This document shows, piece by piece, positions 1-64,000 of a stretch of DNA of 64,000 nt. The translations under genes and the position numbers were made by a program. This stretch comes from a virus, in the IMG/VR virus record IMGVR_UViG_3300025128_006599, positions 12,489-76,488 of that record. One strand, given 5' to 3'. Position 1 is the stretch's first letter; each line of letters starts with the position of its first letter. Below the pieces are notes generated by a model. That model saw nothing but the letters and a program-made list of their open reading frames with translations. It did not search any database and was not told the DNA's origin.

Positions 1-1110
1 GAGGAAAAAGAAGAAAAAATCACAGTAGAATTTTGGGATAAAGATACTCCAAAGGTATTATACACACACGAAGATATATCAGAATCAGGTGGTTGGTGTT
101 CACCGAATGCAAAGTATTTTGTGAATTGGAAAATAAAAATCTTTTATGGTGATGATTTAATTAAAGTTGAGGATTTTGATTTAAAAGATAAAAAGGTCAT
201 AATAGTTAATCAATCAGAATGTCTTGGTGATTCATTGGCTTGGGTTCCATATATAGACGAATTTAGAAAAAAATACAAATGTGATGTTACATACTCAACG
301 ATACATAGACAATTATTTTCTAATCAGTATAAAAAAATAAAATTTGTAACCTATACTGATAAAAATATTTCTGATGGAGATTTGGTTAAATTCGGATATG
401 ATGTGAAGTATGTTTTGGGTTGGTGGTTAGAGGAAGATGATTGTTTAAAACACATGAAAATAACTCGACCATTTGAATATCCTTTACAACAGGCACCGTG
501 TCATATTTTAAATTTACCATATAAGGAAATCAAACCTAAGATAAAACTTGGATACAAAAGACCAATTAAAGAAAAGTATGTTTGTATATCTACACAGGCA
601 ACAGGTAAATCAAAACTATGGAATAATCCTAATGGGTGGGAAGAGGTTGTGGATTATTTAACTCAACAAGGATATAAAGTTGTTGATATTGATAAAGAGA
701 AAGAATATGGAGTACCTGATGATTTCAAACACATTGATAAAGATATAAATGTTATACCCAAAAACGCAATAGACGATACGGGTAATAAACCATTATCACG
801 AAGAGTTAAATATTTAGAACATTGTGAATTCTTTATTGGATTACCATCAGGATTGAGTTGGTTGGCTTGGGCATCTAATTGTAAGACAATTATGATTTCT
901 GGTTTCTCAATGGATTATACCGAATTTAAACCTGATGTTAGAATACAAAATACTGATGTTTGTCACGGATGTTGGAACAAATACCCATTCGGTAGAGATG
1001 TTTGGGATTGGTGTCCTGAGTTTAAATTAACACCAAGAGAATTTGAATGTACTAAAAAAATTACATCAACTATGGTGATTGATGGAATTAAAAAATTATT
1101 AGAGAGTTAA
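1..1110 (+). CDS. Aah/TibC-family (autotransporter strand-loop-strand) protein O-heptosyltransferase, 5'-truncated by window edge
   Basis: Frame is open from base 1. Motifs SECLGDSLAWVPY, FFIGLPSGLSWLAWA, MISGFS and the Cys-rich iron finger CHGCWN..WCP..FECTK match the family. Confidence 0.85.
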   Translation, partial: EEKEEKITVEFWDKDTPKVLYTHEDISESGGWCSPNAKYFVNWKIKIFYGDDLIKVEDFDLKDKKVIIVNQSECLGDSLAWVPYIDEFRKKYKCDVTYSTIHRQLFSNQYKKIKFVTYTDKNISDGDLVKFGYDVKYVLGWWLEEDDCLKHMKITRPFEYPLQQAPCHILNLPYKEIKPKIKLGYKRPIKEKYVCISTQATGKSKLWNNPNGWEEVVDYLTQQGYKVVDIDKEKEYGVPDDFKHIDKDINVIPKNAIDDTGNKPLSRRVKYLEHCEFFIGLPSGLSWLAWASNCKTIMISGFSMDYTEFKPDVRIQNTDVCHGCWNKYPFGRDVWDWCPEFKLTPREFECTKKITSTMVIDGIKKLLES

Positions 1111-1112
1111 AT

Positions 1113-1985
1113 ATGAAATTTGATACTGAATTGACTATGAGTAAACCTTTTGGGCCGTGGATGTTAAAAGGAAAATTACCGAAAGAAATTTTGGATAAAA
1201 TGATAAGAATCACGGATAAGATAACTGATGATGTTAAAAAAATAAGTGCAGGCCCAGGACTTGTAGGAATCATAGATGATGAGCCATGGATTCCACCAGA
1301 GATATTGAAGGATGAGGGAGTATTTGAATTTTTTACTGACTTGGGTAGTTACTTCATAAGAGAAAGTATGGATAGGATTAAACTTCAAGACGATAGAGCA
1401 GAGGTCATTTTTAGTGGTGGATATGGCACACCCTCAACTAAAAAAACACCTGTTCAAGGAGATGAATCTACTGAGGTACGTCCGAACTTAAAAATAGAAC
1501 TTGACTCAATGTGGATTGTGAATCAAAAACAACACGAATATAATCCAGCCCATCTACATACTAATGCAACAGTTTCTTCGGTTATGTATTTAAAGATACC
1601 TGAAGTGATGAGAAAAAGAAACATAGTTGGTAAACAAGAAACGGATGGTCGGATAGAATTCATATATGGTGCAAGTGGTGAGGTGTGGAAAACTTTTGAT
1701 CCGGGTACAATGTCTGTTTTACCTGAAGTTGGGGATATATTTATGTGGCCTTCTGATTTGTTACATACGGTTTATCCATTTATTGGTGAGGGTATACGGA
1801 GGTCAGTTTCATATAATTTAAGACATGAATTTTTACCACCAAATGGTACTCATCATATAAAACCTGGTGAGGAGACTATAACTCACCAGAAAGAGGAAAA
1901 AATAATTTCATTGGAACAGGCCAGATTACAAACCAAAGTTGAGTTGTTGGAGGATAAGTTAAACAAATTACAGGATAAAAAATAA
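1113..1985 (+). CDS. 2OG-Fe(II) oxygenase (TIGR02466-like)
   Basis: WIVNQ..EYNPAHLH, SSVMYL, P-x-VGDIFMWPSDLLHTVYPF..RRSVSYN. Confidence 0.8.
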   Translation: MKFDTELTMSKPFGPWMLKGKLPKEILDKMIRITDKITDDVKKISAGPGLVGIIDDEPWIPPEILKDEGVFEFFTDLGSYFIRESMDRIKLQDDRAEVIFSGGYGTPSTKKTPVQGDESTEVRPNLKIELDSMWIVNQKQHEYNPAHLHTNATVSSVMYLKIPEVMRKRNIVGKQETDGRIEFIYGASGEVWKTFDPGTMSVLPEVGDIFMWPSDLLHTVYPFIGEGIRRSVSYNLRHEFLPPNGTHHIKPGEETITHQKEEKIISLEQARLQTKVELLEDKLNKLQDKK

Positions 1986-3049
1986 TGAGGGTAATCAACA
2001 ATAGAATTGATGGTAAGATTTATGATGCGTATTATTCCACTGGTGGTGGAACATTAGTTGGTGGTGGAAGTGATGTTTGGGTGAATCATTGGATAAAAGA
2101 AATTTCACCACATTTAGAAGTACAACCGGTATTATTGATTCATCGTGTCAGACCAACCGATACAACTATTGAAGAACAAGATAAATTATTTAAAGAACTT
2201 AATCCTAATTTAAAGGTTCTTTGGCAAGGTGATGATATACATTATTTTGGTAGTGTGTTGAAGAGTGCTCGTAGAATAAATATTCTACATGGATATTATG
2301 CACCACATAAATATATTACTGATAACAAGGATAAGATACATAGTACTGCTGTTCATTGTAATGTGAATAAAAATCTAAAAGCTAACGTAAAATTAGGACT
2401 TGAACATTCAAGACATTTTTACATGGATCCTCGTTGGGAAGATGAAATTGTAAAATTATCAAAATATCCTTTTTGGATTGGTATTGATTCACCCGATTTA
2501 GAAAATCATCATGACCATTTATTACACATTCCAAATTTTTATGAATTTAAACATAATTTAGATGTAACCGATAATAATAAAGTTGGATTTGCCTCAAGAA
2601 TGGAGACACGAAAATGTCCACATTATTTACAACGAATACCAAGTGTTTTATGTACCGAATCTAAGGATGTACATTGGTGGGTAAAAAATTTAAATTGTGA
2701 TATTAGAGGTTGGAAAATTTATAAATTTAATTACAAGATGTTGGATAAGTTTTATAGATTAGATTGGGGAATATCACATTCAGCTCATATCTACGAACCA
2801 TTTGGTTATAGTATATTTCAGGCATTAGATTATGGTAAAATGCCAATTTTATCAAGAGATTGGTATACAGATATTGATTATCCTTATAGAGCTTTTGGAA
2901 TGCATGAATTTTATCATGAGTGGAAAAGGGTATGTGAATTGTCTGTAGAGGCACGTAGAGAATGGGTTTTCTTATTAAGGGAATATTTTAAAAAGTATGA
3001 TGATAAAAAAAGATGGACAGAACAATTGTTAGAAATATACAATAAGTGA
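1985..3049 (+). CDS. GT4-like (GT-B) glycosyltransferase
   Basis: N-terminal GGGSDVW; C-terminal EPFGYSIFQALDYGKMPI resembles the GT4 E-x7 motif. Confidence 0.7.
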   Translation: MRVINNRIDGKIYDAYYSTGGGTLVGGGSDVWVNHWIKEISPHLEVQPVLLIHRVRPTDTTIEEQDKLFKELNPNLKVLWQGDDIHYFGSVLKSARRINILHGYYAPHKYITDNKDKIHSTAVHCNVNKNLKANVKLGLEHSRHFYMDPRWEDEIVKLSKYPFWIGIDSPDLENHHDHLLHIPNFYEFKHNLDVTDNNKVGFASRMETRKCPHYLQRIPSVLCTESKDVHWWVKNLNCDIRGWKIYKFNYKMLDKFYRLDWGISHSAHIYEPFGYSIFQALDYGKMPILSRDWYTDIDYPYRAFGMHEFYHEWKRVCELSVEARREWVFLLREYFKKYDDKKRWTEQLLEIYNK

Positions 3050-3057
3050 TATTTATT
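3048..3057 (+). promoter_or_regulatory. Putative late promoter motif GATATTTAT
   Basis: Recurrent intergenic TATTTAT motif, about 24 nt upstream of the TTG start at 3081, followed by SD GGAGA. Confidence 0.55.
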
Positions 3058-3080
3058 ATTGAAATATAACGGAGAAAAAA

Positions 3081-4145
3081 TTGGCAACAACAGCAAATCA
3101 AAATTTAAGTTTGGGAAAGTTACAAAGAGCAATTAGTTCATCTCATGGAGATTATACAAGTGAATATAAATTATCACTTGCTAATGCTGGTGCTGAAGTA
3201 CAAATGAGTGATTTTTCAATTAGTAGTTGTGGAAGTGCTTTGGGTGGATATGAATATCTGTGGGAACAAACTAAAGAGGGATACTTTATTGATATTCAAA
3301 ATGCAGGAGACCTTTGGATTTCCGCGATTGGTTCCAATAATGACCATTTTACTTGGGACAATGGTTTAGCAGCAAACTCAGTATTATCTGCACCAGACCT
3401 ACACGGATATTCTGCATCATTCTCATCATCTGCAATTTCAAATGCACGTACGGGTGATGGTAGTGAAAACCCATTTCCTGCTGGTTCAAATAATTTTTTA
3501 GCTGTGATTACTGGATCTTATGCTGATGATAAACAATCAGATGGATATAATGACCACGCAACAAACTATAATACTGATCTTTTCAAAAGTATTACGATTG
3601 TAGATAGTTATGGTGGTTCACCAACTTGTTTATTAGAGGGAACACCTATTGATATGGCAGATGGAACTACAAAAAATGTAGAGGATTTACAAATTGGTGA
3701 TTGGATATTATCAATGAACATGCCAGGTCAGTTAGATGAAGATGAACGAAATTGGCAAAAATGTAGATTTCCTGACTCTGATGATTTCACACAACATTCA
3801 GCAAGTGTTCAAGATATTAACTTCGATTTTTCTTATAATTATTGGAATATAAATAACGGACAAGAGTTAATTACTGGTGAACATGAAATGTTATATAGAC
3901 CACCACTAGCCTCAGGTGATTATGCATATGAACAACAATGGGGATGGTTGTACGTACCCAATATGTTGGTTGGTGGTAGTTTAATGGATAAAAATGGAAA
4001 TGCTGTAGAAATAACCTCGTTAGAAAATATAGTAGACCAAGATGAGGGATTTGAAGTAGTGCAAATTGATGTTGAACCATTGGATGTGTATTTTGGTAAA
4101 ACATTCTTAGTACATAACAAAGGAAGTGACGACGATCCATTCTAA
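3081..4145 (+). CDS. Ser/Gly-rich putative virion protein with C-terminal Hint domain (3627-4118)
   Basis: Block A CLLEGTPIDMADGTTKNVEDLQIGD, block B ITGEH, terminal FLVHN followed by 8 aa KGSDDDPF. Confidence 0.85.
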   Translation: MATTANQNLSLGKLQRAISSSHGDYTSEYKLSLANAGAEVQMSDFSISSCGSALGGYEYLWEQTKEGYFIDIQNAGDLWISAIGSNNDHFTWDNGLAANSVLSAPDLHGYSASFSSSAISNARTGDGSENPFPAGSNNFLAVITGSYADDKQSDGYNDHATNYNTDLFKSITIVDSYGGSPTCLLEGTPIDMADGTTKNVEDLQIGDWILSMNMPGQLDEDERNWQKCRFPDSDDFTQHSASVQDINFDFSYNYWNINNGQELITGEHEMLYRPPLASGDYAYEQQWGWLYVPNMLVGGSLMDKNGNAVEITSLENIVDQDEGFEVVQIDVEPLDVYFGKTFLVHNKGSDDDPF

Positions 4146-4196
4146 TAAAAATAATTTTAAAGGTTTTAAATATCTTTTACTTAAAGGACAAACAGT

Positions 4197-4916
4197 ATGA
4201 TTTGGTTATCACGTGTTCATAAACATACAGAATTAAAAGAATATATATTAGATTATATAGAAACTACTGAAAATAAAGATATAGATTTTGAAAAAGTTTC
4301 CGTATCTGATTATCATTCACAAAATCCTTATGATCAAGAACAAAAAGCATTAGAAAAGAAGGCTTGGTTAAGTCAAAAAAACGAACCTTCTTGTGAAAAT
4401 GATCCTGATAAGTGGGAACCAGATTGGGGTAGATTATCTCAAAGATATGCAAATATAAATGATGAGGAAAATAATCTACATCTTGGGCCAATCCCATTTA
4501 AAAATCCACCACCATATCAAGATAAAGTTGTTAAAGCTATACACGAAAATCTTTATATTGCATTAGAGGGTATGAAATGTTTTGAATATAAGATTAGTAA
4601 TATGTGGTTTCATCAATATAATAAAGAAAGTTTTTTTGATTGGCACACACATCCACAATCAAATTATTCTGCAGTTTATTTTGTTGAATTACCATCAGAT
4701 GAACTTGCTACTGAGATATATGGTGTAAAAAAATTAAAACCACGTGAGGGTGATTTATTAGTTTTTCCTGGTTTTTTACCTCATAGGTCACCAGTCAATA
4801 ATACTGATTCTCGTAAAACCATAATATCTATGAATTTTGATGTTAATTGTTCTCCTACTGATTTTCCTGATTGGAAAGAGAGAAAAAATAAAATGATAGA
4901 AGAACGTTTAAAATAA
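4197..4916 (+). CDS. 2OG-Fe(II) oxygenase
   Basis: MWFHQY..DWHTHP..YSAVYFVE, EGDLLVFPGFLPHRSP..RKTIISMN. Confidence 0.8.
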   Translation: MIWLSRVHKHTELKEYILDYIETTENKDIDFEKVSVSDYHSQNPYDQEQKALEKKAWLSQKNEPSCENDPDKWEPDWGRLSQRYANINDEENNLHLGPIPFKNPPPYQDKVVKAIHENLYIALEGMKCFEYKISNMWFHQYNKESFFDWHTHPQSNYSAVYFVELPSDELATEIYGVKKLKPREGDLLVFPGFLPHRSPVNNTDSRKTIISMNFDVNCSPTDFPDWKERKNKMIEERLK

Positions 4917-4919
4917 AAA

Positions 4920-5636
4920 ATGAGTATTTTAAATTATGATTATATAAAAACTCACATAACTACGAATAATGGAGAAGAAGTTCCTTATCGATGGTCTCAT
5001 GGTGCAAGTGATATGCATCTTGGTGATGGATTAATAATCTACACACTAATAAATTTCTTTAGATTCAAATCATTAGTATGTTTAGGAAGTGGTGGTGGAT
5101 TCATACCAAGAATAATGACACAAGCTCGATATGATTTATCTGAACAAGGATTTTATAGTGATGTATGTATGGAGTGGGGAGATAATGGAAGTACTTATCT
5201 TGTAGATGCTGTAAATGGTTTTAATGGTGAGGTAGATTGGGAAGATAAAGAAAGTTTACTTCGTAGACATTTTCATCCAAAGTTTATAAAAGATACTACA
5301 GAAAATGCTTACTACAATTTTTTTGTTAAACAAGATATAAAAATAGATTTACTACATATAGATGCAGACCATACTTTTGAGGGTGTAAAAAAAGACTTTG
5401 ATTTGTATTCAAAGATTATGAACAAAGGTGGTATTATCACTATACACGATACAGATAAAAATTATGTGGATAATTTTGTAGAAATAGACGGACACGAGGG
5501 AGATGATTTAACTGGCCCGAGTGAATTTATTAAAACAATAGATAAAAGAAAGTTTGAAGTTTTGAACTTCTTTAATCATGGGATTAGAAAAGATAAACCA
5601 AGTTCAACAGGCTTAACAATTATAAGAAAAAAATGA
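4920..5636 (+). CDS. Class I SAM methyltransferase (Methyltransf_24-like)
   Basis: VCLGSGGG motif I; IDLLHIDADHTFEGVKKD..GGIITIHD. Confidence 0.85.
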   Translation: MSILNYDYIKTHITTNNGEEVPYRWSHGASDMHLGDGLIIYTLINFFRFKSLVCLGSGGGFIPRIMTQARYDLSEQGFYSDVCMEWGDNGSTYLVDAVNGFNGEVDWEDKESLLRRHFHPKFIKDTTENAYYNFFVKQDIKIDLLHIDADHTFEGVKKDFDLYSKIMNKGGIITIHDTDKNYVDNFVEIDGHEGDDLTGPSEFIKTIDKRKFEVLNFFNHGIRKDKPSSTGLTIIRKK

Positions 5637-6472
5637 ATTTAGTTACGGTATGTGGTCACAATACCACAATGTTATACCATATGTTACGACATTATTATCC
5701 ATATGTCAAGGATTTTTTTGTAATAATTTATGCACACCATAAAAATGATCCTGTTATAGAGGAGGCAACTTCTATATTGGATAAACTTAATTTAAAACCA
5801 CATAAGATTGCAATAGAAGAACCATTTAATTGGAATCGTGTAACAGAACTTTACAATGAAACTAAAAGATTAAAACCAGATGAATGGTGGATAGTGGCGG
5901 ATGATGATGAATTACAATTATATTTAAAACCAATTCAAGATATAGTTTATGAGTGTGAGGATAGTGGTTGGGAATTTGTAACAGGAGGTTTTATAGATAG
6001 AATAGGTGAAAATGGAACATTTCCCAAGATAAATGATGATAGTGATATTTGGAAAGAGATGCCAAATGCTGGGTTTTTTCGATATCCATTAAGTTTAGCA
6101 AATCCAAATAAAGTTACTTTAATGAAAGGTAGTGTAGATGTTGTATCTGGTCAACATTATGTAGATTTTGGTGATGGAAAAAACTCTTGGGGAACATCCC
6201 ATCCAAAAAGATATCCGATTGAAAAGAACTTTACACAAGTTCATCACTTTAAATGGGACTATTCGGTATTACAAAGACTTAAAGAGGTTAGTAAGTCTAA
6301 CTTGATAGAGTCATTTTCAGAAGAATATAAAAAAATGTTGTCTGCAATTGAATACTTGGACTATAAAATGGATTTGGGTGAAAGGGAATATATGTTTCAA
6401 AGAGTAGATAAACCAAACTATAATTCTTATAGGTATTGGGATAGATTAAGAAAGATAATAACGGAAATTTGA
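5633..6472 (+). CDS. GT2-like glycosyltransferase
   Basis: MLRHY, EWWIVADDDE (DxD), GQH, VHHFKW pattern of Glyco_tranf_2_4-type enzymes. Confidence 0.7.
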   Translation: MNLVTVCGHNTTMLYHMLRHYYPYVKDFFVIIYAHHKNDPVIEEATSILDKLNLKPHKIAIEEPFNWNRVTELYNETKRLKPDEWWIVADDDELQLYLKPIQDIVYECEDSGWEFVTGGFIDRIGENGTFPKINDDSDIWKEMPNAGFFRYPLSLANPNKVTLMKGSVDVVSGQHYVDFGDGKNSWGTSHPKRYPIEKNFTQVHHFKWDYSVLQRLKEVSKSNLIESFSEEYKKMLSAIEYLDYKMDLGEREYMFQRVDKPNYNSYRYWDRLRKIITEI

Positions 6473-6473
6473 T

Positions 6474-7445
6474 ATGAGATTTGAAAGTGTGGGTACAGAA
6501 TCAGTTCGTATTGGTATGAACAATAAAATGGGTTCAACATCTATTAAGTCATTAGATGGTTTAAAAACTTTTGAAACTTTTGACAAGGATAAAATTACGA
6601 TAGTTTTATTGAGAAACACATACGACAAGTTTAAAAGTGGTTATTTACAAGAATTAAATGGATTCTTTACCTTTGAACCACCACCATTAACTAATTATTT
6701 ATTAAATTCAGAATCAATAGATGATAAAATATCTACTTCGGATAAATCTGTTGAAGAGATACTAAAAAATTTATATGGTGGTAATGCATCATACGAAAAT
6801 TTACAAATGTTTGGATTTACAACAAACCCTAATATGACAAAATTTTGGAATAAATTTTCTAAAGGATATTATAAAACATTTATACATGATGATGATGTTA
6901 CTCGTGATGGTATAGATATTATTGCTAACCTACATGATATTAATAAAAACATCGGTTGGATGTATTATAATCATGGGATATTTTGGAAGTGGAATAACTT
7001 TAATGATATTTCGTTGTTTGAATTAGGACAGCTTCCAAACGTGTATTTTTTAGAATTAAAAGATTTAAGTAATCCAAAGTTTTTAGAGTGGTTAAAAAGT
7101 AAAGACGGTGATTGGGAAATAGTACAGGAAATTCCACATAAAAATGTAAAGTCAAATACTATTTTAGAAAAACAATTAAATGTATTTTGGAAAGAATATT
7201 ATAGTGATGATATCTTACCAGGTAGAAAATTATTTAACCCATTGAGTGAATCCAACTTTTCTTTTAATACATTTACAAATCCTAAACGAGTTTTAGGTGG
7301 TGATATTGATGCACATTCATTTCTTTTACATACCATACCAGTAAAAAACTTTACACCAATCAATATGTTAAAGTTTATATTGAACTCACAACAAAAAGAA
7401 GTGGATTACATACGAAAATTTAATAAAAGATATATAACATTATGA
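6474..7445 (+). CDS. Divergent sulfotransferase-like protein (paralog of 28239-29051)
   Basis: KMGSTS (5'-PAPS loop-like) and LRNTYDKFKSG (3'-PB-like). Confidence 0.5.
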   Translation: MRFESVGTESVRIGMNNKMGSTSIKSLDGLKTFETFDKDKITIVLLRNTYDKFKSGYLQELNGFFTFEPPPLTNYLLNSESIDDKISTSDKSVEEILKNLYGGNASYENLQMFGFTTNPNMTKFWNKFSKGYYKTFIHDDDVTRDGIDIIANLHDINKNIGWMYYNHGIFWKWNNFNDISLFELGQLPNVYFLELKDLSNPKFLEWLKSKDGDWEIVQEIPHKNVKSNTILEKQLNVFWKEYYSDDILPGRKLFNPLSESNFSFNTFTNPKRVLGGDIDAHSFLLHTIPVKNFTPINMLKFILNSQQKEVDYIRKFNKRYITL

Positions 7446-8251
7446 TTAAAGAACAATTTGAAGAACAAAAATATTTACAACTTAAAGATTTTCTTAATGA
7501 AGACGAAAAAAATAAACTAACACAAGTAATTGAAGAATTAGAGAATCATAAATTTTGTAACAAAACAACTTCAGCAAACAATCACTATGTTGAAAATACA
7601 GGAAGAAGACAGGCCATATTATTTTCTGAAAATTTTAATACACAAGATGTTAATCTTGTAGAGGAGATTCGTGATTGGTTCAAAATTTCGGTTGATAAAT
7701 TGTTTCCAATAGTTTTACCTAAAGTGGATTCAGTTTTCAGAGAGTTGGGATATGATAATTTAAGATTATTGAGAACAACTATACATTATATTCCACCTGA
7801 AGAACAGGCTCAAAATATTCATCATGATGGTGATGCATTAGAAAAAACATTTTTTGTAAGTATTCCATTACACGATACTAATCCTGAACAAGGCACTACT
7901 GAATTATATAATGATAAATATGTTGGACATATAAGAGATAATTATGGAATTTATTCTTGGAGTAAATTAAAAATAATGTGGTCGGATGCTAAAACTAAAG
8001 AATTATTAAAAAAGGCAAAAAACAATAATGTTTACAATTATGGTGATGCCATTCTCTATAGGGATATAACATTTCACAGAGGGGGTACGAATAACAGTAA
8101 TATAGTTAGAAAATTTTTACATTTATTTCTAACTTATTCTGATACAAAGTGGGTTGATTATTATGATTTTACGAATACCGGTGGACTTAAAATGATACGG
8201 TCAGACAGTTATTTTGGAGATAGGTCTAAGATATCAAGTGGATATAATTAA
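7442..8251 (+). CDS. PhyH-family 2OG-Fe(II) dioxygenase
   Basis: QNIHHD, VSIPLHDT..QGTTE, GDAILY..TFHRGGTNNSNIVR. Confidence 0.8.
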   Translation: MIKEQFEEQKYLQLKDFLNEDEKNKLTQVIEELENHKFCNKTTSANNHYVENTGRRQAILFSENFNTQDVNLVEEIRDWFKISVDKLFPIVLPKVDSVFRELGYDNLRLLRTTIHYIPPEEQAQNIHHDGDALEKTFFVSIPLHDTNPEQGTTELYNDKYVGHIRDNYGIYSWSKLKIMWSDAKTKELLKKAKNNNVYNYGDAILYRDITFHRGGTNNSNIVRKFLHLFLTYSDTKWVDYYDFTNTGGLKMIRSDSYFGDRSKISSGYN

Positions 8252-8793
8252 TGTATATTGACCATGATAATAAACGAGTTTTCATTCACATACCTCGTAC
8301 TGGTGGTACAAGTATAAAGTCTGTACTAAATCTACATGATAAAATTTATAAAAAAGACGTTTATCATATGTCTGCAAATGAAATACCTAAAGAGTGTAAA
8401 GATTATTTTAAATTTGCATTTGTAAGAAATCCATTTGATAGGTTTGTTTCTTTGTATTTTTATAATAAATCTGATTATTATAAGGAGTTATTTCCAAAAA
8501 ATGAAACAACTTTGGTTGCAAAGAAGTATAATTTTAAAGAATGGTTAGATAATTTCCCATACAGACATATTCAACAAGTTGATTTTGGTTTAGAAAAATT
8601 AGATTATATTGGAAGATATGAAAATTTAGATTATGAGTTGGATGTAGTTTTCAACACTAAAGTAAATAAAGAAAATACTACTAAACACAACCATTATAGT
8701 TTTTACTATGATGATGAAAGTATTGAAAAAGTACGAGAATTATCATCAAAAGATATAGAAGTATATAATTATAGTTATAATGAAGATAAATGA
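8251..8793 (+). CDS. Sulfotransferase (Sulfotransfer_2 family)
   Basis: FIHIPRTGGTSI, FAFVRNPFDRFVSLY, DYIGRYENL. Confidence 0.9.
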   Translation: MYIDHDNKRVFIHIPRTGGTSIKSVLNLHDKIYKKDVYHMSANEIPKECKDYFKFAFVRNPFDRFVSLYFYNKSDYYKELFPKNETTLVAKKYNFKEWLDNFPYRHIQQVDFGLEKLDYIGRYENLDYELDVVFNTKVNKENTTKHNHYSFYYDDESIEKVRELSSKDIEVYNYSYNEDK

Positions 8794-8801
8794 TGGTTAT
8801 T

Positions 8802-8811
8802 GATATTTATC
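8802..8811 (+). promoter_or_regulatory. Putative late promoter motif GATATTTAT (inside inverted repeat ATTGATA-TT-TATCAAT)
   Basis: Recurrent intergenic motif upstream of 8849. Confidence 0.55.
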
Positions 8812-8848
8812 AATATATAATGTTTTCGAAAATTAAGGCGCAAAATTT

Positions 8849-10996
8849 ATGAATAAATACACTATGTTTGATTCGTTACTTAACGAAATAACCTCAAGTA
8901 ATTCCAAATGGCCATCACAAAATGTCGGTGTTATGGTTAGTTTTGATTATGTACCGATGACTATGGGTTCTTATGGATATGCAGATCCTATTGCAGGAAC
9001 TATATTTGAGAGTGGTAGTGGAGAATCTCAAACAGTAAAGACACCTGCAGTTAGAGGTTGGGATGAACACGAGTATAAGATTTACGAAATGAATACAAAT
9101 CCATATCATTGGATTAATTCATCTTCTCTTTATGGTCTTTATGATAGAATTACAACTTATGTTAGTGAGAGTAATTATGATAATGTTGTGTTATTAAAAC
9201 ACGTACAACCTAAAGGTCAAAATCCAAAAGAAGAAACCGTAACATTGTTTAGTCAAAGTCTTGCAACAAAAGATATTAGTTTAGAAGAGGTAGATTATTT
9301 ATATTTTTCAGATACTCATTTACAGGCAAGTAACTCATCAAGTTTTTATCTATTTCAAGAATCACCTTACCAAACTAATACTGGATTAAAACATATAGTT
9401 AGTGGTAGTTTTGAAAAAACAGAATTCCGTAGGATTTTAGGGAACTCTTCAGTTTCTTCATCATTAATACCACTTTGGGATTCAGATAATCCCACGACAA
9501 GTGTTTGGGGTCCTGATTATGTTATTAAAAATAATTCCGTTGATAATTCATTGGCAATTGGTGGTCAGATAATTAAAAGCTATAGACATACTGGTAGTAA
9601 CGCAGTCGTAGATACTTACGCTAGTTATACAGGAAGTCAGTATGTTGTAGAACAATTTATTCTACCTGAGTTCGTATCAGCAAGTTTAGCTTCTGCATCT
9701 TCTGATGCATTTGTGGATAAAATTGATTACCCATATGGAACAACAACATATTTAACAACACCACAAAAAAACATTTTACTACGAGATGATTGGGCTAGTG
9801 GACTTGGAAATAAAAGAACAAATAGAGTTAAAATGACTTCTGATGGTAGTACTTGGAAACAAATCTCAACACACCATTCAAAAGTAGTTCCTTCAGGTTC
9901 ATTAGTTAAAACACCAACTGGAGCAACTGCGATATCTGAATTGAACATTGGTGATACTGTTTCCTCTTATTTACCAGTTTCAATGTCTACAGAGGATTAT
10001 GGTTATTTGGATTATAGTACAAATACCTTAGTTGGTTCTACTTCAGATACTTCGGAAGTTGTGAATATCACATATGGTAAAGAATTTACCTATACACATA
10101 TCTACTATGAAGTAGGTGGAGAGGAAGTTCGAATTAGTGTATCTACTGAACATGCAAATCTTTTCATAAAAGATGTCGATACTAATATATGGGGATGGAA
10201 AACACCACCATTTTTAAAGGCTGGTGATAAGATGTTAAATACAAATGAACAAGAAATTGAAATCACCAGAATGATGGAGAACGTTACGGTAAATGAAGAC
10301 TATTATGCGTTAGATGTTGAGGATACGGACACGTATTTTGTTGATGGTATATTGATTCACAATGGTAATAAAAAAGGTACACCATCGGATGGAGCATATC
10401 AATTAGATTATTATGGAACTGGATGGTCTGGTACACTTCAACATAGAGTTTACGCTCGTGATGCAAGTTGGGGAGCAAGACAAGTATACTCTGATGCTGG
10501 TGGTAGTTGGTGGAACGTTCCGTCAAGTACTTGGAGGTCTTGGAAAACAACATATACTGCAACACAAGATGGAAGTGGTTTTGCATCTACAGTCGATGGT
10601 GGTAGTTATGATAATATTGCGATGTATAATTATCACGGAAATGGATACTCATTTAGTTCGTTTACTTGGACAGGTGTGGTAAGTGCTCAGAACAATTGGG
10701 GCCCTTCAAGTTACACTGCATTCTTTGCACATTATACAGGTCAAGGTACTTCAACTTTAGTGGTGGCACTAAGTGATTACAGAACAAAAACGAATGTGGA
10801 TTGGATTGGAAAATCCGAATCTGGTCTTAATATTTATGAGTTCTCATATAATTGGGATAAAGATACTCGTTATCAAGGAGTTGTTGCACAAGAACTTTTA
10901 AATACTAAATATGAAGATAGTGTAGTTCAAATTAATAGTGGATATTTAGGTGTAGATTATAGTAAATTGGATGTAGATTTCAAACAGGTTAATTAA
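8849..10996 (+). CDS. Multidomain protein: circularly permuted ATP-grasp-like N-terminus, Hint (9884-10363, Cys1 replaced by Val), 136 aa payload, peptidase S74 chaperone (10772-10996)
   Basis: SFDYVP..KIYEMNTNP, PDYVIK, YVVEQFI; VVPSGSLVKTPTG..ISELNIGD, STEH, ILIHN|G; SDYRTK..GLNIYEFSY..QGVVAQE..YLGVDYSKL. Hint and S74 calls are strong; ATP-grasp is tentative. Confidence 0.75.
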   Translation: MNKYTMFDSLLNEITSSNSKWPSQNVGVMVSFDYVPMTMGSYGYADPIAGTIFESGSGESQTVKTPAVRGWDEHEYKIYEMNTNPYHWINSSSLYGLYDRITTYVSESNYDNVVLLKHVQPKGQNPKEETVTLFSQSLATKDISLEEVDYLYFSDTHLQASNSSSFYLFQESPYQTNTGLKHIVSGSFEKTEFRRILGNSSVSSSLIPLWDSDNPTTSVWGPDYVIKNNSVDNSLAIGGQIIKSYRHTGSNAVVDTYASYTGSQYVVEQFILPEFVSASLASASSDAFVDKIDYPYGTTTYLTTPQKNILLRDDWASGLGNKRTNRVKMTSDGSTWKQISTHHSKVVPSGSLVKTPTGATAISELNIGDTVSSYLPVSMSTEDYGYLDYSTNTLVGSTSDTSEVVNITYGKEFTYTHIYYEVGGEEVRISVSTEHANLFIKDVDTNIWGWKTPPFLKAGDKMLNTNEQEIEITRMMENVTVNEDYYALDVEDTDTYFVDGILIHNGNKKGTPSDGAYQLDYYGTGWSGTLQHRVYARDASWGARQVYSDAGGSWWNVPSSTWRSWKTTYTATQDGSGFASTVDGGSYDNIAMYNYHGNGYSFSSFTWTGVVSAQNNWGPSSYTAFFAHYTGQGTSTLVVALSDYRTKTNVDWIGKSESGLNIYEFSYNWDKDTRYQGVVAQELLNTKYEDSVVQINSGYLGVDYSKLDVDFKQVN

Positions 10997-11466
10997 TGGA
11001 AACAAAATGGTGTAAAATGCATTGTGATATGCAATTATACAAAAAACAATCAGTTATAACCAACAATGTATATTGTGTAAGTGATATTAATAACCTTCCA
11101 AAAGAACAAATACAAATTGCATTAGATAATTTTGAAAAAAAATACAATTGGACACAATGGACGATTGAAGATGCAAAAAAGAGATTTAGAGAGAAATGGA
11201 ATTTATATTTAATTGAAACTAACGATTCATCTATTATTGGATGGGTTTGGGTTTCTTTTGAGGGAGAAGTTTTAAATGCATATTCCAATCATGATTTCAA
11301 AGAGTATTTTAGCGACAAAGAAGATATTACAGATATTATGGGTGCTTTTATGATGAATTACTCGAAGGACTTAGGTTATAAAAAATTATTTGCAAAAATA
11401 GAAGAGTGGAATAGACCAAGTTTAGAATGGGCAATTAGACATACTTGGGTTTATGATGAGGAATAA
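10996..11466 (+). CDS. GNAT-family N-acetyltransferase-like protein
   Basis: IIGWVWV strand; C-terminal LGYKKLFAKIEEWNRPSL is typical of GNAT motif B. Confidence 0.6.
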   Translation: METKWCKMHCDMQLYKKQSVITNNVYCVSDINNLPKEQIQIALDNFEKKYNWTQWTIEDAKKRFREKWNLYLIETNDSSIIGWVWVSFEGEVLNAYSNHDFKEYFSDKEDITDIMGAFMMNYSKDLGYKKLFAKIEEWNRPSLEWAIRHTWVYDEE

Positions 11467-11494
11467 ATAAAGTTTAATTTGGAAATCTTAACGT

Positions 11495-11503
11495 CTATTT
11501 ATA
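11495..11503 (+). promoter_or_regulatory. Putative late promoter motif TATTTATA
   Basis: Recurrent intergenic motif upstream of 11536. Confidence 0.5.
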
Positions 11504-11535
11504 TTAGACAAGTTATATAAAATATAAGGGTTATT

Positions 11536-11715
11536 ATGAATGATAATACAGAACAATTAATAATGTTAGAAGAACGAAAAGTAAAAGCATTAGAAAAAAT
11601 TGCTAATGTTTTGGATGCATTAACACTTTGGTTTGAAGATGTTGATAAAGATGAGTGGAGTGATAGATTACAATTTTATTTATCTGCTTTTTATGAAAAA
11701 GAGTCTGGGAAATAA
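11536..11715 (+). CDS. Small hypothetical protein, 59 aa (absent from ORF track)
   Basis: Translated by hand: MNDNTEQLIMLEERKVKALEKIANVLDALTLWFEDVDKDEWSDRLQFYLSAFYEKESGK. TAATG overlap with the next gene; AAGGG upstream. Confidence 0.75.
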   Translation: MNDNTEQLIMLEERKVKALEKIANVLDALTLWFEDVDKDEWSDRLQFYLSAFYEKESGK

Positions 11716-13202
11716 TGAAGTTAGGACTTATCGTTCCTTATAGAAATCGTCCTACTCACTTACAAAAATTTCGTGATTCAATTCACAAGTATTTTAAAAA
11801 TCAAGACTATGAATTGATAGTAGTGGAACAGGCAGATGATTTACCATTCAACCGTGGTAAGTTATTAAATATAGGTTTTAAAACCGCACTGAGAAAACAA
11901 TGTGATTATGTTGTGTTTCATGATATTGATATGCTGCCAATTGATGTGGATTATTCTTATTCGGAAGTTCCAATACATCTATCTACTAATTTTATAAATT
12001 CTAAAGAAGAGATATTCAAAACTTATTTTGGTGGAGTAACTATGTTTCCCATTTCTTTGTTTGAAAGAGTAAATGGATATTCAAATGATTATTGGGGTTG
12101 GGGATTTGAAGATGATGATTTGTTAATGCGATTAACTGAGGCAAATGTCTTTACTGATTTTGAATATTATGAAGTACCAAAACATTTGACATCTGGCATT
12201 TATCTACACGGAGATAGAAGTTATGTTGAATGTCCAAATATTATAAATGTAAGAAAAGATTTTACCATACAAATCACATTTAAACCAGATGAGATAATTT
12301 GTGATTATGAAAAACCTTATGACGATTATTCTGTATTTTCTATACCAGGATACAATACTTCAATAAGTTTTAATTCTTTTAATCGTTACAAATTTGAATG
12401 TTGGAATGAAAAGGGTAATTTATATCATATTGATTCTCAGTACGATTACTCACGATTAACACAAATCACAATAACTTATGAAAAAGAGGCTGGTCTTATC
12501 ATAATGTACCAAGATGGAAAAGAAATCGGTAGTAAAGTTGTAAAAGAATTGTTAGATACGAGTCCACCTAATTTTTTCATCGGTACGGGAATAGATGAAA
12601 TGGAAGGTGTTGATATCCGTAGTTTTCGTGGATTTGTAAAAGATTTTTGTTATTGGGATACTTCTCTTGCTGCAAACGAAATTGAGGAATTTTCTAAAAA
12701 TCCAGGTATGGGATATATGTGTGATAGTGGACAATATAGTTCTTCACGTAAACTAAAAATATATTTTGATTTTAAACATTTAAAGTTGAATAATCAATTT
12801 CAATATGAAAAAGGTAAAGTGATGAATTTAGTAAATCCAAGATATCAGGCAGTAACATATAATTGTATTCCTAAATCTCAACTTGAACTTGATAGGAAAA
12901 AAATTGCAATACCTGCAAGAAGAAAATCCACTTTTAAGTTGTTAAAACATAAACCACAAGGATATACAGATGGTAGTTGGAAATCAAGAGTTACAAGATT
13001 AAATCAAATTCGATTTTATGATGTAGTGTTGAATAATAAAACAAATTATAAAAAAGAAGGATTGAGTAGTATACGATTTAAAAAAATATCTGAAACTTCA
13101 GTTGATAATTACACAATGTTGTCAGTAGACTTGACAGGTGGCCCACGTGATGTTGGGATAATAAAAAACTATATGGATGAGATAAGTAAGGAAGACAAAT
13201 GA
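11715..13202 (+). CDS. GT7 (beta-1,4-galactosyltransferase-like) with inserted LamG/ConA-like domain
   Basis: IVPYRNR, FNRGKLLNIG, VFHDIDMLP, FGGV, NGYSNDYWGWGFEDDD; central beta-sandwich MYQDG..FFIG..FRGFVKDFCYWD. Confidence 0.85.
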   Translation: MKLGLIVPYRNRPTHLQKFRDSIHKYFKNQDYELIVVEQADDLPFNRGKLLNIGFKTALRKQCDYVVFHDIDMLPIDVDYSYSEVPIHLSTNFINSKEEIFKTYFGGVTMFPISLFERVNGYSNDYWGWGFEDDDLLMRLTEANVFTDFEYYEVPKHLTSGIYLHGDRSYVECPNIINVRKDFTIQITFKPDEIICDYEKPYDDYSVFSIPGYNTSISFNSFNRYKFECWNEKGNLYHIDSQYDYSRLTQITITYEKEAGLIIMYQDGKEIGSKVVKELLDTSPPNFFIGTGIDEMEGVDIRSFRGFVKDFCYWDTSLAANEIEEFSKNPGMGYMCDSGQYSSSRKLKIYFDFKHLKLNNQFQYEKGKVMNLVNPRYQAVTYNCIPKSQLELDRKKIAIPARRKSTFKLLKHKPQGYTDGSWKSRVTRLNQIRFYDVVLNNKTNYKKEGLSSIRFKKISETSVDNYTMLSVDLTGGPRDVGIIKNYMDEISKEDK

Positions 13203-14617
13203 AGTTAGGAGTTTGTATACCATACAGAGATAATGGTGATGGTGTTAGAAAGAAACATTTGGATACATTGGTTCCACATTTAGAAAAGTTTTTTGGTGAA
13301 CGAGATATAGAATTTAGATGTTATGTTGGACACCAAGTAGATGATAAAAAGTTTAATCGTAGTGGAACTAAAAATGTAGCCTTTCTTGCTGCCAAAGAAG
13401 ATGGTTGTGATTATGTGGCGTTTCATGATGTGGATATGTTACCACAAGATGATTGTGATTACTCACATCCAGGTGATACACCAAAACATATAGCAACTTA
13501 TCTTTCACAATGGAATTACACTTTACGAGATATCCATTACTTTGGTGGTGTGGTGATATTCACGATAGAACAATTTGAAGAAGTGAATGGATACCATACC
13601 AACTATTGGGGTTGGGGTATGGAAGATGACGACTTATTTTGGAGATGTATTCAGAAAGGATATTTTAAACCAAGTTATATTGAAGGCCCTGGTATATCAA
13701 AGGTATTAGAATTTGATGGAAAGTCCACTTATATAAAAATACCACCAAGTAATACACTACTTCACATTCCGAATAAATCTTTTGAAATAGAGATGATTGT
13801 TTATGGTGAGATAGGAGACGAAAGTAAAGAGTATATGATTGGTCAAGAAATTCCATACATAAAATATCCGATTGTCTCTAAAAAGGGTTGGGACTTTGAC
13901 ATATGTTATAATAATTCTAAGGCATATTCCTATACACTTTGGAATTTTAGAAATGAATTACATTATGGTTGGATGATGAGATATCCTAATCAATGGAGTA
14001 AAGTAAATGTAAAGGTTGATACTGACAAGAAACTCAGAACCATTACTGTAAATGATGTGGTTTATGATGAAAAGTTTGGTGAACAAGAATCAAATCTATC
14101 AATTGACCAGACACTTAAACGTTACGGAAATATACCATTTTGGATTGGTCGGAATTCACCAGGTTCACATCAAACCAATATCTTCAAAGGAAAACTTCAA
14201 TCTTTGAAAATGTATAATTTTAAAGGTGAAAATGTACTACATTATGATATGAATAAATCATATAGAATGGAAAAGATATTAGATTTAAGTGGTAATGAAA
14301 ATCATGGTGAATTAGTAATTGGTAAGGGAAGAGTCACTAAAGATGATGTTTCTAAAATTCCACATACGATTGTACCTGATAGAAGATATGGAACTATGGA
14401 GTGTATGTATCACGATGATGAGGGAATAGTCGATAAAAAGTTTGCTGGTGATCCTGAGGCTACTGCAAAAAATGAAGTAATATATAAAAAGAAAATGCAA
14501 AAAAATCAAATAGATATAGATGGTGATGAATATGGGTTGAGAGAAATGAAATATCAAATAGATAGCACTGATACTATTTATAACGGACACAAAATAATAA
14601 ATGTGAGGTTTTTGTGA
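13199..14617 (+). CDS. GT7 glycosyltransferase with inserted LamG-like domain (paralog of the preceding gene)
   Basis: CIPYRD, FNRSGTKN, FHDVDMLP, NGYHTNYWGWGMEDDD; LEFDG..FWIGR..FKGKLQSLKMY..DLSGNENHG. Confidence 0.85.
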   Translation: MKLGVCIPYRDNGDGVRKKHLDTLVPHLEKFFGERDIEFRCYVGHQVDDKKFNRSGTKNVAFLAAKEDGCDYVAFHDVDMLPQDDCDYSHPGDTPKHIATYLSQWNYTLRDIHYFGGVVIFTIEQFEEVNGYHTNYWGWGMEDDDLFWRCIQKGYFKPSYIEGPGISKVLEFDGKSTYIKIPPSNTLLHIPNKSFEIEMIVYGEIGDESKEYMIGQEIPYIKYPIVSKKGWDFDICYNNSKAYSYTLWNFRNELHYGWMMRYPNQWSKVNVKVDTDKKLRTITVNDVVYDEKFGEQESNLSIDQTLKRYGNIPFWIGRNSPGSHQTNIFKGKLQSLKMYNFKGENVLHYDMNKSYRMEKILDLSGNENHGELVIGKGRVTKDDVSKIPHTIVPDRRYGTMECMYHDDEGIVDKKFAGDPEATAKNEVIYKKKMQKNQIDIDGDEYGLREMKYQIDSTDTIYNGHKIINVRFL

Positions 14618-15894
14618 AAATAAAACACGTTAATTTAGTTGAGAACATATTTGAGCAAAATGATATAGAATTACTACAAAATATTCATATACCGACAAAA
14701 AATAATTCACTTTTTTTAAGTGATCATTTTGTACATCAGAATCCACAATTTACAAAACTTGTTAGATATTTAAATGATATTGAGTTATGGTCAAAAAGAA
14801 TACCTGAGGTTATAAACTTAGAATCTTTTCACTCTTTAAGAATGGAATTAATTGAAGATTTTGAAAAATACAAAACTACAAATAAGAAGAAGGATATTCA
14901 ACATAAATTTCTTATTGATATTGATAATAATGTTGGATATTATAAAAACTTCAAGGTGGAAATCTCATCAAGAGTGTTATTGGTTGAGGGTATAACACAA
15001 AAACATATCAATAAATGGAGGTTGAAATCCTCTTTTTGGTATGAAATTTATGCGAACTACAGAAATCGACCTGAATTATTTGAACCCGAAAAATGGAATA
15101 AATTAGATTGGATGGAGAGAGATGAAGCGTATGATAACTATATTGATTGGTGTGGGGGTTTATATGAGATAAGACATAGAAAAGGTAATTATATAATTCA
15201 ATTTGATAATGTTGATATTCTTAATGTAAGTGATGAAGATAATCTGTATAAAAAAATAAAGGCATATATATTGATAAGTAGGAGATGGACTTCCAGAGGA
15301 AATCCGAAAATGGGAACCGTATTTGGTTTTAGTATATATGATTCCACTTGGACTGAAAAACGACTTAGAAAAGAAATGAATGATTTTAAGGAGTTAATTT
15401 TAGATAATATTGAGGAGTTAATTTCAAATTTAAGTGGTAGATGGTTGTTTGCAGGTATTTTATTATGTTTTATCGATAATGGTACTGATGAAGAAAAATT
15501 TATTGCTTTAAGTTTACTTATACTAATGTTAATCAATAGAGTAAACTTTAAGGCTAGTAGTAGTCTTGCTCCAAGAGGTATAAGGGATATATGGTCTCAA
15601 CAAAATTATATGATGGAAGAAGAAAAAGAATTTTTAATTAATAAAGTTTTACCATTAACAAAGAAAAAAGATTTTGAATCTTTTGTAAAAGAATTTATAG
15701 ATGTTATTGTAGTAGGTGGTGTTCAAGATGAGAATGAAGTTATTATAACACCTCACACAAAGCCAATACCAATCGGGCAAGAAGATTTAGAACGACATCA
15801 ATTATTTCCAACTTTAGCTCTTCTATGGAATAAAGAAGAAACTTCTAAATTTAAAAACTTATTTTTAAAAACACTAAATGAGAAACTTTCATGA
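14614..15894 (+). CDS. Hypothetical protein
   Basis: 426 aa ORF coupled at both ends (GTGA/ATGA overlaps); no motif recognised. Confidence 0.6.
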   Translation: MKIKHVNLVENIFEQNDIELLQNIHIPTKNNSLFLSDHFVHQNPQFTKLVRYLNDIELWSKRIPEVINLESFHSLRMELIEDFEKYKTTNKKKDIQHKFLIDIDNNVGYYKNFKVEISSRVLLVEGITQKHINKWRLKSSFWYEIYANYRNRPELFEPEKWNKLDWMERDEAYDNYIDWCGGLYEIRHRKGNYIIQFDNVDILNVSDEDNLYKKIKAYILISRRWTSRGNPKMGTVFGFSIYDSTWTEKRLRKEMNDFKELILDNIEELISNLSGRWLFAGILLCFIDNGTDEEKFIALSLLILMLINRVNFKASSSLAPRGIRDIWSQQNYMMEEEKEFLINKVLPLTKKKDFESFVKEFIDVIVVGGVQDENEVIITPHTKPIPIGQEDLERHQLFPTLALLWNKEETSKFKNLFLKTLNEKLS

Positions 15895-17306
15895 CAGATG
15901 TAACCAAAGATAATCCTTTTTATATAAAGAATAAAGAAAAACTCGATGAAGTAGGTTCAGGTATGTGTTTGGCAAAATGGACACAAGTAACACTTCAATT
16001 GCAATCTGGACATAATCATAGTTGTCACCATCCAAGAACACATAAAATCAATTTAAAAGAAATTGAAAGAAATCCAAGTGCTCTACACAATACACGATAC
16101 AAAAAAACACGAAGACATGAAATGTTAACGGGTAAACGACCAGTCGAGTGTGATTATTGTTGGAATGTAGAAGATAATTCAGATAGATTTTCAGATAGAG
16201 TTTTTAAGTCTTCTGAGAGTTGGTCATTACCACATTTTGATGAAATAACTCAATCAAATTGGAGAGAGGATTTCAATCCAAGATATGTGGAGGTGGCATT
16301 CTCAAATGCCTGTAACTTTAAATGTAGTTATTGTGGGCCTGCATATTCTTCTACTTGGATGGAAGAAATTAATAAACATGGTGGCTATCCCACTACAGAT
16401 AAATTCAATGATAATGATTGGTTAAAACGAGAGGATAAAATGCCCATACCACATAGAGATTATAATCCATATGTTGAGGCATTTTGGAAGTGGTGGCCAA
16501 AACTATATCGAGATTTACATACTTTTAGAATCACAGGTGGTGAACCATTACTATCAAAGGATACTTGGGGTGTGATGGACTATATTATTGATGAACCTAA
16601 TCCAAATAAAGATTTACAATTGGCAATTAATAGTAATTTGGGAGTACCTGATGGGTTAATTAATAGATTTATAGAAAAGATACAAAAAATTGAGGACAAA
16701 GAAAAGGTAAAAGAATTTATTGTTTTTACTTCAGCTGATACTTGGGGAGAACAATCAGAATATATAAGAAATGGATTGGAATTTAATCGTTTTTGGGACA
16801 ATATGAACAAAATATTAGAAAAGTGTCCACGAGTAAATCTAACCATTATGTCAACATATAATGCACTTTCCGTTCCTAATTATCATAAGTTAATAAATGG
16901 TGTTTATGATTTAAAACAAAAATATGGTTCTCAAGATAGATATTGGAAGTCTGCAGTATTTTTGGATTCAAGTTATTTACGACATCCAGAACATCAAACC
17001 GTACAAGTTTTGCCAGATAAATGGACAACCAATATTTTTAAACAAGCACAATTAACAGATTATCTTGCAGTTCCTTCGTTTGAACATAAGTATGTTGGAT
17101 ATTCAGATATTGAGGTACAAAAAATTAAAAGAATATGGGATTGGAGAGTTGCAACTTGGCCAGAAAAGGATAGTCAAGTAATGAATCATAGATATAACTT
17201 TGGTAAATATTTCCAAGAACATGATAAAAGAAGAGGTACAGATTTTTGTAAAACATTTCCTGAATTAGAGGAATTTTATCAAGATTGTTTGGAGATTAAA
17301 CTATGA
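15891..17306 (+). CDS. Radical SAM protein with N-terminal twitch-like Cys domain
   Basis: CLAKW..SCHH..ECDYCW; CNFKCSYC; ITGGEP. Confidence 0.9.
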   Translation: MTDVTKDNPFYIKNKEKLDEVGSGMCLAKWTQVTLQLQSGHNHSCHHPRTHKINLKEIERNPSALHNTRYKKTRRHEMLTGKRPVECDYCWNVEDNSDRFSDRVFKSSESWSLPHFDEITQSNWREDFNPRYVEVAFSNACNFKCSYCGPAYSSTWMEEINKHGGYPTTDKFNDNDWLKREDKMPIPHRDYNPYVEAFWKWWPKLYRDLHTFRITGGEPLLSKDTWGVMDYIIDEPNPNKDLQLAINSNLGVPDGLINRFIEKIQKIEDKEKVKEFIVFTSADTWGEQSEYIRNGLEFNRFWDNMNKILEKCPRVNLTIMSTYNALSVPNYHKLINGVYDLKQKYGSQDRYWKSAVFLDSSYLRHPEHQTVQVLPDKWTTNIFKQAQLTDYLAVPSFEHKYVGYSDIEVQKIKRIWDWRVATWPEKDSQVMNHRYNFGKYFQEHDKRRGTDFCKTFPELEEFYQDCLEIKL

Positions 17307-17896
17307 GATTAGACAAAAATAATATTTATTTCTTACCACCAGATAACAAGAACGGATTAAGTACCTTACCACCAAATAATTTGTATTTATCTGATACGTT
17401 TGAATTTAGAGTTAGATTCACTATAGATATAAAAGAATGTAAAGACAAGGATTGTGGAGTAATTATGATGAACGGAAAACATTTGGGTATTCGTGTTTAT
17501 AATGATTATTTATCTGCGTCGGTTTGGACACAAAATGGAATATATGAAAAACAATTTCCTTTAGATATTGAAAATATTTGGTGTCGTTTTATATGTGATA
17601 ATAAAAACAAACAAATTAGTTTAATTACAGATACTCAATCATCAACAATTGATTTTGATGGAGATTTAGTAGATGATTATAAATACTCTTATTTGTGGGT
17701 TGGGTGTGGTAATGGTTTTAATGAACCAGACGATGAGTTTAGAAATAATTTTTTTGGTGATATTTCTTATTTAGAAATAAAAAAAGATGATAAAACACTA
17801 TTTAAATCTAATTTTGAAAAGAAAACAAATTTTAAAGTATTTGATGAAAGTGGTAATGGTAATCATTTGTTAAAATATAAAAAAGAGTGGTATTAG
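17303..17896 (+). CDS. Stand-alone LamG/ConA-like protein
   Basis: YLWVGCGN..FFGDISYLEI..DESGNGNH resembles the LamG inserts of the GT7 genes. Confidence 0.5.
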   Translation: MRLDKNNIYFLPPDNKNGLSTLPPNNLYLSDTFEFRVRFTIDIKECKDKDCGVIMMNGKHLGIRVYNDYLSASVWTQNGIYEKQFPLDIENIWCRFICDNKNKQISLITDTQSSTIDFDGDLVDDYKYSYLWVGCGNGFNEPDDEFRNNFFGDISYLEIKKDDKTLFKSNFEKKTNFKVFDESGNGNHLLKYKKEWY

Positions 17897-18936
17897 TGAA
17901 ATACGTTATAGATATAGATGGTACTATCTGTAAAGAAATTGGTGATGTAATTGATAGGAAACCATACACAAATAGAATAGATAAGATAAACTCATTATAT
18001 GATAAAGGACATACGATTGTTTATATGACAGCTCGTGGATTAAAGAGTGGTAGAGGAGAAGAGTATTATCGTCCAATTACAGAACAACAATTAAAAAAAT
18101 GGGGTTGTAAATATCATGAGTTACAATTTAAACTACATGATGCAGATTTATTTATAGATGACAAGTCAGTAAATTCAAATGATTTTTTTGAATCTAATAT
18201 TGAGGATAAAACCGTATCGGTTGTGATTCCAGCAAGATATAAATCAACACGATTTCCAGGTAAACCAATAGTTGAAATTGATGGGATACCAATGGTAATT
18301 AGAGTTGCACAACAAGCAACAAAGGCTGTTGGGAAAGAAAATGTTTATATAGCAACAGAAAGTGGAATAGTCTCTGACTTGATTTATAATTATGATTATA
18401 ACGTTATATTAACTTCAAGTAGTTGTCTTACTGGAACAGATAGAGTGGCGGAAGCATCTTTACAATTGGATAGTGATATAATTGTAAACGTTCAAGGTGA
18501 TGAACCTATGGTAAATCCTGATACTATTTTAAAAGTTATAGAGGAGAAGAAAAAGTTTCCAAATTCTATGATTACCGCTGTTAGTAGAGTTGATTCAAGA
18601 GAAGTGTTTGATGATAAAAATATTGTTAAATTTGTTTTTGATGAAAAAAACAATTTATTATACACTTCACGGAGTGGAATTCCTGGTAACAAAAATGATG
18701 AATTTATGTATGGGTATAGTCATGTAGCAGTTTATGCATTCAACAAAGAAGATTTGACCAAATTTTATCACTATGGGATAAAAAATGGAAAGAGTAAATT
18801 AGAGTGGATAGAGGATGTTGAGATTTTAAGATTTTTAGAAATTGGTCATAATGTTAAAATAGTAGAAGTATCCGATGTTGGGTGGTCTGTAGATATACCA
18901 AGTGATGTTAAAAAAGTAGAAAGATTATTGAAATGA
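17896..18936 (+). CDS. kdsB: HAD phosphatase fused to CMP-Kdo synthetase-like cytidylyltransferase
   Basis: IDIDGTI..YMTARG..FIDDK, then VVIPARYKSTRFPGKP, TGTDRVAE, VNVQGDEP, LEWIEDVEILRFLE. GTG start at 17896 chosen. Confidence 0.85.
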   Translation: MKYVIDIDGTICKEIGDVIDRKPYTNRIDKINSLYDKGHTIVYMTARGLKSGRGEEYYRPITEQQLKKWGCKYHELQFKLHDADLFIDDKSVNSNDFFESNIEDKTVSVVIPARYKSTRFPGKPIVEIDGIPMVIRVAQQATKAVGKENVYIATESGIVSDLIYNYDYNVILTSSSCLTGTDRVAEASLQLDSDIIVNVQGDEPMVNPDTILKVIEEKKKFPNSMITAVSRVDSREVFDDKNIVKFVFDEKNNLLYTSRSGIPGNKNDEFMYGYSHVAVYAFNKEDLTKFYHYGIKNGKSKLEWIEDVEILRFLEIGHNVKIVEVSDVGWSVDIPSDVKKVERLLK

Positions 18937-19328
18937 GTACGGTTGAAGAATGGTCAAAACAGGCAAAAAAAGATGAAGTTGGAGTAATAGCAATGGATTT
19001 TGACAATGTAATCCATAATAATTCTTTGGGTTTTCACGATGGAACTTGTTATGGAGAACCTATTGAGGGTGTTATTGAATCTATAAAAAAAATATCGAAG
19101 AGATTTAGAGTTGTTATTTATAGTTATAAAGGACACCCTAATAGACCACTAATTAATGGTAAGAGTGGTATTGAATTGGTTTGGGATTGGTTAAAGAAAT
19201 ACGAAATTGATTCTTATATAGAAGATATAGTGTGGGGAAAACCCAATGCATTACTTTATATTGATGATAAGGGATATAGATTTGAAAATTGGAAAGATAC
19301 TATGAAATTTTTAGAGAACTTGGAGTAA
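18933..19328 (+). CDS. HAD-superfamily phosphatase
   Basis: IAMDFDNVIH, GKP..YIDDKG. Confidence 0.75.
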   Translation: MSTVEEWSKQAKKDEVGVIAMDFDNVIHNNSLGFHDGTCYGEPIEGVIESIKKISKRFRVVIYSYKGHPNRPLINGKSGIELVWDWLKKYEIDSYIEDIVWGKPNALLYIDDKGYRFENWKDTMKFLENLE

Positions 19329-19330
19329 AA

Positions 19331-20725
19331 ATGAGAATATTATTAGTAACAATAGACCATTTGGCACATTTGAACATTTTTCCTATGGGAGTTGCATATA
19401 TAGCTGCCGTTGCAAGACAAGATGGACATGAAGTTGAAATTTGGAATCAAGAATTATATCATTTTGAAGATTCTGAAATTGAAACATTTTTAAATGAAAA
19501 TGAACCATATGATGTAATAGGTGTGGGTATTTATGGATATCAAATGTTTAAAAAATCAATCGAAGTTTGTAAATATATACAGAAATCTAAAAATAAACCA
19601 ACTGTAGTTTTAGGTTCAAATGGCCCAAGTGCATGTCCTGAATATTTTTTAGAACAAACTAATGCGGATTATATTGTTCATGGTGAAGGAGAATCCTCTT
19701 GGAGAGAGTTATTAAGAAGATTAGAAAACAATTTAGATACTACAGATTCGCCCGGAATATCATTTATGAAACACGATGGGACACTATATAAAAATCCTGA
19801 TTCACCATTGATTCGACCTGTAGATGATTTACCATTTCCTGCTTGGGATTTATTTCCAATGGATGCATATATTCTTTATAAACACGAATCGGCAAAACAC
19901 ACAGCAAGATGTTTTCCAGTTTTATATTCAAGAGGTTGTCCACAAAATTGTAATTTTTGTTTTAGACTTTATGACAGTTACAGATTACGGAGTTTTGAAA
20001 ATGTTTTTGAAGAAATTACGATATTGAGAGATAAGTATAAAGTAGACCATATTGATTTTGTTGATGAAAATATTGGAATCAATGAAAAGGCATTAATTAG
20101 ATTTTCAAAGGCAATGAAAAAGGCAGATTTAGGAGTAACTTGGAATTGTCATGGTACTACACCAGCCTGTACCGTAGAGGCATTAACTACAGCAATAGAT
20201 GCTGGAATGACTGCCATAAATCTTGGAATAGAAGCTTTAGACCAAACTGTTATTGATAATATTACAAAAAAACAAACGGTGCAAGATGCATATGATGCAG
20301 TTGATGCGTGTAAAGAAGTTGGTATATTTCCTGGTTTAAATATTATTTGGGGTAATATAGGTGATACATTAGAATCACTTGAAAAGGGTGTAGAGTTTCT
20401 TATGAAGTATAATAGTACTCATCATTTACGGTCAATTAAACCAGTAACACCTTATCCAGGTACACCACTATACCATCACGCGGTTGAAAAGGGATTATTA
20501 AAAGGCCCAGCAGACTTTTATGAAAAATATCAAAATTCCGATAGAATGACTTGTAATTTTACAGAGTTATCGGATGAAGAATTTTATAAAGCACTTTATG
20601 ATGCCAACAAAAGAATAGTAGAGGATTGGCACAAAAGAGTTGCAAAGGCAACAACTGATGGGTATAAAGAGGCATATTTTAATTATGATCCTGAAGTTGG
20701 TTTTAGAGGCCCACGACACGTGTAG
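19331..20725 (+). CDS. B12-binding radical SAM protein (class B methyltransferase-like)
   Basis: PMGVAYIAA, VHGEGE, LPFPAWDL, SRGCPQNCNFC, PYPGTPLY; SD GGAG before ATG 19331. Confidence 0.9.
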   Translation: MRILLVTIDHLAHLNIFPMGVAYIAAVARQDGHEVEIWNQELYHFEDSEIETFLNENEPYDVIGVGIYGYQMFKKSIEVCKYIQKSKNKPTVVLGSNGPSACPEYFLEQTNADYIVHGEGESSWRELLRRLENNLDTTDSPGISFMKHDGTLYKNPDSPLIRPVDDLPFPAWDLFPMDAYILYKHESAKHTARCFPVLYSRGCPQNCNFCFRLYDSYRLRSFENVFEEITILRDKYKVDHIDFVDENIGINEKALIRFSKAMKKADLGVTWNCHGTTPACTVEALTTAIDAGMTAINLGIEALDQTVIDNITKKQTVQDAYDAVDACKEVGIFPGLNIIWGNIGDTLESLEKGVEFLMKYNSTHHLRSIKPVTPYPGTPLYHHAVEKGLLKGPADFYEKYQNSDRMTCNFTELSDEEFYKALYDANKRIVEDWHKRVAKATTDGYKEAYFNYDPEVGFRGPRHV

Positions 20726-20730
20726 GAGTT

Positions 20731-21165
20731 ATGATATTAATATCACATAGAGGAAATTTAAATGGCACATCTCCTTTTGAAAATCATCCCGAATACATTC
20801 AAAAGGCATTACTAAAGGGATTTGATGTAGAGATTGATGTTTGGTGTTTTGGAGATGGTGGTTATTGGTTAGGACATGATAAACCACAATATCATGTTGA
20901 GGAAGATTACTTAGAAAATCCAAAGCTTTGGTGTCATGCAAAAAATATACATGCACTCGATAATATGATTCACAATAAAAACATACATTGTTTTTGGCAC
21001 CAAGAGGATGACGTTACACTAACATCTAAGGGTTATTTATGGACATATCCAGGTAAAGAATTAACTAAGAACTCTATATCTGTTTTACCAGATAAAAAAC
21101 CTGATGTGGAAGTTGCGGGGATTTGTACTGATGAGGTTATAAAATATAAAAATATTTATGATTGA
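20731..21165 (+). CDS. Minimal GDPD/PI-PLC-like phosphodiesterase
   Basis: ISHRGN..EN..GFDVEIDVW..LGHD..WCHAKN..GICTD. Confidence 0.75.
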   Translation: MILISHRGNLNGTSPFENHPEYIQKALLKGFDVEIDVWCFGDGGYWLGHDKPQYHVEEDYLENPKLWCHAKNIHALDNMIHNKNIHCFWHQEDDVTLTSKGYLWTYPGKELTKNSISVLPDKKPDVEVAGICTDEVIKYKNIYD

Positions 21166-21868
21166 TACAGAATTATTTAAAAAAAGTTTACTACAAGGCC
21201 CAATACCAAGTCTTGTAGAAGAAGACAATTATGTTACAAGACGATTTGATAAGTTTTATATTCACGACTATGAAAATATAATACAAAATCCAACTGAAGA
21301 TTTGGAAAATCTGTTACATGCATATCCTATTGATTGGAAAGTGTTTGAGTCTGAACAACCAAAAAATATATCTGGTAGGTGTAATTTTATGTGGTTGACA
21401 GATGATGGAAGAGCGGTTGCAACTAATTCTGATAATGTTTCTCACTTTACAATTTTAAATTGGTCTATTTATAATATGATTAATACTTATAATCAGAGGG
21501 TAGACTCCATGTATTGGAATCCACTTGAACTAAAAAAAAGTAATATACATTTACCAGTTATATTAAATAAATCTACTCAAACTCAAAAAAAGACTTTAGA
21601 TGGTTATATGAAAAAACTAATGATTAATACCTCAACAGTTAGATTATCAGGCCCGTATCGTGGAAAGGCATTTGGTGGTTCACAATATGGACATGCAAAT
21701 AAATTATTAGAGACACCTGATTTTACCATAGAATCATTTACTAATTTAACAAAACAACAAATTGAATTTATAAAAATTGTTATCAAGAAATATAATTTAA
21801 CTCGTAGTGAAATTTTTATTAATGATTTTTCAAAAGGTCAAAACATAAAAGAGGATATATTTAAATGA
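21158..21868 (+). CDS. Hypothetical protein
   Basis: 236 aa coupled ORF; no motif recognised. Confidence 0.55.
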   Translation: MIDTELFKKSLLQGPIPSLVEEDNYVTRRFDKFYIHDYENIIQNPTEDLENLLHAYPIDWKVFESEQPKNISGRCNFMWLTDDGRAVATNSDNVSHFTILNWSIYNMINTYNQRVDSMYWNPLELKKSNIHLPVILNKSTQTQKKTLDGYMKKLMINTSTVRLSGPYRGKAFGGSQYGHANKLLETPDFTIESFTNLTKQQIEFIKIVIKKYNLTRSEIFINDFSKGQNIKEDIFK

Positions 21869-22806
21869 CAAAATTAATTTTATGTGATGGGGATAGTTGG
21901 ACTGCTGGTGATTTGATGGATCCTAAACTTGAAAGGCTTGGTATTACTAATATTCAAGAAAAAGATAATGATTCATATAGGTTACCAAAAGTTTGGCCAT
22001 ATAAACTTGGTAAAGAGTTAGGTGTAGACGTAATTAATTCAGCACACGCTGGTAGTTCTAATGATTCAATTGTGAAACGTGTTTGTGAAAATGTCTTAAA
22101 ATTACTAAAAACCCACAAACCAAGTGAAGTTTTTGTAATTGTAGGATGGTCTTCACCAGAGAGAAAAGACTTTTATGTAGGAGATGGTGATCCTGAAAAA
22201 CTACGTGGGGGTTTTGGTACATGGGAAACATTCGCTCCAGCTCAAGGAGAACAGTATTTTGATGACATTGCTCCAAAACACGCTGCAAAATTACTTGAAC
22301 AGTTTTATAAAACTTATGTATTATATTTTTGGAATGATATTGAATATATTACGAGATATATACACCATAATTTATACTTACATAGCTTTCTAAAGAATTT
22401 AAAAGTCAATCATTTATTTTTTGATGCATTTTATCATCAAACACCAAAAGAACATCAACTAAAACAAAACACCTTTGGAGATTATTTTAGTAAGGACTTA
22501 TACAAAAAATTAGAAAAACAAAATAAATATTTACATTACGATTTAGATACAAATATGAAAGAAACAACTAAAAAATATTTTGAGATAAGAGATACAAATT
22601 TTTACAATATTTCTTTTAAAAACTTTTTATTTGGTAGAATCTCTCCTGTTGAAAATATTGGAACAAATATATCTTCTGATTACGATGAACTATCAGGAAC
22701 TAAAAAAAATTTATTTCAAGATAGAGGTGGACATCCAAGTGAATTAGGACACGAACTTTGGGCCAAAGAAATGAGTAAGGTGTTGGAGAATAGATTAAAT
22801 GGCTAG
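21865..22806 (+). CDS. SGNH/GDSL-like hydrolase or acyltransferase
   Basis: CDGDSWTAG, NSAHAGSSN, VGWSSPER, GHPSELGHELWA. Confidence 0.7.
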   Translation: MTKLILCDGDSWTAGDLMDPKLERLGITNIQEKDNDSYRLPKVWPYKLGKELGVDVINSAHAGSSNDSIVKRVCENVLKLLKTHKPSEVFVIVGWSSPERKDFYVGDGDPEKLRGGFGTWETFAPAQGEQYFDDIAPKHAAKLLEQFYKTYVLYFWNDIEYITRYIHHNLYLHSFLKNLKVNHLFFDAFYHQTPKEHQLKQNTFGDYFSKDLYKKLEKQNKYLHYDLDTNMKETTKKYFEIRDTNFYNISFKNFLFGRISPVENIGTNISSDYDELSGTKKNLFQDRGGHPSELGHELWAKEMSKVLENRLNG

Positions 22807-24229
22807 AATTTTTTACGATAGGATGATAGACAATAACTTTGTTTGTAATGGAATATCTGAAGATTGGATAGAATATTTTTATCCAGAATTTAATCCAACT
22901 GGATTTAGAAGTCGGTTTGGGTTTGAACCTCCAGTTTATCCAAGTGATATTAATACACCTGTTGATAATGTTGAACGATATAGTATTGATGAAATACCAA
23001 TCAAGTTTAAAGATACTAAAGGTTGTTTGGGAATATTTCCAATAGAAGGATTTGGTAATCCAGATAGGTCACTCGGTACAGATGTAGTGTGGAATAAATC
23101 TTATGGTAGTTCAATGTCTTATTTTAGTGATACTGCAGTCAAGTACATACGTGAGGGAAGATTAAAACTTTTTTATGGTTTAATACAAGAGGCATTTTTA
23201 ACTGATGACGAAATGATTGGACTACATAAAGAGATGGTTCGTTTTGATTTTTATAACGGACTTGTTGCTGTTAATGATTTTTTACTGAAACAACGATATG
23301 AACAATGGTGTATAGATAATGACGAAGTTTCTCGTTATGATGTCATAGTGTATAATCATTCTTTATTTGAAAAGGCACATGAAGTTTTTTGTATATTAAA
23401 TGGAATGGATAGTGGTGTGTTTGGTATTGGTGCACAATATAGTGAACATAAAAATTCTGCTATGACACTATCAGATTTTAAAGATTCAAAACGTAAAGAA
23501 AGAAAAAGTAATTTTTTGAGTTTGAATAGAAGAATGAGGTCTTATCGACAGGCTGTATTATGTGTATTACAATATAATAATTTAATAGAAAATAATTTAG
23601 TCAGTTTCACTTTTAAGTTAGATCCATCATTTTATGAGTTAAATAAATTGGTTTCTAAAGAAAAATACAAAATGTATAGGCCTTCATTTCAAGAATTAAA
23701 AGATATGAAAACTAAAATTGTAGATTATCCACTTGCAATGGATAGTAGAGACGGGTTAAATCATGGATATGGTTTTGAAAATTGTAAACCTTATATGGAT
23801 AGTTATTGTAGTATTGTTACGGAAACAAGGTTTGAGGCACCTACTGGTTATGTTTCAGAAAAATCTTGGAAACCAATTGCATATTTTCAACCATTTATTT
23901 TAGTTGGGAGTGCAAATTCTTTACAATATATGAGAGAATTTGGATTTAAAACATTTCATCCCTTTATAGATGAAAGTTATGATAATCACAAAAATCCAAA
24001 AAAACGATTTAGTTTAATTGAAAATGAAATTATTAGAATTGGTAAAATGACGAAGAAAGAAATACATGAGTGGTATTGGTCTATGGAGGACATATTAGTT
24101 CACAATCATAAATTATTTTTAGAATATGCAAAGGAACATAATAATAGAAGTTTTATTACTGAATTATTTGATTCAGTTGATTCAAATGAATTAGGAACAT
24201 TAATTCCAAATTTTAGGAAAGAAAAATGA
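22799..24229 (+). CDS. Putative GT-B glycosyltransferase (phage family)
   Basis: FLSLNRRMR..R, SIVTET, SEKSWKPI..QPFILVG, GFKTF..IDESYD. Confidence 0.55.
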   Translation: MARIFYDRMIDNNFVCNGISEDWIEYFYPEFNPTGFRSRFGFEPPVYPSDINTPVDNVERYSIDEIPIKFKDTKGCLGIFPIEGFGNPDRSLGTDVVWNKSYGSSMSYFSDTAVKYIREGRLKLFYGLIQEAFLTDDEMIGLHKEMVRFDFYNGLVAVNDFLLKQRYEQWCIDNDEVSRYDVIVYNHSLFEKAHEVFCILNGMDSGVFGIGAQYSEHKNSAMTLSDFKDSKRKERKSNFLSLNRRMRSYRQAVLCVLQYNNLIENNLVSFTFKLDPSFYELNKLVSKEKYKMYRPSFQELKDMKTKIVDYPLAMDSRDGLNHGYGFENCKPYMDSYCSIVTETRFEAPTGYVSEKSWKPIAYFQPFILVGSANSLQYMREFGFKTFHPFIDESYDNHKNPKKRFSLIENEIIRIGKMTKKEIHEWYWSMEDILVHNHKLFLEYAKEHNNRSFITELFDSVDSNELGTLIPNFRKEK

Positions 24230-25188
24230 ATATTTTAATTACAGGTGGTGCAGGATATTTGGGTTCTGTCATTGTCAGAAGATTATTAAAAAATCACAAT
24301 GTAACGGTTGTGGATAATTTAATGTATAATCAAACCTCGTTACTTGACGTGTGTGGAGATAAAAGATTTAATTTTATATATGGAGATGTACGAGATTACA
24401 AACTATTAGTTCAACAAGTTAGTAGACACGATGTGATTATACCATTGGCCGCATTAGTTGGGTTCCCTAGCTGTGAAAATGATAAAAAGTTGGCAACAGA
24501 TGTAAATTATCATCAAATTAAGGATGTGGTGGATAATATTTCTAATAACCAAATGATACTATTTCCAAATACGAATAGTGGTTATGGAAGTAGAGTAGAT
24601 GGTATGGTAGATGAAACAAATTCATTAACACCAATTACACATTATGGAGTAACTAAATGTGATGCAGAGGATTATATTAAACGTCATACGAATGGAATTA
24701 TATTTAGACTGGCTACGGTGTTTGGAGTATCAAGTCGTATGAGATTAGACTTATTGGTAAATGAATTTGTATATAAATTATTAACCGATAGATACATTAC
24801 ATTATTTGAACATGAATTTGTTAGAAATTTTATTCACATTCAAGATGTTAGTTCTGTATTTGAATTTATGATTGAAAATTATGATAAACATCAAGGTGAG
24901 ATATTTAATGTTGGTTTATCAGATACGAATATAAATAAACAAGAATTAGTTGAAAGAATACAAAAACATATACCAAATATATCTATAACTCATTCAGATT
25001 ATTTTGTTGATCCAGATAAAAGAAATTATGTTGTAAGTAATAAAAAAGTAGAGTCAACTGGTTGGAAACCAAATTATAGTTTGGATTATGGTGTAAGAGA
25101 ATTAATACAGGCATATAAAATGATTGTACCACAAGAAAGTTCAAGGTATAGAAATGCATTTCCATTAAGTTACGGAATAGATACATAA
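24226..25188 (+). CDS. NAD-dependent NDP-sugar epimerase/dehydratase
   Basis: ITGGAGYLG, LAALVG, YGVTK (YxxxK), RLATVFG. Confidence 0.9.
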   Translation: MNILITGGAGYLGSVIVRRLLKNHNVTVVDNLMYNQTSLLDVCGDKRFNFIYGDVRDYKLLVQQVSRHDVIIPLAALVGFPSCENDKKLATDVNYHQIKDVVDNISNNQMILFPNTNSGYGSRVDGMVDETNSLTPITHYGVTKCDAEDYIKRHTNGIIFRLATVFGVSSRMRLDLLVNEFVYKLLTDRYITLFEHEFVRNFIHIQDVSSVFEFMIENYDKHQGEIFNVGLSDTNINKQELVERIQKHIPNISITHSDYFVDPDKRNYVVSNKKVESTGWKPNYSLDYGVRELIQAYKMIVPQESSRYRNAFPLSYGIDT

Positions 25189-25718
25189 TGAAGTTTGATT
25201 TAGATAAAATACAATCTGAAAAGTTTAATGAAATAAAAATATTTCAATCAAAACCATTTACTGATTATCGTGGTGATATTTGGACTATTTGGGAAAAGGA
25301 AAATGTTTTACCAAAAGATATGGAGTTTAGATTATCTAAGTTTGCCAAATCAACAAAGAATGTTTTAAGGGGATTACATGGTGATACAAAAACTTGGAAG
25401 TATCTTAGTTGTCCTTATGGTGAAGTTTATTTTGTTATTGCAGATGTAAGAGAAGATTCTAAAACATATTTACAGACTGAAACTTATTTATTAAATGATA
25501 AAAATCATTTCGGTGTTTTAGTACCACCTGGTTTTGTCAATGGTCATTTGTGTTTAACTGATGAATGTTTATTTCATTACATGATGGCCTATGATGGTAA
25601 GTATGTAGAACCACATGAACAAATTGTTTTACATTGGGATGATGATAGATTAAATATTGATTGGCCAGTAAAAAATCCAATCTTAGCAAAAAGGGATACA
25701 AATGAAACACGCAGTTGA
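25188..25718 (+). CDS. rmlC: dTDP-4-dehydrorhamnose 3,5-epimerase-like cupin
   Basis: DYRG, SxKNVLRGLH, DVREDSKTY, VPPGFVNG, LNIDWP. Confidence 0.85.
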   Translation: MKFDLDKIQSEKFNEIKIFQSKPFTDYRGDIWTIWEKENVLPKDMEFRLSKFAKSTKNVLRGLHGDTKTWKYLSCPYGEVYFVIADVREDSKTYLQTETYLLNDKNHFGVLVPPGFVNGHLCLTDECLFHYMMAYDGKYVEPHEQIVLHWDDDRLNIDWPVKNPILAKRDTNETRS

Positions 25719-26082
25719 ATTAGAACCAAGAATTTATGAAGATACTTTAAAAGATGGGCGTGGTGGTATTTTTAATTGGGTGCCTGAACATACATTAAAG
25801 GAATTTAATTTTATGTTTTATAATAAAGGTATTAAAAGAGGAAATCACTATCATCCTCATTTTCATGAGTATATGTTATTGACATCTGGAGAGGGAGTAT
25901 CAGTATCAGGTACTCAAGATGATAAAAAGAGTATTTATATGGCCAAAGGAACGTGTATTTATGTACCACAAGGAGTTTCGCATGTATTTCATGCAATAAC
26001 AGATTGTACAGGAGTAAGTTTTTTAAGTGAATTGTGGGATGAAAGTGTTCCACCAATTATACATGAGGAATTATTAAAGTGA
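25702..26082 (+). CDS. Cupin, sugar 3,4-ketoisomerase (FdtA/WxcM)-like
   Basis: DGRG, RGNHYHP..EY, VPQGVSHVF. Confidence 0.7.
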   Translation: MKHAVELEPRIYEDTLKDGRGGIFNWVPEHTLKEFNFMFYNKGIKRGNHYHPHFHEYMLLTSGEGVSVSGTQDDKKSIYMAKGTCIYVPQGVSHVFHAITDCTGVSFLSELWDESVPPIIHEELLK

Positions 26083-26765
26083 AAATTGCTATAATTGGTT
26101 CAAACGGTTTTGTTGGAAAGGCACTTTGTAGAAATTTTAAAAATTATGACTATGAAGTGTTTGAGGTTACAAGAGAAAATTATGATAAATACAAATCATT
26201 AGAATATGATGTTTTGATAAATACTGCAATGCCATCTAAAAGGTTTTGGGCTTTTAATAATCCTGTCGATGATGTAAAAGAAACAATTACCAAAACTGCG
26301 AAATTATTATATGAATGGAATTATAAAAAATTTATTCATATTAGTTCTTTGTCTGCAAAAATTCAATTGGATATTCCATATGGTGTACATAAAAGAGCTT
26401 CTGAAGTTTTAGTTGAAAATAAAGATAATACTTTGATAGTGAGGTTGGGTGCTTTATATGGTGATGGATTAGATAAAAGTGCTTTATTTGATTTAATTAA
26501 TCATAATAAAATATATGTAGATATTAATAGTGAATATAATTATATAGATATTGATGTGGCTACAGAATGGATTGTAAATAATATGAATGAAGTAGGTACA
26601 AAAGAAATAGGGGCATGTGATACTATTTCACTTTTAGATATTTCAAAAAATACTTGGGATAACCCTATTTATACGGGAAAAAAAGAAATTGTATATTCTG
26701 AAGATATTGAAAAGGGAATGCCGAGTTCACGTGAAGTTTTAAAATACGTAAGGAGATTTTTATGA
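26079..26765 (+). CDS. NAD(P)-dependent sugar reductase/epimerase (SDR)
   Basis: IIGSNGFVG, HISS, YGVHK, VRLGALYG. Confidence 0.8.
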   Translation: MKIAIIGSNGFVGKALCRNFKNYDYEVFEVTRENYDKYKSLEYDVLINTAMPSKRFWAFNNPVDDVKETITKTAKLLYEWNYKKFIHISSLSAKIQLDIPYGVHKRASEVLVENKDNTLIVRLGALYGDGLDKSALFDLINHNKIYVDINSEYNYIDIDVATEWIVNNMNEVGTKEIGACDTISLLDISKNTWDNPIYTGKKEIVYSEDIEKGMPSSREVLKYVRRFL

Positions 26766-28246
26766 ATTATATTGATATGACAAAAAAAATAATTGATGAG
26801 TGTTGTTTTACAACCTACACAAGAGATTTTTCTAACGAGGGTGGAGAACGACATGATGGTGGTAAATTATCAGGTGATCCTGCACACGTTTGTCATAGAG
26901 GTAATTTCTTTTCTTCACAATTGTTAAATTCTCAATTTTATAAAATACAAGGTGTACGGAGTAGGAGAAATTATTTTCATGATTTAGAGTTTATTAAATT
27001 TTTGAGGAATTATAAAGAAGTCATACAAGTTCCATTTGAAGATGCAATGAAGAGTGATAAAAAGGTCATCCTTGAAATGGAGATGCATGCATGTACAGAG
27101 AGTCCTCGTCCATTAGAGAGTATAAAAGAAAAGTTTTTTGATGATTTATTTCAAGATAAAAACATTTTAGAAAAAATGAGAAATGGTACTTTTTTTATAT
27201 TTTTGTACTATGGATATGAAGCTGATGATTTTTCAAAAAGACTTTTCGAACACGATAAATTTAATTCTCATTATGAGATGTTTGAAACGGTTTTAACAGA
27301 ATATGACTTACCAAGTAATTCTTTAATAATTTTAAGTAGTAATTTAAATGGATATTCATATTTAGAAAATTATTCTTTTAAAAATAAATTTGTAAATGTA
27401 ATTTATGATAATGCTACAGAATTTCAGGCATTTAAACACATACCTCGTGGTGGATTTCAAGATTATACTTTTGATGAATATATTGAAAATATAAAAAAGG
27501 CTGACAAAAAATTATTACGTATAAGTAGAACAACACATCCATACAGAGATTGTATGTTGTATTTTTTGGCACAAAATAATTATATTGATGATTCGTTAAT
27601 AGACCATACTTTTTTTCAAAGTGATTATATAAATGAATTTTATAGAGGTAAAACTGAATGGATTAAAAGTCAGGCCAGAATTAATAATAATGAGATTACA
27701 AATGGTTCTGATATATTGGAAATTGAAGGACTTAAAGATGATGAAATTATAGAAAATATTCAGAAACAAGTACCTTTTATTGCAAGTGAGTATGAAAGAA
27801 AGTATGGTGTAAGAGAGGGAGCACATCCACCAAATGAGGCTATTCCATTTGATGTATATAAGAAAACATTTTTCTCTTGGGTTTCTACATCAGCATCAGA
27901 TCAAATAACCAAAACTTTTATAAATATGTCTACATTTAATCCTGTTTTACATTTTCATCCTCTTGTATGGTTTGGTGAACCAAAAACTATTCAGAGATTT
28001 AAAGAATATGGTTATAAATCGTATGATTGGTTAGTTGATGAGAGTTATGATGCAGAAACTCATATGCTAAAAAAATGGAATATGAATATTCAGCAAATTC
28101 ATAAGATAATGAAAACACCAACGGAAACTTTAATAAATTTAATAATTGAAAATAGAGATGTATTAGAACATAATCAAAATCTTTTATACAAATGTGAGAG
28201 TATTAACAGGATGTTAACTAAATTTTATGGAATTATCAATGAGTAA
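26762..28246 (+). CDS. Putative glycosyltransferase, distant paralog of 22799-24229
   Basis: LLRISRTTHPYR, FSWVST, TFNPVLHFHPLVWFG, GYKSYDWLVDESYD, LEHNQN. Confidence 0.5.
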   Translation: MNYIDMTKKIIDECCFTTYTRDFSNEGGERHDGGKLSGDPAHVCHRGNFFSSQLLNSQFYKIQGVRSRRNYFHDLEFIKFLRNYKEVIQVPFEDAMKSDKKVILEMEMHACTESPRPLESIKEKFFDDLFQDKNILEKMRNGTFFIFLYYGYEADDFSKRLFEHDKFNSHYEMFETVLTEYDLPSNSLIILSSNLNGYSYLENYSFKNKFVNVIYDNATEFQAFKHIPRGGFQDYTFDEYIENIKKADKKLLRISRTTHPYRDCMLYFLAQNNYIDDSLIDHTFFQSDYINEFYRGKTEWIKSQARINNNEITNGSDILEIEGLKDDEIIENIQKQVPFIASEYERKYGVREGAHPPNEAIPFDVYKKTFFSWVSTSASDQITKTFINMSTFNPVLHFHPLVWFGEPKTIQRFKEYGYKSYDWLVDESYDAETHMLKKWNMNIQQIHKIMKTPTETLINLIIENRDVLEHNQNLLYKCESINRMLTKFYGIINE

Positions 28247-29051
28247 GAATAATAAATACGAAAAGTTAGATTTTAATATATCTACAAAAGTTCTTAGAAG
28301 TAAGGATTCTAATATAGGAATAGTCTATGCAATGAAACAAGGAAGTTGTTCATTAAATACTATTATAGACAACCATCCTGAAACATTTGAAGTGGTTACA
28401 CAAAATATTCTAAATACTGATTTTACATTTATCATCCCACTTAGGTCTCCTTATGAAAAGTGGGTGTCTGGAAATTTACAAGATTTAGAATCTTTGAAGT
28501 TAGATTCTAATATATATGAACAAATGCACTATGAATCACCAGATAAGGTGATACATAAATATTTTGAAAGCTTTGATTTAAAACACATCAGCCGGCATGC
28601 ACGTTTAAGTAGGTGGACATCTAATTTTACTTTTAATTTAGTTAAATTATATGAATTGGAAAATGTTTATTTTATAAATGTAAAAGATTTATCTAAACCT
28701 TCTCTCATTGAGTGGATGAGTAAAAGGGATAAAAATTGGTCTGTAGTGAAAGAGATTTATAAAACTAATGTTTCAAGTGAAAGTAATGAAAAGATAATGT
28801 ATTCGGATTATATCAAACAAATAAGTAGCAGAAGATTTGATGAAGTTGAAGGGGATGTTCGTTTGAATGCAAATGACGATGAAATCTTTAATATATTTTA
28901 TGGAAAGTTCCAAAAATATCCTAATAATCCAAAACAATTTCATAGCAAAAAAGACTTTCAAGCAATTGAAAGTTTATTAGAATCATTTTTTGATTTAGAA
29001 ACATCCGTAATAGAGATGATTAGAAAAAGTGATAAGTTTATAAAGTTATAA
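28239..29051 (+). CDS. Divergent sulfotransferase-like protein (paralog of 6474-7445)
   Basis: KQGSCSL, LRSPYEKWVSG, NVYFINVKDLSKPSLIEW..DKNW shared with 6474. Confidence 0.5.
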   Translation: MSKNNKYEKLDFNISTKVLRSKDSNIGIVYAMKQGSCSLNTIIDNHPETFEVVTQNILNTDFTFIIPLRSPYEKWVSGNLQDLESLKLDSNIYEQMHYESPDKVIHKYFESFDLKHISRHARLSRWTSNFTFNLVKLYELENVYFINVKDLSKPSLIEWMSKRDKNWSVVKEIYKTNVSSESNEKIMYSDYIKQISSRRFDEVEGDVRLNANDDEIFNIFYGKFQKYPNNPKQFHSKKDFQAIESLLESFFDLETSVIEMIRKSDKFIKL

Positions 29052-29785
29052 TGAAAAAGACAAGACAACAATTTAATATAGTGATTCCAATGGCAGGTCG
29101 TGGTTCACGATTTGAAGAACAAGGATATATAGACAAAAAACCATTTATTGATGTGAATGGAAAACCAATGGTACATAGAGTGATTGAGAACTTAGGTATA
29201 GAGTTTAATACAGATTATTTGTTTGTTTTGATTTGTTTACAAGAAGATTTTGATAAGTATGATTTTACAGAATTTGAAAACGTCATTGGTCATAGTGCAT
29301 ATGATGTTGTGATATTAGATGATGTTACTGAGGGAGCAGCACAAACAATACTGACAGCAAAAGACTTAATCAATAACGATACACCAATGTTAAGTTTAAA
29401 CACCGACCAAATGATAGACTATAATTCAGAAAAAATGTGGGGATTGGCAAAACATTGTGATGGATTTATTCCTTGTTTTTATGGGGATAGTACAGATTGG
29501 AGTTACGCTAGATGTGGTCAAGATGGCTATGTAGAAGAAGTTGCAGAAAAGAAAGTCATTTCAAACAACGCAACAGCAGGATATTACTATTGGAGTAAAG
29601 GTAGTGATTTCGTAAAATATGCAGAACAAATGATTGAACAGAATAGTAGAACTAACGGAGAGTTTTATGTGGCACCAGTTTACAATTGGGCAATCAAAGA
29701 TGGAAAGAAAATAGGTATCGGTATGGTTGATGAAATATATGAATTAGGAACACCAGAATATTTAGAGGAATATCTTAATGTATAG
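29051..29785 (+). CDS. Sugar-phosphate nucleotidyltransferase (NTP_transferase / GT-A fold)
   Basis: IVIPMAGRGSRF..KPFI..GKPM, TEGAA, AEKKVIS, NGEFYVAPVYN, LGTPE. Confidence 0.85.
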   Translation: MKKTRQQFNIVIPMAGRGSRFEEQGYIDKKPFIDVNGKPMVHRVIENLGIEFNTDYLFVLICLQEDFDKYDFTEFENVIGHSAYDVVILDDVTEGAAQTILTAKDLINNDTPMLSLNTDQMIDYNSEKMWGLAKHCDGFIPCFYGDSTDWSYARCGQDGYVEEVAEKKVISNNATAGYYYWSKGSDFVKYAEQMIEQNSRTNGEFYVAPVYNWAIKDGKKIGIGMVDEIYELGTPEYLEEYLNV

Positions 29786-30431
29786 TAAAGTTGTTAGCAT
29801 TGGTTGTAGTTTTTCAAATGAAATGGAAGAATATAGTGGAGTTAAATTAACCTATGGTGATTTTATTGCAAAACATTATAATGTAGAACATATTAATCTT
29901 GCAGAAAATGGGTTTTCAAATTATGGGATTTATAGAAAATCAATACAATGGTGTTTAGATAACATTGAGAACAGAAAAGATGCTTTATTTATTGTTGGGT
30001 TAACCTCTCATCTTAGATTTGAAATGTGGACAAATAGATATGGGTTACTTACAAAGTTTAATTGGGGTCACTTAACCGAACATCCACACTTAAAAGAATT
30101 AGGGTGGAAGAAAAAAGAAATTGAAAAATTTCAATTTGATTTTTTTGATACTATAGGAGATCATCGGCAAGATCAATCCAAACTGTTGATAATAGGATTG
30201 AGTTCTTTTTTTAAAAGTATGAATATTGATTATTTGATGTTTCCGGCTTTGTATGCGCCAAGTGTAAAAAACATTGGTACTTTTCAAGAATGTAATATTC
30301 ATTATTACAATGAACAATTTGAATCATTTATAATAGATAACAAATTAGCTTGTGATAAAGATAATTGGCACCCCAATCAAAAAGCACATAAACTATGGAG
30401 TAAAAAACTACTACAATGTTTAAACCAATAA
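29778..30431 (+). CDS. SGNH/GDSL-like protein
   Basis: SIGCSFS, NLAENGFSN, VGLTSHLRFE, WHPNQKAHKLW. Confidence 0.7.
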   Translation: MYSKVVSIGCSFSNEMEEYSGVKLTYGDFIAKHYNVEHINLAENGFSNYGIYRKSIQWCLDNIENRKDALFIVGLTSHLRFEMWTNRYGLLTKFNWGHLTEHPHLKELGWKKKEIEKFQFDFFDTIGDHRQDQSKLLIIGLSSFFKSMNIDYLMFPALYAPSVKNIGTFQECNIHYYNEQFESFIIDNKLACDKDNWHPNQKAHKLWSKKLLQCLNQ

Positions 30432-31351
30432 CATACGCATATTTAGAAACCACTAACTATTGTAATTTAGATTGTAGTTTTTGCAACCGAATGGATGTAA
30501 TCGGCCCACTTAAACACATGAGTTTAGAAGATTGGGGTAAGTTACTTGATGGTATAAAACATCATCCAATAGAAGAAGCAAAACTTATGGGGATGGGAGA
30601 ACCAATGTTACATCCACAATTCGATGAAGTGTGTAGAATATTTAAAGAAGTATTTCCAAATTGTAAATTAATTGTTGCAACAAATTGTCAATATAATATT
30701 AAAGAGGGGTTAGAGTTTAGAAGGAAGTTTCAAGAATGTTTGAAGTATATTGATGTGTTGTATTTCAGTATTGATGGTTGGGGTGAAAGTTATGAGAGAG
30801 ACAGAGCACCAGCAAAATGGAAAAAACTAATTAAGTTTTTAAAAGATTTTGAAACAATAAATCGTTATGATTGTGATTGTGTTGTAAATTATGTTGTAAA
30901 TGCTTATAATGTTGATGATATAGAAAAGGTAGATAACCTCAGAAAAGAAAATAATTTAGGAATGTTAAGATTAAACATTGCTCAGATTTGGGATGAAGAT
31001 ATAAAGATGAGCGATGATTTAGCAACATCAGGTTATACGACAGAACAATTAGATTATTTGAAAATTAATTGGAGTGATAACATTATGGGTAAATCCAAAT
31101 GGGACTTTAAAGATTGTTTTTGGGTAAATAATGGTATTTATACTACCGTAGAGGGTGATGTAAAAATGTGTTGTATGAATACAGGTGCTAAACCATTTGG
31201 TAATTTATTTGAAAACTCTATTGATGAAATAAGACTTATGGAAGATTATCAGAATGTTAAGAAAGGTTGTAACACAAACAATCCTACATTACATTGTAAA
31301 AATTGTTCATATAAAGAATTAGTTCCAATATTGGATTACGTAGGAGTGTGA
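30416..31351 (+). CDS. Radical SAM/SPASM-domain protein
   Basis: CNLDCSFC, GMGEP, FSIDG, CFW..GDVKMCC..GN..CKNC. Confidence 0.9.
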   Translation: MFKPITYAYLETTNYCNLDCSFCNRMDVIGPLKHMSLEDWGKLLDGIKHHPIEEAKLMGMGEPMLHPQFDEVCRIFKEVFPNCKLIVATNCQYNIKEGLEFRRKFQECLKYIDVLYFSIDGWGESYERDRAPAKWKKLIKFLKDFETINRYDCDCVVNYVVNAYNVDDIEKVDNLRKENNLGMLRLNIAQIWDEDIKMSDDLATSGYTTEQLDYLKINWSDNIMGKSKWDFKDCFWVNNGIYTTVEGDVKMCCMNTGAKPFGNLFENSIDEIRLMEDYQNVKKGCNTNNPTLHCKNCSYKELVPILDYVGV

Positions 31352-32367
31352 TGAAGCACTATTTAAAAAATATAAAAAGAAAATTTGATACAGATGATAA
31401 ATCTAAGTATGATTTTGTATTGAATCAAAGTGAAAGAACACAACCGATACCCGATTTTGCAAAGTTTTTACAGACTATTACTCAAGAAGATTTTTTTTAT
31501 TATCCAAATACTGAAGAATTTAAATTTAAACTGGGAATGTGGTATGGTGTACAAACTAATCAGATTTTTTTAAGTGCTGGTTCTGATATAGGAATAAAGT
31601 CTGTTTTTGAAACGTTTACAGATGGTGGTAGAGTTGTAACTTCAAATCCATCATTTCCAATGTACAAAGTGTATAGTGAATTGTATCAATGTGAATACTT
31701 TGGAATACCACACGAAAAGGATTACACGATATCTATGGAAAAGATATTGTCCAATATTACACACGATACAGATTTAGTTATTTTGGCAAATCCAAATAGT
31801 CCAATGGGAGAGTATAAATCTTTCGATGAAATACGAATATTATTAGAACAAGATGTACCTGTATTAATTGATGAGGCATACATAGAATTTACCGATAAAG
31901 ATAGTGTGTTAAAATACATTCACGAATATCCTAATTTAATTGTTACAAGAACTTTCTCAAAAGGATTTGGAGCAGCAGGATGTAGAGTTGGTTGTGTGAT
32001 TTCACATGAAAATAATATTGAGTTGATAAGTAAATTTAGGCATATGTATGAGATTACAGGAGTGTCTATGAAGTATTGTGAATTTTTATTGAATAACCAC
32101 AATTTGGTTGATATTTATATAGAGAGTGTAAAGAAAGAAAAGAAAAAATTAGTTTCAATGTTAAATGGTTATGATGTCATAGATTCTAATTGTAATTGGA
32201 TACATTTTAATACAAAAGATGATAATTTAAAAACTAAACAAATATTTGATAAACATAAAGTTTTGGTTAAGTATTGTAAACTTCCACACGATGATAGAAA
32301 AAATTGGTGCAGATTAACAATACAACCAAATTTAACAAAAGAAAAATTTATAAAGGAATTGTTATGA
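31348..32367 (+). CDS. PLP-dependent class I/II enzyme (HisC/CobD-like)
   Basis: AGSD, PSFPMY, ANPNSPMG, IDEAY, RTFSKGFGAAGCRVG. Confidence 0.85.
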   Translation: MMKHYLKNIKRKFDTDDKSKYDFVLNQSERTQPIPDFAKFLQTITQEDFFYYPNTEEFKFKLGMWYGVQTNQIFLSAGSDIGIKSVFETFTDGGRVVTSNPSFPMYKVYSELYQCEYFGIPHEKDYTISMEKILSNITHDTDLVILANPNSPMGEYKSFDEIRILLEQDVPVLIDEAYIEFTDKDSVLKYIHEYPNLIVTRTFSKGFGAAGCRVGCVISHENNIELISKFRHMYEITGVSMKYCEFLLNNHNLVDIYIESVKKEKKKLVSMLNGYDVIDSNCNWIHFNTKDDNLKTKQIFDKHKVLVKYCKLPHDDRKNWCRLTIQPNLTKEKFIKELL

Positions 32368-33197
32368 ATAAGAAATTTCTAAAGAAAAAACGAAATCAAA
32401 TCATAGAAGATATGTTTGAAATGTGTATTAAGGCAGGTGATGGTCACGTTACTTCGTGTCTTTCTTGTGCAGATATAATGACCTTATTGTTTTATGGTGG
32501 ATATGTTAATCATAATCCTAAAAATCCACAATGGAATAAAAGGGACAGATTTATATTGAGTAAGGCTCAGGCAAGTCCTATTTTTTATACTATTTTAGCA
32601 GACAGAGGTTATTTTGATAAAAAAGAAATGGATAAGTTTGCACAACAAGATGGAATATTTGGAGTTCATTTACAAAGTGATGTACCAGGTGCAGAAATAT
32701 CTGCAGGTTCACTTGGACACGGATTTGGATTGGCCTCTGGTATTGCGTTAAGTGCAAAACTTAATACAGAATTGTATTTGACTTATTGTTTGTTGGGTGA
32801 TGGGGAACTATATGAGGGTTCTGTATGGGAAACTGCAATGTTTGCATCACATCATAGATTAAATAATTTAGTTGCTATTGTAGATAGGAACTCACAATGT
32901 ACTCTTGACTTTACAGAAAATATTGTTAAGTTGGAACCAATTGAAGATAAATGGAAATCATTTGGTTGGGAAGTTAAACGAGTTGATGGACACAATTTGA
33001 AAGAATTACAACGTGTATTCAAGTATGTAAGGGCTAGAAGAAGTGATAAACCTTTAGTGATTATAGCAGATACTGTAAAAGGAAAAGGTATTGATTATTT
33101 ATCATATAAACCATTATGGCATGGTGGAACACCAATTAAAGATGAAGATGTGAACGCATCAAGAAAAGATTTACAAAGGAGTGTTCAAAATGGGTAA
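32364..33197 (+). CDS. Transketolase-like, N-terminal TPP-binding subunit
   Basis: GHVTSCLS, RDRFILSK, AGSLGHG, LGDGELYEGSVWE..DRN. ATG 32364 with AAGGA upstream. Confidence 0.9.
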   Translation: MNKKFLKKKRNQIIEDMFEMCIKAGDGHVTSCLSCADIMTLLFYGGYVNHNPKNPQWNKRDRFILSKAQASPIFYTILADRGYFDKKEMDKFAQQDGIFGVHLQSDVPGAEISAGSLGHGFGLASGIALSAKLNTELYLTYCLLGDGELYEGSVWETAMFASHHRLNNLVAIVDRNSQCTLDFTENIVKLEPIEDKWKSFGWEVKRVDGHNLKELQRVFKYVRARRSDKPLVIIADTVKGKGIDYLSYKPLWHGGTPIKDEDVNASRKDLQRSVQNG

Positions 33198-34131
33198 AAA
33201 TACCAAAAGTACTATTTTAAATCAAAAATATAGTCAAAGAGATGCATTTTTTACAAAAGTGTATGAAATGATGAAAGACGATAGTGATATTGTTATAGTT
33301 GTAGCAGATCAAGGAGCACCAATATTTGATAAGGTAAGACGAGATTTTCCTCATAGATTTTTTAATGTAGGAATTGCAGAACAACAAGCCGTTCTACTTG
33401 CATCTGGATTGGCCAAAGAAGGTAAAAAAGTTTTTGTTTATGCAATTTCAACATTTATGATAATGAGATGTTATGAACAAATAAGAGTTTCTCAAGGTGT
33501 GATGAAATTACCAATCACGATAGTTGGAGTTGGTAGTGGATATAGTTATGATGATTCAGGCCCAACACATCATATGTTAGAGGATATTTCTATTATGAGA
33601 GTTTTACCACATATGACAATTAATAGTATTACAGATAATGTAATGGCAAAAATGATAGCAGAAGAATCTGTAAATATGAATACACCAAATTATGTTAGAT
33701 TGGATAGACATATAAGACCAGATATTTATAAAGATGATGACGATCTTTCATTTGGTTATAATGTTTTAGAAGAAGGTACAGATGGTTATTTTATTTCAAC
33801 GGGCATAATGACTGATGTGGCAATACAACATTATGATGGAAAATTAGGTATAATTGATTTACATACCATTCCTTGTCACGAAAGTTCCCTTTCAGAAATT
33901 ATACAGGATAAAAAAGTAATTACACTTGAAGAACACTTTTTGCCTGGTGGTTTAGGAAGTTATGTTTTAGAGATTATTTCAGATAACGATTTAAATACAA
34001 GAGTAAGACGAATAGGATTAAAACAGGCATACATTTATCGTTATGGTGGTAGACAAGATAATTGGGATTATCATGGATTAAAATCCTCAAATATTATTAA
34101 AATAAAGGATGAGTTTCTTGAGAGAATATGA
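33190..34131 (+). CDS. Transketolase-like, C-terminal subunit
   Basis: FFNVGIAEQ, RCYEQIR, GPTHH..ED, YVRL, ITLEEH..GGLGS. Confidence 0.9.
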   Translation: MGKNTKSTILNQKYSQRDAFFTKVYEMMKDDSDIVIVVADQGAPIFDKVRRDFPHRFFNVGIAEQQAVLLASGLAKEGKKVFVYAISTFMIMRCYEQIRVSQGVMKLPITIVGVGSGYSYDDSGPTHHMLEDISIMRVLPHMTINSITDNVMAKMIAEESVNMNTPNYVRLDRHIRPDIYKDDDDLSFGYNVLEEGTDGYFISTGIMTDVAIQHYDGKLGIIDLHTIPCHESSLSEIIQDKKVITLEEHFLPGGLGSYVLEIISDNDLNTRVRRIGLKQAYIYRYGGRQDNWDYHGLKSSNIIKIKDEFLERI

Positions 34132-35066
34132 ATAAGCAAAAAACGTTAATTGGGGTTGGTTGCTCACATACACAAGGAAGTGCGTTTATAGTTGGGCCAG
34201 AAACTCCAGATGAAAATGGTATGTATGAATTGGCCTCATCACAATTAAAGGAAAAATATAAAACAGATAAGGTTGATGAAAAGTTTATAACTAATCTGTC
34301 TTGGGTTGGTAAGTTAAATAAATATTTAAAGTATGACAGAGTTCTAAACTTTGGACTTGGTGGTAGAGGATTAGAGCCAAATATCAGAAGTCTAAGAAGT
34401 TATGCATATAAAGTTAAAGATTTATCAAATCATTTAATTGTAATTATGCCGGCACCCGCGACAAGAAAAGAAGTTTTACATTTAAATCCTAAAAAAGAAT
34501 ATACAGGTGACTTTTTTAATGATACAAGTGACCATGAAACTATACAAAGACAGAGTAATTATGTATTAGATGGACATTTAACAAATGGGATTGAAGATAT
34601 ACATCCAAACGCTAATTTAAAGAAAAGTTATTTTGAAAACTATTATCATGAAGAATATTTTGAGTATATATCTATAATGGACTTGTATTATTTACAAGAC
34701 TATTTAGAATTAAAGGGTGCAAAAGTTTTCATTTGTGTGACTCTTGCTGGATATGGGGCTCCAGAAATATCCGTTGAATATTATTATGAGAAATTAATTA
34801 GTAATTCAAATAAATGGTATGAGTTTTTTACACCAGAACATTCATTTCATACAGAATTACAAACTCCACCTAATATTAAAGAGGTTATAAAAAAGATTAA
34901 TTGGTTATTTTCAATCAGTACAGATGAATCTCTTTATTTATCAGCAAAAAAAGAGGGATTTAATTTACATGAAGCTGGATTAGTTCATGATGATAGACAT
35001 TTAACAGAACTTGGTAATGAAATATTGGCTCAAGGGTTGTATAGTGAGTTGAAAAAATATGAATAA
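34128..35066 (+). CDS. SGNH/GDSL-like protein
   Basis: GVGCSHTQG, NFGLGGRG, DDRHLTELGNEILA. Confidence 0.6.
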   Translation: MNKQKTLIGVGCSHTQGSAFIVGPETPDENGMYELASSQLKEKYKTDKVDEKFITNLSWVGKLNKYLKYDRVLNFGLGGRGLEPNIRSLRSYAYKVKDLSNHLIVIMPAPATRKEVLHLNPKKEYTGDFFNDTSDHETIQRQSNYVLDGHLTNGIEDIHPNANLKKSYFENYYHEEYFEYISIMDLYYLQDYLELKGAKVFICVTLAGYGAPEISVEYYYEKLISNSNKWYEFFTPEHSFHTELQTPPNIKEVIKKINWLFSISTDESLYLSAKKEGFNLHEAGLVHDDRHLTELGNEILAQGLYSELKKYE

Positions 35067-35814
35067 ATTACACTTTTCTGATGAAGATACAAATTTATTA
35101 AGAACCGAAAAATATTTAAAAAAGTTTGATAGAAAAAAGACGTTACGATATTTAATTGATATTGATAATCCAACAATATTTGATTTAGGTGCAAATAACG
35201 GTAAAAGTACAGTTGATTTTAAAAATATTTGGTCTAATTCAGTAATTCATAGTTTTGAACCACAACAAGAATGTTGGAATGAATTTAATAAAAATTTGAA
35301 ACATTGCAATGATGATAGTGTTATTTTAAATAAGGTTGCGGTAGGTAATGTTTCTGACAATAGTAAAAGATTTTATACACACGATATAAGCACTGGTTTG
35401 GCTGGATTCAATAAAATAAATACTAAAAGTGGTGATTCCATTGATATAAATAAATTGAAACAGGGTGGTGTCAATCACGAAAGAAATGTACAGGTTATCA
35501 GACTTGATAATTATATGAATGATAATAATATTGAAATGGTAAATTTAGTTAAAATAGATTGTCAAGGATTTGAACCAGAAATACTTGAAGGATTTGGAAA
35601 TAGATTATCAGACGTTGAGGTGGTGGTTACCGAACTTATGTTATATGATTTATACGAACGTAGTTTATCCTTTAGTGAGATTGAAAAATTTTTAATACCA
35701 AATGGGTTTCAACTATATGATATTACTCATATAGCTAAAAATCCAATGAATGGTAGAACTGATTGGGTTGATGTGTTATATTTAAATACTACAAGGAGAA
35801 AATATCATGATTAA
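35059..35814 (+). CDS. FkbM-family methyltransferase
   Basis: IFDLGANNG, HSFEP, RLDNY, LVKIDCQGFEPEILEG. Confidence 0.9.
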   Translation: MNKLHFSDEDTNLLRTEKYLKKFDRKKTLRYLIDIDNPTIFDLGANNGKSTVDFKNIWSNSVIHSFEPQQECWNEFNKNLKHCNDDSVILNKVAVGNVSDNSKRFYTHDISTGLAGFNKINTKSGDSIDINKLKQGGVNHERNVQVIRLDNYMNDNNIEMVNLVKIDCQGFEPEILEGFGNRLSDVEVVVTELMLYDLYERSLSFSEIEKFLIPNGFQLYDITHIAKNPMNGRTDWVDVLYLNTTRRKYHD

Positions 35815-35911
35815 ATGGATTAAAAATTTTTATTTAAAAATAAAATTAAATTATCGGTATAAAAAGAAATTAAAAGAACTTAGAAAACGAGATCCGTTTA
35901 TTTATAAATAG
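35807..35911 (+). CDS. Very small basic protein, 34 aa (absent from ORF track)
   Basis: AAGGAG SD; MIKWIKNFYLKIKLNYRYKKKLKELRKRDPFIYK fills the gap exactly. Confidence 0.7.
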   Translation: MIKWIKNFYLKIKLNYRYKKKLKELRKRDPFIYK

Positions 35912-35919
35912 GAGATATT

Positions 35920-36327
35920 ATGAAACGAAAATGGTTACCAACATTAGGTGAACTAATAGATAGACTTAGTATACATCAGTTAAAAGAAGTTTTCATACCA
36001 GAGAACAAGAAGAATTATGCTAAAGAGATGGGTGATATGGTTCATGATATTGATTTAATTATCAAAGAAAACGATGGAAAGATAGATGGTGAATTTATCA
36101 GAGCAGTCATTGTTCTTGCACAAATGAACGCACACATTTGGTATAATGAATCACAAGTTCGTAAAGGTGAAAAGGGTAGTGATAATCTTATGTTAACTCA
36201 TGGATTAAATGGAATTAGAAATACTGCTATCAATAAAATTATGGAAGTGGTTGGTGGTAGAAAAGACTACAAAATAGATTGTATTGCAGCAGATTTTAAA
36301 GATTGGGAAGTCAGTTGGGAAGACTAA
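35920..36327 (+). CDS. Hypothetical helical protein (possibly DUF4254-like)
   Basis: TLGELIDRLSI..LK motif; AGGAG SD. Confidence 0.6.
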   Translation: MKRKWLPTLGELIDRLSIHQLKEVFIPENKKNYAKEMGDMVHDIDLIIKENDGKIDGEFIRAVIVLAQMNAHIWYNESQVRKGEKGSDNLMLTHGLNGIRNTAINKIMEVVGGRKDYKIDCIAADFKDWEVSWED

Positions 36328-36890
36328 ACCTAATTAAAAACAACAAACTTACAAAATTATCTGGTAAATCATTAGAGGTTTTAAATCACGAAAAAAATAA
36401 ACTTGAATTAAAAAACAATGAATTGTTTGATGTTTGTTACTTTAGTATTGATGATTATGATTTACAATTACCGACTACCTTTCAAAAAATTCCATCGAAA
36501 ACTATTAAAGTATTCAAGAAAAAAATAATCAAAGTTAGAAATGATGATGAACAATGGAATGATGTTCAAGGTATAAAAGATACGGGTGGTAATAAAGATA
36601 AAGATATGAGTACAATTGTCTCAAGTTATGATGCACAAAAAACTAAGAAAATTATCAATAACAATTTGACATTTCAAACACTTACTATATTTACACCTAA
36701 TTATTGGTATTGTAATTCAGTTGAATTTACTGCCATCTCACAATATTACAAAAGTGGATATGATACTTTTGCAAAAAAATATTGGGAACTTTGGTATGAA
36801 TTACAAGGACAATATTTGATTACACAAAAAGAAAAAAAATATTTACCATTTGTAAATTATATAAAAAGATTAGGATTTAATTATGAGTAA
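36303..36890 (+). CDS. Hypothetical protein (start uncertain)
   Basis: Fills the gap between coupled genes. Confidence 0.5.
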   Translation: MGSQLGRLNLIKNNKLTKLSGKSLEVLNHEKNKLELKNNELFDVCYFSIDDYDLQLPTTFQKIPSKTIKVFKKKIIKVRNDDEQWNDVQGIKDTGGNKDKDMSTIVSSYDAQKTKKIINNNLTFQTLTIFTPNYWYCNSVEFTAISQYYKSGYDTFAKKYWELWYELQGQYLITQKEKKYLPFVNYIKRLGFNYE

Positions 36891-37566
36891 AGTGGCGGTT
36901 TGTTTGGCAGGTGAAATGAGATATTGGGAAGTTATGAATCCCATTTACAAATCTTGGGATGTTGATTTTTTTGTATCTACTTGGGACACTACTAATCGTA
37001 AAGAAGACAATTATCCATACAAGTTTCACGGAAATACAGATATAAATGATGATATATTAAAAACTTTGAGTCCAAAAGGATATGAATTTTTATCAAAAGA
37101 GGTAGAGAATAAATTTGAATTTAATATGCCAAAATATTATTATTTAGTTTACAGAAGTAATTTATTAAAAACACAATATGAATTAGATAATAATTTTAAA
37201 TACGATTGTGTATTAATGACAAGGCCCGATGTTTATTATAGTAAAAATTTAATCAGACAACTCCAATCAAAAAAACTTGATGAATTAGTTTTATATTCTG
37301 GACCAGTAAATTACCAAGAGGAATTTTTTGGAATAGGGATGAATGATCTTGCAGCATATGGAACATCGGCCACAATGGATATATTTTCATCACTCTACAA
37401 ACATCAGTATTTAAGTGGTAATCACAATATGTTACCAATTGGACACTCAATAATTCCACACTATTTAAAATATGTTGGTTTGGATTTAGGTAGAAGAGAA
37501 GTATATCAAAATGTCATCAATAAAATTAGAAGACCAGACGAGTATGAACGACTTAAACGAAATTGA
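36883..37566 (+). CDS. Putative glycosyltransferase-like protein of capsule clusters
   Basis: KVAVCLAGEMR, DFFVSTWD, KYDCVLMTRPD, ND..AYG. Confidence 0.6.
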   Translation: MSKVAVCLAGEMRYWEVMNPIYKSWDVDFFVSTWDTTNRKEDNYPYKFHGNTDINDDILKTLSPKGYEFLSKEVENKFEFNMPKYYYLVYRSNLLKTQYELDNNFKYDCVLMTRPDVYYSKNLIRQLQSKKLDELVLYSGPVNYQEEFFGIGMNDLAAYGTSATMDIFSSLYKHQYLSGNHNMLPIGHSIIPHYLKYVGLDLGRREVYQNVINKIRRPDEYERLKRN

Positions 37567-37960
37567 ATTTTTTCTAAAATTATTTCCACAAGACTATGAT
37601 TTAATTAAAAAAGAAGATTTGGTAGATTTTGTCGGAAACCCATTTACTTTTATTAAGAGTTTAGAGGAACTAAATACACCAAGAACAGAAGATGAAGGAC
37701 CAGTTTGTGAGTGTGTGGGTGAGAATACAAATAAATCATTAGTATTGTATTTTCAATCAATTATTACTCAAGGTATTGAAATACCTGTATATATAAACAA
37801 TAAAAATCAAATTATGGATGGTTACCATAGAGTTCAGGCATATCATTTACTTGGTAGAGAGAAAATACCATATTATCGTAATAAATTATGGAGAAATCAT
37901 GGTTTTTGTTGGAAAAAAGGTATAGAAGGTAGAAGAAGATTACGTTTAAAATCTTGGTAA
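37544..37960 (+). CDS. ParB/sulfiredoxin-like domain protein
   Basis: SI..GIEIPVYI..QIMDGYHRV..LG. Confidence 0.7.
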   Translation: MNDLNEIEFFLKLFPQDYDLIKKEDLVDFVGNPFTFIKSLEELNTPRTEDEGPVCECVGENTNKSLVLYFQSIITQGIEIPVYINNKNQIMDGYHRVQAYHLLGREKIPYYRNKLWRNHGFCWKKGIEGRRRLRLKSW

Positions 37961-37973
37961 ATTTTATTATTAT

Positions 37974-37982
37974 ATATTTATA
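37974..37982 (+). promoter_or_regulatory. Putative late promoter motif ATATTTATA
   Basis: Recurrent intergenic motif upstream of 38010. Confidence 0.55.
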
Positions 37983-38009
37983 ATTGTAACAATCTACTCG
38001 GAAAGTATT

Positions 38010-38867
38010 ATGATTAAACTAAAAGATTTACTTGAAGCCAGTAAAACTGGTACAACATCCTCATCTGAATCACTTGGTGGGTATAAAGGATTTATAAAAC
38101 CCGAAGATTTTGACGCTTATAAAAAAGATTTAGCAAAAAAACTAAAACTAATATTAGCAGAGGGTGTTAATGATCCTGGTATATTCAAGGCCGTATTTCT
38201 TGCAGGTGGGCCTGGTAGTGGAAAAACCTATGTAGTGAAACAAATCTTTGGAATACCTGATAGATTTAATATCAGTATGAGTGGTATGAAGATGGTTAAC
38301 TCAGATAAAGAGTTAAAATATTTGTTAAGAAAATACGGATTCGGTACAGATTTAGATAAGATGCCAGATGAGGTATTTGATGATTTGACTACACCTGGTA
38401 AGAGTGGATTAAGAAAGTTTTCAAAAGAACTTACTAAACAAAGAATGAAACTATATCAACAAGGTAAGTTGGGAATGATTATAGATGGTACAGGCCATGA
38501 CTTTCGTAAGATACAAACCATGAAAAAAATGTTAGAAGATGATGGATACGACACTTACATGGTATTTGTAAATACATCATTAGAGGTGGCACAAAAAAGA
38601 AATCAAGAAAGAGATAGAATATTACCACCAAACTTATTAGAAAAGAGTTGGAAAGATGTTCAGAAGAATCTTGGAAGTTTCCAAGCATTATTTAATAATA
38701 ATTTCGTGATAGTTGATAATTCAAAACATTTATCCGAAGAAGAAGCGGAGGCAAAATTTGTTCCATTGGTTACTAAAGTTATTAGAAAATTTGTGGCAAA
38801 ACCCATCAAGAACAAACTTGGAAAAATGTGGGTTACAAAACAAAAACGTCTTAATAGGAGAAAATAA
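38010..38867 (+). CDS. P-loop kinase (zeta-toxin/AAA_33/Pnk-like) with MIKLKDLLE leader
   Basis: KAVFLAGGPGSGKT, VNSD, IIDGTG, VFVNTSLEVAQKRNQERDR lid motif. Confidence 0.8.
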   Translation: MIKLKDLLEASKTGTTSSSESLGGYKGFIKPEDFDAYKKDLAKKLKLILAEGVNDPGIFKAVFLAGGPGSGKTYVVKQIFGIPDRFNISMSGMKMVNSDKELKYLLRKYGFGTDLDKMPDEVFDDLTTPGKSGLRKFSKELTKQRMKLYQQGKLGMIIDGTGHDFRKIQTMKKMLEDDGYDTYMVFVNTSLEVAQKRNQERDRILPPNLLEKSWKDVQKNLGSFQALFNNNFVIVDNSKHLSEEEAEAKFVPLVTKVIRKFVAKPIKNKLGKMWVTKQKRLNRRK

Positions 38868-38868
38868 A

Positions 38869-39351
38869 ATGCTTACAACATTTGATGAAATAATAGAAGT
38901 TACTCTACACCACGAAGGTGGATATGTTCACGATCCAAAAGATTTAGGTGGTGAAACTAATTTTGGTATAGCTAAAAGATTCTATCCTGATGTAGATATC
39001 AAGAATCTCACAAAAGAGGGTGCAAAAGAAATTTATAAAAAAGATTATTGGGATAGAAATAAAGTGGATGATTTATCTGAAGATTTAAAACACATCTTTT
39101 TTGATATGTGTGTGAATCAAGGTAGAGGTACAGCAGTAAAAATTTTACAACGAGCATGTAACGCAAAAGGTGCTGATTTAGCAGTTGATGGTGGATTCGG
39201 GCCAGGTACAAGAGCAGCAGTAGAAACTTACAAACCATCATTGGAAAGAGTTCGTTGTTATAGAATGAAACATTATTATGATTTAGTGAACAAGAAACCT
39301 GAACAAGAAAGATTTTTGTTTGGGTGGTATCGTAGAGCTTTATCAGTTTAA
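38869..39351 (+). CDS. GH108 lysozyme (endolysin) with peptidoglycan-binding region
   Basis: HEGGYVHDPKDLGGETNFGI, FDMCVNQG, VDGGFGPGT, FLFGWYRR; AGGAG SD before 38869. Confidence 0.9.
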   Translation: MLTTFDEIIEVTLHHEGGYVHDPKDLGGETNFGIAKRFYPDVDIKNLTKEGAKEIYKKDYWDRNKVDDLSEDLKHIFFDMCVNQGRGTAVKILQRACNAKGADLAVDGGFGPGTRAAVETYKPSLERVRCYRMKHYYDLVNKKPEQERFLFGWYRRALSV

Positions 39352-39368
39352 TAAAATAGGAGAAAATA

Positions 39369-39647
39369 ATGGCAACAGCAACAGACGGTTCATTCGTTGG
39401 AAGAACACGAGCTACAGTAAGTAATGATGCTAAATTCACTAAAATAAAAACAACTACGGCAGAAGATTTTTATGCAACAAGTTCATTTATGGGTTCAAGT
39501 GGATTTATCATACAATCTGCTGGTAATTCTGTAATTACACCTACGGAGGGTGATTCAGTTTCAGCTTCAAATTTGACCGCAAAAACACTATATGAAATAG
39601 GTGTACGAAGAGTAAGTGGTAGCGGTGTAGTTCACGTGGTATTCTAA
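39369..39647 (+). CDS. Small Ser/Thr-rich putative virion protein
   Basis: 92 aa, beta-rich, with TSS/SAS/SGS motifs; AGGAG SD. Confidence 0.55.
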   Translation: MATATDGSFVGRTRATVSNDAKFTKIKTTTAEDFYATSSFMGSSGFIIQSAGNSVITPTEGDSVSASNLTAKTLYEIGVRRVSGSGVVHVVF

Positions 39648-39651
39648 ACGA

Positions 39652-42600
39652 ATGAATAAATTAACAGAATGGTTAATTAAAGATTTAATTGATGAGGGAG
39701 TTGAATTACCAATTAAAGTGGGTGATACCGTTTTGATGGGTAGATTCAAAAATAAACGAGTCAAAATAAAATCAATTAATTTTAATGAAAAGGGTGATTT
39801 GTTAATCAACAATCGTCCTGCCTTAAAATTCAGAGTGGTTAGTTCCCAAACTACAGAGGCTGCTAGAATACCTCGTAAAAAAGGACAACATAGAGGTTCT
39901 TCATCTCATTCAGATTTATACACCGATGAGAATCCAAAGGGTACAATCAAAGGATTAAAGTTTGCAACCGTAAAGGATGCACAGGCCTCTGTATCTAAAA
40001 TAAAAGGTAGTGGTAAGAAACACGCTCATAAAATACAGGCGGCGGTTGCTATGGAACAACGAGCAAAAGAAATGGGTAAAAAATCCGCTGCAGCTGTTTA
40101 TAGAAAATTCATCAACCAAATGAAAAAGAAAACCAAAGCAAAGAATGAAGTAGGGTTAGGTTCAACTAAAAAAGTTGTAGGTAGTAATGTTTATACCTTT
40201 GGGCCAGATTGGATACCAACAAGTTTAGCTCAAAGAAAGAAAATGAAAAGACTACACAATAAATTAAATAAGTCTATACGAGAAGATGTTAATTATTTGG
40301 TAAATGAATTTGATTGTGGTTGTCAAGAACTCTACGAGATAGAAAAAATTAATGAAAAGTGGAGTGCAAAATACAAAAAAAGTATTAATTGTAACAACCC
40401 TAAAGGATTCAGTCAACGAGCACATTGTCAAGGTAGAAAGAAAAATGAAGAGTTTGGTGCACCAGCAGGTGTAATTCCATCACCAAGTCGTAAGATGGTT
40501 AAAAAAATGAAGAAAAAGGGAAATACTTCAGTTCCTTATGGTAGTGGATATGAAAAGATTGAAGAACGATTTGCAGTCAGAGGTAATAAAGTAGAAAAGT
40601 TTATCACTGGTAAAAATCTTACACATAAAGGTAAGAAATATAAAGAGATAGATTTTGAATTAGTAAAAGTAGATAATCCTAAAAAATTAGTTACACTTAG
40701 AATCTTAGCACCAAAAAAATTATTTGGTCAAGAAGTACCTGTGAGATTCCAAACACTTAGAAGAGGCCCTTTTCTCAAAACCGATACAAGTAAAGTTCGT
40801 GAGGGACTACCAACTAAAACAACTGATAAATTTAAAAAATTAAAAAATAAACCAGAAACAGATGCTGGAAAGGATTTTTCTGTACATCATGGTTATTCTA
40901 TGAGTGCTCCTATGGGTAGTCTTTCTGAACCAGACACTTATGATTGGGATGATGATGACAGAGAAATCGGTGGAACTCAAAAAGAAAAAGATAAAAGGAA
41001 AAAAGGTTACGAACCAGTAAAAGAAGACAGAACAAAAATCAAAAAAGTAGTTGGTATTTATGGTGGTAGATTTCAACCATTTGGCCCACATCACAAAAAA
41101 ACATATGATTGGTTAAAATCAAGAGTTGATGATGCATATATCACAACATCTGATATCAAGAAACCACCAAGACACCCAATGAACTTCAATGAAAAAGTTC
41201 GTCATATGGTCAAGATGGGTATTCCTAAAAATCGAATTGTGAAAGAAAAATCACCATATATCGCTAAAAACGTATTAAAAAAGTATGATGAGAAAACAAC
41301 TGCTGTTATTTATATTTTTGGTAAAAAAGACGCTGGTAGATTATCAGGTGGAAAGTATTTTAAAGATTATGACAAGAACAGAGGTAACATTTTAGGATAT
41401 GGTGAACATGGTTATATTCTCACAGCACCTCACGTATCAATCAAAGTCGGTGGTAAAGAAGTAAGTGGAACTGTAATGAGAGATTTACTCGGTTCACCAG
41501 AAAATGAAAAGGGTAGAGAAAAATTATTCAAGCAGGCATTTGGATACTTTGATAAGGGTATCTATAATATGATGACAAATAAATTTAAAAAATTATACGA
41601 ATTTTATCAACAAGATTCTGTAAAAGAAATAATCAAAGAAGTTAGTGCTTTAGGGGCTACGATAACTGCAGGTGATTTAGATGATGAGGGATTGTATGAT
41701 TTCTTTAATTCATTCGCTGATTACAAAAGAGTATCACCAAAACATGCACAAATTTTAGGTTGGGACGTAATAGATGATATTATTGATTTTGAGAATGCAA
41801 CAGATCCTGGTCTTGATTATTCAACCTCAACCGTAGATAGAATATCAACCGTAACATATGGTAGAACTATAAATCAAAACACAAAGAATACAGATAGTGT
41901 GGATAATCCATTTCCTAAATATAAACAACATATGAATCAAATGATTGATAAACTTGGTTGGGAAATCGTAAAATTCTTTGGTGAAAAGGAAATAAAGGCA
42001 AAGAAAATTAAAGATTCTGATACACACGATATGGGAACTGCAACTGCAGGTAGTGGTAATACAAATAAACCAGCAACTCCAGATAAACTTAAAAAGATAC
42101 AAGAGAATTTTCAAAGAGATGTGGGGTTACTGATTGAGGGTGGTGCTTATGGACATATGTCACATCCATTTGATGATAATAATCTGACGTTTTCAGATTT
42201 GAAACAGATAATTATTAATGGTATAGGTGGAAAGTTAGACAGAGAAGATGGGGTTACAGAGAAACTCGATGGACAAAATCTAATGGTAAGTTGGGTTGAT
42301 GGTAAATTAAAGGCAGCTAGAAACAAAGGTCATCTCAAAAATCGTGGTAAAACAGCTCCAACCACAAGTGGAGTAAAGAGTATGTTTAGTGGTAGAGGTG
42401 ATATACAAAAGGCCTTTGTAGGTGCGATGAAAGATTTAGAAAAGGCAATTGGTAAATTATCAGATAAACAAAAAGAAAAAGTATTTGGTAATGGAACCAA
42501 GTGGATGAATTTAGAGGTTATGTATCCAGCAACAGCAAATGTAGTAGATTATGATGTGGCAGAAATAGTGTTTCACGGCACGATAGAATATGATGATAGT

Positions 42601-43365
42601 GGAAGGGCAGTAGGTCAACCTAAAGATAGTGCTCGTATGTTAGCTGGTATGATAAAACAAGTAAACCAAAGCGTTCAAAAAATGTTTAGGATTGGAAAAC
42701 CAAACTTTTTACAAGTTCCCAAATCTCAAAACTTTGGTAAATTAAAAGGTAAATTTTTACAACAAATAAATAAATTACAATCTACATATTCATTAAAAGA
42801 TACAGATAAGTTGGGTGAATATCATCAGGCATATTGGAGAGAGTATGTATTTAATGCATCTAAACAATTTAAAGTTAGTTTGAAACCAAATCAATTTGTT
42901 AGTTTGGTTAATCGTTGGGCATATTTTGATAAGTCATATAAGATAGCGGATATTAAAAAAGATTATAAAGATAGTCCAAAATTTTTAGATTGGATATTAT
43001 CTACAGATAAGAATGATGTTCAAAAGATTTTTAAAGATAATATAAAACCATTTGAAGTTTTATTCTTTTCAGTTGGTGCTGAAATATTGAAAAATATAAG
43101 TGGGTATATGGCAGCCTCACCAAATAAAACGGTACAAAAAATGAGAAAAGAAGTCATTCAGGCATTAAGGGATTTGAAAAGTGGTGGTAAGGTTGATAAA
43201 TTAAAAAAGTTAAAAATACAAATTGAAAAATTAGAAGCAATTGGTGGATTAGATGCAATTGTTCCAAGTGAGGGAGTGGTGTTTAAGTATAAGGGTAAGA
43301 CTTATAAGTTTACAGGAGCATTTGCACCAATCAATCAGATACTTGGTAGTTTGAAATTTGGATAG
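39652..43365 (+). CDS. Modular 1237 aa polyprotein: basic small modules, cytidylyltransferase-like domain (about 41044-41600) and RNA-ligase-like KxDG domain (about 42139-43365)
   Basis: VGIYGGRFQPFGPHH..VSGTVMR; GGAYGHMSHPF..TEKLDGQN..AARNK..MNLEV..EGVVF..YKFTG. Modules are separated by x-x-E sites. Confidence 0.7.
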   Translation: MNKLTEWLIKDLIDEGVELPIKVGDTVLMGRFKNKRVKIKSINFNEKGDLLINNRPALKFRVVSSQTTEAARIPRKKGQHRGSSSHSDLYTDENPKGTIKGLKFATVKDAQASVSKIKGSGKKHAHKIQAAVAMEQRAKEMGKKSAAAVYRKFINQMKKKTKAKNEVGLGSTKKVVGSNVYTFGPDWIPTSLAQRKKMKRLHNKLNKSIREDVNYLVNEFDCGCQELYEIEKINEKWSAKYKKSINCNNPKGFSQRAHCQGRKKNEEFGAPAGVIPSPSRKMVKKMKKKGNTSVPYGSGYEKIEERFAVRGNKVEKFITGKNLTHKGKKYKEIDFELVKVDNPKKLVTLRILAPKKLFGQEVPVRFQTLRRGPFLKTDTSKVREGLPTKTTDKFKKLKNKPETDAGKDFSVHHGYSMSAPMGSLSEPDTYDWDDDDREIGGTQKEKDKRKKGYEPVKEDRTKIKKVVGIYGGRFQPFGPHHKKTYDWLKSRVDDAYITTSDIKKPPRHPMNFNEKVRHMVKMGIPKNRIVKEKSPYIAKNVLKKYDEKTTAVIYIFGKKDAGRLSGGKYFKDYDKNRGNILGYGEHGYILTAPHVSIKVGGKEVSGTVMRDLLGSPENEKGREKLFKQAFGYFDKGIYNMMTNKFKKLYEFYQQDSVKEIIKEVSALGATITAGDLDDEGLYDFFNSFADYKRVSPKHAQILGWDVIDDIIDFENATDPGLDYSTSTVDRISTVTYGRTINQNTKNTDSVDNPFPKYKQHMNQMIDKLGWEIVKFFGEKEIKAKKIKDSDTHDMGTATAGSGNTNKPATPDKLKKIQENFQRDVGLLIEGGAYGHMSHPFDDNNLTFSDLKQIIINGIGGKLDREDGVTEKLDGQNLMVSWVDGKLKAARNKGHLKNRGKTAPTTSGVKSMFSGRGDIQKAFVGAMKDLEKAIGKLSDKQKEKVFGNGTKWMNLEVMYPATANVVDYDVAEIVFHGTIEYDDSGRAVGQPKDSARMLAGMIKQVNQSVQKMFRIGKPNFLQVPKSQNFGKLKGKFLQQINKLQSTYSLKDTDKLGEYHQAYWREYVFNASKQFKVSLKPNQFVSLVNRWAYFDKSYKIADIKKDYKDSPKFLDWILSTDKNDVQKIFKDNIKPFEVLFFSVGAEILKNISGYMAASPNKTVQKMRKEVIQALRDLKSGGKVDKLKKLKIQIEKLEAIGGLDAIVPSEGVVFKYKGKTYKFTGAFAPINQILGSLKFG

Positions 43366-43375
43366 GAATAAATAG

Positions 43376-44707
43376 ATGCCCTCTATAGAAGAAATAAAAT
43401 TAGCATTAGGTACAATGGATAAATCATCCAATGCATCGAGTATTAATGAAAATGTAAATCCAACTTCATTTTCTCAAGAATTATTTGCTCCTATTGAAAA
43501 ATTAGAAGATCACATTCACGATAGAGATGGTATTATTGAAAATTTAGAGGAAGAAATATTTGAATTAAAAAATCAAATTTCTATATTAGAAAAAGAGAAA
43601 TCTAATATTTTAGAAGAATTAAAGAAATCGGGTTGGTTAGAAAATAAAGTTACATTTTCATCAAAATATAAAGGTAACATGAAAACAATTCTTGGTGAAG
43701 TAAAGGTTGTAGATACAAAGATAATATCTCTGTTAACAACCGTTGGAAGAAAAAAACAAGGTAATGAAAAATTAACTTGGAAAGGTTGGTTAACCATACC
43801 AGAGAATAGATATCTATATGAAATAAATGAAAGTATAGCTAAAGATGTTTACAACGCCACTACTGAATATATACGAAAAAATTGGGAAGATAGAAAAATA
43901 TCACGAGGTGGTGGAAAAAAAGAACAAGAATCTGTAAATTACTCATTAACATTTAGTGGGAATGCTGGTGCTGGTAGTCTAAATAATCATGTAACAACTG
44001 ATTTTAACCCCGATACTTATAACCTTAATTTAGGATTTACTGTTTCTTATTGGGTTAGACCAGATGAAGTAGGAAATACTATGTTTGCATTCGGTAGAAA
44101 GCATGCCAATAACCAACGATTTACATTTGGTATTAATAGAAAACGTCAATCATTCTTCGGCATTGGAGCAAATACAGGAATAAAAGCATGGGTTAACATG
44201 GATACACCAGTAGAAGAATCATTGTTAGTTCAGGATGGTAGTTACTTTAATCTAAAAACAGATGGTACTTGGTATCATTTTGCAGTAACGTATGATGACC
44301 GCTCAGATACATCTTCTGGTACTGACCGTAAGGTATATGTAAACGGAGTACTTCGTCAGACAGATAGTTTCAATTGGAGTAACACAGGCGGTGATACTGG
44401 TGGTATGATTTTTGGGGGGCGCAGAACATCAGGCAACCAATATGACAACGGATGGGCTTGTGGTCTTGACGAAGTGGCTATATATGACACAGCAAAAGAT
44501 TCTGATTGGGTTGCAAGTGTATATAATAATAAAACTGATTACAATCATAAAGAGTCAGGTGGAAGTAGTCTTGTAGGATATTGGAGATTTAATGAAGGTG
44601 GTGGAACACGTGTAGAAGATTTATCAGGAAATGGTAATCACGGAACTTTGACCGCTGCATCTGGAGATATTACAGATTATCCAACTTGGTCAACAGATAA
44701 ACCATAA
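43376..44707 (+). CDS. Coiled-coil protein with C-terminal LamG/ConA-like domain
   Basis: FTVSYWVRP, WYHFAVTYD, VYVNG, LDEVAIYD, LVGYWRFNEG..DLSGNGNHG. Confidence 0.8.
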   Translation: MPSIEEIKLALGTMDKSSNASSINENVNPTSFSQELFAPIEKLEDHIHDRDGIIENLEEEIFELKNQISILEKEKSNILEELKKSGWLENKVTFSSKYKGNMKTILGEVKVVDTKIISLLTTVGRKKQGNEKLTWKGWLTIPENRYLYEINESIAKDVYNATTEYIRKNWEDRKISRGGGKKEQESVNYSLTFSGNAGAGSLNNHVTTDFNPDTYNLNLGFTVSYWVRPDEVGNTMFAFGRKHANNQRFTFGINRKRQSFFGIGANTGIKAWVNMDTPVEESLLVQDGSYFNLKTDGTWYHFAVTYDDRSDTSSGTDRKVYVNGVLRQTDSFNWSNTGGDTGGMIFGGRRTSGNQYDNGWACGLDEVAIYDTAKDSDWVASVYNNKTDYNHKESGGSSLVGYWRFNEGGGTRVEDLSGNGNHGTLTAASGDITDYPTWSTDKP

Positions 44708-44725
44708 TATAATATAGGAGTAATT

Positions 44726-45274
44726 ATGGCAAGTTATAGTAAAGAAGCAGAACGACAAAATAAAGTTTTAGGTGACCTTTTAGCGGGCAGAGAACCTGAA
44801 AAACGAATAATGGTCGGATACGATAGTGGAAACGAACCACAAAAACATGGTGATAAAATAGATAGACTCTCAGATATAATGAAAGAAGTAAGGATGCCTT
44901 ACTTTTGTCCATCTTGTGAAAAGGTAATGAAGAAAAGACTTGATGATAAGTTTTGGAGAATAATGGGACATTGTTTTGATTGTCAAATTAAAATAGAAAA
45001 TAAACTTCGTATTGAGGGTAAGTGGGAAGAATATGAAAAGAAAAAAATATTAGAAAATAAAAGAGCGTATTTAAAAGATTTAAAACAAAGTATTGATGAG
45101 TTCGAAGCTTCAGGAGGTAAGACTACGTTTTTTAATGAAGTTGGAGTTGATGAGAAAAGTGTGGAAAAAGAGGAATGGTCAATGGGACAAGAGAATTTTG
45201 ATAAACTTGTCACGGAGGCTAGAGAATATATTGAAAAACTTGAGTTGGAGTTAGAAAATGAAATCATCGAATAA
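44726..45274 (+). CDS. Hypothetical Zn-binding protein
   Basis: CPSC..CFDC; AGGAG SD. Confidence 0.65.
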   Translation: MASYSKEAERQNKVLGDLLAGREPEKRIMVGYDSGNEPQKHGDKIDRLSDIMKEVRMPYFCPSCEKVMKKRLDDKFWRIMGHCFDCQIKIENKLRIEGKWEEYEKKKILENKRAYLKDLKQSIDEFEASGGKTTFFNEVGVDEKSVEKEEWSMGQENFDKLVTEAREYIEKLELELENEIIE

Positions 45275-45533
45275 AAGAAAACTAATACTACCTGAGGATA
45301 TTATATTTGAATTAATGGATATGACTGCAACTCTTGGAGAAGTTGCAGAAGAGTATCATCGTAAGATTGGACACGATGAGGAAATTGAAAACATTTTAGA
45401 AGTTTATCATAGAATCATAGATAAGTTAATGAATTTAAACAAATATGAATCAATTGATGAAAATGGTAGTAAAACAGTTAATCTTGAAGAACTTGTTCAT
45501 GGAGCAGGGCTTTCATTTTTAGGAGAAAATTAA
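45258..45533 (+). CDS. Hypothetical protein
   Basis: 91 aa coupled ORF with GGAG SD. Confidence 0.55.
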   Translation: MKSSNKRKLILPEDIIFELMDMTATLGEVAEEYHRKIGHDEEIENILEVYHRIIDKLMNLNKYESIDENGSKTVNLEELVHGAGLSFLGEN

Positions 45534-45854
45534 ATGAAAAAGGTGTGGAAAGTATTATTAGGTATTATTGGTGGTCTTTTAGCCATTTTAGGACTTGGTG
45601 CAAAAGCTTCTGGTAAGAAGAAAGAAGAAATCAAAAAACTTGATAACGCAATCAAACAAAAGGACAAAGAAGTTAAACAAACCGAGAAAAAGGTTAAAGA
45701 ACTTGAGTCAAAAAAACGAGTAAACAAAAAACAAGTTGAAAAACTGAAAAAAGAAGTTAAATCTACAAAGGCAGAGATAAAAAAGGCTCAAAAGGCAGTT
45801 GAAATTGATGATGTAGATGAAGCAGTAAACTTTTTGAAGAAGTTTTCCAAATAA
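45534..45854 (+). CDS. N-terminal TM plus Lys-rich coiled coil, i-spanin-like
   Basis: VLLGIIGGLLAILGLGA followed by a heptad-rich basic helix. Confidence 0.5.
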   Translation: MKKVWKVLLGIIGGLLAILGLGAKASGKKKEEIKKLDNAIKQKDKEVKQTEKKVKELESKKRVNKKQVEKLKKEVKSTKAEIKKAQKAVEIDDVDEAVNFLKKFSK

Positions 45855-45872
45855 ACTGATATATATGTATAT

Positions 45873-46250
45873 ATGAAGAATTTAATTAAAATATTATTAT
45901 TCACGGGAATAGTTTTTTCACAAGAAAAGACGTATACTTTTACTGAATCTGAAATTTTGGGTTTTACCAAACAGATTACTGATTTACAGGTAAAAGATAG
46001 TTTAAACACTAAAACTATTAAAGACTTGGAATCGATTATCAAATTGTTGGAACAAAATGCACAAACAGATTCACTAATAATTACGAATAAAGACCTTTCG
46101 ATTGAAGTATTGAAAGAACGTTCAGAAATATTAGAAAAAAAGGTAAAACTTGTGAAACCGAGTTGGTATGAGAATAAATGGTTATATTTCACTTATGGAG
46201 TGATTATGACCGCGACTTCTGTAAAGCTTGCTGGTGAGATAGTACAATAA
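45873..46250 (+). CDS. Secreted coiled-coil protein with C-terminal hydrophobic segment, putative spanin partner
   Basis: Signal peptide MKNLIKILLFTGIVFS|Q, coiled coil, WYENKWLYFTYGVIMTA. Confidence 0.45.
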   Translation: MKNLIKILLFTGIVFSQEKTYTFTESEILGFTKQITDLQVKDSLNTKTIKDLESIIKLLEQNAQTDSLIITNKDLSIEVLKERSEILEKKVKLVKPSWYENKWLYFTYGVIMTATSVKLAGEIVQ

Positions 46251-47827
46251 TGTCTACTAATCCAACACCACTAAAAGAAGTAATCAAAACTGAATATGTG
46301 AAGTGTGCAAAAGATCCTGCATATTTTATGAAAAAGTATTGTATGATTCAACATCCAATTAAAGGTAAAATACCATTTAGTCTATATGATTTCCAAGAAT
46401 CTACTGTAAATGAATTTCAAGATAATCGTTTTAATATAATATTAAAGGCAAGACAACTTGGTATATCGACTGTTACTGCTGGATATAGTTTGTGGATGAT
46501 GACATTCTATCAAGATAAAAATGTTCTTGTGATTGCCACAAAACAAGATGTTGCAAAGAATTTAGTAACAAAAATTCGTGTGATGCATGCAAACTTACCG
46601 AGTTGGTTGAAACAAAAATGTGTTGAGGATAATAAGTTGAATCTTCGGTATGTTAATGGTTCTCAAGTTAAGGCAGTATCATCAGGACCAGAAGCAGCTC
46701 GTTCAGAAGCTCTATCATTGTTGATATTGGATGAGGCAGCATTTATTGATAAGATTGATGATATATGGACTGCAGCTCAACAAACATTAACGACTGGTGG
46801 TAGTTGTATTGCACTTTCTACACCAAATGGTGTTGGTAATTGGTTTCACAAAACTTGGGTAGAGGCCGAAGAAGGACGAGGATTATTTAACTTTATCAAA
46901 CTTCATTGGACGGTTCATCCTGAAAGAGACCAAACTTGGAGAGACGAACAAGATAACTTATTGGGTATGCAGAGTGCAGCACAAGAATGTGATTGTGACT
47001 TTATCACTTCTGGTACTTCAGTTATTGATGCACAAATTTTAGAAGAATGTAAAACCAAAACGGTTAAGGATCCTGTAGAAAAACGAGGAGTGGATAGTAA
47101 CTTGTGGATTTGGAAACCACCAAACTATACTAAAAATTATGTGGTATGTGCTGATGTTGGACGTGGTGACTCAGCAGACTATTCTGCATTCCATGTAATT
47201 GATGTAGAGAATGTAGAACAAGTTGCAGAATATAAAGGTAGAATACCTACAAAAGATTTTGGTAATATGTTAGTGAGTATTTCAACAGAATATAATGATG
47301 CCTTACTAATTATAGAAAACAATAATATTGGTTGGGCAACGATACAACAAGTAATAGATAGGGAATATCCTAATCTATTTTATACAAGTAAAGATTTACA
47401 ATATGTCGATATTGCTCATCAGATGACAAATCGATATAGAAGTAGTGATAAAAGTATGGTGGCTGGATTCAGTACAACGATGAAAACCAGGCCATTAATT
47501 ATTGCTAAACTTGAAGAATATTTTAGAGATGAATCTGTAGTGGTTCGTTCAAATAGATTGGTGGACGAATTATTCACATTCATTTATTTAAATAATAGAG
47601 CAGAAGCGATGAGGGGATACAATGATGACCTCGTGATGTCTTTTGCAATTGGACTTTGGGTTCGTGATACTGCATTAAGATTACGAACTGAGGGAATTGA
47701 ATTAACAAAAAAGACTCTTGATAGGATGATGGATGTTGATGGTGTTTATAAACCTGAAGAAAATAAATCTGATTATTGGGATATGGAAGTTAACAAAGAA
47801 AGAGAGTCCTTAGAGTGGCTCTTATAA
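46250..47827 (+). CDS. gp17: Terminase large subunit (T4 gp17-like)
   Basis: LKARQLGIS Walker A, LILDEAAF Walker B, STPNG, ADVGRG, IIENN, NDDLVMS. Confidence 0.95.
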   Translation: MSTNPTPLKEVIKTEYVKCAKDPAYFMKKYCMIQHPIKGKIPFSLYDFQESTVNEFQDNRFNIILKARQLGISTVTAGYSLWMMTFYQDKNVLVIATKQDVAKNLVTKIRVMHANLPSWLKQKCVEDNKLNLRYVNGSQVKAVSSGPEAARSEALSLLILDEAAFIDKIDDIWTAAQQTLTTGGSCIALSTPNGVGNWFHKTWVEAEEGRGLFNFIKLHWTVHPERDQTWRDEQDNLLGMQSAAQECDCDFITSGTSVIDAQILEECKTKTVKDPVEKRGVDSNLWIWKPPNYTKNYVVCADVGRGDSADYSAFHVIDVENVEQVAEYKGRIPTKDFGNMLVSISTEYNDALLIIENNNIGWATIQQVIDREYPNLFYTSKDLQYVDIAHQMTNRYRSSDKSMVAGFSTTMKTRPLIIAKLEEYFRDESVVVRSNRLVDELFTFIYLNNRAEAMRGYNDDLVMSFAIGLWVRDTALRLRTEGIELTKKTLDRMMDVDGVYKPEENKSDYWDMEVNKERESLEWLL

Positions 47828-47839
47828 GTGAGGTAAAAA

Positions 47840-49657
47840 ATGGCTGATAAAACATTATTTGGTCGGTTAAGTCGATTGTTTAGTACTAACGTTATAGTTA
47901 GAAACGTTGGTGGTAAAAAATTAAAAATTGCTGATACAGATAAATTACAACATGGTGTGAGAAGTCACCTTGTGGATAGATATTCAAAAATGCATAGTGG
48001 ATTGGACTTAATAAGTTCAGGATATTCTACTGTACATCAAGTTATGGCTGCAAGACTTGGGTTATTTAAGGATTACGAAACAATGGATTCTGATTCTATT
48101 ATATCAAGTGCTCTTGACATTTATTCAGATGAATCTACTATGAAAAATCCATACGGACAAGTTTTGGAAATTCAAAGTGATAATGATAACATCAAATCAA
48201 TATTACATAATTTATTTTATGATATTATGAATATTGAATTCAATCTCTGGCCTTGGGTAAGGAATTTAACTAAGTATGGTGATTTCTTTTTACATTTAGA
48301 TATAAGTGATAAGTATGGAGTTACAAACGTCATACCTCTTTCTCCATACGAAGTCATTCGAGCTGAGGGAGAAGATCCTGAAAATCCATACTATACTAAA
48401 TTTTATTTAGAAACGATGGAATCAACACATCCATATTTACATAAGGCTCAATCTGGTGTAGGTAAAGTTGAGTTTGAAAACTTTCAAATTGCACATTTTA
48501 GATTATCGAGTGACAGTAATCTTTTACCTTATGGTAAATCAATGTTAGAGGGAGCTAGAAAAGTTTGGAAACAAGTTACATTGATGGAAGACGCTATGTT
48601 AATACATCGTGTAATGAGAGCACCAGAAAAGAGAGTGTTTAAAGTTGATATTGGAAACATACCACCAAACGAAGTTGATAATTACATGCAAAGAATCATC
48701 AACAAGATGAAGAAGACACCATTCATTGATGATAAAACAGGTGACTATAACTTGAAGTTCAACATACAGAACTTAACAGAAGATTTCTTTATGCCAGTTC
48801 GAGGTGGAGATAGTGGAACGTCAGTTGAGTCATTACCAGGAATGCAATATGAAACTACAGATGACTTAGAGTATTTGAAAAATAGATTGTTGGCAGCACT
48901 TCGTGTCCCAAAGGCATTTCTTGGATATGAAGAAAGTCTTGGTAGTAAAGCAACATTGGCAGCTGAAGATGTTAGATTCGCTCGTACCATTGAAAGAATA
49001 CAGAGAATTATAACAAGTGAATTAACAAAGATTGCAGTTGTTCATTTATATTCACAAGGATTTACTGATGAAGAGTTGGTCAATTTTGAATTAAATCTAA
49101 CTAACCCATCTACAATCTATGAACAAGAGAAGATTGAATTGTGGAGTAATAAGGTTAATTTAGCTCGTGATGTAAAAGATAATACTTTAATGTCTGCAGA
49201 TTGGATTTATAAAAATGTTTTTAATTTTACAAACGACCAAGTTAAAGATATTGAAGATGGAATTATAAAAGACCAAAAACAAAAGTTTAGATATTCTCAG
49301 ATTGAACAAGAGGGTAATGATCCTGTTAAGAGTGGGGATGTAGTTGGTACACCAAGTGATTTGGCAGCAATTGGTACTTCTGGTGACGAGGGGGCTCCTG
49401 ATTCACCAGATGCAGTTGGTTCTGTATTCGACCAAGAGAATATGGGAAGACCTGAAGAAGTACCAAGTTATTCCAAAGATGGAAGTGCTAGAGGTAGAGA
49501 TCCTTTAGGTAAGGTTAAACCACAACTAGCATTGTCTCACTATGATTCTTTGAAACAATCAGGATTAAAGTCTAATTCTGTCAAAGAGATACTTAAAGAA
49601 ACAAATGAATCAGAAGAAATATCAAATGAATATGATGAATTTGTTAAAAAAGATTAA
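47840..49657 (+). CDS. gp20: Portal protein (T4 gp20-like)
   Basis: LMEDAMLIHRVMRAPEKRVFKVDIGN, EDFFMPVRGG, ALRVPKAFL. Confidence 0.95.
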   Translation: MADKTLFGRLSRLFSTNVIVRNVGGKKLKIADTDKLQHGVRSHLVDRYSKMHSGLDLISSGYSTVHQVMAARLGLFKDYETMDSDSIISSALDIYSDESTMKNPYGQVLEIQSDNDNIKSILHNLFYDIMNIEFNLWPWVRNLTKYGDFFLHLDISDKYGVTNVIPLSPYEVIRAEGEDPENPYYTKFYLETMESTHPYLHKAQSGVGKVEFENFQIAHFRLSSDSNLLPYGKSMLEGARKVWKQVTLMEDAMLIHRVMRAPEKRVFKVDIGNIPPNEVDNYMQRIINKMKKTPFIDDKTGDYNLKFNIQNLTEDFFMPVRGGDSGTSVESLPGMQYETTDDLEYLKNRLLAALRVPKAFLGYEESLGSKATLAAEDVRFARTIERIQRIITSELTKIAVVHLYSQGFTDEELVNFELNLTNPSTIYEQEKIELWSNKVNLARDVKDNTLMSADWIYKNVFNFTNDQVKDIEDGIIKDQKQKFRYSQIEQEGNDPVKSGDVVGTPSDLAAIGTSGDEGAPDSPDAVGSVFDQENMGRPEEVPSYSKDGSARGRDPLGKVKPQLALSHYDSLKQSGLKSNSVKEILKETNESEEISNEYDEFVKKD

Positions 49658-49688
49658 CATAATAAATGTATAATTATTTGAAGTTTTT

Positions 49689-49697
49689 ATATTTATA
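49689..49697 (+). promoter_or_regulatory. Putative late promoter motif ATATTTATA
   Basis: Recurrent intergenic motif upstream of 49734. Confidence 0.55.
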
Positions 49698-49733
49698 TAT
49701 GTACGAAAAATATACAGATTAATGGAGCGATTG

Positions 49734-50612
49734 ATGTCCTATAATAAAAAGCATAACAAAATAAAGAATACGGGTATTCTTTTTGAATTACTTACTCGAC
49801 AAATCACCGTAGATGTGTTGAACAACGAAAAAGATAGTTCTTCTATAAAAATTTTAAAAGAATTTTTCAATGCAAATACAGAATTGGGTAAGGAAAATGA
49901 ACTTTATAAGATTTTAACAGAAAAGAAATATAAAAGTGCTAAACACTCAGAGATATTGATTGAAGCTGTCATTAAAAATCGTAGAAAATTATCAAATCGT
50001 AGACTAAGAAACGAAAAATATAATTTAATCAAAGAAATTAAACGTAGTTACGATACAAAAGATTTTTTCAATACTAAATTACCAAACTATAAAGTCTTGG
50101 CATCAATTTATAATATATTTGAAGGTGAATCTGCACGTGAAAGTTACGGGCCAGTAATTGAGACCGATAGTAAAGTAGTTGTAATGGAAAATATCACAAA
50201 TCAATCGTCAAACAAGTCAAAAAATCTATCAGAAAAGTCTTACAAATCGTACGAAACACAAGAGGAAGACATTAGACTTTTGACATATCAACTATTAGTT
50301 GATAAATTCAATAAAAAATATAGTAATCTAAGTGAATCACAAAGAAATTTGTTAAGAGAATACATTAACAATTTATCAAACACTAATTCTTTGAGAGAAT
50401 TCATAGATGCTGAAGTTATTAAAATTAGAAAAGTTTTATCACAACACTTAAATAGAGTGGATGATAAAATAACGAAAATTAAACTGACCGAAGCAATTGC
50501 TCATACAGATAATGCTACGAGTGGGAAACGTGTAAAAGATTCTCACGTTGTATCTTTAATGAGATATTATGAATTAGTGAAGGAATTAGAAAATGTCCAC
50601 GAAAATAAGTAA
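49734..50612 (+). CDS. Hypothetical head-cluster protein
   Basis: KHNKIKNTGILFELL; located between portal and protease; GGAG SD favours ATG 49734. Confidence 0.65.
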   Translation: MSYNKKHNKIKNTGILFELLTRQITVDVLNNEKDSSSIKILKEFFNANTELGKENELYKILTEKKYKSAKHSEILIEAVIKNRRKLSNRRLRNEKYNLIKEIKRSYDTKDFFNTKLPNYKVLASIYNIFEGESARESYGPVIETDSKVVVMENITNQSSNKSKNLSEKSYKSYETQEEDIRLLTYQLLVDKFNKKYSNLSESQRNLLREYINNLSNTNSLREFIDAEVIKIRKVLSQHLNRVDDKITKIKLTEAIAHTDNATSGKRVKDSHVVSLMRYYELVKELENVHENK

Positions 50613-51246
50613 AAAAACATTTAAAGAGTTATTACGAAAACTCATCCAGCGTGAAATAGAGGAAGCATCAACCACTGCTAATGTACCTGGATACGATACA
50701 CCGAGGGCATTTGCAGGTAAGGGTACTAAGATGGGTGTACCATTGGATAGAAGAGATTCTATTGCAAGTGGTAGTGGATATGAAAAGATAGATGAGGCAG
50801 ATGATCACGAAGGAAAGATGGCAAAGGCTCAGTTAGAAAGAAGTATGGAATATGCTGGGATGATTTACAAAATGATTGGTAATGTTGACACCGATGGTGA
50901 TGGTGAAGTTAATTTTCCATCATGGGTACAATCATATTTGACAAAATCTCAAGATTATTTACAAAGTGTATATAATTACTTAGATGGTAAAGATGGATTA
51001 GATGATAAATTTCAAAAAGAAGAATCAGTAAATGAAGATGCTAAAGACGTAACTAAAGCAAAAAAAATTACACGTGATTTAGAAAAAATTGAAGGTAAAT
51101 ATCGTAAATCTATGTATGATTTATCCGATAGATTACAGGCAGATCCTAAAAATCACAAGTTACAAGATGAATTAGTAAGATCATATACAAAGAATGTAAC
51201 ATCTTTCATGAGAGATATGATTAAAATAACTAAAAGGATGAAATAA
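50593..51246 (+). CDS. Modular putative internal head protein
   Basis: Segments separated by IEE, IDE, VNE; module DHEGKMAKAQL..PSWVQSYLTKSQDYL. Confidence 0.55.
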   Translation: MSTKISKKTFKELLRKLIQREIEEASTTANVPGYDTPRAFAGKGTKMGVPLDRRDSIASGSGYEKIDEADDHEGKMAKAQLERSMEYAGMIYKMIGNVDTDGDGEVNFPSWVQSYLTKSQDYLQSVYNYLDGKDGLDDKFQKEESVNEDAKDVTKAKKITRDLEKIEGKYRKSMYDLSDRLQADPKNHKLQDELVRSYTKNVTSFMRDMIKITKRMK

Positions 51247-51866
51247 TGAAAGAGCTTATAGTCGATTATATTCCATTTGAAGTATCACCACAACAAATAA
51301 CCGAGGCCATGAAAGAAAACAATGGTAAGTTAGTTGTTAAGGGTGTATTACAAAGAGCAGATGCGAAGAATCAAAATGGAAGAGTATATCCAATGGAGAT
51401 TCTACAAAGAGAAGCAAAGAATTATGATGAGGGATTCATCAAACAATCCCGTGCTATGGGTGAACTTGACCATCCAGATTCATCAGTTGTGAATTTACAA
51501 AATGTATCACATAATGTAACTGAAATGCACTTTGAGGGTGATAACCTATTAGGTACAGTTGAAATCTTAACTACACCAAGTGGTAACATTTTAAGAGAAT
51601 TATTTAAGAATGGAATTAAACTTGGTATCTCTTCTCGTGGTATGGGTTCAGTAGAAACCGTAAATGAAGATAATGGTGGACAAGTAATGAAAGTTGGAGA
51701 TGATTTTGAACTTATAGCGTTTGATTTTGTAAGTAATCCATCTACACACGGAGCTTTTATGCATCCACTACAAGAAAATGTTGATAAGTCTCAAACACAA
51801 GGTAGAACTTGTGGTACGTATTGTAAGGCAGAAGATATAATTAACAAAATCATACGAGGAGAGTAA
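51246..51866 (+). CDS. gp21: Prohead core protease (T4 gp21-like)
   Basis: NQNGRVYP, GELDHP, NVSH, GISSRGMGS, FDFVSNPST. Confidence 0.95.
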   Translation: MKELIVDYIPFEVSPQQITEAMKENNGKLVVKGVLQRADAKNQNGRVYPMEILQREAKNYDEGFIKQSRAMGELDHPDSSVVNLQNVSHNVTEMHFEGDNLLGTVEILTTPSGNILRELFKNGIKLGISSRGMGSVETVNEDNGGQVMKVGDDFELIAFDFVSNPSTHGAFMHPLQENVDKSQTQGRTCGTYCKAEDIINKIIRGE

Positions 51867-51867
51867 A

Positions 51868-53049
51868 TTGCCCTCACGTTCTAAAGCACAACAAAAATTT
51901 ATGGGAATGGTTCATGCTCTTAAAAAAGGAGAAATGAAACCAAGCGATGCCTCACCCGAAGTTAAGAAAGCTGCAGATTCTATGACGAAAAAATCCACAA
52001 AAAAGTACGCTTCAACTAAACATAAGGGTAAACCAGAACGTGTTTCAAAGGAAGTGGTTAAAAAACTCGGTGAAATGATTAAACAAGAGGTCGCCAAACG
52101 AGATTATAAGGCAGAATATAAAAAATTTCAATCATCTACAAAGATGAAAAAGTATAGGGCAGAATTAAATAAGTATAATAGACAAAAAGGTACTTATGGT
52201 AATGGTGATGGTAAAGACGCATCACATAAAGGTGGGAAGATTGTAGGTTTTGAATCACAATCTAAAAATCGTGGAAGAGCAGAGAAAAGCCGTTTGAAGA
52301 AAGAAAATCTTGGTAAAAGATGTACGGTAAAAGAAGTATCAAAGTGGTTAAAAACACTTGAAGAATTTAGATATAGAAAAGTTCGTCCAGTTGATGCGAG
52401 AAGAGTTGCATCATTTGTGAATAATGGAATGAATGAAGAAGAATTACCAATGAGTTTACAAAAAAAGTGGGAACATAAAAAATATGGTAGAGAAAAACAT
52501 TTAGCAGGAAAATTTATTGAGACTTTTTTAAAAAAAGAATCCGTAAATGAAATCTTTCCAAAAGGAGCAGGTAGAAAAATAAGTAAAGCTATGCAAAAAG
52601 GAAAGTATAAACCTGAAAAAAGAAGGAAACCAAGATACGGTGAAGTTGAGGTAATGAAAGGTAAAGGAAGTAGACAAAGTTGGTTTTATTTAAAAACTCA
52701 AAATGATGTTAAACAATTGATAAGACTTGGTAGAAATAGTGCTTTCCCAACTGGAATTACTAAAAATAATTCAAAATTAAAGTTTGATAAGGGTTTACAT
52801 ATAAAAGAATCCGTAAATGAAGCCGTAGAACCAAGAGGTAATATAAAAAAAGTTCTTGATGTAGCTAAAAACAAACAAGCTAAAAAGATTGGTGGTACTC
52901 TTGTAGATGGAACTACTGCAAATATGATGACTCAAGTTTGGAATAAGGTAAACGACTCAAGTAAAGAAAAAATGAATAAGATGAATACAAAACAACTTAT
53001 CAATTTAATTCTAAGAATGTGGAAAGCAATGGGGACACCAAGAGTATGA
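51868..53049 (+). CDS. Modular basic putative internal head protein (DUF3008-like module, degenerate HNH-like module, others)
   Basis: MPSRSKAQQKFMGMV..ASTKHKGKP; RDYKAEY..GDGKDASH..SKNRG; two KESVNE sites. Confidence 0.6.
   Translation: MPSRSKAQQKFMGMVHALKKGEMKPSDASPEVKKAADSMTKKSTKKYASTKHKGKPERVSKEVVKKLGEMIKQEVAKRDYKAEYKKFQSSTKMKKYRAELNKYNRQKGTYGNGDGKDASHKGGKIVGFESQSKNRGRAEKSRLKKENLGKRCTVKEVSKWLKTLEEFRYRKVRPVDARRVASFVNNGMNEEELPMSLQKKWEHKKYGREKHLAGKFIETFLKKESVNEIFPKGAGRKISKAMQKGKYKPEKRRKPRYGEVEVMKGKGSRQSWFYLKTQNDVKQLIRLGRNSAFPTGITKNNSKLKFDKGLHIKESVNEAVEPRGNIKKVLDVAKNKQAKKIGGTLVDGTTANMMTQVWNKVNDSSKEKMNKMNTKQLINLILRMWKAMGTPRV
52533..52821 (+). repeat. 19 bp direct repeat AAAAGAATCCGTAAATGAA (52533-52551, 52803-52821) flanking an in-frame 90-codon unit
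   Basis: Read directly; a 1-mismatch partial copy lies at 51020-51036. Confidence 0.85.
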
Positions 53050-53339
53050 TTAAGTTAAAACATATATTAACAGAGAAAAGAGAATTTCCTGCAGATGGGA
53101 TTACTGTTATGAGTTTGCAAACTGATAGAAATGAACATACCAAAGCTAGACTTACTTTAGCTCAAGTAATGAAAAATAAAAAATTTATAGGTATCTACAA
53201 AGCTATAGAAAATATACAAGATATTGAAAGATTCTTCCCATCAGAGTTAAGAAAATATCGTGATAGTGTGGATAAAGAACTATTCAAAACTGCTAAAAAG
53301 ATGTATAGTAACTTCAAAGACATAAACGGAGCATTTTAA
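53046..53339 (+). CDS. Small putative internal head protein, MIKLKHILTE leader
   Basis: ATGA overlap with the preceding gene; paralog of 53339. Confidence 0.65.
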   Translation: MIKLKHILTEKREFPADGITVMSLQTDRNEHTKARLTLAQVMKNKKFIGIYKAIENIQDIERFFPSELRKYRDSVDKELFKTAKKMYSNFKDINGAF

Positions 53340-53683
53340 TGATTAAGTTAAAAAGTTTAATAAAAGAAAATTGTGAATGTGGTAATAGTTGTTGTTCTAC
53401 GAAAGAACAAATAAACGAGAAAAAAGAATTTAAAGGTAATCTACAAATGATTGCATCAATGAATAAAAAGAAACATGACTCAACGGTAGCAAGAATAGAA
53501 GTTGCAGACAGATTACCCCACAAATCTATGTCAGAGGTTTATACACATATTTACAAGTTAGAATTAAATCTGAACTATCCACCAGCTTTGAGAAAGGTTC
53601 GTGATTTAGCAGATAAAAATTTATTTAAACTTGCTAAGGGAATGGTAAGTAATTCCGATGAAGTAATTAAAGCATTAAAATGA
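53339..53683 (+). CDS. Small putative internal head protein, MIKLKSLIKE leader
   Basis: Shares EK[RK]EF, AR, LRKxRDxxDKxLFKxAKxMxSN with 53046. Confidence 0.65.
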   Translation: MIKLKSLIKENCECGNSCCSTKEQINEKKEFKGNLQMIASMNKKKHDSTVARIEVADRLPHKSMSEVYTHIYKLELNLNYPPALRKVRDLADKNLFKLAKGMVSNSDEVIKALK

Positions 53684-54033
53684 TTAAGTTAAACGAAATA
53701 CTCAAAGAATCATTACAACTACCAAATGGAAAAAAAATCCAAATGGGTAAAATTTTTACTGGTCAAGGAAAGGCATTTGTAAAAGAAGAAGATTTAAATG
53801 AGGAAATAATACCATTATCAAAGTCAGATATAAAAAAGATGGAACGGGCCTCTCAAAAATTAATTAAAGATTTAGAAACGTTTTTAAAAGTATGGAAGAA
53901 AAAACATAAAGTTTCTGTAAGTGATTCCGTTTTGTATGATACCTCTAAAGAGTGGGAAGGTCTTATACGAGATTTAAAAATGAAATTTGGTGGTTGGTTT
54001 GGTTTTGTTTACGATAGTGATTATGTAAAGTGA
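53680..54033 (+). CDS. Small putative internal head protein, MIKLNEILKE leader
   Basis: Same 14 nt start (ATGATTAAGTTAAA) as the two preceding genes. Confidence 0.65.
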   Translation: MIKLNEILKESLQLPNGKKIQMGKIFTGQGKAFVKEEDLNEEIIPLSKSDIKKMERASQKLIKDLETFLKVWKKKHKVSVSDSVLYDTSKEWEGLIRDLKMKFGGWFGFVYDSDYVK

Positions 54034-54041
54034 GGTATTAG

Positions 54042-54437
54042 ATGAATTATACAAAAAATATGTGGGACAATTGGAAAGACTTTAGATTAGACGAAGAATC
54101 TGATGATTTAACCAAATTATTTGAAGAATTTCAAAAAAAAGGTATTGAAGAGTTTTCTGCATATGGAACGACATTTTCAAATCCCGAAGCTCAAAAATTT
54201 GTAGAAAATGATATTAAAGAAATGGGTAAAATTTTTAACAAATCTTCACAAAGGGCAATTGCAATAATGCTAAGTGGAGTAAAAAATGGTAAGTATGATG
54301 CTATGGATTTGATTCGTGGTATTAAACAAGGAAATGTTCGTGATACAAGTATGGGTGTTAGAGAGATGTTACAAGTATTGTGGAATAAAGTAGAAAAAAG
54401 ATTTAGAAAATATTTAGGTGGTAAAAAACGTAAGTAG
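54042..54437 (+). CDS. Hypothetical (putative internal head) protein
   Basis: GAGGT SD; leader MWDNWKDFRLDE. Confidence 0.55.
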   Translation: MNYTKNMWDNWKDFRLDEESDDLTKLFEEFQKKGIEEFSAYGTTFSNPEAQKFVENDIKEMGKIFNKSSQRAIAIMLSGVKNGKYDAMDLIRGIKQGNVRDTSMGVREMLQVLWNKVEKRFRKYLGGKKRK

Positions 54438-54440
54438 TTT

Positions 54441-54449
54441 ATATTTATT
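54441..54449 (+). promoter_or_regulatory. Putative late promoter motif ATATTTATT
   Basis: Recurrent intergenic motif upstream of 54470. Confidence 0.5.
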
Positions 54450-54469
54450 ACCGAATTAGGAGAACAAAA

Positions 54470-55291
54470 ATGGCAAAGTTAAAAGATATAATCAAAGAAA
54501 ATTTTTCACTTGTGGGTGGAGTTGTTAGTGTACCTGCAATTGGTGGTGCACCAAGTAAGGGTTTAACCGATATCGTAGAAGATATTTACGGAACAAACTC
54601 TGAAAAGGTTTCTGCTAAAGAAATAAAAGAATCAATGAAAACTTTTTCTCAAATGGGTAAACTTTTACAAACAGAAAAGAATTTAAAAGAAATTGCAAAT
54701 TCTCTATCTACTATTGCAACAAAGGCAAAAACCTACACATTAAGTGAGACAGAAGATTGGTTTGATAAAGTTACTGTAAATCGTAATATGAAGGAACTTA
54801 CTACATTATCAAAATCTTTTAACAAAATTGCAACAGAAGCTCAGTCTCTACAAGAAAGAATGAGTGCACTATATGAAGATATGGGACACGTTATTGGTCG
54901 TTACTATGAAATAAGTGATGAAGAAGAAGGACATGGAGAAGAAAATATCGAAGAGGGAGATTACGAAGAGTTCTTCCAAAAGGCAATGGATAAGTTTGGT
55001 ATTAAATCACCAGCAGAACTTGATGATGATAAAAAGAAAGAGTTCTTCAATTATGTAGATAAAAATTACAAAGCAAAGTCTGAAGGTAACTTATCTGAAG
55101 CAAAATTTGCAGTAAGTTTTGAACTTGGTCAAGGTGGAGATGGAACTATTATTGTAGATGCATCAGGATCAGGACAAGCAAAGGCAATAGTAGCAAAACA
55201 ATTAAAAAAAGGTCTAAAGGCAGTTAAAGGTGTAAAGAGAGTTCAGTCAGGATTTGGAAAACAAATGGACAAGAAACTCGGAGACGACTAA
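54470..55291 (+). CDS. Modular head-cluster protein, MAKLKDIIKE leader
   Basis: Coiled core DWFDKVTVNRNMKEL..LYEDMGHVIGRYYEI plus appended modules after IEE and LSE. Confidence 0.6.
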   Translation: MAKLKDIIKENFSLVGGVVSVPAIGGAPSKGLTDIVEDIYGTNSEKVSAKEIKESMKTFSQMGKLLQTEKNLKEIANSLSTIATKAKTYTLSETEDWFDKVTVNRNMKELTTLSKSFNKIATEAQSLQERMSALYEDMGHVIGRYYEISDEEEGHGEENIEEGDYEEFFQKAMDKFGIKSPAELDDDKKKEFFNYVDKNYKAKSEGNLSEAKFAVSFELGQGGDGTIIVDASGSGQAKAIVAKQLKKGLKAVKGVKRVQSGFGKQMDKKLGDD

Positions 55292-55308
55292 ACGAAAAGA
55301 GGTTATAA

Positions 55309-55512
55309 TTGATTGAAGTAAGATTGAAAAGAAACGAATCTATTGAGAGAGCAATTTCAAGATTCAAGAAGAAAGTTAAAGAGAGTGGTTTTTTGTTTGA
55401 GTTAAAAGAAAGACAATACTACACTAAACCATCCGAAGAACGAAGAGAAAAGAAAAATAGAGCTAAAAGACGTAATTATTATCAACGATTACGTGACGAA
55501 AAAAGTTTCTAA
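55309..55512 (+). CDS. rpsU: Phage-encoded ribosomal protein bS21
   Basis: VRLKRNESIERAISRFKKKV..ELKERQYYTKPSEERREK..A.RR; TTG start with GAGGT SD. Confidence 0.9.
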   Translation: MIEVRLKRNESIERAISRFKKKVKESGFLFELKERQYYTKPSEERREKKNRAKRRNYYQRLRDEKSF

Positions 55513-55538
55513 TTTTCATAGTTTTTTAATATAAGTAT

Positions 55539-55660
55539 ATATTTATATAAAACGAAATACACTATCGTATATTCCTATACATCATATAGTGTACCTGATT
55601 AAGTAATTAATTTAATTATAGTTCCCAATAACTATACTGAAATCCAAATGGAGAAACATA
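55539..55660 (+). promoter_or_regulatory. Late promoter motif plus structured 5' leader of the scaffold/capsid operon
   Basis: ATATTTATA at 55539-55547; hairpin TACACTAT/ATAGTGTA with inner GTATA-TTCC-TATAC; hairpin TATAGTT-CCCAAT-AACTATA; SD GGAGA. Confidence 0.6.
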
Positions 55661-56809
55661 ATGGATGACTTATTAAAAGAAGCCATCGCAGATGCAAAAG
55701 CAGTTCGTGAAACAGCTCTTGCTAATGCTAAAATGGCACTTGAAGAAGCATTTACTCCACGTTTAAAGTCAATGTTAGCTCAAAAAATCCAAGCTGAAAT
55801 CGAAGATGAAGGCGAAGATGAAGAAGAAGTTTCTGAAGTCGAAGATGAAGAAATGGATGATGAAGTTGAGGACGAAGGCTACGGCGAAGAAGGTGAACAT
55901 TCTGACGAAATAGAAGATGAAGAAGAAGTCGAAGAAGGTGAACATTCTGACGAAGAAGAAGATGAAGAAGAATCTATGGATGAAATCGAAGACGAAGATG
56001 AAGATGCTGAAGTTTCAGAAATCGAAGACGAAGATGAAGATGCTGAAGAAGTATCTGAAATTGAAGATGAAGATGATGAAATGGAAGAAGAACTTGACCT
56101 TGAATCTATCTTAGCTGAGTTAGAAGCAGAAATCAATGAAGAAGATGAAGAAGACGGAGACGAAGAAAAAGTTGACGAAAATGATGTATCATCTGATATC
56201 GGTAAAGCTGATAACAAAGTTGCTGACGATGCAGCAGACTCATCTGAAACAGGAGCACAAGGTCCTGAAGGCGAAGGTTCTGATGAACCAGCTGGTAAAG
56301 AAGATGATGAAGCTGAAGTTGTTGATGACTTGACAGAAGTTGAAGACGAAGACGAGGGTGAAGAAGTTGAAGAAGATGTCGATTTAGACGAAGTTCTTAA
56401 AGCTTTATCCGAAGTTGAAGACGAAGACGAAGACGTGGAAGAAGTTGCTAAACTTAAAAAAGAAGTTTCAGAACATAGAGATGTTGTAAAATATCTACGT
56501 TCTAAACTTAATGAAGTTAACTTATTGAACGCTAAATTATTATTCTCAAATAAACTATTTAGAGCGTTTGGTTTAAGTAACGAACAGAAAATGAAAGTTG
56601 TTGAGACTTTTGATAGAACTAAGAGTATCAGAGAGATTAAGCTTGTGTACACTACATTAGCAGAGTCTTTCCAAGGCACTCGTGCACCTATCAAAGAATC
56701 AAAAGGTTCATCTTCTAAAGCAGTTGCTTCAACTAAACCAGTTAAAGAAGTAATTACTGAGTCTGATGATATTAAGAACAGATTCAAGAAGTTAGCAAAC
56801 ATAATTTAA
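55661..56809 (+). CDS. gp22: Prohead core scaffold protein (T4 gp22-like), highly acidic
   Basis: LLKEAIADAKAVRETALANAKMALEEAFTP; D/E repeats; LNEVNLLNAKLL; immediately upstream of the MCP. Confidence 0.85.
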   Translation: MDDLLKEAIADAKAVRETALANAKMALEEAFTPRLKSMLAQKIQAEIEDEGEDEEEVSEVEDEEMDDEVEDEGYGEEGEHSDEIEDEEEVEEGEHSDEEEDEEESMDEIEDEDEDAEVSEIEDEDEDAEEVSEIEDEDDEMEEELDLESILAELEAEINEEDEEDGDEEKVDENDVSSDIGKADNKVADDAADSSETGAQGPEGEGSDEPAGKEDDEAEVVDDLTEVEDEDEGEEVEEDVDLDEVLKALSEVEDEDEDVEEVAKLKKEVSEHRDVVKYLRSKLNEVNLLNAKLLFSNKLFRAFGLSNEQKMKVVETFDRTKSIREIKLVYTTLAESFQGTRAPIKESKGSSSKAVASTKPVKEVITESDDIKNRFKKLANII

Positions 56810-56834
56810 AACTACTCTTATTGGGAGAAATGTA

Positions 56835-58493
56835 ATGAGTAAAAATACAAACACAATTGAACAGTTGATGGATGGATATAATCCACAACGTCAGTTGATG
56901 GAACAGACCCGTAAGTTAGTTAAGAAGTGGGAGCCAACAGGCCTTTTAGAAGGTATGGGTAAAGACCACGAAGTAAACGGAATGGCAGTTCTACTTGAAA
57001 ACCAAGCTCGTCAGTTAATTGACGAAGCTTCAAGAACTGGTACATCAGCAAACTCTGAAGAGTGGAGCGGTGTAGCACTTCCTTTAGTTCGTAGAATCTT
57101 TGGTGAATTAGCAGCACAGGAATTCGTTTCTGTTCAGCCTATGAACCTACCTTCAGGACTGATCTTCTATCTTGACTTTAAATACGGAACTAACCAAACA
57201 GCTAACCATACTGAGAACTCAGATGTTCATGGTAACACATCTGGTTCAAACACAGACGCTACAGGCGGTCTATATGGTGCTGGTAAATTTGGTTACTCAA
57301 TCAACGACCAGACCTCAGACGCACTAACTATTGGTGCAGCAGTTGCAAATGATGCATTTACAACTGGTTCTGTAGTTTGGCAAGATGTTGATTTTGAACC
57401 AGACCTATCTGCTTCTGTTGCTCTTGGCTCAGACGCTGATAACGGTCTTGTTAAGATTACCGTTGATGGAACAAACGATTTAGCTAACCACGATGTTGAA
57501 GGCTTTAGAGCATTCACAATTAGTGGTTCTGGTATCGACGCGTTCTATCCAGCACACACTACAAGGGATGAGTCTAGCACAGACGTAACCTTTATCGCAT
57601 TGAAATCACAAGCTGCTGTACCAACTGGAATCGTTGTGAAATATCACAAAGAAGCCGCTAATAACTACACTCGTGGTGATTTTGAAGCAACATCAACTCA
57701 AATTGATGGAAATCCTGAATCAGATATCGACATTCCTGAATTAGATATTGCAATGAAGAGTATTCCGATAATCGCGAAAACTCGTAAGTTAAAAGCAGTC
57801 TGGACTCCAGAACTTGCTCAAGACTTGAATGCATATCATTCAGTTGATGCTGAAGCAGAATTGACAGCACTTCTTTCTGAATACATCTCAATGGAAATCG
57901 ACCTTGAAATCCTTGATATGTTGTTTGCAAACACAAACGCAAAGAAAGAAAAGTGGTCAGCAAGAGTTGGATATGAGTACAACACAGCAACTTCGTTGTT
58001 TGCAGAGTCCTCAGCTAACTCAAACGCTTACACAAAAGGTGAGTGGTTCCAAACACTTGGAAACAAGATACAAGCTGTATCAAACGCAATCCATCAGAAA
58101 ACTCTTAGAGGTGGTGCTAACTTCTTGGTCGTAAGTCCAGAAACAGCAACAATCATCGAGAGTATTCCTGGATACGCTGCAGATACTTCTGGTGAAGCAA
58201 CTGAGAAATCATTTGCTATGGGTGTACAAAGAGTAGGTGCTCTTAATAACAGATATACGGTTTACAAAAACCCATATATGTTAGAGAACAAAATCCTCGT
58301 AGGTTTCCGTGGAAGTAACTTCCTCGAAACTGGAGCGGTTTACGCACCTTACGTACCGTTGATAATGACACCTCTTGTTTACGATCCTAAGAACTTTACT
58401 CCAAGAAAAGGCGTCATGACCAGATACGCTAAGAAGATGGTCAGACCTGAATTCTATGGTGAAGTTGTCGTAGCAGATGTAAACTACGTTTAA
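56835..58493 (+). CDS. gp23: Major capsid protein (T4 gp23-like)
   Basis: LLENQ, VSVQPMNLPSGLIFYLD, AKTRKLKAVWTPELAQDLNAYH, YAPYVPL, FTPRKGVMTRY; strong codon bias. Confidence 0.97.
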   Translation: MSKNTNTIEQLMDGYNPQRQLMEQTRKLVKKWEPTGLLEGMGKDHEVNGMAVLLENQARQLIDEASRTGTSANSEEWSGVALPLVRRIFGELAAQEFVSVQPMNLPSGLIFYLDFKYGTNQTANHTENSDVHGNTSGSNTDATGGLYGAGKFGYSINDQTSDALTIGAAVANDAFTTGSVVWQDVDFEPDLSASVALGSDADNGLVKITVDGTNDLANHDVEGFRAFTISGSGIDAFYPAHTTRDESSTDVTFIALKSQAAVPTGIVVKYHKEAANNYTRGDFEATSTQIDGNPESDIDIPELDIAMKSIPIIAKTRKLKAVWTPELAQDLNAYHSVDAEAELTALLSEYISMEIDLEILDMLFANTNAKKEKWSARVGYEYNTATSLFAESSANSNAYTKGEWFQTLGNKIQAVSNAIHQKTLRGGANFLVVSPETATIIESIPGYAADTSGEATEKSFAMGVQRVGALNNRYTVYKNPYMLENKILVGFRGSNFLETGAVYAPYVPLIMTPLVYDPKNFTPRKGVMTRYAKKMVRPEFYGEVVVADVNYV

Positions 58494-58544
58494 TTAATTT
58501 AAACTTAGTTGTCATTTAGAGGTGATCTTTGTCATCTCGAATTT

Positions 58545-58576
58545 AAAAAGGGTGGGAGTTTTTCTCACCCTTTTTT
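58545..58576 (+). terminator. Rho-independent terminator after the MCP
   Basis: AAAAAGGGTGGGA-GTTTT-TCTCACCCTTTTTT; a second hairpin GAGGTGA/TCATCTC lies at 58519-58538. Confidence 0.85.
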
Positions 58577-58584
58577 ATTGCTTT

Positions 58585-58594
58585 GATATTTATA
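58585..58594 (+). promoter_or_regulatory. Putative late promoter motif GATATTTATA
   Basis: Immediately after the terminator and upstream of the neck gene, where a new promoter is required. Confidence 0.65.
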
Positions 58595-58636
58595 TTTAGA
58601 TATATCTAATTAATTTCTTAATATTAGGAGAAAAAT

Positions 58637-59812
58637 ATGGCAATCGCACTATGGGCAGGTAGTTCCAGTTTCTCTACAGGTGATACGCCTTGGGGATTGT
58701 ACGATTCAGACGGAGAATTTACAGAATCCGCTGAAAAATTTGCAAGTTGGGCAGCCAAAAGAATGGGTTACCCTATAACTGCCGTAGAATTGACATCAGG
58801 TTCTTTTTATGCGTGTTTTGAAGAATCAGTTACGGAATACTCAGCACAAGTAAATCAATTCAATATAAAGGATAATTTATTGAGTTTGAAGGGACAATCT
58901 ACAGGTTCATCTAATAATTTAACACATAAAAGACTTTCAAATACAATGGGAGAACAGATATTTTTGTCTGAAACCTATGGAACTGAGGCTCAAGTAGGTG
59001 GACAAGTCGAAACCTATACAAATAAAATTACTCTTTCTCAGTCTGTACAAGAATATGATTTGAATGAATTAATTGCAGACCTTAGTGGTAGTGGAGCAGG
59101 TACAGGTGGAGCTATAGAGGTAAAGAGAGTATTTTATGAAGCAAGTCCTGCTATCACGAGATACTTTGATCCGTATGCAGGTACAGGTCAACAAACAAAC
59201 AATATGTTGGATGCATTTGGATTCGGTGGTTCTTCACCAGCAATAACATTTATGTTACAACCAGTATATGCAGACTTGTTAAGAGTTCAAGCAATAGAAT
59301 TTAATGACCAAGTTAGAAAATCTGCATATTCTTTTGAGCTTCGTAATAATAAGTTAAAAATATTTCCAACTTGGACAAGTGATTCTACTGGTAGTATGTT
59401 TATAGAGTGGTCAAGAGTAGATGATAGAGATAAAGTATTGAGAACTCGTTATAGTGGTTCTAACGATACAATATCAGATATCAGTAATGCTCCATATGAT
59501 AACATGAAGTATCAATATATTAACGATGTTGGTAAACAATGGATTCGTAAGTATGGATTGGCATTATCAAAAGAATTATTGGGTATGGTTCGTAGTAAAT
59601 ATGGAACCATTCCTATTCCTAATTCAGAGGTTTCCCTTGATGGTGAAACATTAAGAGCGGAAGCAACTGCCGAAAAAGAAACATTAATAGAACAATTAAG
59701 AGAAATGTTGGAAGGAACAAGTCAAAAGGCACTCTTAGAGGCTGATAGAGAGTCATCAGAACACTTACAAGAGAAACTTAAAAAAGTTCCATATCCAATT
59801 TACATAGGATAA
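58637..59812 (+). CDS. gp13: Neck protein (T4 gp13-like)
   Basis: RMGYPITAVEL, WIRKYGLALSKELLGMVRSKY..IP..VSLDG; position after the MCP. Confidence 0.8.
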   Translation: MAIALWAGSSSFSTGDTPWGLYDSDGEFTESAEKFASWAAKRMGYPITAVELTSGSFYACFEESVTEYSAQVNQFNIKDNLLSLKGQSTGSSNNLTHKRLSNTMGEQIFLSETYGTEAQVGGQVETYTNKITLSQSVQEYDLNELIADLSGSGAGTGGAIEVKRVFYEASPAITRYFDPYAGTGQQTNNMLDAFGFGGSSPAITFMLQPVYADLLRVQAIEFNDQVRKSAYSFELRNNKLKIFPTWTSDSTGSMFIEWSRVDDRDKVLRTRYSGSNDTISDISNAPYDNMKYQYINDVGKQWIRKYGLALSKELLGMVRSKYGTIPIPNSEVSLDGETLRAEATAEKETLIEQLREMLEGTSQKALLEADRESSEHLQEKLKKVPYPIYIG

Positions 59813-59816
59813 TAAA

Positions 59817-60305
59817 ATGGCAAGTAGATTTTGGCCTGTAAAGGATACAGACTTAGCTAAACATTTTAATGATGAGCTTGTAGGTAATTTAACTAAAGAT
59901 GATTGTAGTATTATCGGACAAGAAGTTATTCTATATCGTATTGCTCCATATGATACACAAACAAATATGTATGGTGAGGCAGGTGAAACTGGTAAAGTAT
60001 ACAAGGCAGGAGTTAAGTTATTTTGTATTGTAGATGCAGGTGATTTTGATTGGAATATGGATGAGTTTGGGCCAGATACAAGACAAGAAGTTACATTTGC
60101 ATTTCAAAGAGATATGTTGATTGATGTAAACTTTAGACCAGACATCGGTGATATAGTGAGTTGGAATGATGGGTATTTCGAACTCAATGGAACAAATGAA
60201 AATCAGTTAATCGGTGGTCAAACTGGTAATAACTGGACTATTAGTTGTACCGCACACTTATCAAGAATTAATACACTTAATATTGAGAGAACAAGGGCGT
60301 TTTAA
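59817..60305 (+). CDS. gp14: Neck/head-closure protein (T4 gp14-like)
   Basis: GQEVILY, NMYGE, RPDIGDIV..YFE; synteny. Confidence 0.65.
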   Translation: MASRFWPVKDTDLAKHFNDELVGNLTKDDCSIIGQEVILYRIAPYDTQTNMYGEAGETGKVYKAGVKLFCIVDAGDFDWNMDEFGPDTRQEVTFAFQRDMLIDVNFRPDIGDIVSWNDGYFELNGTNENQLIGGQTGNNWTISCTAHLSRINTLNIERTRAF

Positions 60306-61993
60306 TGGCAAGAAGTAAACCAATATCACGTAGGGCAAGACGAGATTTACATTCAGTAGCATTACGTGAAGATTTTAATAGAGCTCGAGAACTTAGACGA
60401 GATAAAGACGACCAAAAGAATTTATCAGTTTCTCTTTTGGATATGGATAGTGCTATCATGTACTATTTTAATGAAGTTATAAGACCGACTGTAAAGGAAA
60501 ATAAAGAAACTGTCAAAGTTCCTGTTTTGTATGCTTCACCAGAACGTTGGGTGAGTATCCAAAAACGTGGATTCATGAGGGACAAAAAACAACAATTAAT
60601 TGTTCCAGCGATTGTGTTTAAAAGAACAAGTATAGAAAAAAATGAAAATATACCAATTGATAAATTAGATGCAAATCGTCCTAATAATTTTATGACATTC
60701 CAACAAAAGTATTCTCAAAGTAATCGATATGACCAATTCAGTAGAACAGTTGGAATTTCACCTAATAAAGAATTTTATAACGTTGTTATTCCTGACTATG
60801 TTAATTTAAATTATGAGTTTACGATTTGGACAAGTTATATTGATCAAATGAACAAATTGGTTGAACGAATAAATTATACGGATGGTGCATATTGGGGTGA
60901 ACCCGGTAAGATGAGATTTAGAACAGCGATTCAGAATTTTACTGATGCAAGTGAATTAGAGGCACAAGAAAGATTAGTAAAGACAACGTTTGAAGTTCAG
61001 ATGATGGGGTATATCATACCTGAGGAATTTAACAATTATGTAACAACAAAAAGACAACTCACACCAAAACGATTGATTTTCAACGTGGATGCTGAGAAAA
61101 CAAGAGACCAATTGGTTGATAGTAAAGAGGAAGGTCAGTCTGTTAGTATACAAGAAACACAAGATTTATTCTCTATAAGTGTTTCTAATCCATTTACTAT
61201 GACGGCTGGAACTGGTGTCACATTATCAAGTAATGGTGCGTCTTTTGATGGTTCTTCGGCTTTAACACAAACCTTTTCTATCGGACAAGATGTTGCAACC
61301 ACAGCAGATGTTACCTTTGCAGAAGTTAGTGCCAGTACAATAGTACTCGGTAATCCAACCACTTGGAGTTCTGCAGGAATTAGTGGGAGTATGTCAATAA
61401 CGGGCTCATTAGTTACCTCTGGTGATTTAACCGTAAATGGTAATACAACTATTTTAGGTACTTTAACAGCACAAGAATTCCACACATCATTCACCTCAGC
61501 ATCTATTATATTTGAAAGTGGTAGTACTAAACTTGGTGATACTGTAGATGATACTCACGAAAGAACTGGTAGTATGACGTTAAGTGGTTCATTTAGTTTA
61601 AATGGATACCAAGTAACCGAAATATCTAATGATACCACTTTAAGTGACCAAAGTGAAACTGCATTAACAACAGAATATGCAGTAAAACAATTTGGTGCAA
61701 GTCTAACTACAGACCAATCATATTTAAGAAAACAATTTCATAAAACCGCGACCACAATTCTAAGTAATAATACGGCTAGTTTTAACGCGGTAACTGCATC
61801 TGCACCAATTACATTAACGAGCACAAATGAGGGTGATTTTATATTCTTTATCAATGGTCAGTATATGGAACATGATGCTTTGACTGTTGCACAAAGTGGT
61901 TCTCAATTTTTACTACAAGTTGATACAGGTAGTATTGGATATTCATTAGAAAGTGATGATGAAATTTTAAGTATTGGTAAATTTAATTCGTAG
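60305..61993 (+). CDS. gp15: Tail terminator (T4 gp15-like) fused to a Ser/Thr-rich fibre-like C-terminal half
   Basis: VPVLYASPERW, IPDYVNLNYEFTIWT..QMNKLVE, GYIIP; C-terminal part from about 61160 aligns with ORF 62002. Confidence 0.7.
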   Translation: MARSKPISRRARRDLHSVALREDFNRARELRRDKDDQKNLSVSLLDMDSAIMYYFNEVIRPTVKENKETVKVPVLYASPERWVSIQKRGFMRDKKQQLIVPAIVFKRTSIEKNENIPIDKLDANRPNNFMTFQQKYSQSNRYDQFSRTVGISPNKEFYNVVIPDYVNLNYEFTIWTSYIDQMNKLVERINYTDGAYWGEPGKMRFRTAIQNFTDASELEAQERLVKTTFEVQMMGYIIPEEFNNYVTTKRQLTPKRLIFNVDAEKTRDQLVDSKEEGQSVSIQETQDLFSISVSNPFTMTAGTGVTLSSNGASFDGSSALTQTFSIGQDVATTADVTFAEVSASTIVLGNPTTWSSAGISGSMSITGSLVTSGDLTVNGNTTILGTLTAQEFHTSFTSASIIFESGSTKLGDTVDDTHERTGSMTLSGSFSLNGYQVTEISNDTTLSDQSETALTTEYAVKQFGASLTTDQSYLRKQFHKTATTILSNNTASFNAVTASAPITLTSTNEGDFIFFINGQYMEHDALTVAQSGSQFLLQVDTGSIGYSLESDDEILSIGKFNS

Positions 61994-62001
61994 GGAGTAA
62001 A

Positions 62002-62856
62002 ATGGCAAAAAATTTATTTCAATTTAGAAATCCATTGACATTCTCTGGTTCAAGTGGTTTTACCGTCAATAATCCAGGTGTTAATATAACTGGAGTTGAT
62101 AGAAAAGATTTTACTTTCAGTATTGGTCAAGATGTATCCTCTACCTCTGATGTAGTTTTTAATCAAGTAACACCAGATAAAATTATAATAGGTTCTGTGG
62201 ATTCAACACATATAGTGTGGACAGATAAATCTGTTTCTGCTTCTAATGGCACATTGACTCAAACAGCTGGTGAATTTTTTAATATTAGTGGTGATTTAAC
62301 TGTTCCTAACTTAACATTAACAGGTGAATTTACAACTGATAAAATAGAGGCACAATTAACTGGTTCGAGTACAATTTTTGAAAGTGGTAGTACAGAGTTT
62401 GGAGATACGATAGATGATACTCATGAAAGAACTGGTAGTTTATCCATAAGTGGTTCTTTTAGTTTAAATAATTTTTTAGTTGATGAAATTTCTAATGATA
62501 CTGCAGATGATGGTGGGAGTCAAACTGCACTCTCAACTGAAAAGGTATCATATAATGCTTTTGGTGACCAAACACCTGGATTTGACTTTACGAGAAAGAA
62601 ATTCGCACATACAGGTAGTTTTGTAAGTTCCACTACATCAAGCTTTACTGCTGTAACTGCATCAAAAGTTGCAACATTAGATGGAGTAACTAAACACGAT
62701 TTTATGTTTTTTAATAAAGGGATGTTAATGGAATATGACGCATTAGATATAGAACAAAGTGGTTCAACTTTATTATTAAAAATGAATATTGGTTCAATGG
62801 GATATGGATTTGATAATAATGACGAAATAGTGGGTTGGGGCAAATTTAATTCGTAA
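62002..62856 (+). CDS. Fibre-like virion protein, paralog of the gp15 C-terminal extension
   Basis: TFSIGQDV, IFESGST.GDT.DDTHERTGS, EISNDT and GKFNS are shared. Confidence 0.7.
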   Translation: MAKNLFQFRNPLTFSGSSGFTVNNPGVNITGVDRKDFTFSIGQDVSSTSDVVFNQVTPDKIIIGSVDSTHIVWTDKSVSASNGTLTQTAGEFFNISGDLTVPNLTLTGEFTTDKIEAQLTGSSTIFESGSTEFGDTIDDTHERTGSLSISGSFSLNNFLVDEISNDTADDGGSQTALSTEKVSYNAFGDQTPGFDFTRKKFAHTGSFVSSTTSSFTAVTASKVATLDGVTKHDFMFFNKGMLMEYDALDIEQSGSTLLLKMNIGSMGYGFDNNDEIVGWGKFNS

Positions 62857-62882
62857 ATACCACATTGGTTTTACCATTTGTT

Positions 62883-62892
62883 GATATTTATA
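62883..62892 (+). promoter_or_regulatory. Putative late promoter motif GATATTTATA
   Basis: Recurrent motif, 3 nt before ATG 62896. Confidence 0.55.
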
Positions 62893-62895
62893 AGT

Positions 62896-63186
62896 ATGAG
62901 AAAAAGAAGTTGGCCCAATAGAAAAAATCGTCCGTGTCCTGATTGTGGGAAGATGTTAACCTACACAAGAAAAGACACTTTTGATAGGGCAATGGGAAAT
63001 AATTCAGTATGTAAGTCTTGTGCACAGATGGACAGAAAACTTACATTAGAAACTATTGAGAAGATGAAACAACCCAAGACCATTGAACACAAGAAGAAAA
63101 TTTCTCGTAGTATAGAACAATGGTGGGAAGAACGTAAACAACAAGAGATAAACTATGGCTTTAATAGACAGCAAACAACTAAGTAA
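62896..63186 (+). CDS. Zn-ribbon plus NUMOD3-like DNA-binding protein without nuclease domain
   Basis: CPDC..CKSC; LTLETIEKM, KTIEHKKKISRS. Confidence 0.6.
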   Translation: MRKRSWPNRKNRPCPDCGKMLTYTRKDTFDRAMGNNSVCKSCAQMDRKLTLETIEKMKQPKTIEHKKKISRSIEQWWEERKQQEINYGFNRQQTTK

Positions 63187-63373
63187 AGACCTTTCAGGTT
63201 CCTTTGGAATTAATACAGGTTCACTATTCATTAGTGGTAGTGAAACACCCACGAGTGGAGATTATGTATTAGTTACAAGTGGAAGTGTAAATACGGCAGG
63301 TGGTCGTGTTTTTGAAGAGGGAACAAGTGTTGTGGATACTGCTACAGCGTTGTCCATAGTATTTGGAGGATAA
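63155..63373 (+). CDS. Small putative virion protein
   Basis: MALIDSKQL; four SGS/TGS motifs; ALSIVFGG terminus. Confidence 0.6.
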   Translation: MALIDSKQLSKDLSGSFGINTGSLFISGSETPTSGDYVLVTSGSVNTAGGRVFEEGTSVVDTATALSIVFGG

Positions 63374-63375
63374 TA

Positions 63376-63702
63376 ATGGCACAAACCTTTACAAGTGCAG
63401 CAACAGGTTCAAGTACGACAATAACACCACTTTATACTTGTCCCGCAAGTACAACTGGTGTTGTTCACGCCGTGTATGTGAGTAACATAGATGGAACTAA
63501 TGATGCTACGTTTAATTTGTCAGTTAGTGGAAGTGCTAATTTTCAAACAAGAAGATTTTTGATGAAAACCGTTGATGTACCAGCAGATTCAACCGTAGTG
63601 TTGGAAAAACCAATTAATTTGGGAGCGGGGGATAAATTAGAAACTCAAGCTTCTGCGGATGATGATTTAGATGTATTTGCAAGCATATTAGAGATAACAT
63701 AA
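63376..63702 (+). CDS. Small beta-sandwich putative virion protein
   Basis: LYTCPA, VSNIDG, VPADST..KPINLGAGDKL, ASILEIT; GGAGG SD. Confidence 0.65.
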   Translation: MAQTFTSAATGSSTTITPLYTCPASTTGVVHAVYVSNIDGTNDATFNLSVSGSANFQTRRFLMKTVDVPADSTVVLEKPINLGAGDKLETQASADDDLDVFASILEIT

Positions 63703-63711
63703 GGGATTTAA

Positions 63712-64000
63712 ATGGCTGATTCTCTACAAAGACTTGGAATAAACCATCTCAACCATAAACTTAAAGTTAAAAAAGGTGGGATTGAAGTTACTAATGGGAA
63801 CATTAGTGGTTCTTCTACTACAACTGGTTCATTTGGACATATAAAAGTACCTGATGATGGAAGAATTTCCATCGGTGATTCAAATGATTTACAAATATAT
63901 CATAATGGTAGTCATAGTATTATTAGAGATCGTGGAACTGGTAATTTAATTTTAAGAACAAATGTATTTCAAGTTAAAAATCCTGATGATACTGAAACGA
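63712..64000 (+). CDS. Tail-fibre-like protein, 3'-truncated
   Basis: Hand translation MADSLQRLG..GNISGSSTTTGSFG..IGDSNDLQIYHNGSHSIIRDRGTGNL, open to the window end. Confidence 0.7.
   Translation, partial: MADSLQRLGINHLNHKLKVKKGGIEVTNGNISGSSTTTGSFGHIKVPDDGRISIGDSNDLQIYHNGSHSIIRDRGTGNLILRTNVFQVKNPDDTET

Follow-up and report, generated by a model that had tools for sequence, protein, structure and literature searches.

The locus analysed here raises the question of whether two related Hint proteins encoded in the genome of one uncultured marine phage act on each other. Both genes lie between positions 3081 and 11466 of the window, by which we mean the whole stretch of 64,000 nucleotides that was analysed, and a sequence-only reading had cast the first protein (Hint A) as acyl donor and the second (Hint B) as acceptor in a protein ligation system. 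What is shown below are features of the sequences, their conservation and fold, and the synteny and distribution of the genes; all chemistry, virion location and expression timing are inferred. With a probability of roughly 0.55, the two proteins encoded here belong to the BIL-like branch of the Hint superfamily and process themselves independently, not as a donor/acceptor pair.

Two Hint proteins of different build

3050-3056, + strand: TATTTAT promoter-like motif, 31 nt upstream of the Hint A start (motif scan)
3081-4145, + strand: Hint A ORF, TTG start, 354 aa
3081-3626, + strand: Hint A N-part, aa 1-182, N-terminal helices and Ig-like beta-sandwich (about aa 45-178), terminal linker ..YGGSPT (AF2, VIA)
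3627-4118, + strand: Hint domain of Hint A, aa 183-346, with Cys1, TxxH and His-Asn and without endonuclease (alignment, structure and profile matches)
4119-4145, + strand: Hint A tail KGSDDDPF and stop codon; K347, S349, P353 and F354 invariant (orthologue alignment)
8804-8810, + strand: TATTTAT promoter-like motif, 45 nt upstream of the Hint B start (motif scan)
8849-10996, + strand: Hint B ORF, 715 aa
8849-9883, + strand: Hint B N-domain, aa 1-345, with family-invariant D33, E80-x-N82, P222-D223 and K227 (BLASTP, family alignment A4)
9884-10363, + strand: Cys-less Hint domain of Hint B, aa 346-505, with V346, S432xxH435, E491, D494 and H504-N505 (BLASTP, profile, alignment)
10364-10768, + strand: 135-aa Gly/Ser/Thr/aromatic-rich module of Hint B, aa 506-640, starting GNKKGT (restricted to the Hint B clade)
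10769-10996, + strand: S74-like intramolecular chaperone of Hint B, aa 641-715, S641-D-Y-R-T-K646, and stop codon (phrog_6121, PAE2_13 alignment)

Both Hint ORFs are real, and their coordinates, C183, the Val at position 1, the His-Asn pairs, the following Gly and the tail were confirmed. Cys1 of Hint A is C183 (codon at nt 3627), its block B reads T265-G-E-H268, and the domain ends ..VEPLDVYFGKTFLVHN (H345, N346) ahead of the 8-aa tail. In Hint B, V346 (nt 9884) occupies the Cys1 column, the block B equivalent is S432-T-E-H435, and the domain ends ..VEDTDTYFVDGILIHN (H504, N505), followed by G506-NKKGT. The two Hint regions match each other by BLASTP at E 6e-8 (23% identity over 177 aa). The insertion after block A that had been noticed in both is present as a loop of about 18 aa, a family trait found in all 13 aligned phage Hints and not particular to this pair.

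Pfam searches by themselves were sub-threshold for both proteins, and the fold of Hint A is regarded as settled because structure (VIA) and profile (2lwy) comparisons match. Its AF2 model is of moderate quality, with pLDDT 67 overall, 70-87 for most of aa 1-182 and below 50 at the junction residues. VIA matches the model to BIL2 (Z 11.6), the Clostridium thermocellum BIL (10.9) and Hedgehog (10.6), and Foldseek and VIA place aa 184-347 with BIL2, the C. thermocellum BIL, inteins and Hedgehog. Hint profile A3 matches BIL structures at 8.4e-11 (PDB 2lwy) and 5e-9, followed by 8w20 (intein C-terminal splicing domain) at 4.6e-5 and mini-inteins at 1e-3 or worse. Among Hint types, the bacterial intein-like (BIL) domains stand nearest to the present ones. 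For the N-part of Hint A, VIA gives Ig-like domains of the sort carried by tail and head decoration proteins of phages, with matches to T5 pb6 (Z 8.1), lambda gpV (7.2) and the phi29 head (7.1).

Hint B has a degenerate block A, the profile alignment beginning at position 17, and scores 79 bits against a Hint profile built without it. Its enzyme-like N-domain matches the N-domains of P0145, P0132 and P0153 by BLASTP (5e-22 to 2e-16). Homologues of Hint B combine this N-domain with a Cys-less Hint and Cys-bearing Hints, and in other phages their genes stand beside those for DNA polymerase, clamp and clamp-loader; close homologues form only 6 clusters. The 135-aa module was considered as a degenerate Hint and rejected (hhalign probability 0.6%). 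The C-terminal end matches phrog_6121 at 4.7e-14.

Without an N-terminal nucleophile and with block A degenerate, the Hint of Hint B is the likeliest candidate for a catalytically silent structural or assembly domain that is kept in the mature protein, as one or both Hints might be. Non-cleaving domains of the Hint fold exist, e.g., AXH, which the present profiles match too. Yet 20 diverse members of the Hint B family all keep H504, N505, E491 and D494, which is hard to explain without chemistry, and Cys1, TxxH and His-Asn are invariant in Hint A orthologues, so that silent domains appear quite unlikely. Hint B retains only those residues predicted to serve C-terminal cleavage, as the earlier reading had it.

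A core gene and an accessory cassette

1985-3049, + strand: w1985, conserved 354-aa ORF (orthologue of 42-97% identity directly before Hint A in all syntenic loci)
4197-4916, + strand: 2OG-Fe(II) oxygenase (Pfam; syntenic only in the closest relatives L064, L066 and L067)
4920-5636, + strand: methyltransferase (Pfam; syntenic in most relatives)
5633-6472, + strand: w5633, conserved ORF with no assigned family (syntenic in most relatives)
6474-11466, + strand: five-gene accessory cassette (presence/absence in relatives)
6474-7445, + strand: cassette gene 1, ORF without assigned family
7442-8251, + strand: cassette gene 2, PhyH-like dioxygenase (Pfam)
8251-8793, + strand: cassette gene 3, sulfotransferase (Pfam)
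8849-10996, + strand: cassette gene 4, Hint B
10996-11466, + strand: cassette gene 5, w10996, ORF without assigned family
11715-14617, + strand: two GT7-type glycosyltransferases, after w5633 in the conserved block (Pfam, synteny)

Hint A belongs to the conserved core of these genomes and stands in a block of fixed order, which runs from the fibre genes through w1985, Hint A itself, the methyltransferase, w5633 and the two GT7 genes to radical SAM. It neighbours giant fibre genes. No match to w1985 was found in Pfam, PHROG or NCBIfam, and a family search with w10996 returned nothing significant. Of the tailoring enzymes proposed around the two genes, Pfam backs the 2OG/PhyH oxygenases, methyltransferase, sulfotransferase, GT9 and GT7, whereas the acetyltransferase was not found.

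Hint B lies in the accessory cassette. The cassette is present in the three close relatives with the syntenic oxygenase. It is absent from L073 and from L065, whose Hint A shares 88% identity; in both, w5633 is followed by GT7. Relatives further off also lack the cassette wherever their flank is long enough. In L053, too, a B-like gene is linked to a sulfotransferase and a w10996-like ORF. Hint B was probably acquired together with the sulfotransferase/dioxygenase cassette. No Hint B orthologue was found in the eight related IMG/VR records searched whole (fragments 27-67% complete) or in the 10-kb flanks of syntenic viral loci. Among 75 related loci, Cys1 is missing only from Hint B orthologues, and the second Hint proteins of relatives all keep it. 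Within the separate family that joins a Hint B-type N-domain to such a Hint, lack of Cys1 is the ancestral state. Hint A and Hint B do not co-occur in the related records and loci covered, an outcome that the sequence-only reading had itself named as refuting the pairing.

These observations bear on the proposed pairing, in which the Hint A thioester would meet the alpha-amine of Gly506, exposed by Asn cyclisation, and the 182-aa Ig-like part would be ligated onto the C-terminal fragment of Hint B. Such chemistry is conceivable, with a full thioester set in A and a full Asn-cyclisation set in B, and ligation by BILs to amines has precedent (PMC8616854; Aranko 2013 as cited in PMC7664689). The same promoter-like motif also precedes both genes. 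TATTTAT, however, occurs in 9 of 12 + strand intergenic gaps, being about 24 times denser there than elsewhere, with no enrichment over the window as a whole; it appears to be a promoter motif in general use by the phage, so its presence before each Hint gene, as originally noticed, is not special. Structural genes carry the motif too. Against pairing, many genomes without Hint B keep Hint A with all catalytic residues, the whole cassette is missing in L065, and the lack of Cys1 is long established in the family of Hint B and has nothing to do with Hint A. Moreover, the Gly alpha-amine is not activated and makes a poor partner unless something docks the two proteins, for which no mechanism is evident. 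We therefore consider trans-ligation highly improbable. Since syntenic loci lack Hint B, the cassette comes and goes, and the Cys-less family has its own N-domain, Hint A and Hint B are most likely independent; they belong to separate families, and a matched donor/acceptor ligation pair is not supported.

Conserved tails and possible fates of the predicted Hint A thioester

Hint A has 574 homologues. In 31 orthologues (54-92% identity), C183, T265, H268, H345, N346 and K347 are invariant, as is the tail motif KGSxxxP(F), and thioester formation is predicted from the invariant catalytic residues, in agreement with the sequence-only reading. Hint A thus looks like an active thioester-forming, non-canonical Hint. 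Pairwise identity is higher in the tail (78%) and Hint (73%) than in the N-part (58%), which suggests a role of the Hint beyond its own removal.

The same layout recurs widely. Single C-terminal Hints make up 59 of 152 family proteins, and across the family 244 of 251 N-ends have Cys1 and 268 of 274 C-ends have His-Asn. The second Hint proteins of relatives are 360-1750 aa long, with GGGGG-C(F) junctions and the tails AKD, GKGE, VHDK, AGKAP and AGKGGP. Lys is the +1 residue in 136 of 268 domains and is present in 86 of 91 short tails of the wider family, often as sole residue, and in 46 of 47 tails in related loci. Simple hydrolysis does not explain this near-universal Lys after His-Asn. Both the Lys and the stronger conservation of Hint and tail count against the reading of independent autoprocessing.

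One possibility is Lys-directed acyl transfer, in which the conserved Lys that follows His-Asn uses its epsilon- or alpha-amine to attack the thioester and Asn cyclisation then frees the Hint, leaving the Ig-like part with a short tail on a peptide or isopeptide bond (BIL-type splicing). Besides the Lys counts and the invariant tail, this would fit P0142, P0144 and P0268, where a KGS..EP start opens C-flanks of 98-138 aa, as for a true C-extein, and the closest structures, i.e., the C. thermocellum BIL and Tetrahymena BIL2, which is reported to pass its N-flank, with no need of ATP, to a Lys amine, forming an isopeptide (PMC8616854). Judging by their titles, cited in PMC7664689 and PMC7765530, Dassa 2004 and Aranko 2013 report that BIL domains mostly cleave and can also splice without a +1 nucleophile; the earlier statement that neither domain here can splice, given as established chemistry, was thus too strong. 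On the other hand, the same reviews describe BIL products as mainly cleaved, Lys could serve catalysis, solubility or recognition, and there is no obvious gain from adding one Lys or an 8-aa peptide. We regard this transfer as a tentative option, the foremost of the alternatives.

In conjugation in trans, as in Hedgehog or BUBL, another virion protein would capture the thioester with one of its Lys residues, or a glycan or lipid made by the neighbouring tailoring enzymes would do so with an amine or hydroxyl; either way the Ig-like domain would become covalently anchored. The Hint A block does include a methyltransferase, GT7 glycosyltransferases and radical SAM beside giant fibre genes, cargo followed by a C-terminal Hint is the Hedgehog layout, many paralogues have a G-C-F junction, and conservation is stronger in the Hint than in its cargo. 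But only 8 aa follow the Hint, with no sterol- or adduct-recognition region, and synteny in phage structural modules is a weak sign of functional coupling. This outcome is unlikely.

Proposed processing and relation to known systems

In the preferred reading of independent autoprocessing, Hint A would be a virion-associated, probably late-expressed protein and part of a widespread phage class of fibre or Ig/FN3-type structural proteins with a terminal Hint, in which a Gly/Ser/Thr-rich linker leads to Cys, Hint, His-Asn and a short Lys-containing tail. An N-to-S acyl shift at T182|C183 would form the thioester and free the Ig-like part; the thioester may be resolved by water or an amine, with the invariant K347 of its own tail as nearest candidate. 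Cyclisation of N346 would then detach the tail.

The best profile and structure matches are A-type BILs (Amitai 2003; Dassa 2004; C. thermocellum BIL4, PDB 2lwy), which share Cys1, block B TxxH, C-terminal His-Asn, the lack of both a +1 Cys/Ser/Thr and an endonuclease, and variable non-housekeeping host proteins. In contrast to these, the present domains are phage-borne, have the extra loop and a strongly conserved Lys after His-Asn, and in Hint A stand at the very C-terminal end of a structural protein of Ig-like type; their activity is predicted. Tetrahymena BUBL BIL2 (PDB 6tmm, 6y75) is the top structural match, and its Lys-amine transfer fits the conserved Lys, whereas its flanks are ubiquitin-like domains instead of an Ig-like domain and an 8-aa tail, and conjugation here is hypothetical. 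The Hedgehog/Hog autoprocessing domain (PDB 1at0) likewise cleaves N-terminally through a thioester, as predicted here; unlike Hog, Hint A lacks the sterol-recognition region, keeps His-Asn and has a T-C-L junction.

C-terminal Hints of this subtype, followed by fibre genes, also occur in tail or virion proteins of jumbo phages (Erwinia phage Y3 gp110; phage NCTB BN7874_132/135/136), with tails TDIVAKAEKL, APVDQKH and KVD. These differ in N-parts and phage lineage and are annotated only as containing an intein domain; no functional study of them was found in the literature searched.

For Hint B, the family hallmark would be the permanent union of a Cys-less Hint with a conserved N-domain that looks enzyme-like, and the Hint would cleave at most at N505|G506. 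In its lineage, the usual downstream Cys-bearing Hints were probably replaced by the 135-aa module and an S74-type self-cleaving chaperone. The last 75 aa share S-D-x-R-x-K with the Peptidase S74 chaperone of endosialidase-type tail spikes and fibres, and match the C-terminus of PAE2_13 (annotated pfam13884) at 40% identity over 67 aa; in contrast to S74 proteins, the Pfam S74 score is below the cut-off (14.5 bits vs. 22) and the domain lies downstream of a Hint in one chain. An S74-like domain after the Hint would mean that one protein carries two different self-cleaving modules.

Phage context and gene order

The window was taken from a 76.5-kb IMG/VR viral contig with an estimated completeness of about 42%. 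It is AT-rich, and nearly every gene lies on the + strand. The capsid protein shares 52-58% identity with its counterparts in an uncultured phage, Microcystis phage Mel-JY01 and Flavobacterium phage immuto, and on the strength of these identities the source phage is classed as a distant T4-like myovirus. Cultured phages gave no match to the Hint region by megablast or to Hint B by tblastn, and an NCBIfam search returned nothing useful.

Features of the window (window coordinates)
1985-3049, conserved ORF w1985
3081-4145, + strand, Hint A, 354 aa: Ig-like N-part, C-terminal Hint, 8-aa tail
5633-6472, conserved ORF w5633
6474-7445, first ORF of the Hint B cassette (6474 ORF)
8251-8793, sulfotransferase gene
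8849-10996, + strand, Hint B, 715 aa: N-domain, Cys-less Hint, 135-aa module, S74-like C-end
10996-11466, last ORF of the cassette (10996 ORF)
46-58 kb, terminase, portal and major capsid genes
3050, 8804, 11677, 35899, 37975, 49690, 54442, 55540 and 58587, sites of the motif (A/T)ATATTTAT

The genes around Hint A keep one fixed order across 11 loci from viruses and many from metagenomes. Giant fibre-like ORFs (1000-2550 aa) are followed by an optional second Hint protein, the w1985 orthologue and Hint A, and then by a methyltransferase gene, w5633, a pair of GT7 genes and one for a radical SAM enzyme. The region holding Hint A and Hint B opens a long stretch of genes for the tailoring of sugars and proteins; the acetyltransferase that the sequence-only reading had placed there could not be confirmed. 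The tailoring run after the Hint region (11715-38000) is unusually large for a phage, and the part scanned (11715-17306) encodes GT7 enzymes, one with a Laminin_G_3 (ConA-like) match, and a radical SAM enzyme. Upstream of the window (L021:2175-11783) lie three ORFs, two of them giant (1074 and 2042 aa) and one of 184 aa, and none has a Hint domain; in relatives, the fibre-like proteins of 1723-1750 aa do have one. In close relatives an additional ORF of 545-548 aa separates Hint A from the 2OG oxygenase gene (L064:4343-5989, L066:6154-7791, L067:8095-9741); at that site the window has a mere 51-nt gap (4146-4196).

The motif (A/T)ATATTTAT lies 21-121 nt 5' of gene starts in 9 of the 12 + strand intergenic gaps, its density in such gaps being about 24 times that of the remaining window, and is a candidate phage promoter, possibly a late one. 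The sequence-only reading put each Hint gene behind its own TATTTAT; the motif does precede both (3050, 8804), but it is a general one found in 9/12 gaps, including those of structural genes, and shows no enrichment across the whole window.

BIL-like Hint domains

Both ORFs and every residue quoted in the sequence-only reading were found as described. Hint A has a TTG start, its orthologues opening with M-[AS]-T, and carries the A-type BIL nucleophile (an N-terminal Cys or Ser) as C183, block B as T265-G-E-H268 and a terminal H345-N346 followed by the tail KGSDDDPF. Hint B lacks the nucleophile, with V346 at the Cys1 column in all 7 homologues, and keeps S432-T-E-H435 and H504-N505, followed by GNKKGT. 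A +1 Cys/Ser/Thr is absent from both (K347 in A, G506 in B), as is a homing endonuclease, the domains measuring 164 aa (A) and 160 aa (B). Both Hints do have the reported insertion after block A, but it is a trait of the whole subfamily and not peculiar to the pair.

The two Hint regions align with each other (E 6e-8). Single-sequence Pfam scores of both proteins fell under threshold, and other fold tests were therefore applied. Hint B scored 79 bits against a phage Hint profile made without it, and its AF2 model, from a 7-sequence alignment, reached a pLDDT of only 27, too low to be of use. Searched against the PDB, the phage Hint profile (13 sequences) matched 2lwy (8.4e-11) and BIL2 (5e-9) ahead of 8w20, an intein C-terminal splicing domain (4.6e-5), and mini-inteins (at least 1e-3). 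The phage Hints are thus nearer to BILs than to inteins by profile, and both Hint A and Hint B belong to the Hint (Hedgehog/intein) superfamily.

For Hint A, an AF2 model made from an alignment of 31 orthologues (pLDDT 67) places residues 184-347 closest to Tetrahymena BIL2 (Foldseek E 5e-6, VIA Z 11.6). The C. thermocellum BIL (Z 10.9), Hedgehog (Z 10.6) and inteins also fall within the range 11.6-10. BIL2 is the closest solved relative of this Hint. In the same model residues 45-178 form an Ig-like sandwich resembling decoration domains found in T5 pb6 (Z 8.1), in lambda gpV and in the head protein of phi29; as the VIA Z values are middling, the fold class alone is claimed. ESM Atlas look-ups with the N-parts of Hint A and Hint B gave no usable match.

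BUBL-type BILs have ubiquitin-like flanks where Hint A has an Ig-like N-flank, and their isopeptide-forming Lys acceptor may have a counterpart in the conserved Lys after His-Asn of the phage Hints. Two other assignments were rejected. A canonical (class 1) intein would carry Cys, Ser or Thr at +1, which here is Lys or Gly, and would interrupt a conserved site of a host protein also known in intein-free form; no Hint-free allele of Hint A occurs among the 31 aligned orthologues (54-92% identity), all of which have the C-end Hint. For a Hedgehog/Hog autoprocessing domain, the 8 aa alone that follow the Hint of Hint A leave no adduct (sterol) recognition region, and His-Asn is retained.

Hint B and its cassette

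In the three loci L064, L066 and L067, where Hint A is 90, 79 and 76% identical, a five-gene cassette lies between w5633 and the first GT7 gene in the order 6474 ORF, PhyH, sulfotransferase, Hint B and 10996 ORF (the L064 sequence stops within Hint B). The cassette is missing from L065 (Hint A 88%, neighbours 86-88% identical), in which GT7 directly follows w5633, and from L073, where gene order is more divergent. Searches of eight related records in full, and of every locus with a Hint A identity of 63% or less, gave no Hint B orthologue. An unrelated phage contig (L053:6060-9344) links a sulfotransferase 53% identical to that of the window with a 10996-like ORF, a 324-aa ORF and a 451-aa B-like protein consisting of the N-domain and Cys-less Hint only. 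This linkage suggests a mobile functional module, and since it recurs there, the cassette genes are the natural companions of Hint B.

The sequence-only reading had proposed trans-ligation, with Hint A as acyl donor and Hint B as acceptor, and had named a lack of co-occurrence in related genomes among the outcomes that would refute it. In the loci compared, co-occurrence breaks down, and Hint A stays intact, with all catalytic residues, where Hint B is absent. The evidence says that A and B are not partners, and ligation of Hint A to Hint B is extremely unlikely.

Close homologue clusters of Hint B number only six. Its N-domain (aa 1-345) is homologous to those of the Hint-family proteins P0145, P0132 and P0153 (BLASTP 5e-22 to 2e-16). 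A 20-member family alignment shows no variation at D33, E80, N82, P222, D223, K227, E491, D494, H504 and N505, and never a Cys at position 1 of the first Hint, so that the Cys-less state is, on this alignment, an old, selected trait of the family. The kept His-Asn, read from sequence, argues for C-terminal cleavage. Of the best 150 among 13,165 profile matches, taken together with Hint A and Hint B (152 proteins), 19 have a Cys-less first Hint followed by one to three Cys-bearing Hints, and a non-Hint C-flank is confined to the Hint B clade. In other phages, genes of this family adjoin those for DNA polymerase, sliding clamp, clamp loader and 2OG oxygenase.

The N-domain fused to Cys-less Hints (window 8849-9883; P0145, P0132, P0153, P0154 and others) carries invariant D..E-x-N-T and P-D-x-x-x-K. 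These motifs (D33..E80-x-N82; P222-D..K227) resemble, in reversed order, the Mg- and ATP-binding motifs of ATP-grasp enzymes. An ATP-grasp ligase found no profile or fold support, with no match in a Pfam scan of the 20 members, a PDB profile search or the Atlas, and none for PF07478 or PF13535 on the genome. The 135-aa module was rejected as a degenerate second Hint (hhalign probability 0.6%), its MAFFT co-alignment within the 20-member set being spurious.

The last 75 residues of Hint B contain the Ser-Lys dyad motif S-D-x-R-x-K (S641..K646). Their LSDYRTK pairs with LSDRRMK in the C-end of a protein annotated as pfam13884, with 40% identity across 67 aa. They match phrog_6121 (4.7e-14) and score 14.5 bits against Pfam S74, for which the cut-off is 22; scanning the entire record for Pfam S74 gave no match. 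By sequence this C-end resembles the S74 intramolecular chaperone, and Hint B appears to be an unusual cassette-borne protein joining a Cys-less Hint with an S74-type chaperone.

C-terminal Hints on phage structural proteins

Hint A has 574 homologues in metagenomes, mainly marine. The optional second Hint proteins of relatives (360-1750 aa) all keep Cys1 behind a Gly-rich linker, often as G-C-F, and all end in His-Asn plus 3-6 residues (AKD, GKGE, VHDK, AGKAP, AGKGGP). Erwinia jumbo phage Y3 gp110, annotated as 'virion structural protein, contains intein domain', and three proteins of phage NCTB share this layout, adjoin tail-fibre genes and are the best BFVD structural matches. Loci L011 and L013 also show Hint-terminated fibre proteins beside glycosylation genes. 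Within the literature library searched, no functional work on phage structural proteins ending in a Hint turned up, though such a study may exist. A full-library search with the Hint profile gave 13,165 matches (E <=1e-3).

Hint features among the best 150 of 13,165 matches plus Hint A and Hint B (152 proteins; representatives <50% identical to one another, counts raw as to relatedness)
Cys1 at complete Hint N-ends: 244/251
Phe at position 2: 199/242
His-Asn at Hint C-ends: 268/274
Lys at +1: 136/268
Lys in tails of <=20 residues: 86/91
Short tails of one residue, mostly Lys: 16/91
Lys share: 17% of tail residues, 4.7% overall
Tandem Hint arrays (linkers e.g. K, KGG, KC): 63
Single C-terminal Hints: 59
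Internal Hints, C-flank opening with Lys: 8

In 75 loci related to the source phage, 46 of 47 short tails contain Lys. BIL-like Hints at the C-end of phage structural proteins form a large, uncharacterised class, of which Hint A is a conserved member. Many metagenomic proteins, P0129, P0130, P0149, P0150, P0239 and P0255 among them, string together as many as about 10 Hint domains head to tail; array linkers in metagenomic Hint proteins are 1-5 residues alone, with Lys first (HN-K-G-G-C-F). P0142, P0144, P0268 and P0214 have an internal Hint and an Ig/FN3-looking C-flank of about 100-140 aa after a KGS/KGG/KGT start. In the Hint A-like P0142 and P0144 the flank (about 137 aa) starts KGSN.EP, resembling the Hint A tail, and given these internal-Hint relatives the 8-aa tail may be the remnant of a longer C-extein.

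The conserved residue set of Hint A predicts a thioester at T182|C183 and cyclisation of Asn346, with water as the default resolver of the thioester. Reviews describe BIL domains as yielding chiefly cleavage products (PMC7664689, PMC7765530), and plain autoprocessing of two independent proteins is the reading we favour, at a probability of about 0.55. Among the 31 orthologues C183, T265, H268, H345, N346, K347, S349, P353 and F354 are invariant, and mean pairwise identity is 73% in the Hint, 78% in the tail and 58% in the N-part. Beside this conservation, silent Hint domains are very unlikely. Hydrolysis alone does not account for the Lys after His-Asn, the conserved tail or the strong conservation of the Hint.

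BIL2 is reported to join its N-flank to a Lys epsilon-amine (PMC8616854), and BIL splicing without a +1 nucleophile is indicated by the titles of Dassa 2004 and Aranko 2013, cited in PMC7765530 and PMC7664689. With these reports, going by the titles for the latter, the earlier statement that neither protein can splice is too strong. Lys-directed transfer inside Hint A, for which BIL2 is the model and the invariant K347 the candidate acceptor, is nevertheless unlikely beside the cleavage that dominates in BILs, and conjugation of Hint A to another acceptor is quite unlikely. For the class as a whole, we regard as unlikely the reading by which a C-terminal Hint plus Lys tail would be an ATP-free protein-ligation device. 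The Cys1 thioester would pass to the conserved Lys after His-Asn or to a partner-protein Lys, as in Tetrahymena BIL2, and virion fibre or decoration proteins would be isopeptide-capped or covalently cross-linked; Hint A would be the most conserved small member.

If autoprocessing ends in cleavage only, phage structural proteins would have another self-removing C-terminal maturation domain beside the S74 chaperones, and the mature products of many fibre genes would be shorter than their ORFs imply, which is of use in annotation. If Lys is the acyl acceptor, intein-like, ATP-free peptide or isopeptide bonding would be widespread on phage virion proteins, relevant to virion assembly and possibly a ligation tool. 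The Hint B family, with its enzyme-like domain, Cys-less Hint and further Hints, is an uncharacterised, abundant phage protein architecture that travels in the source phage with a sulfotransferase and a dioxygenase.
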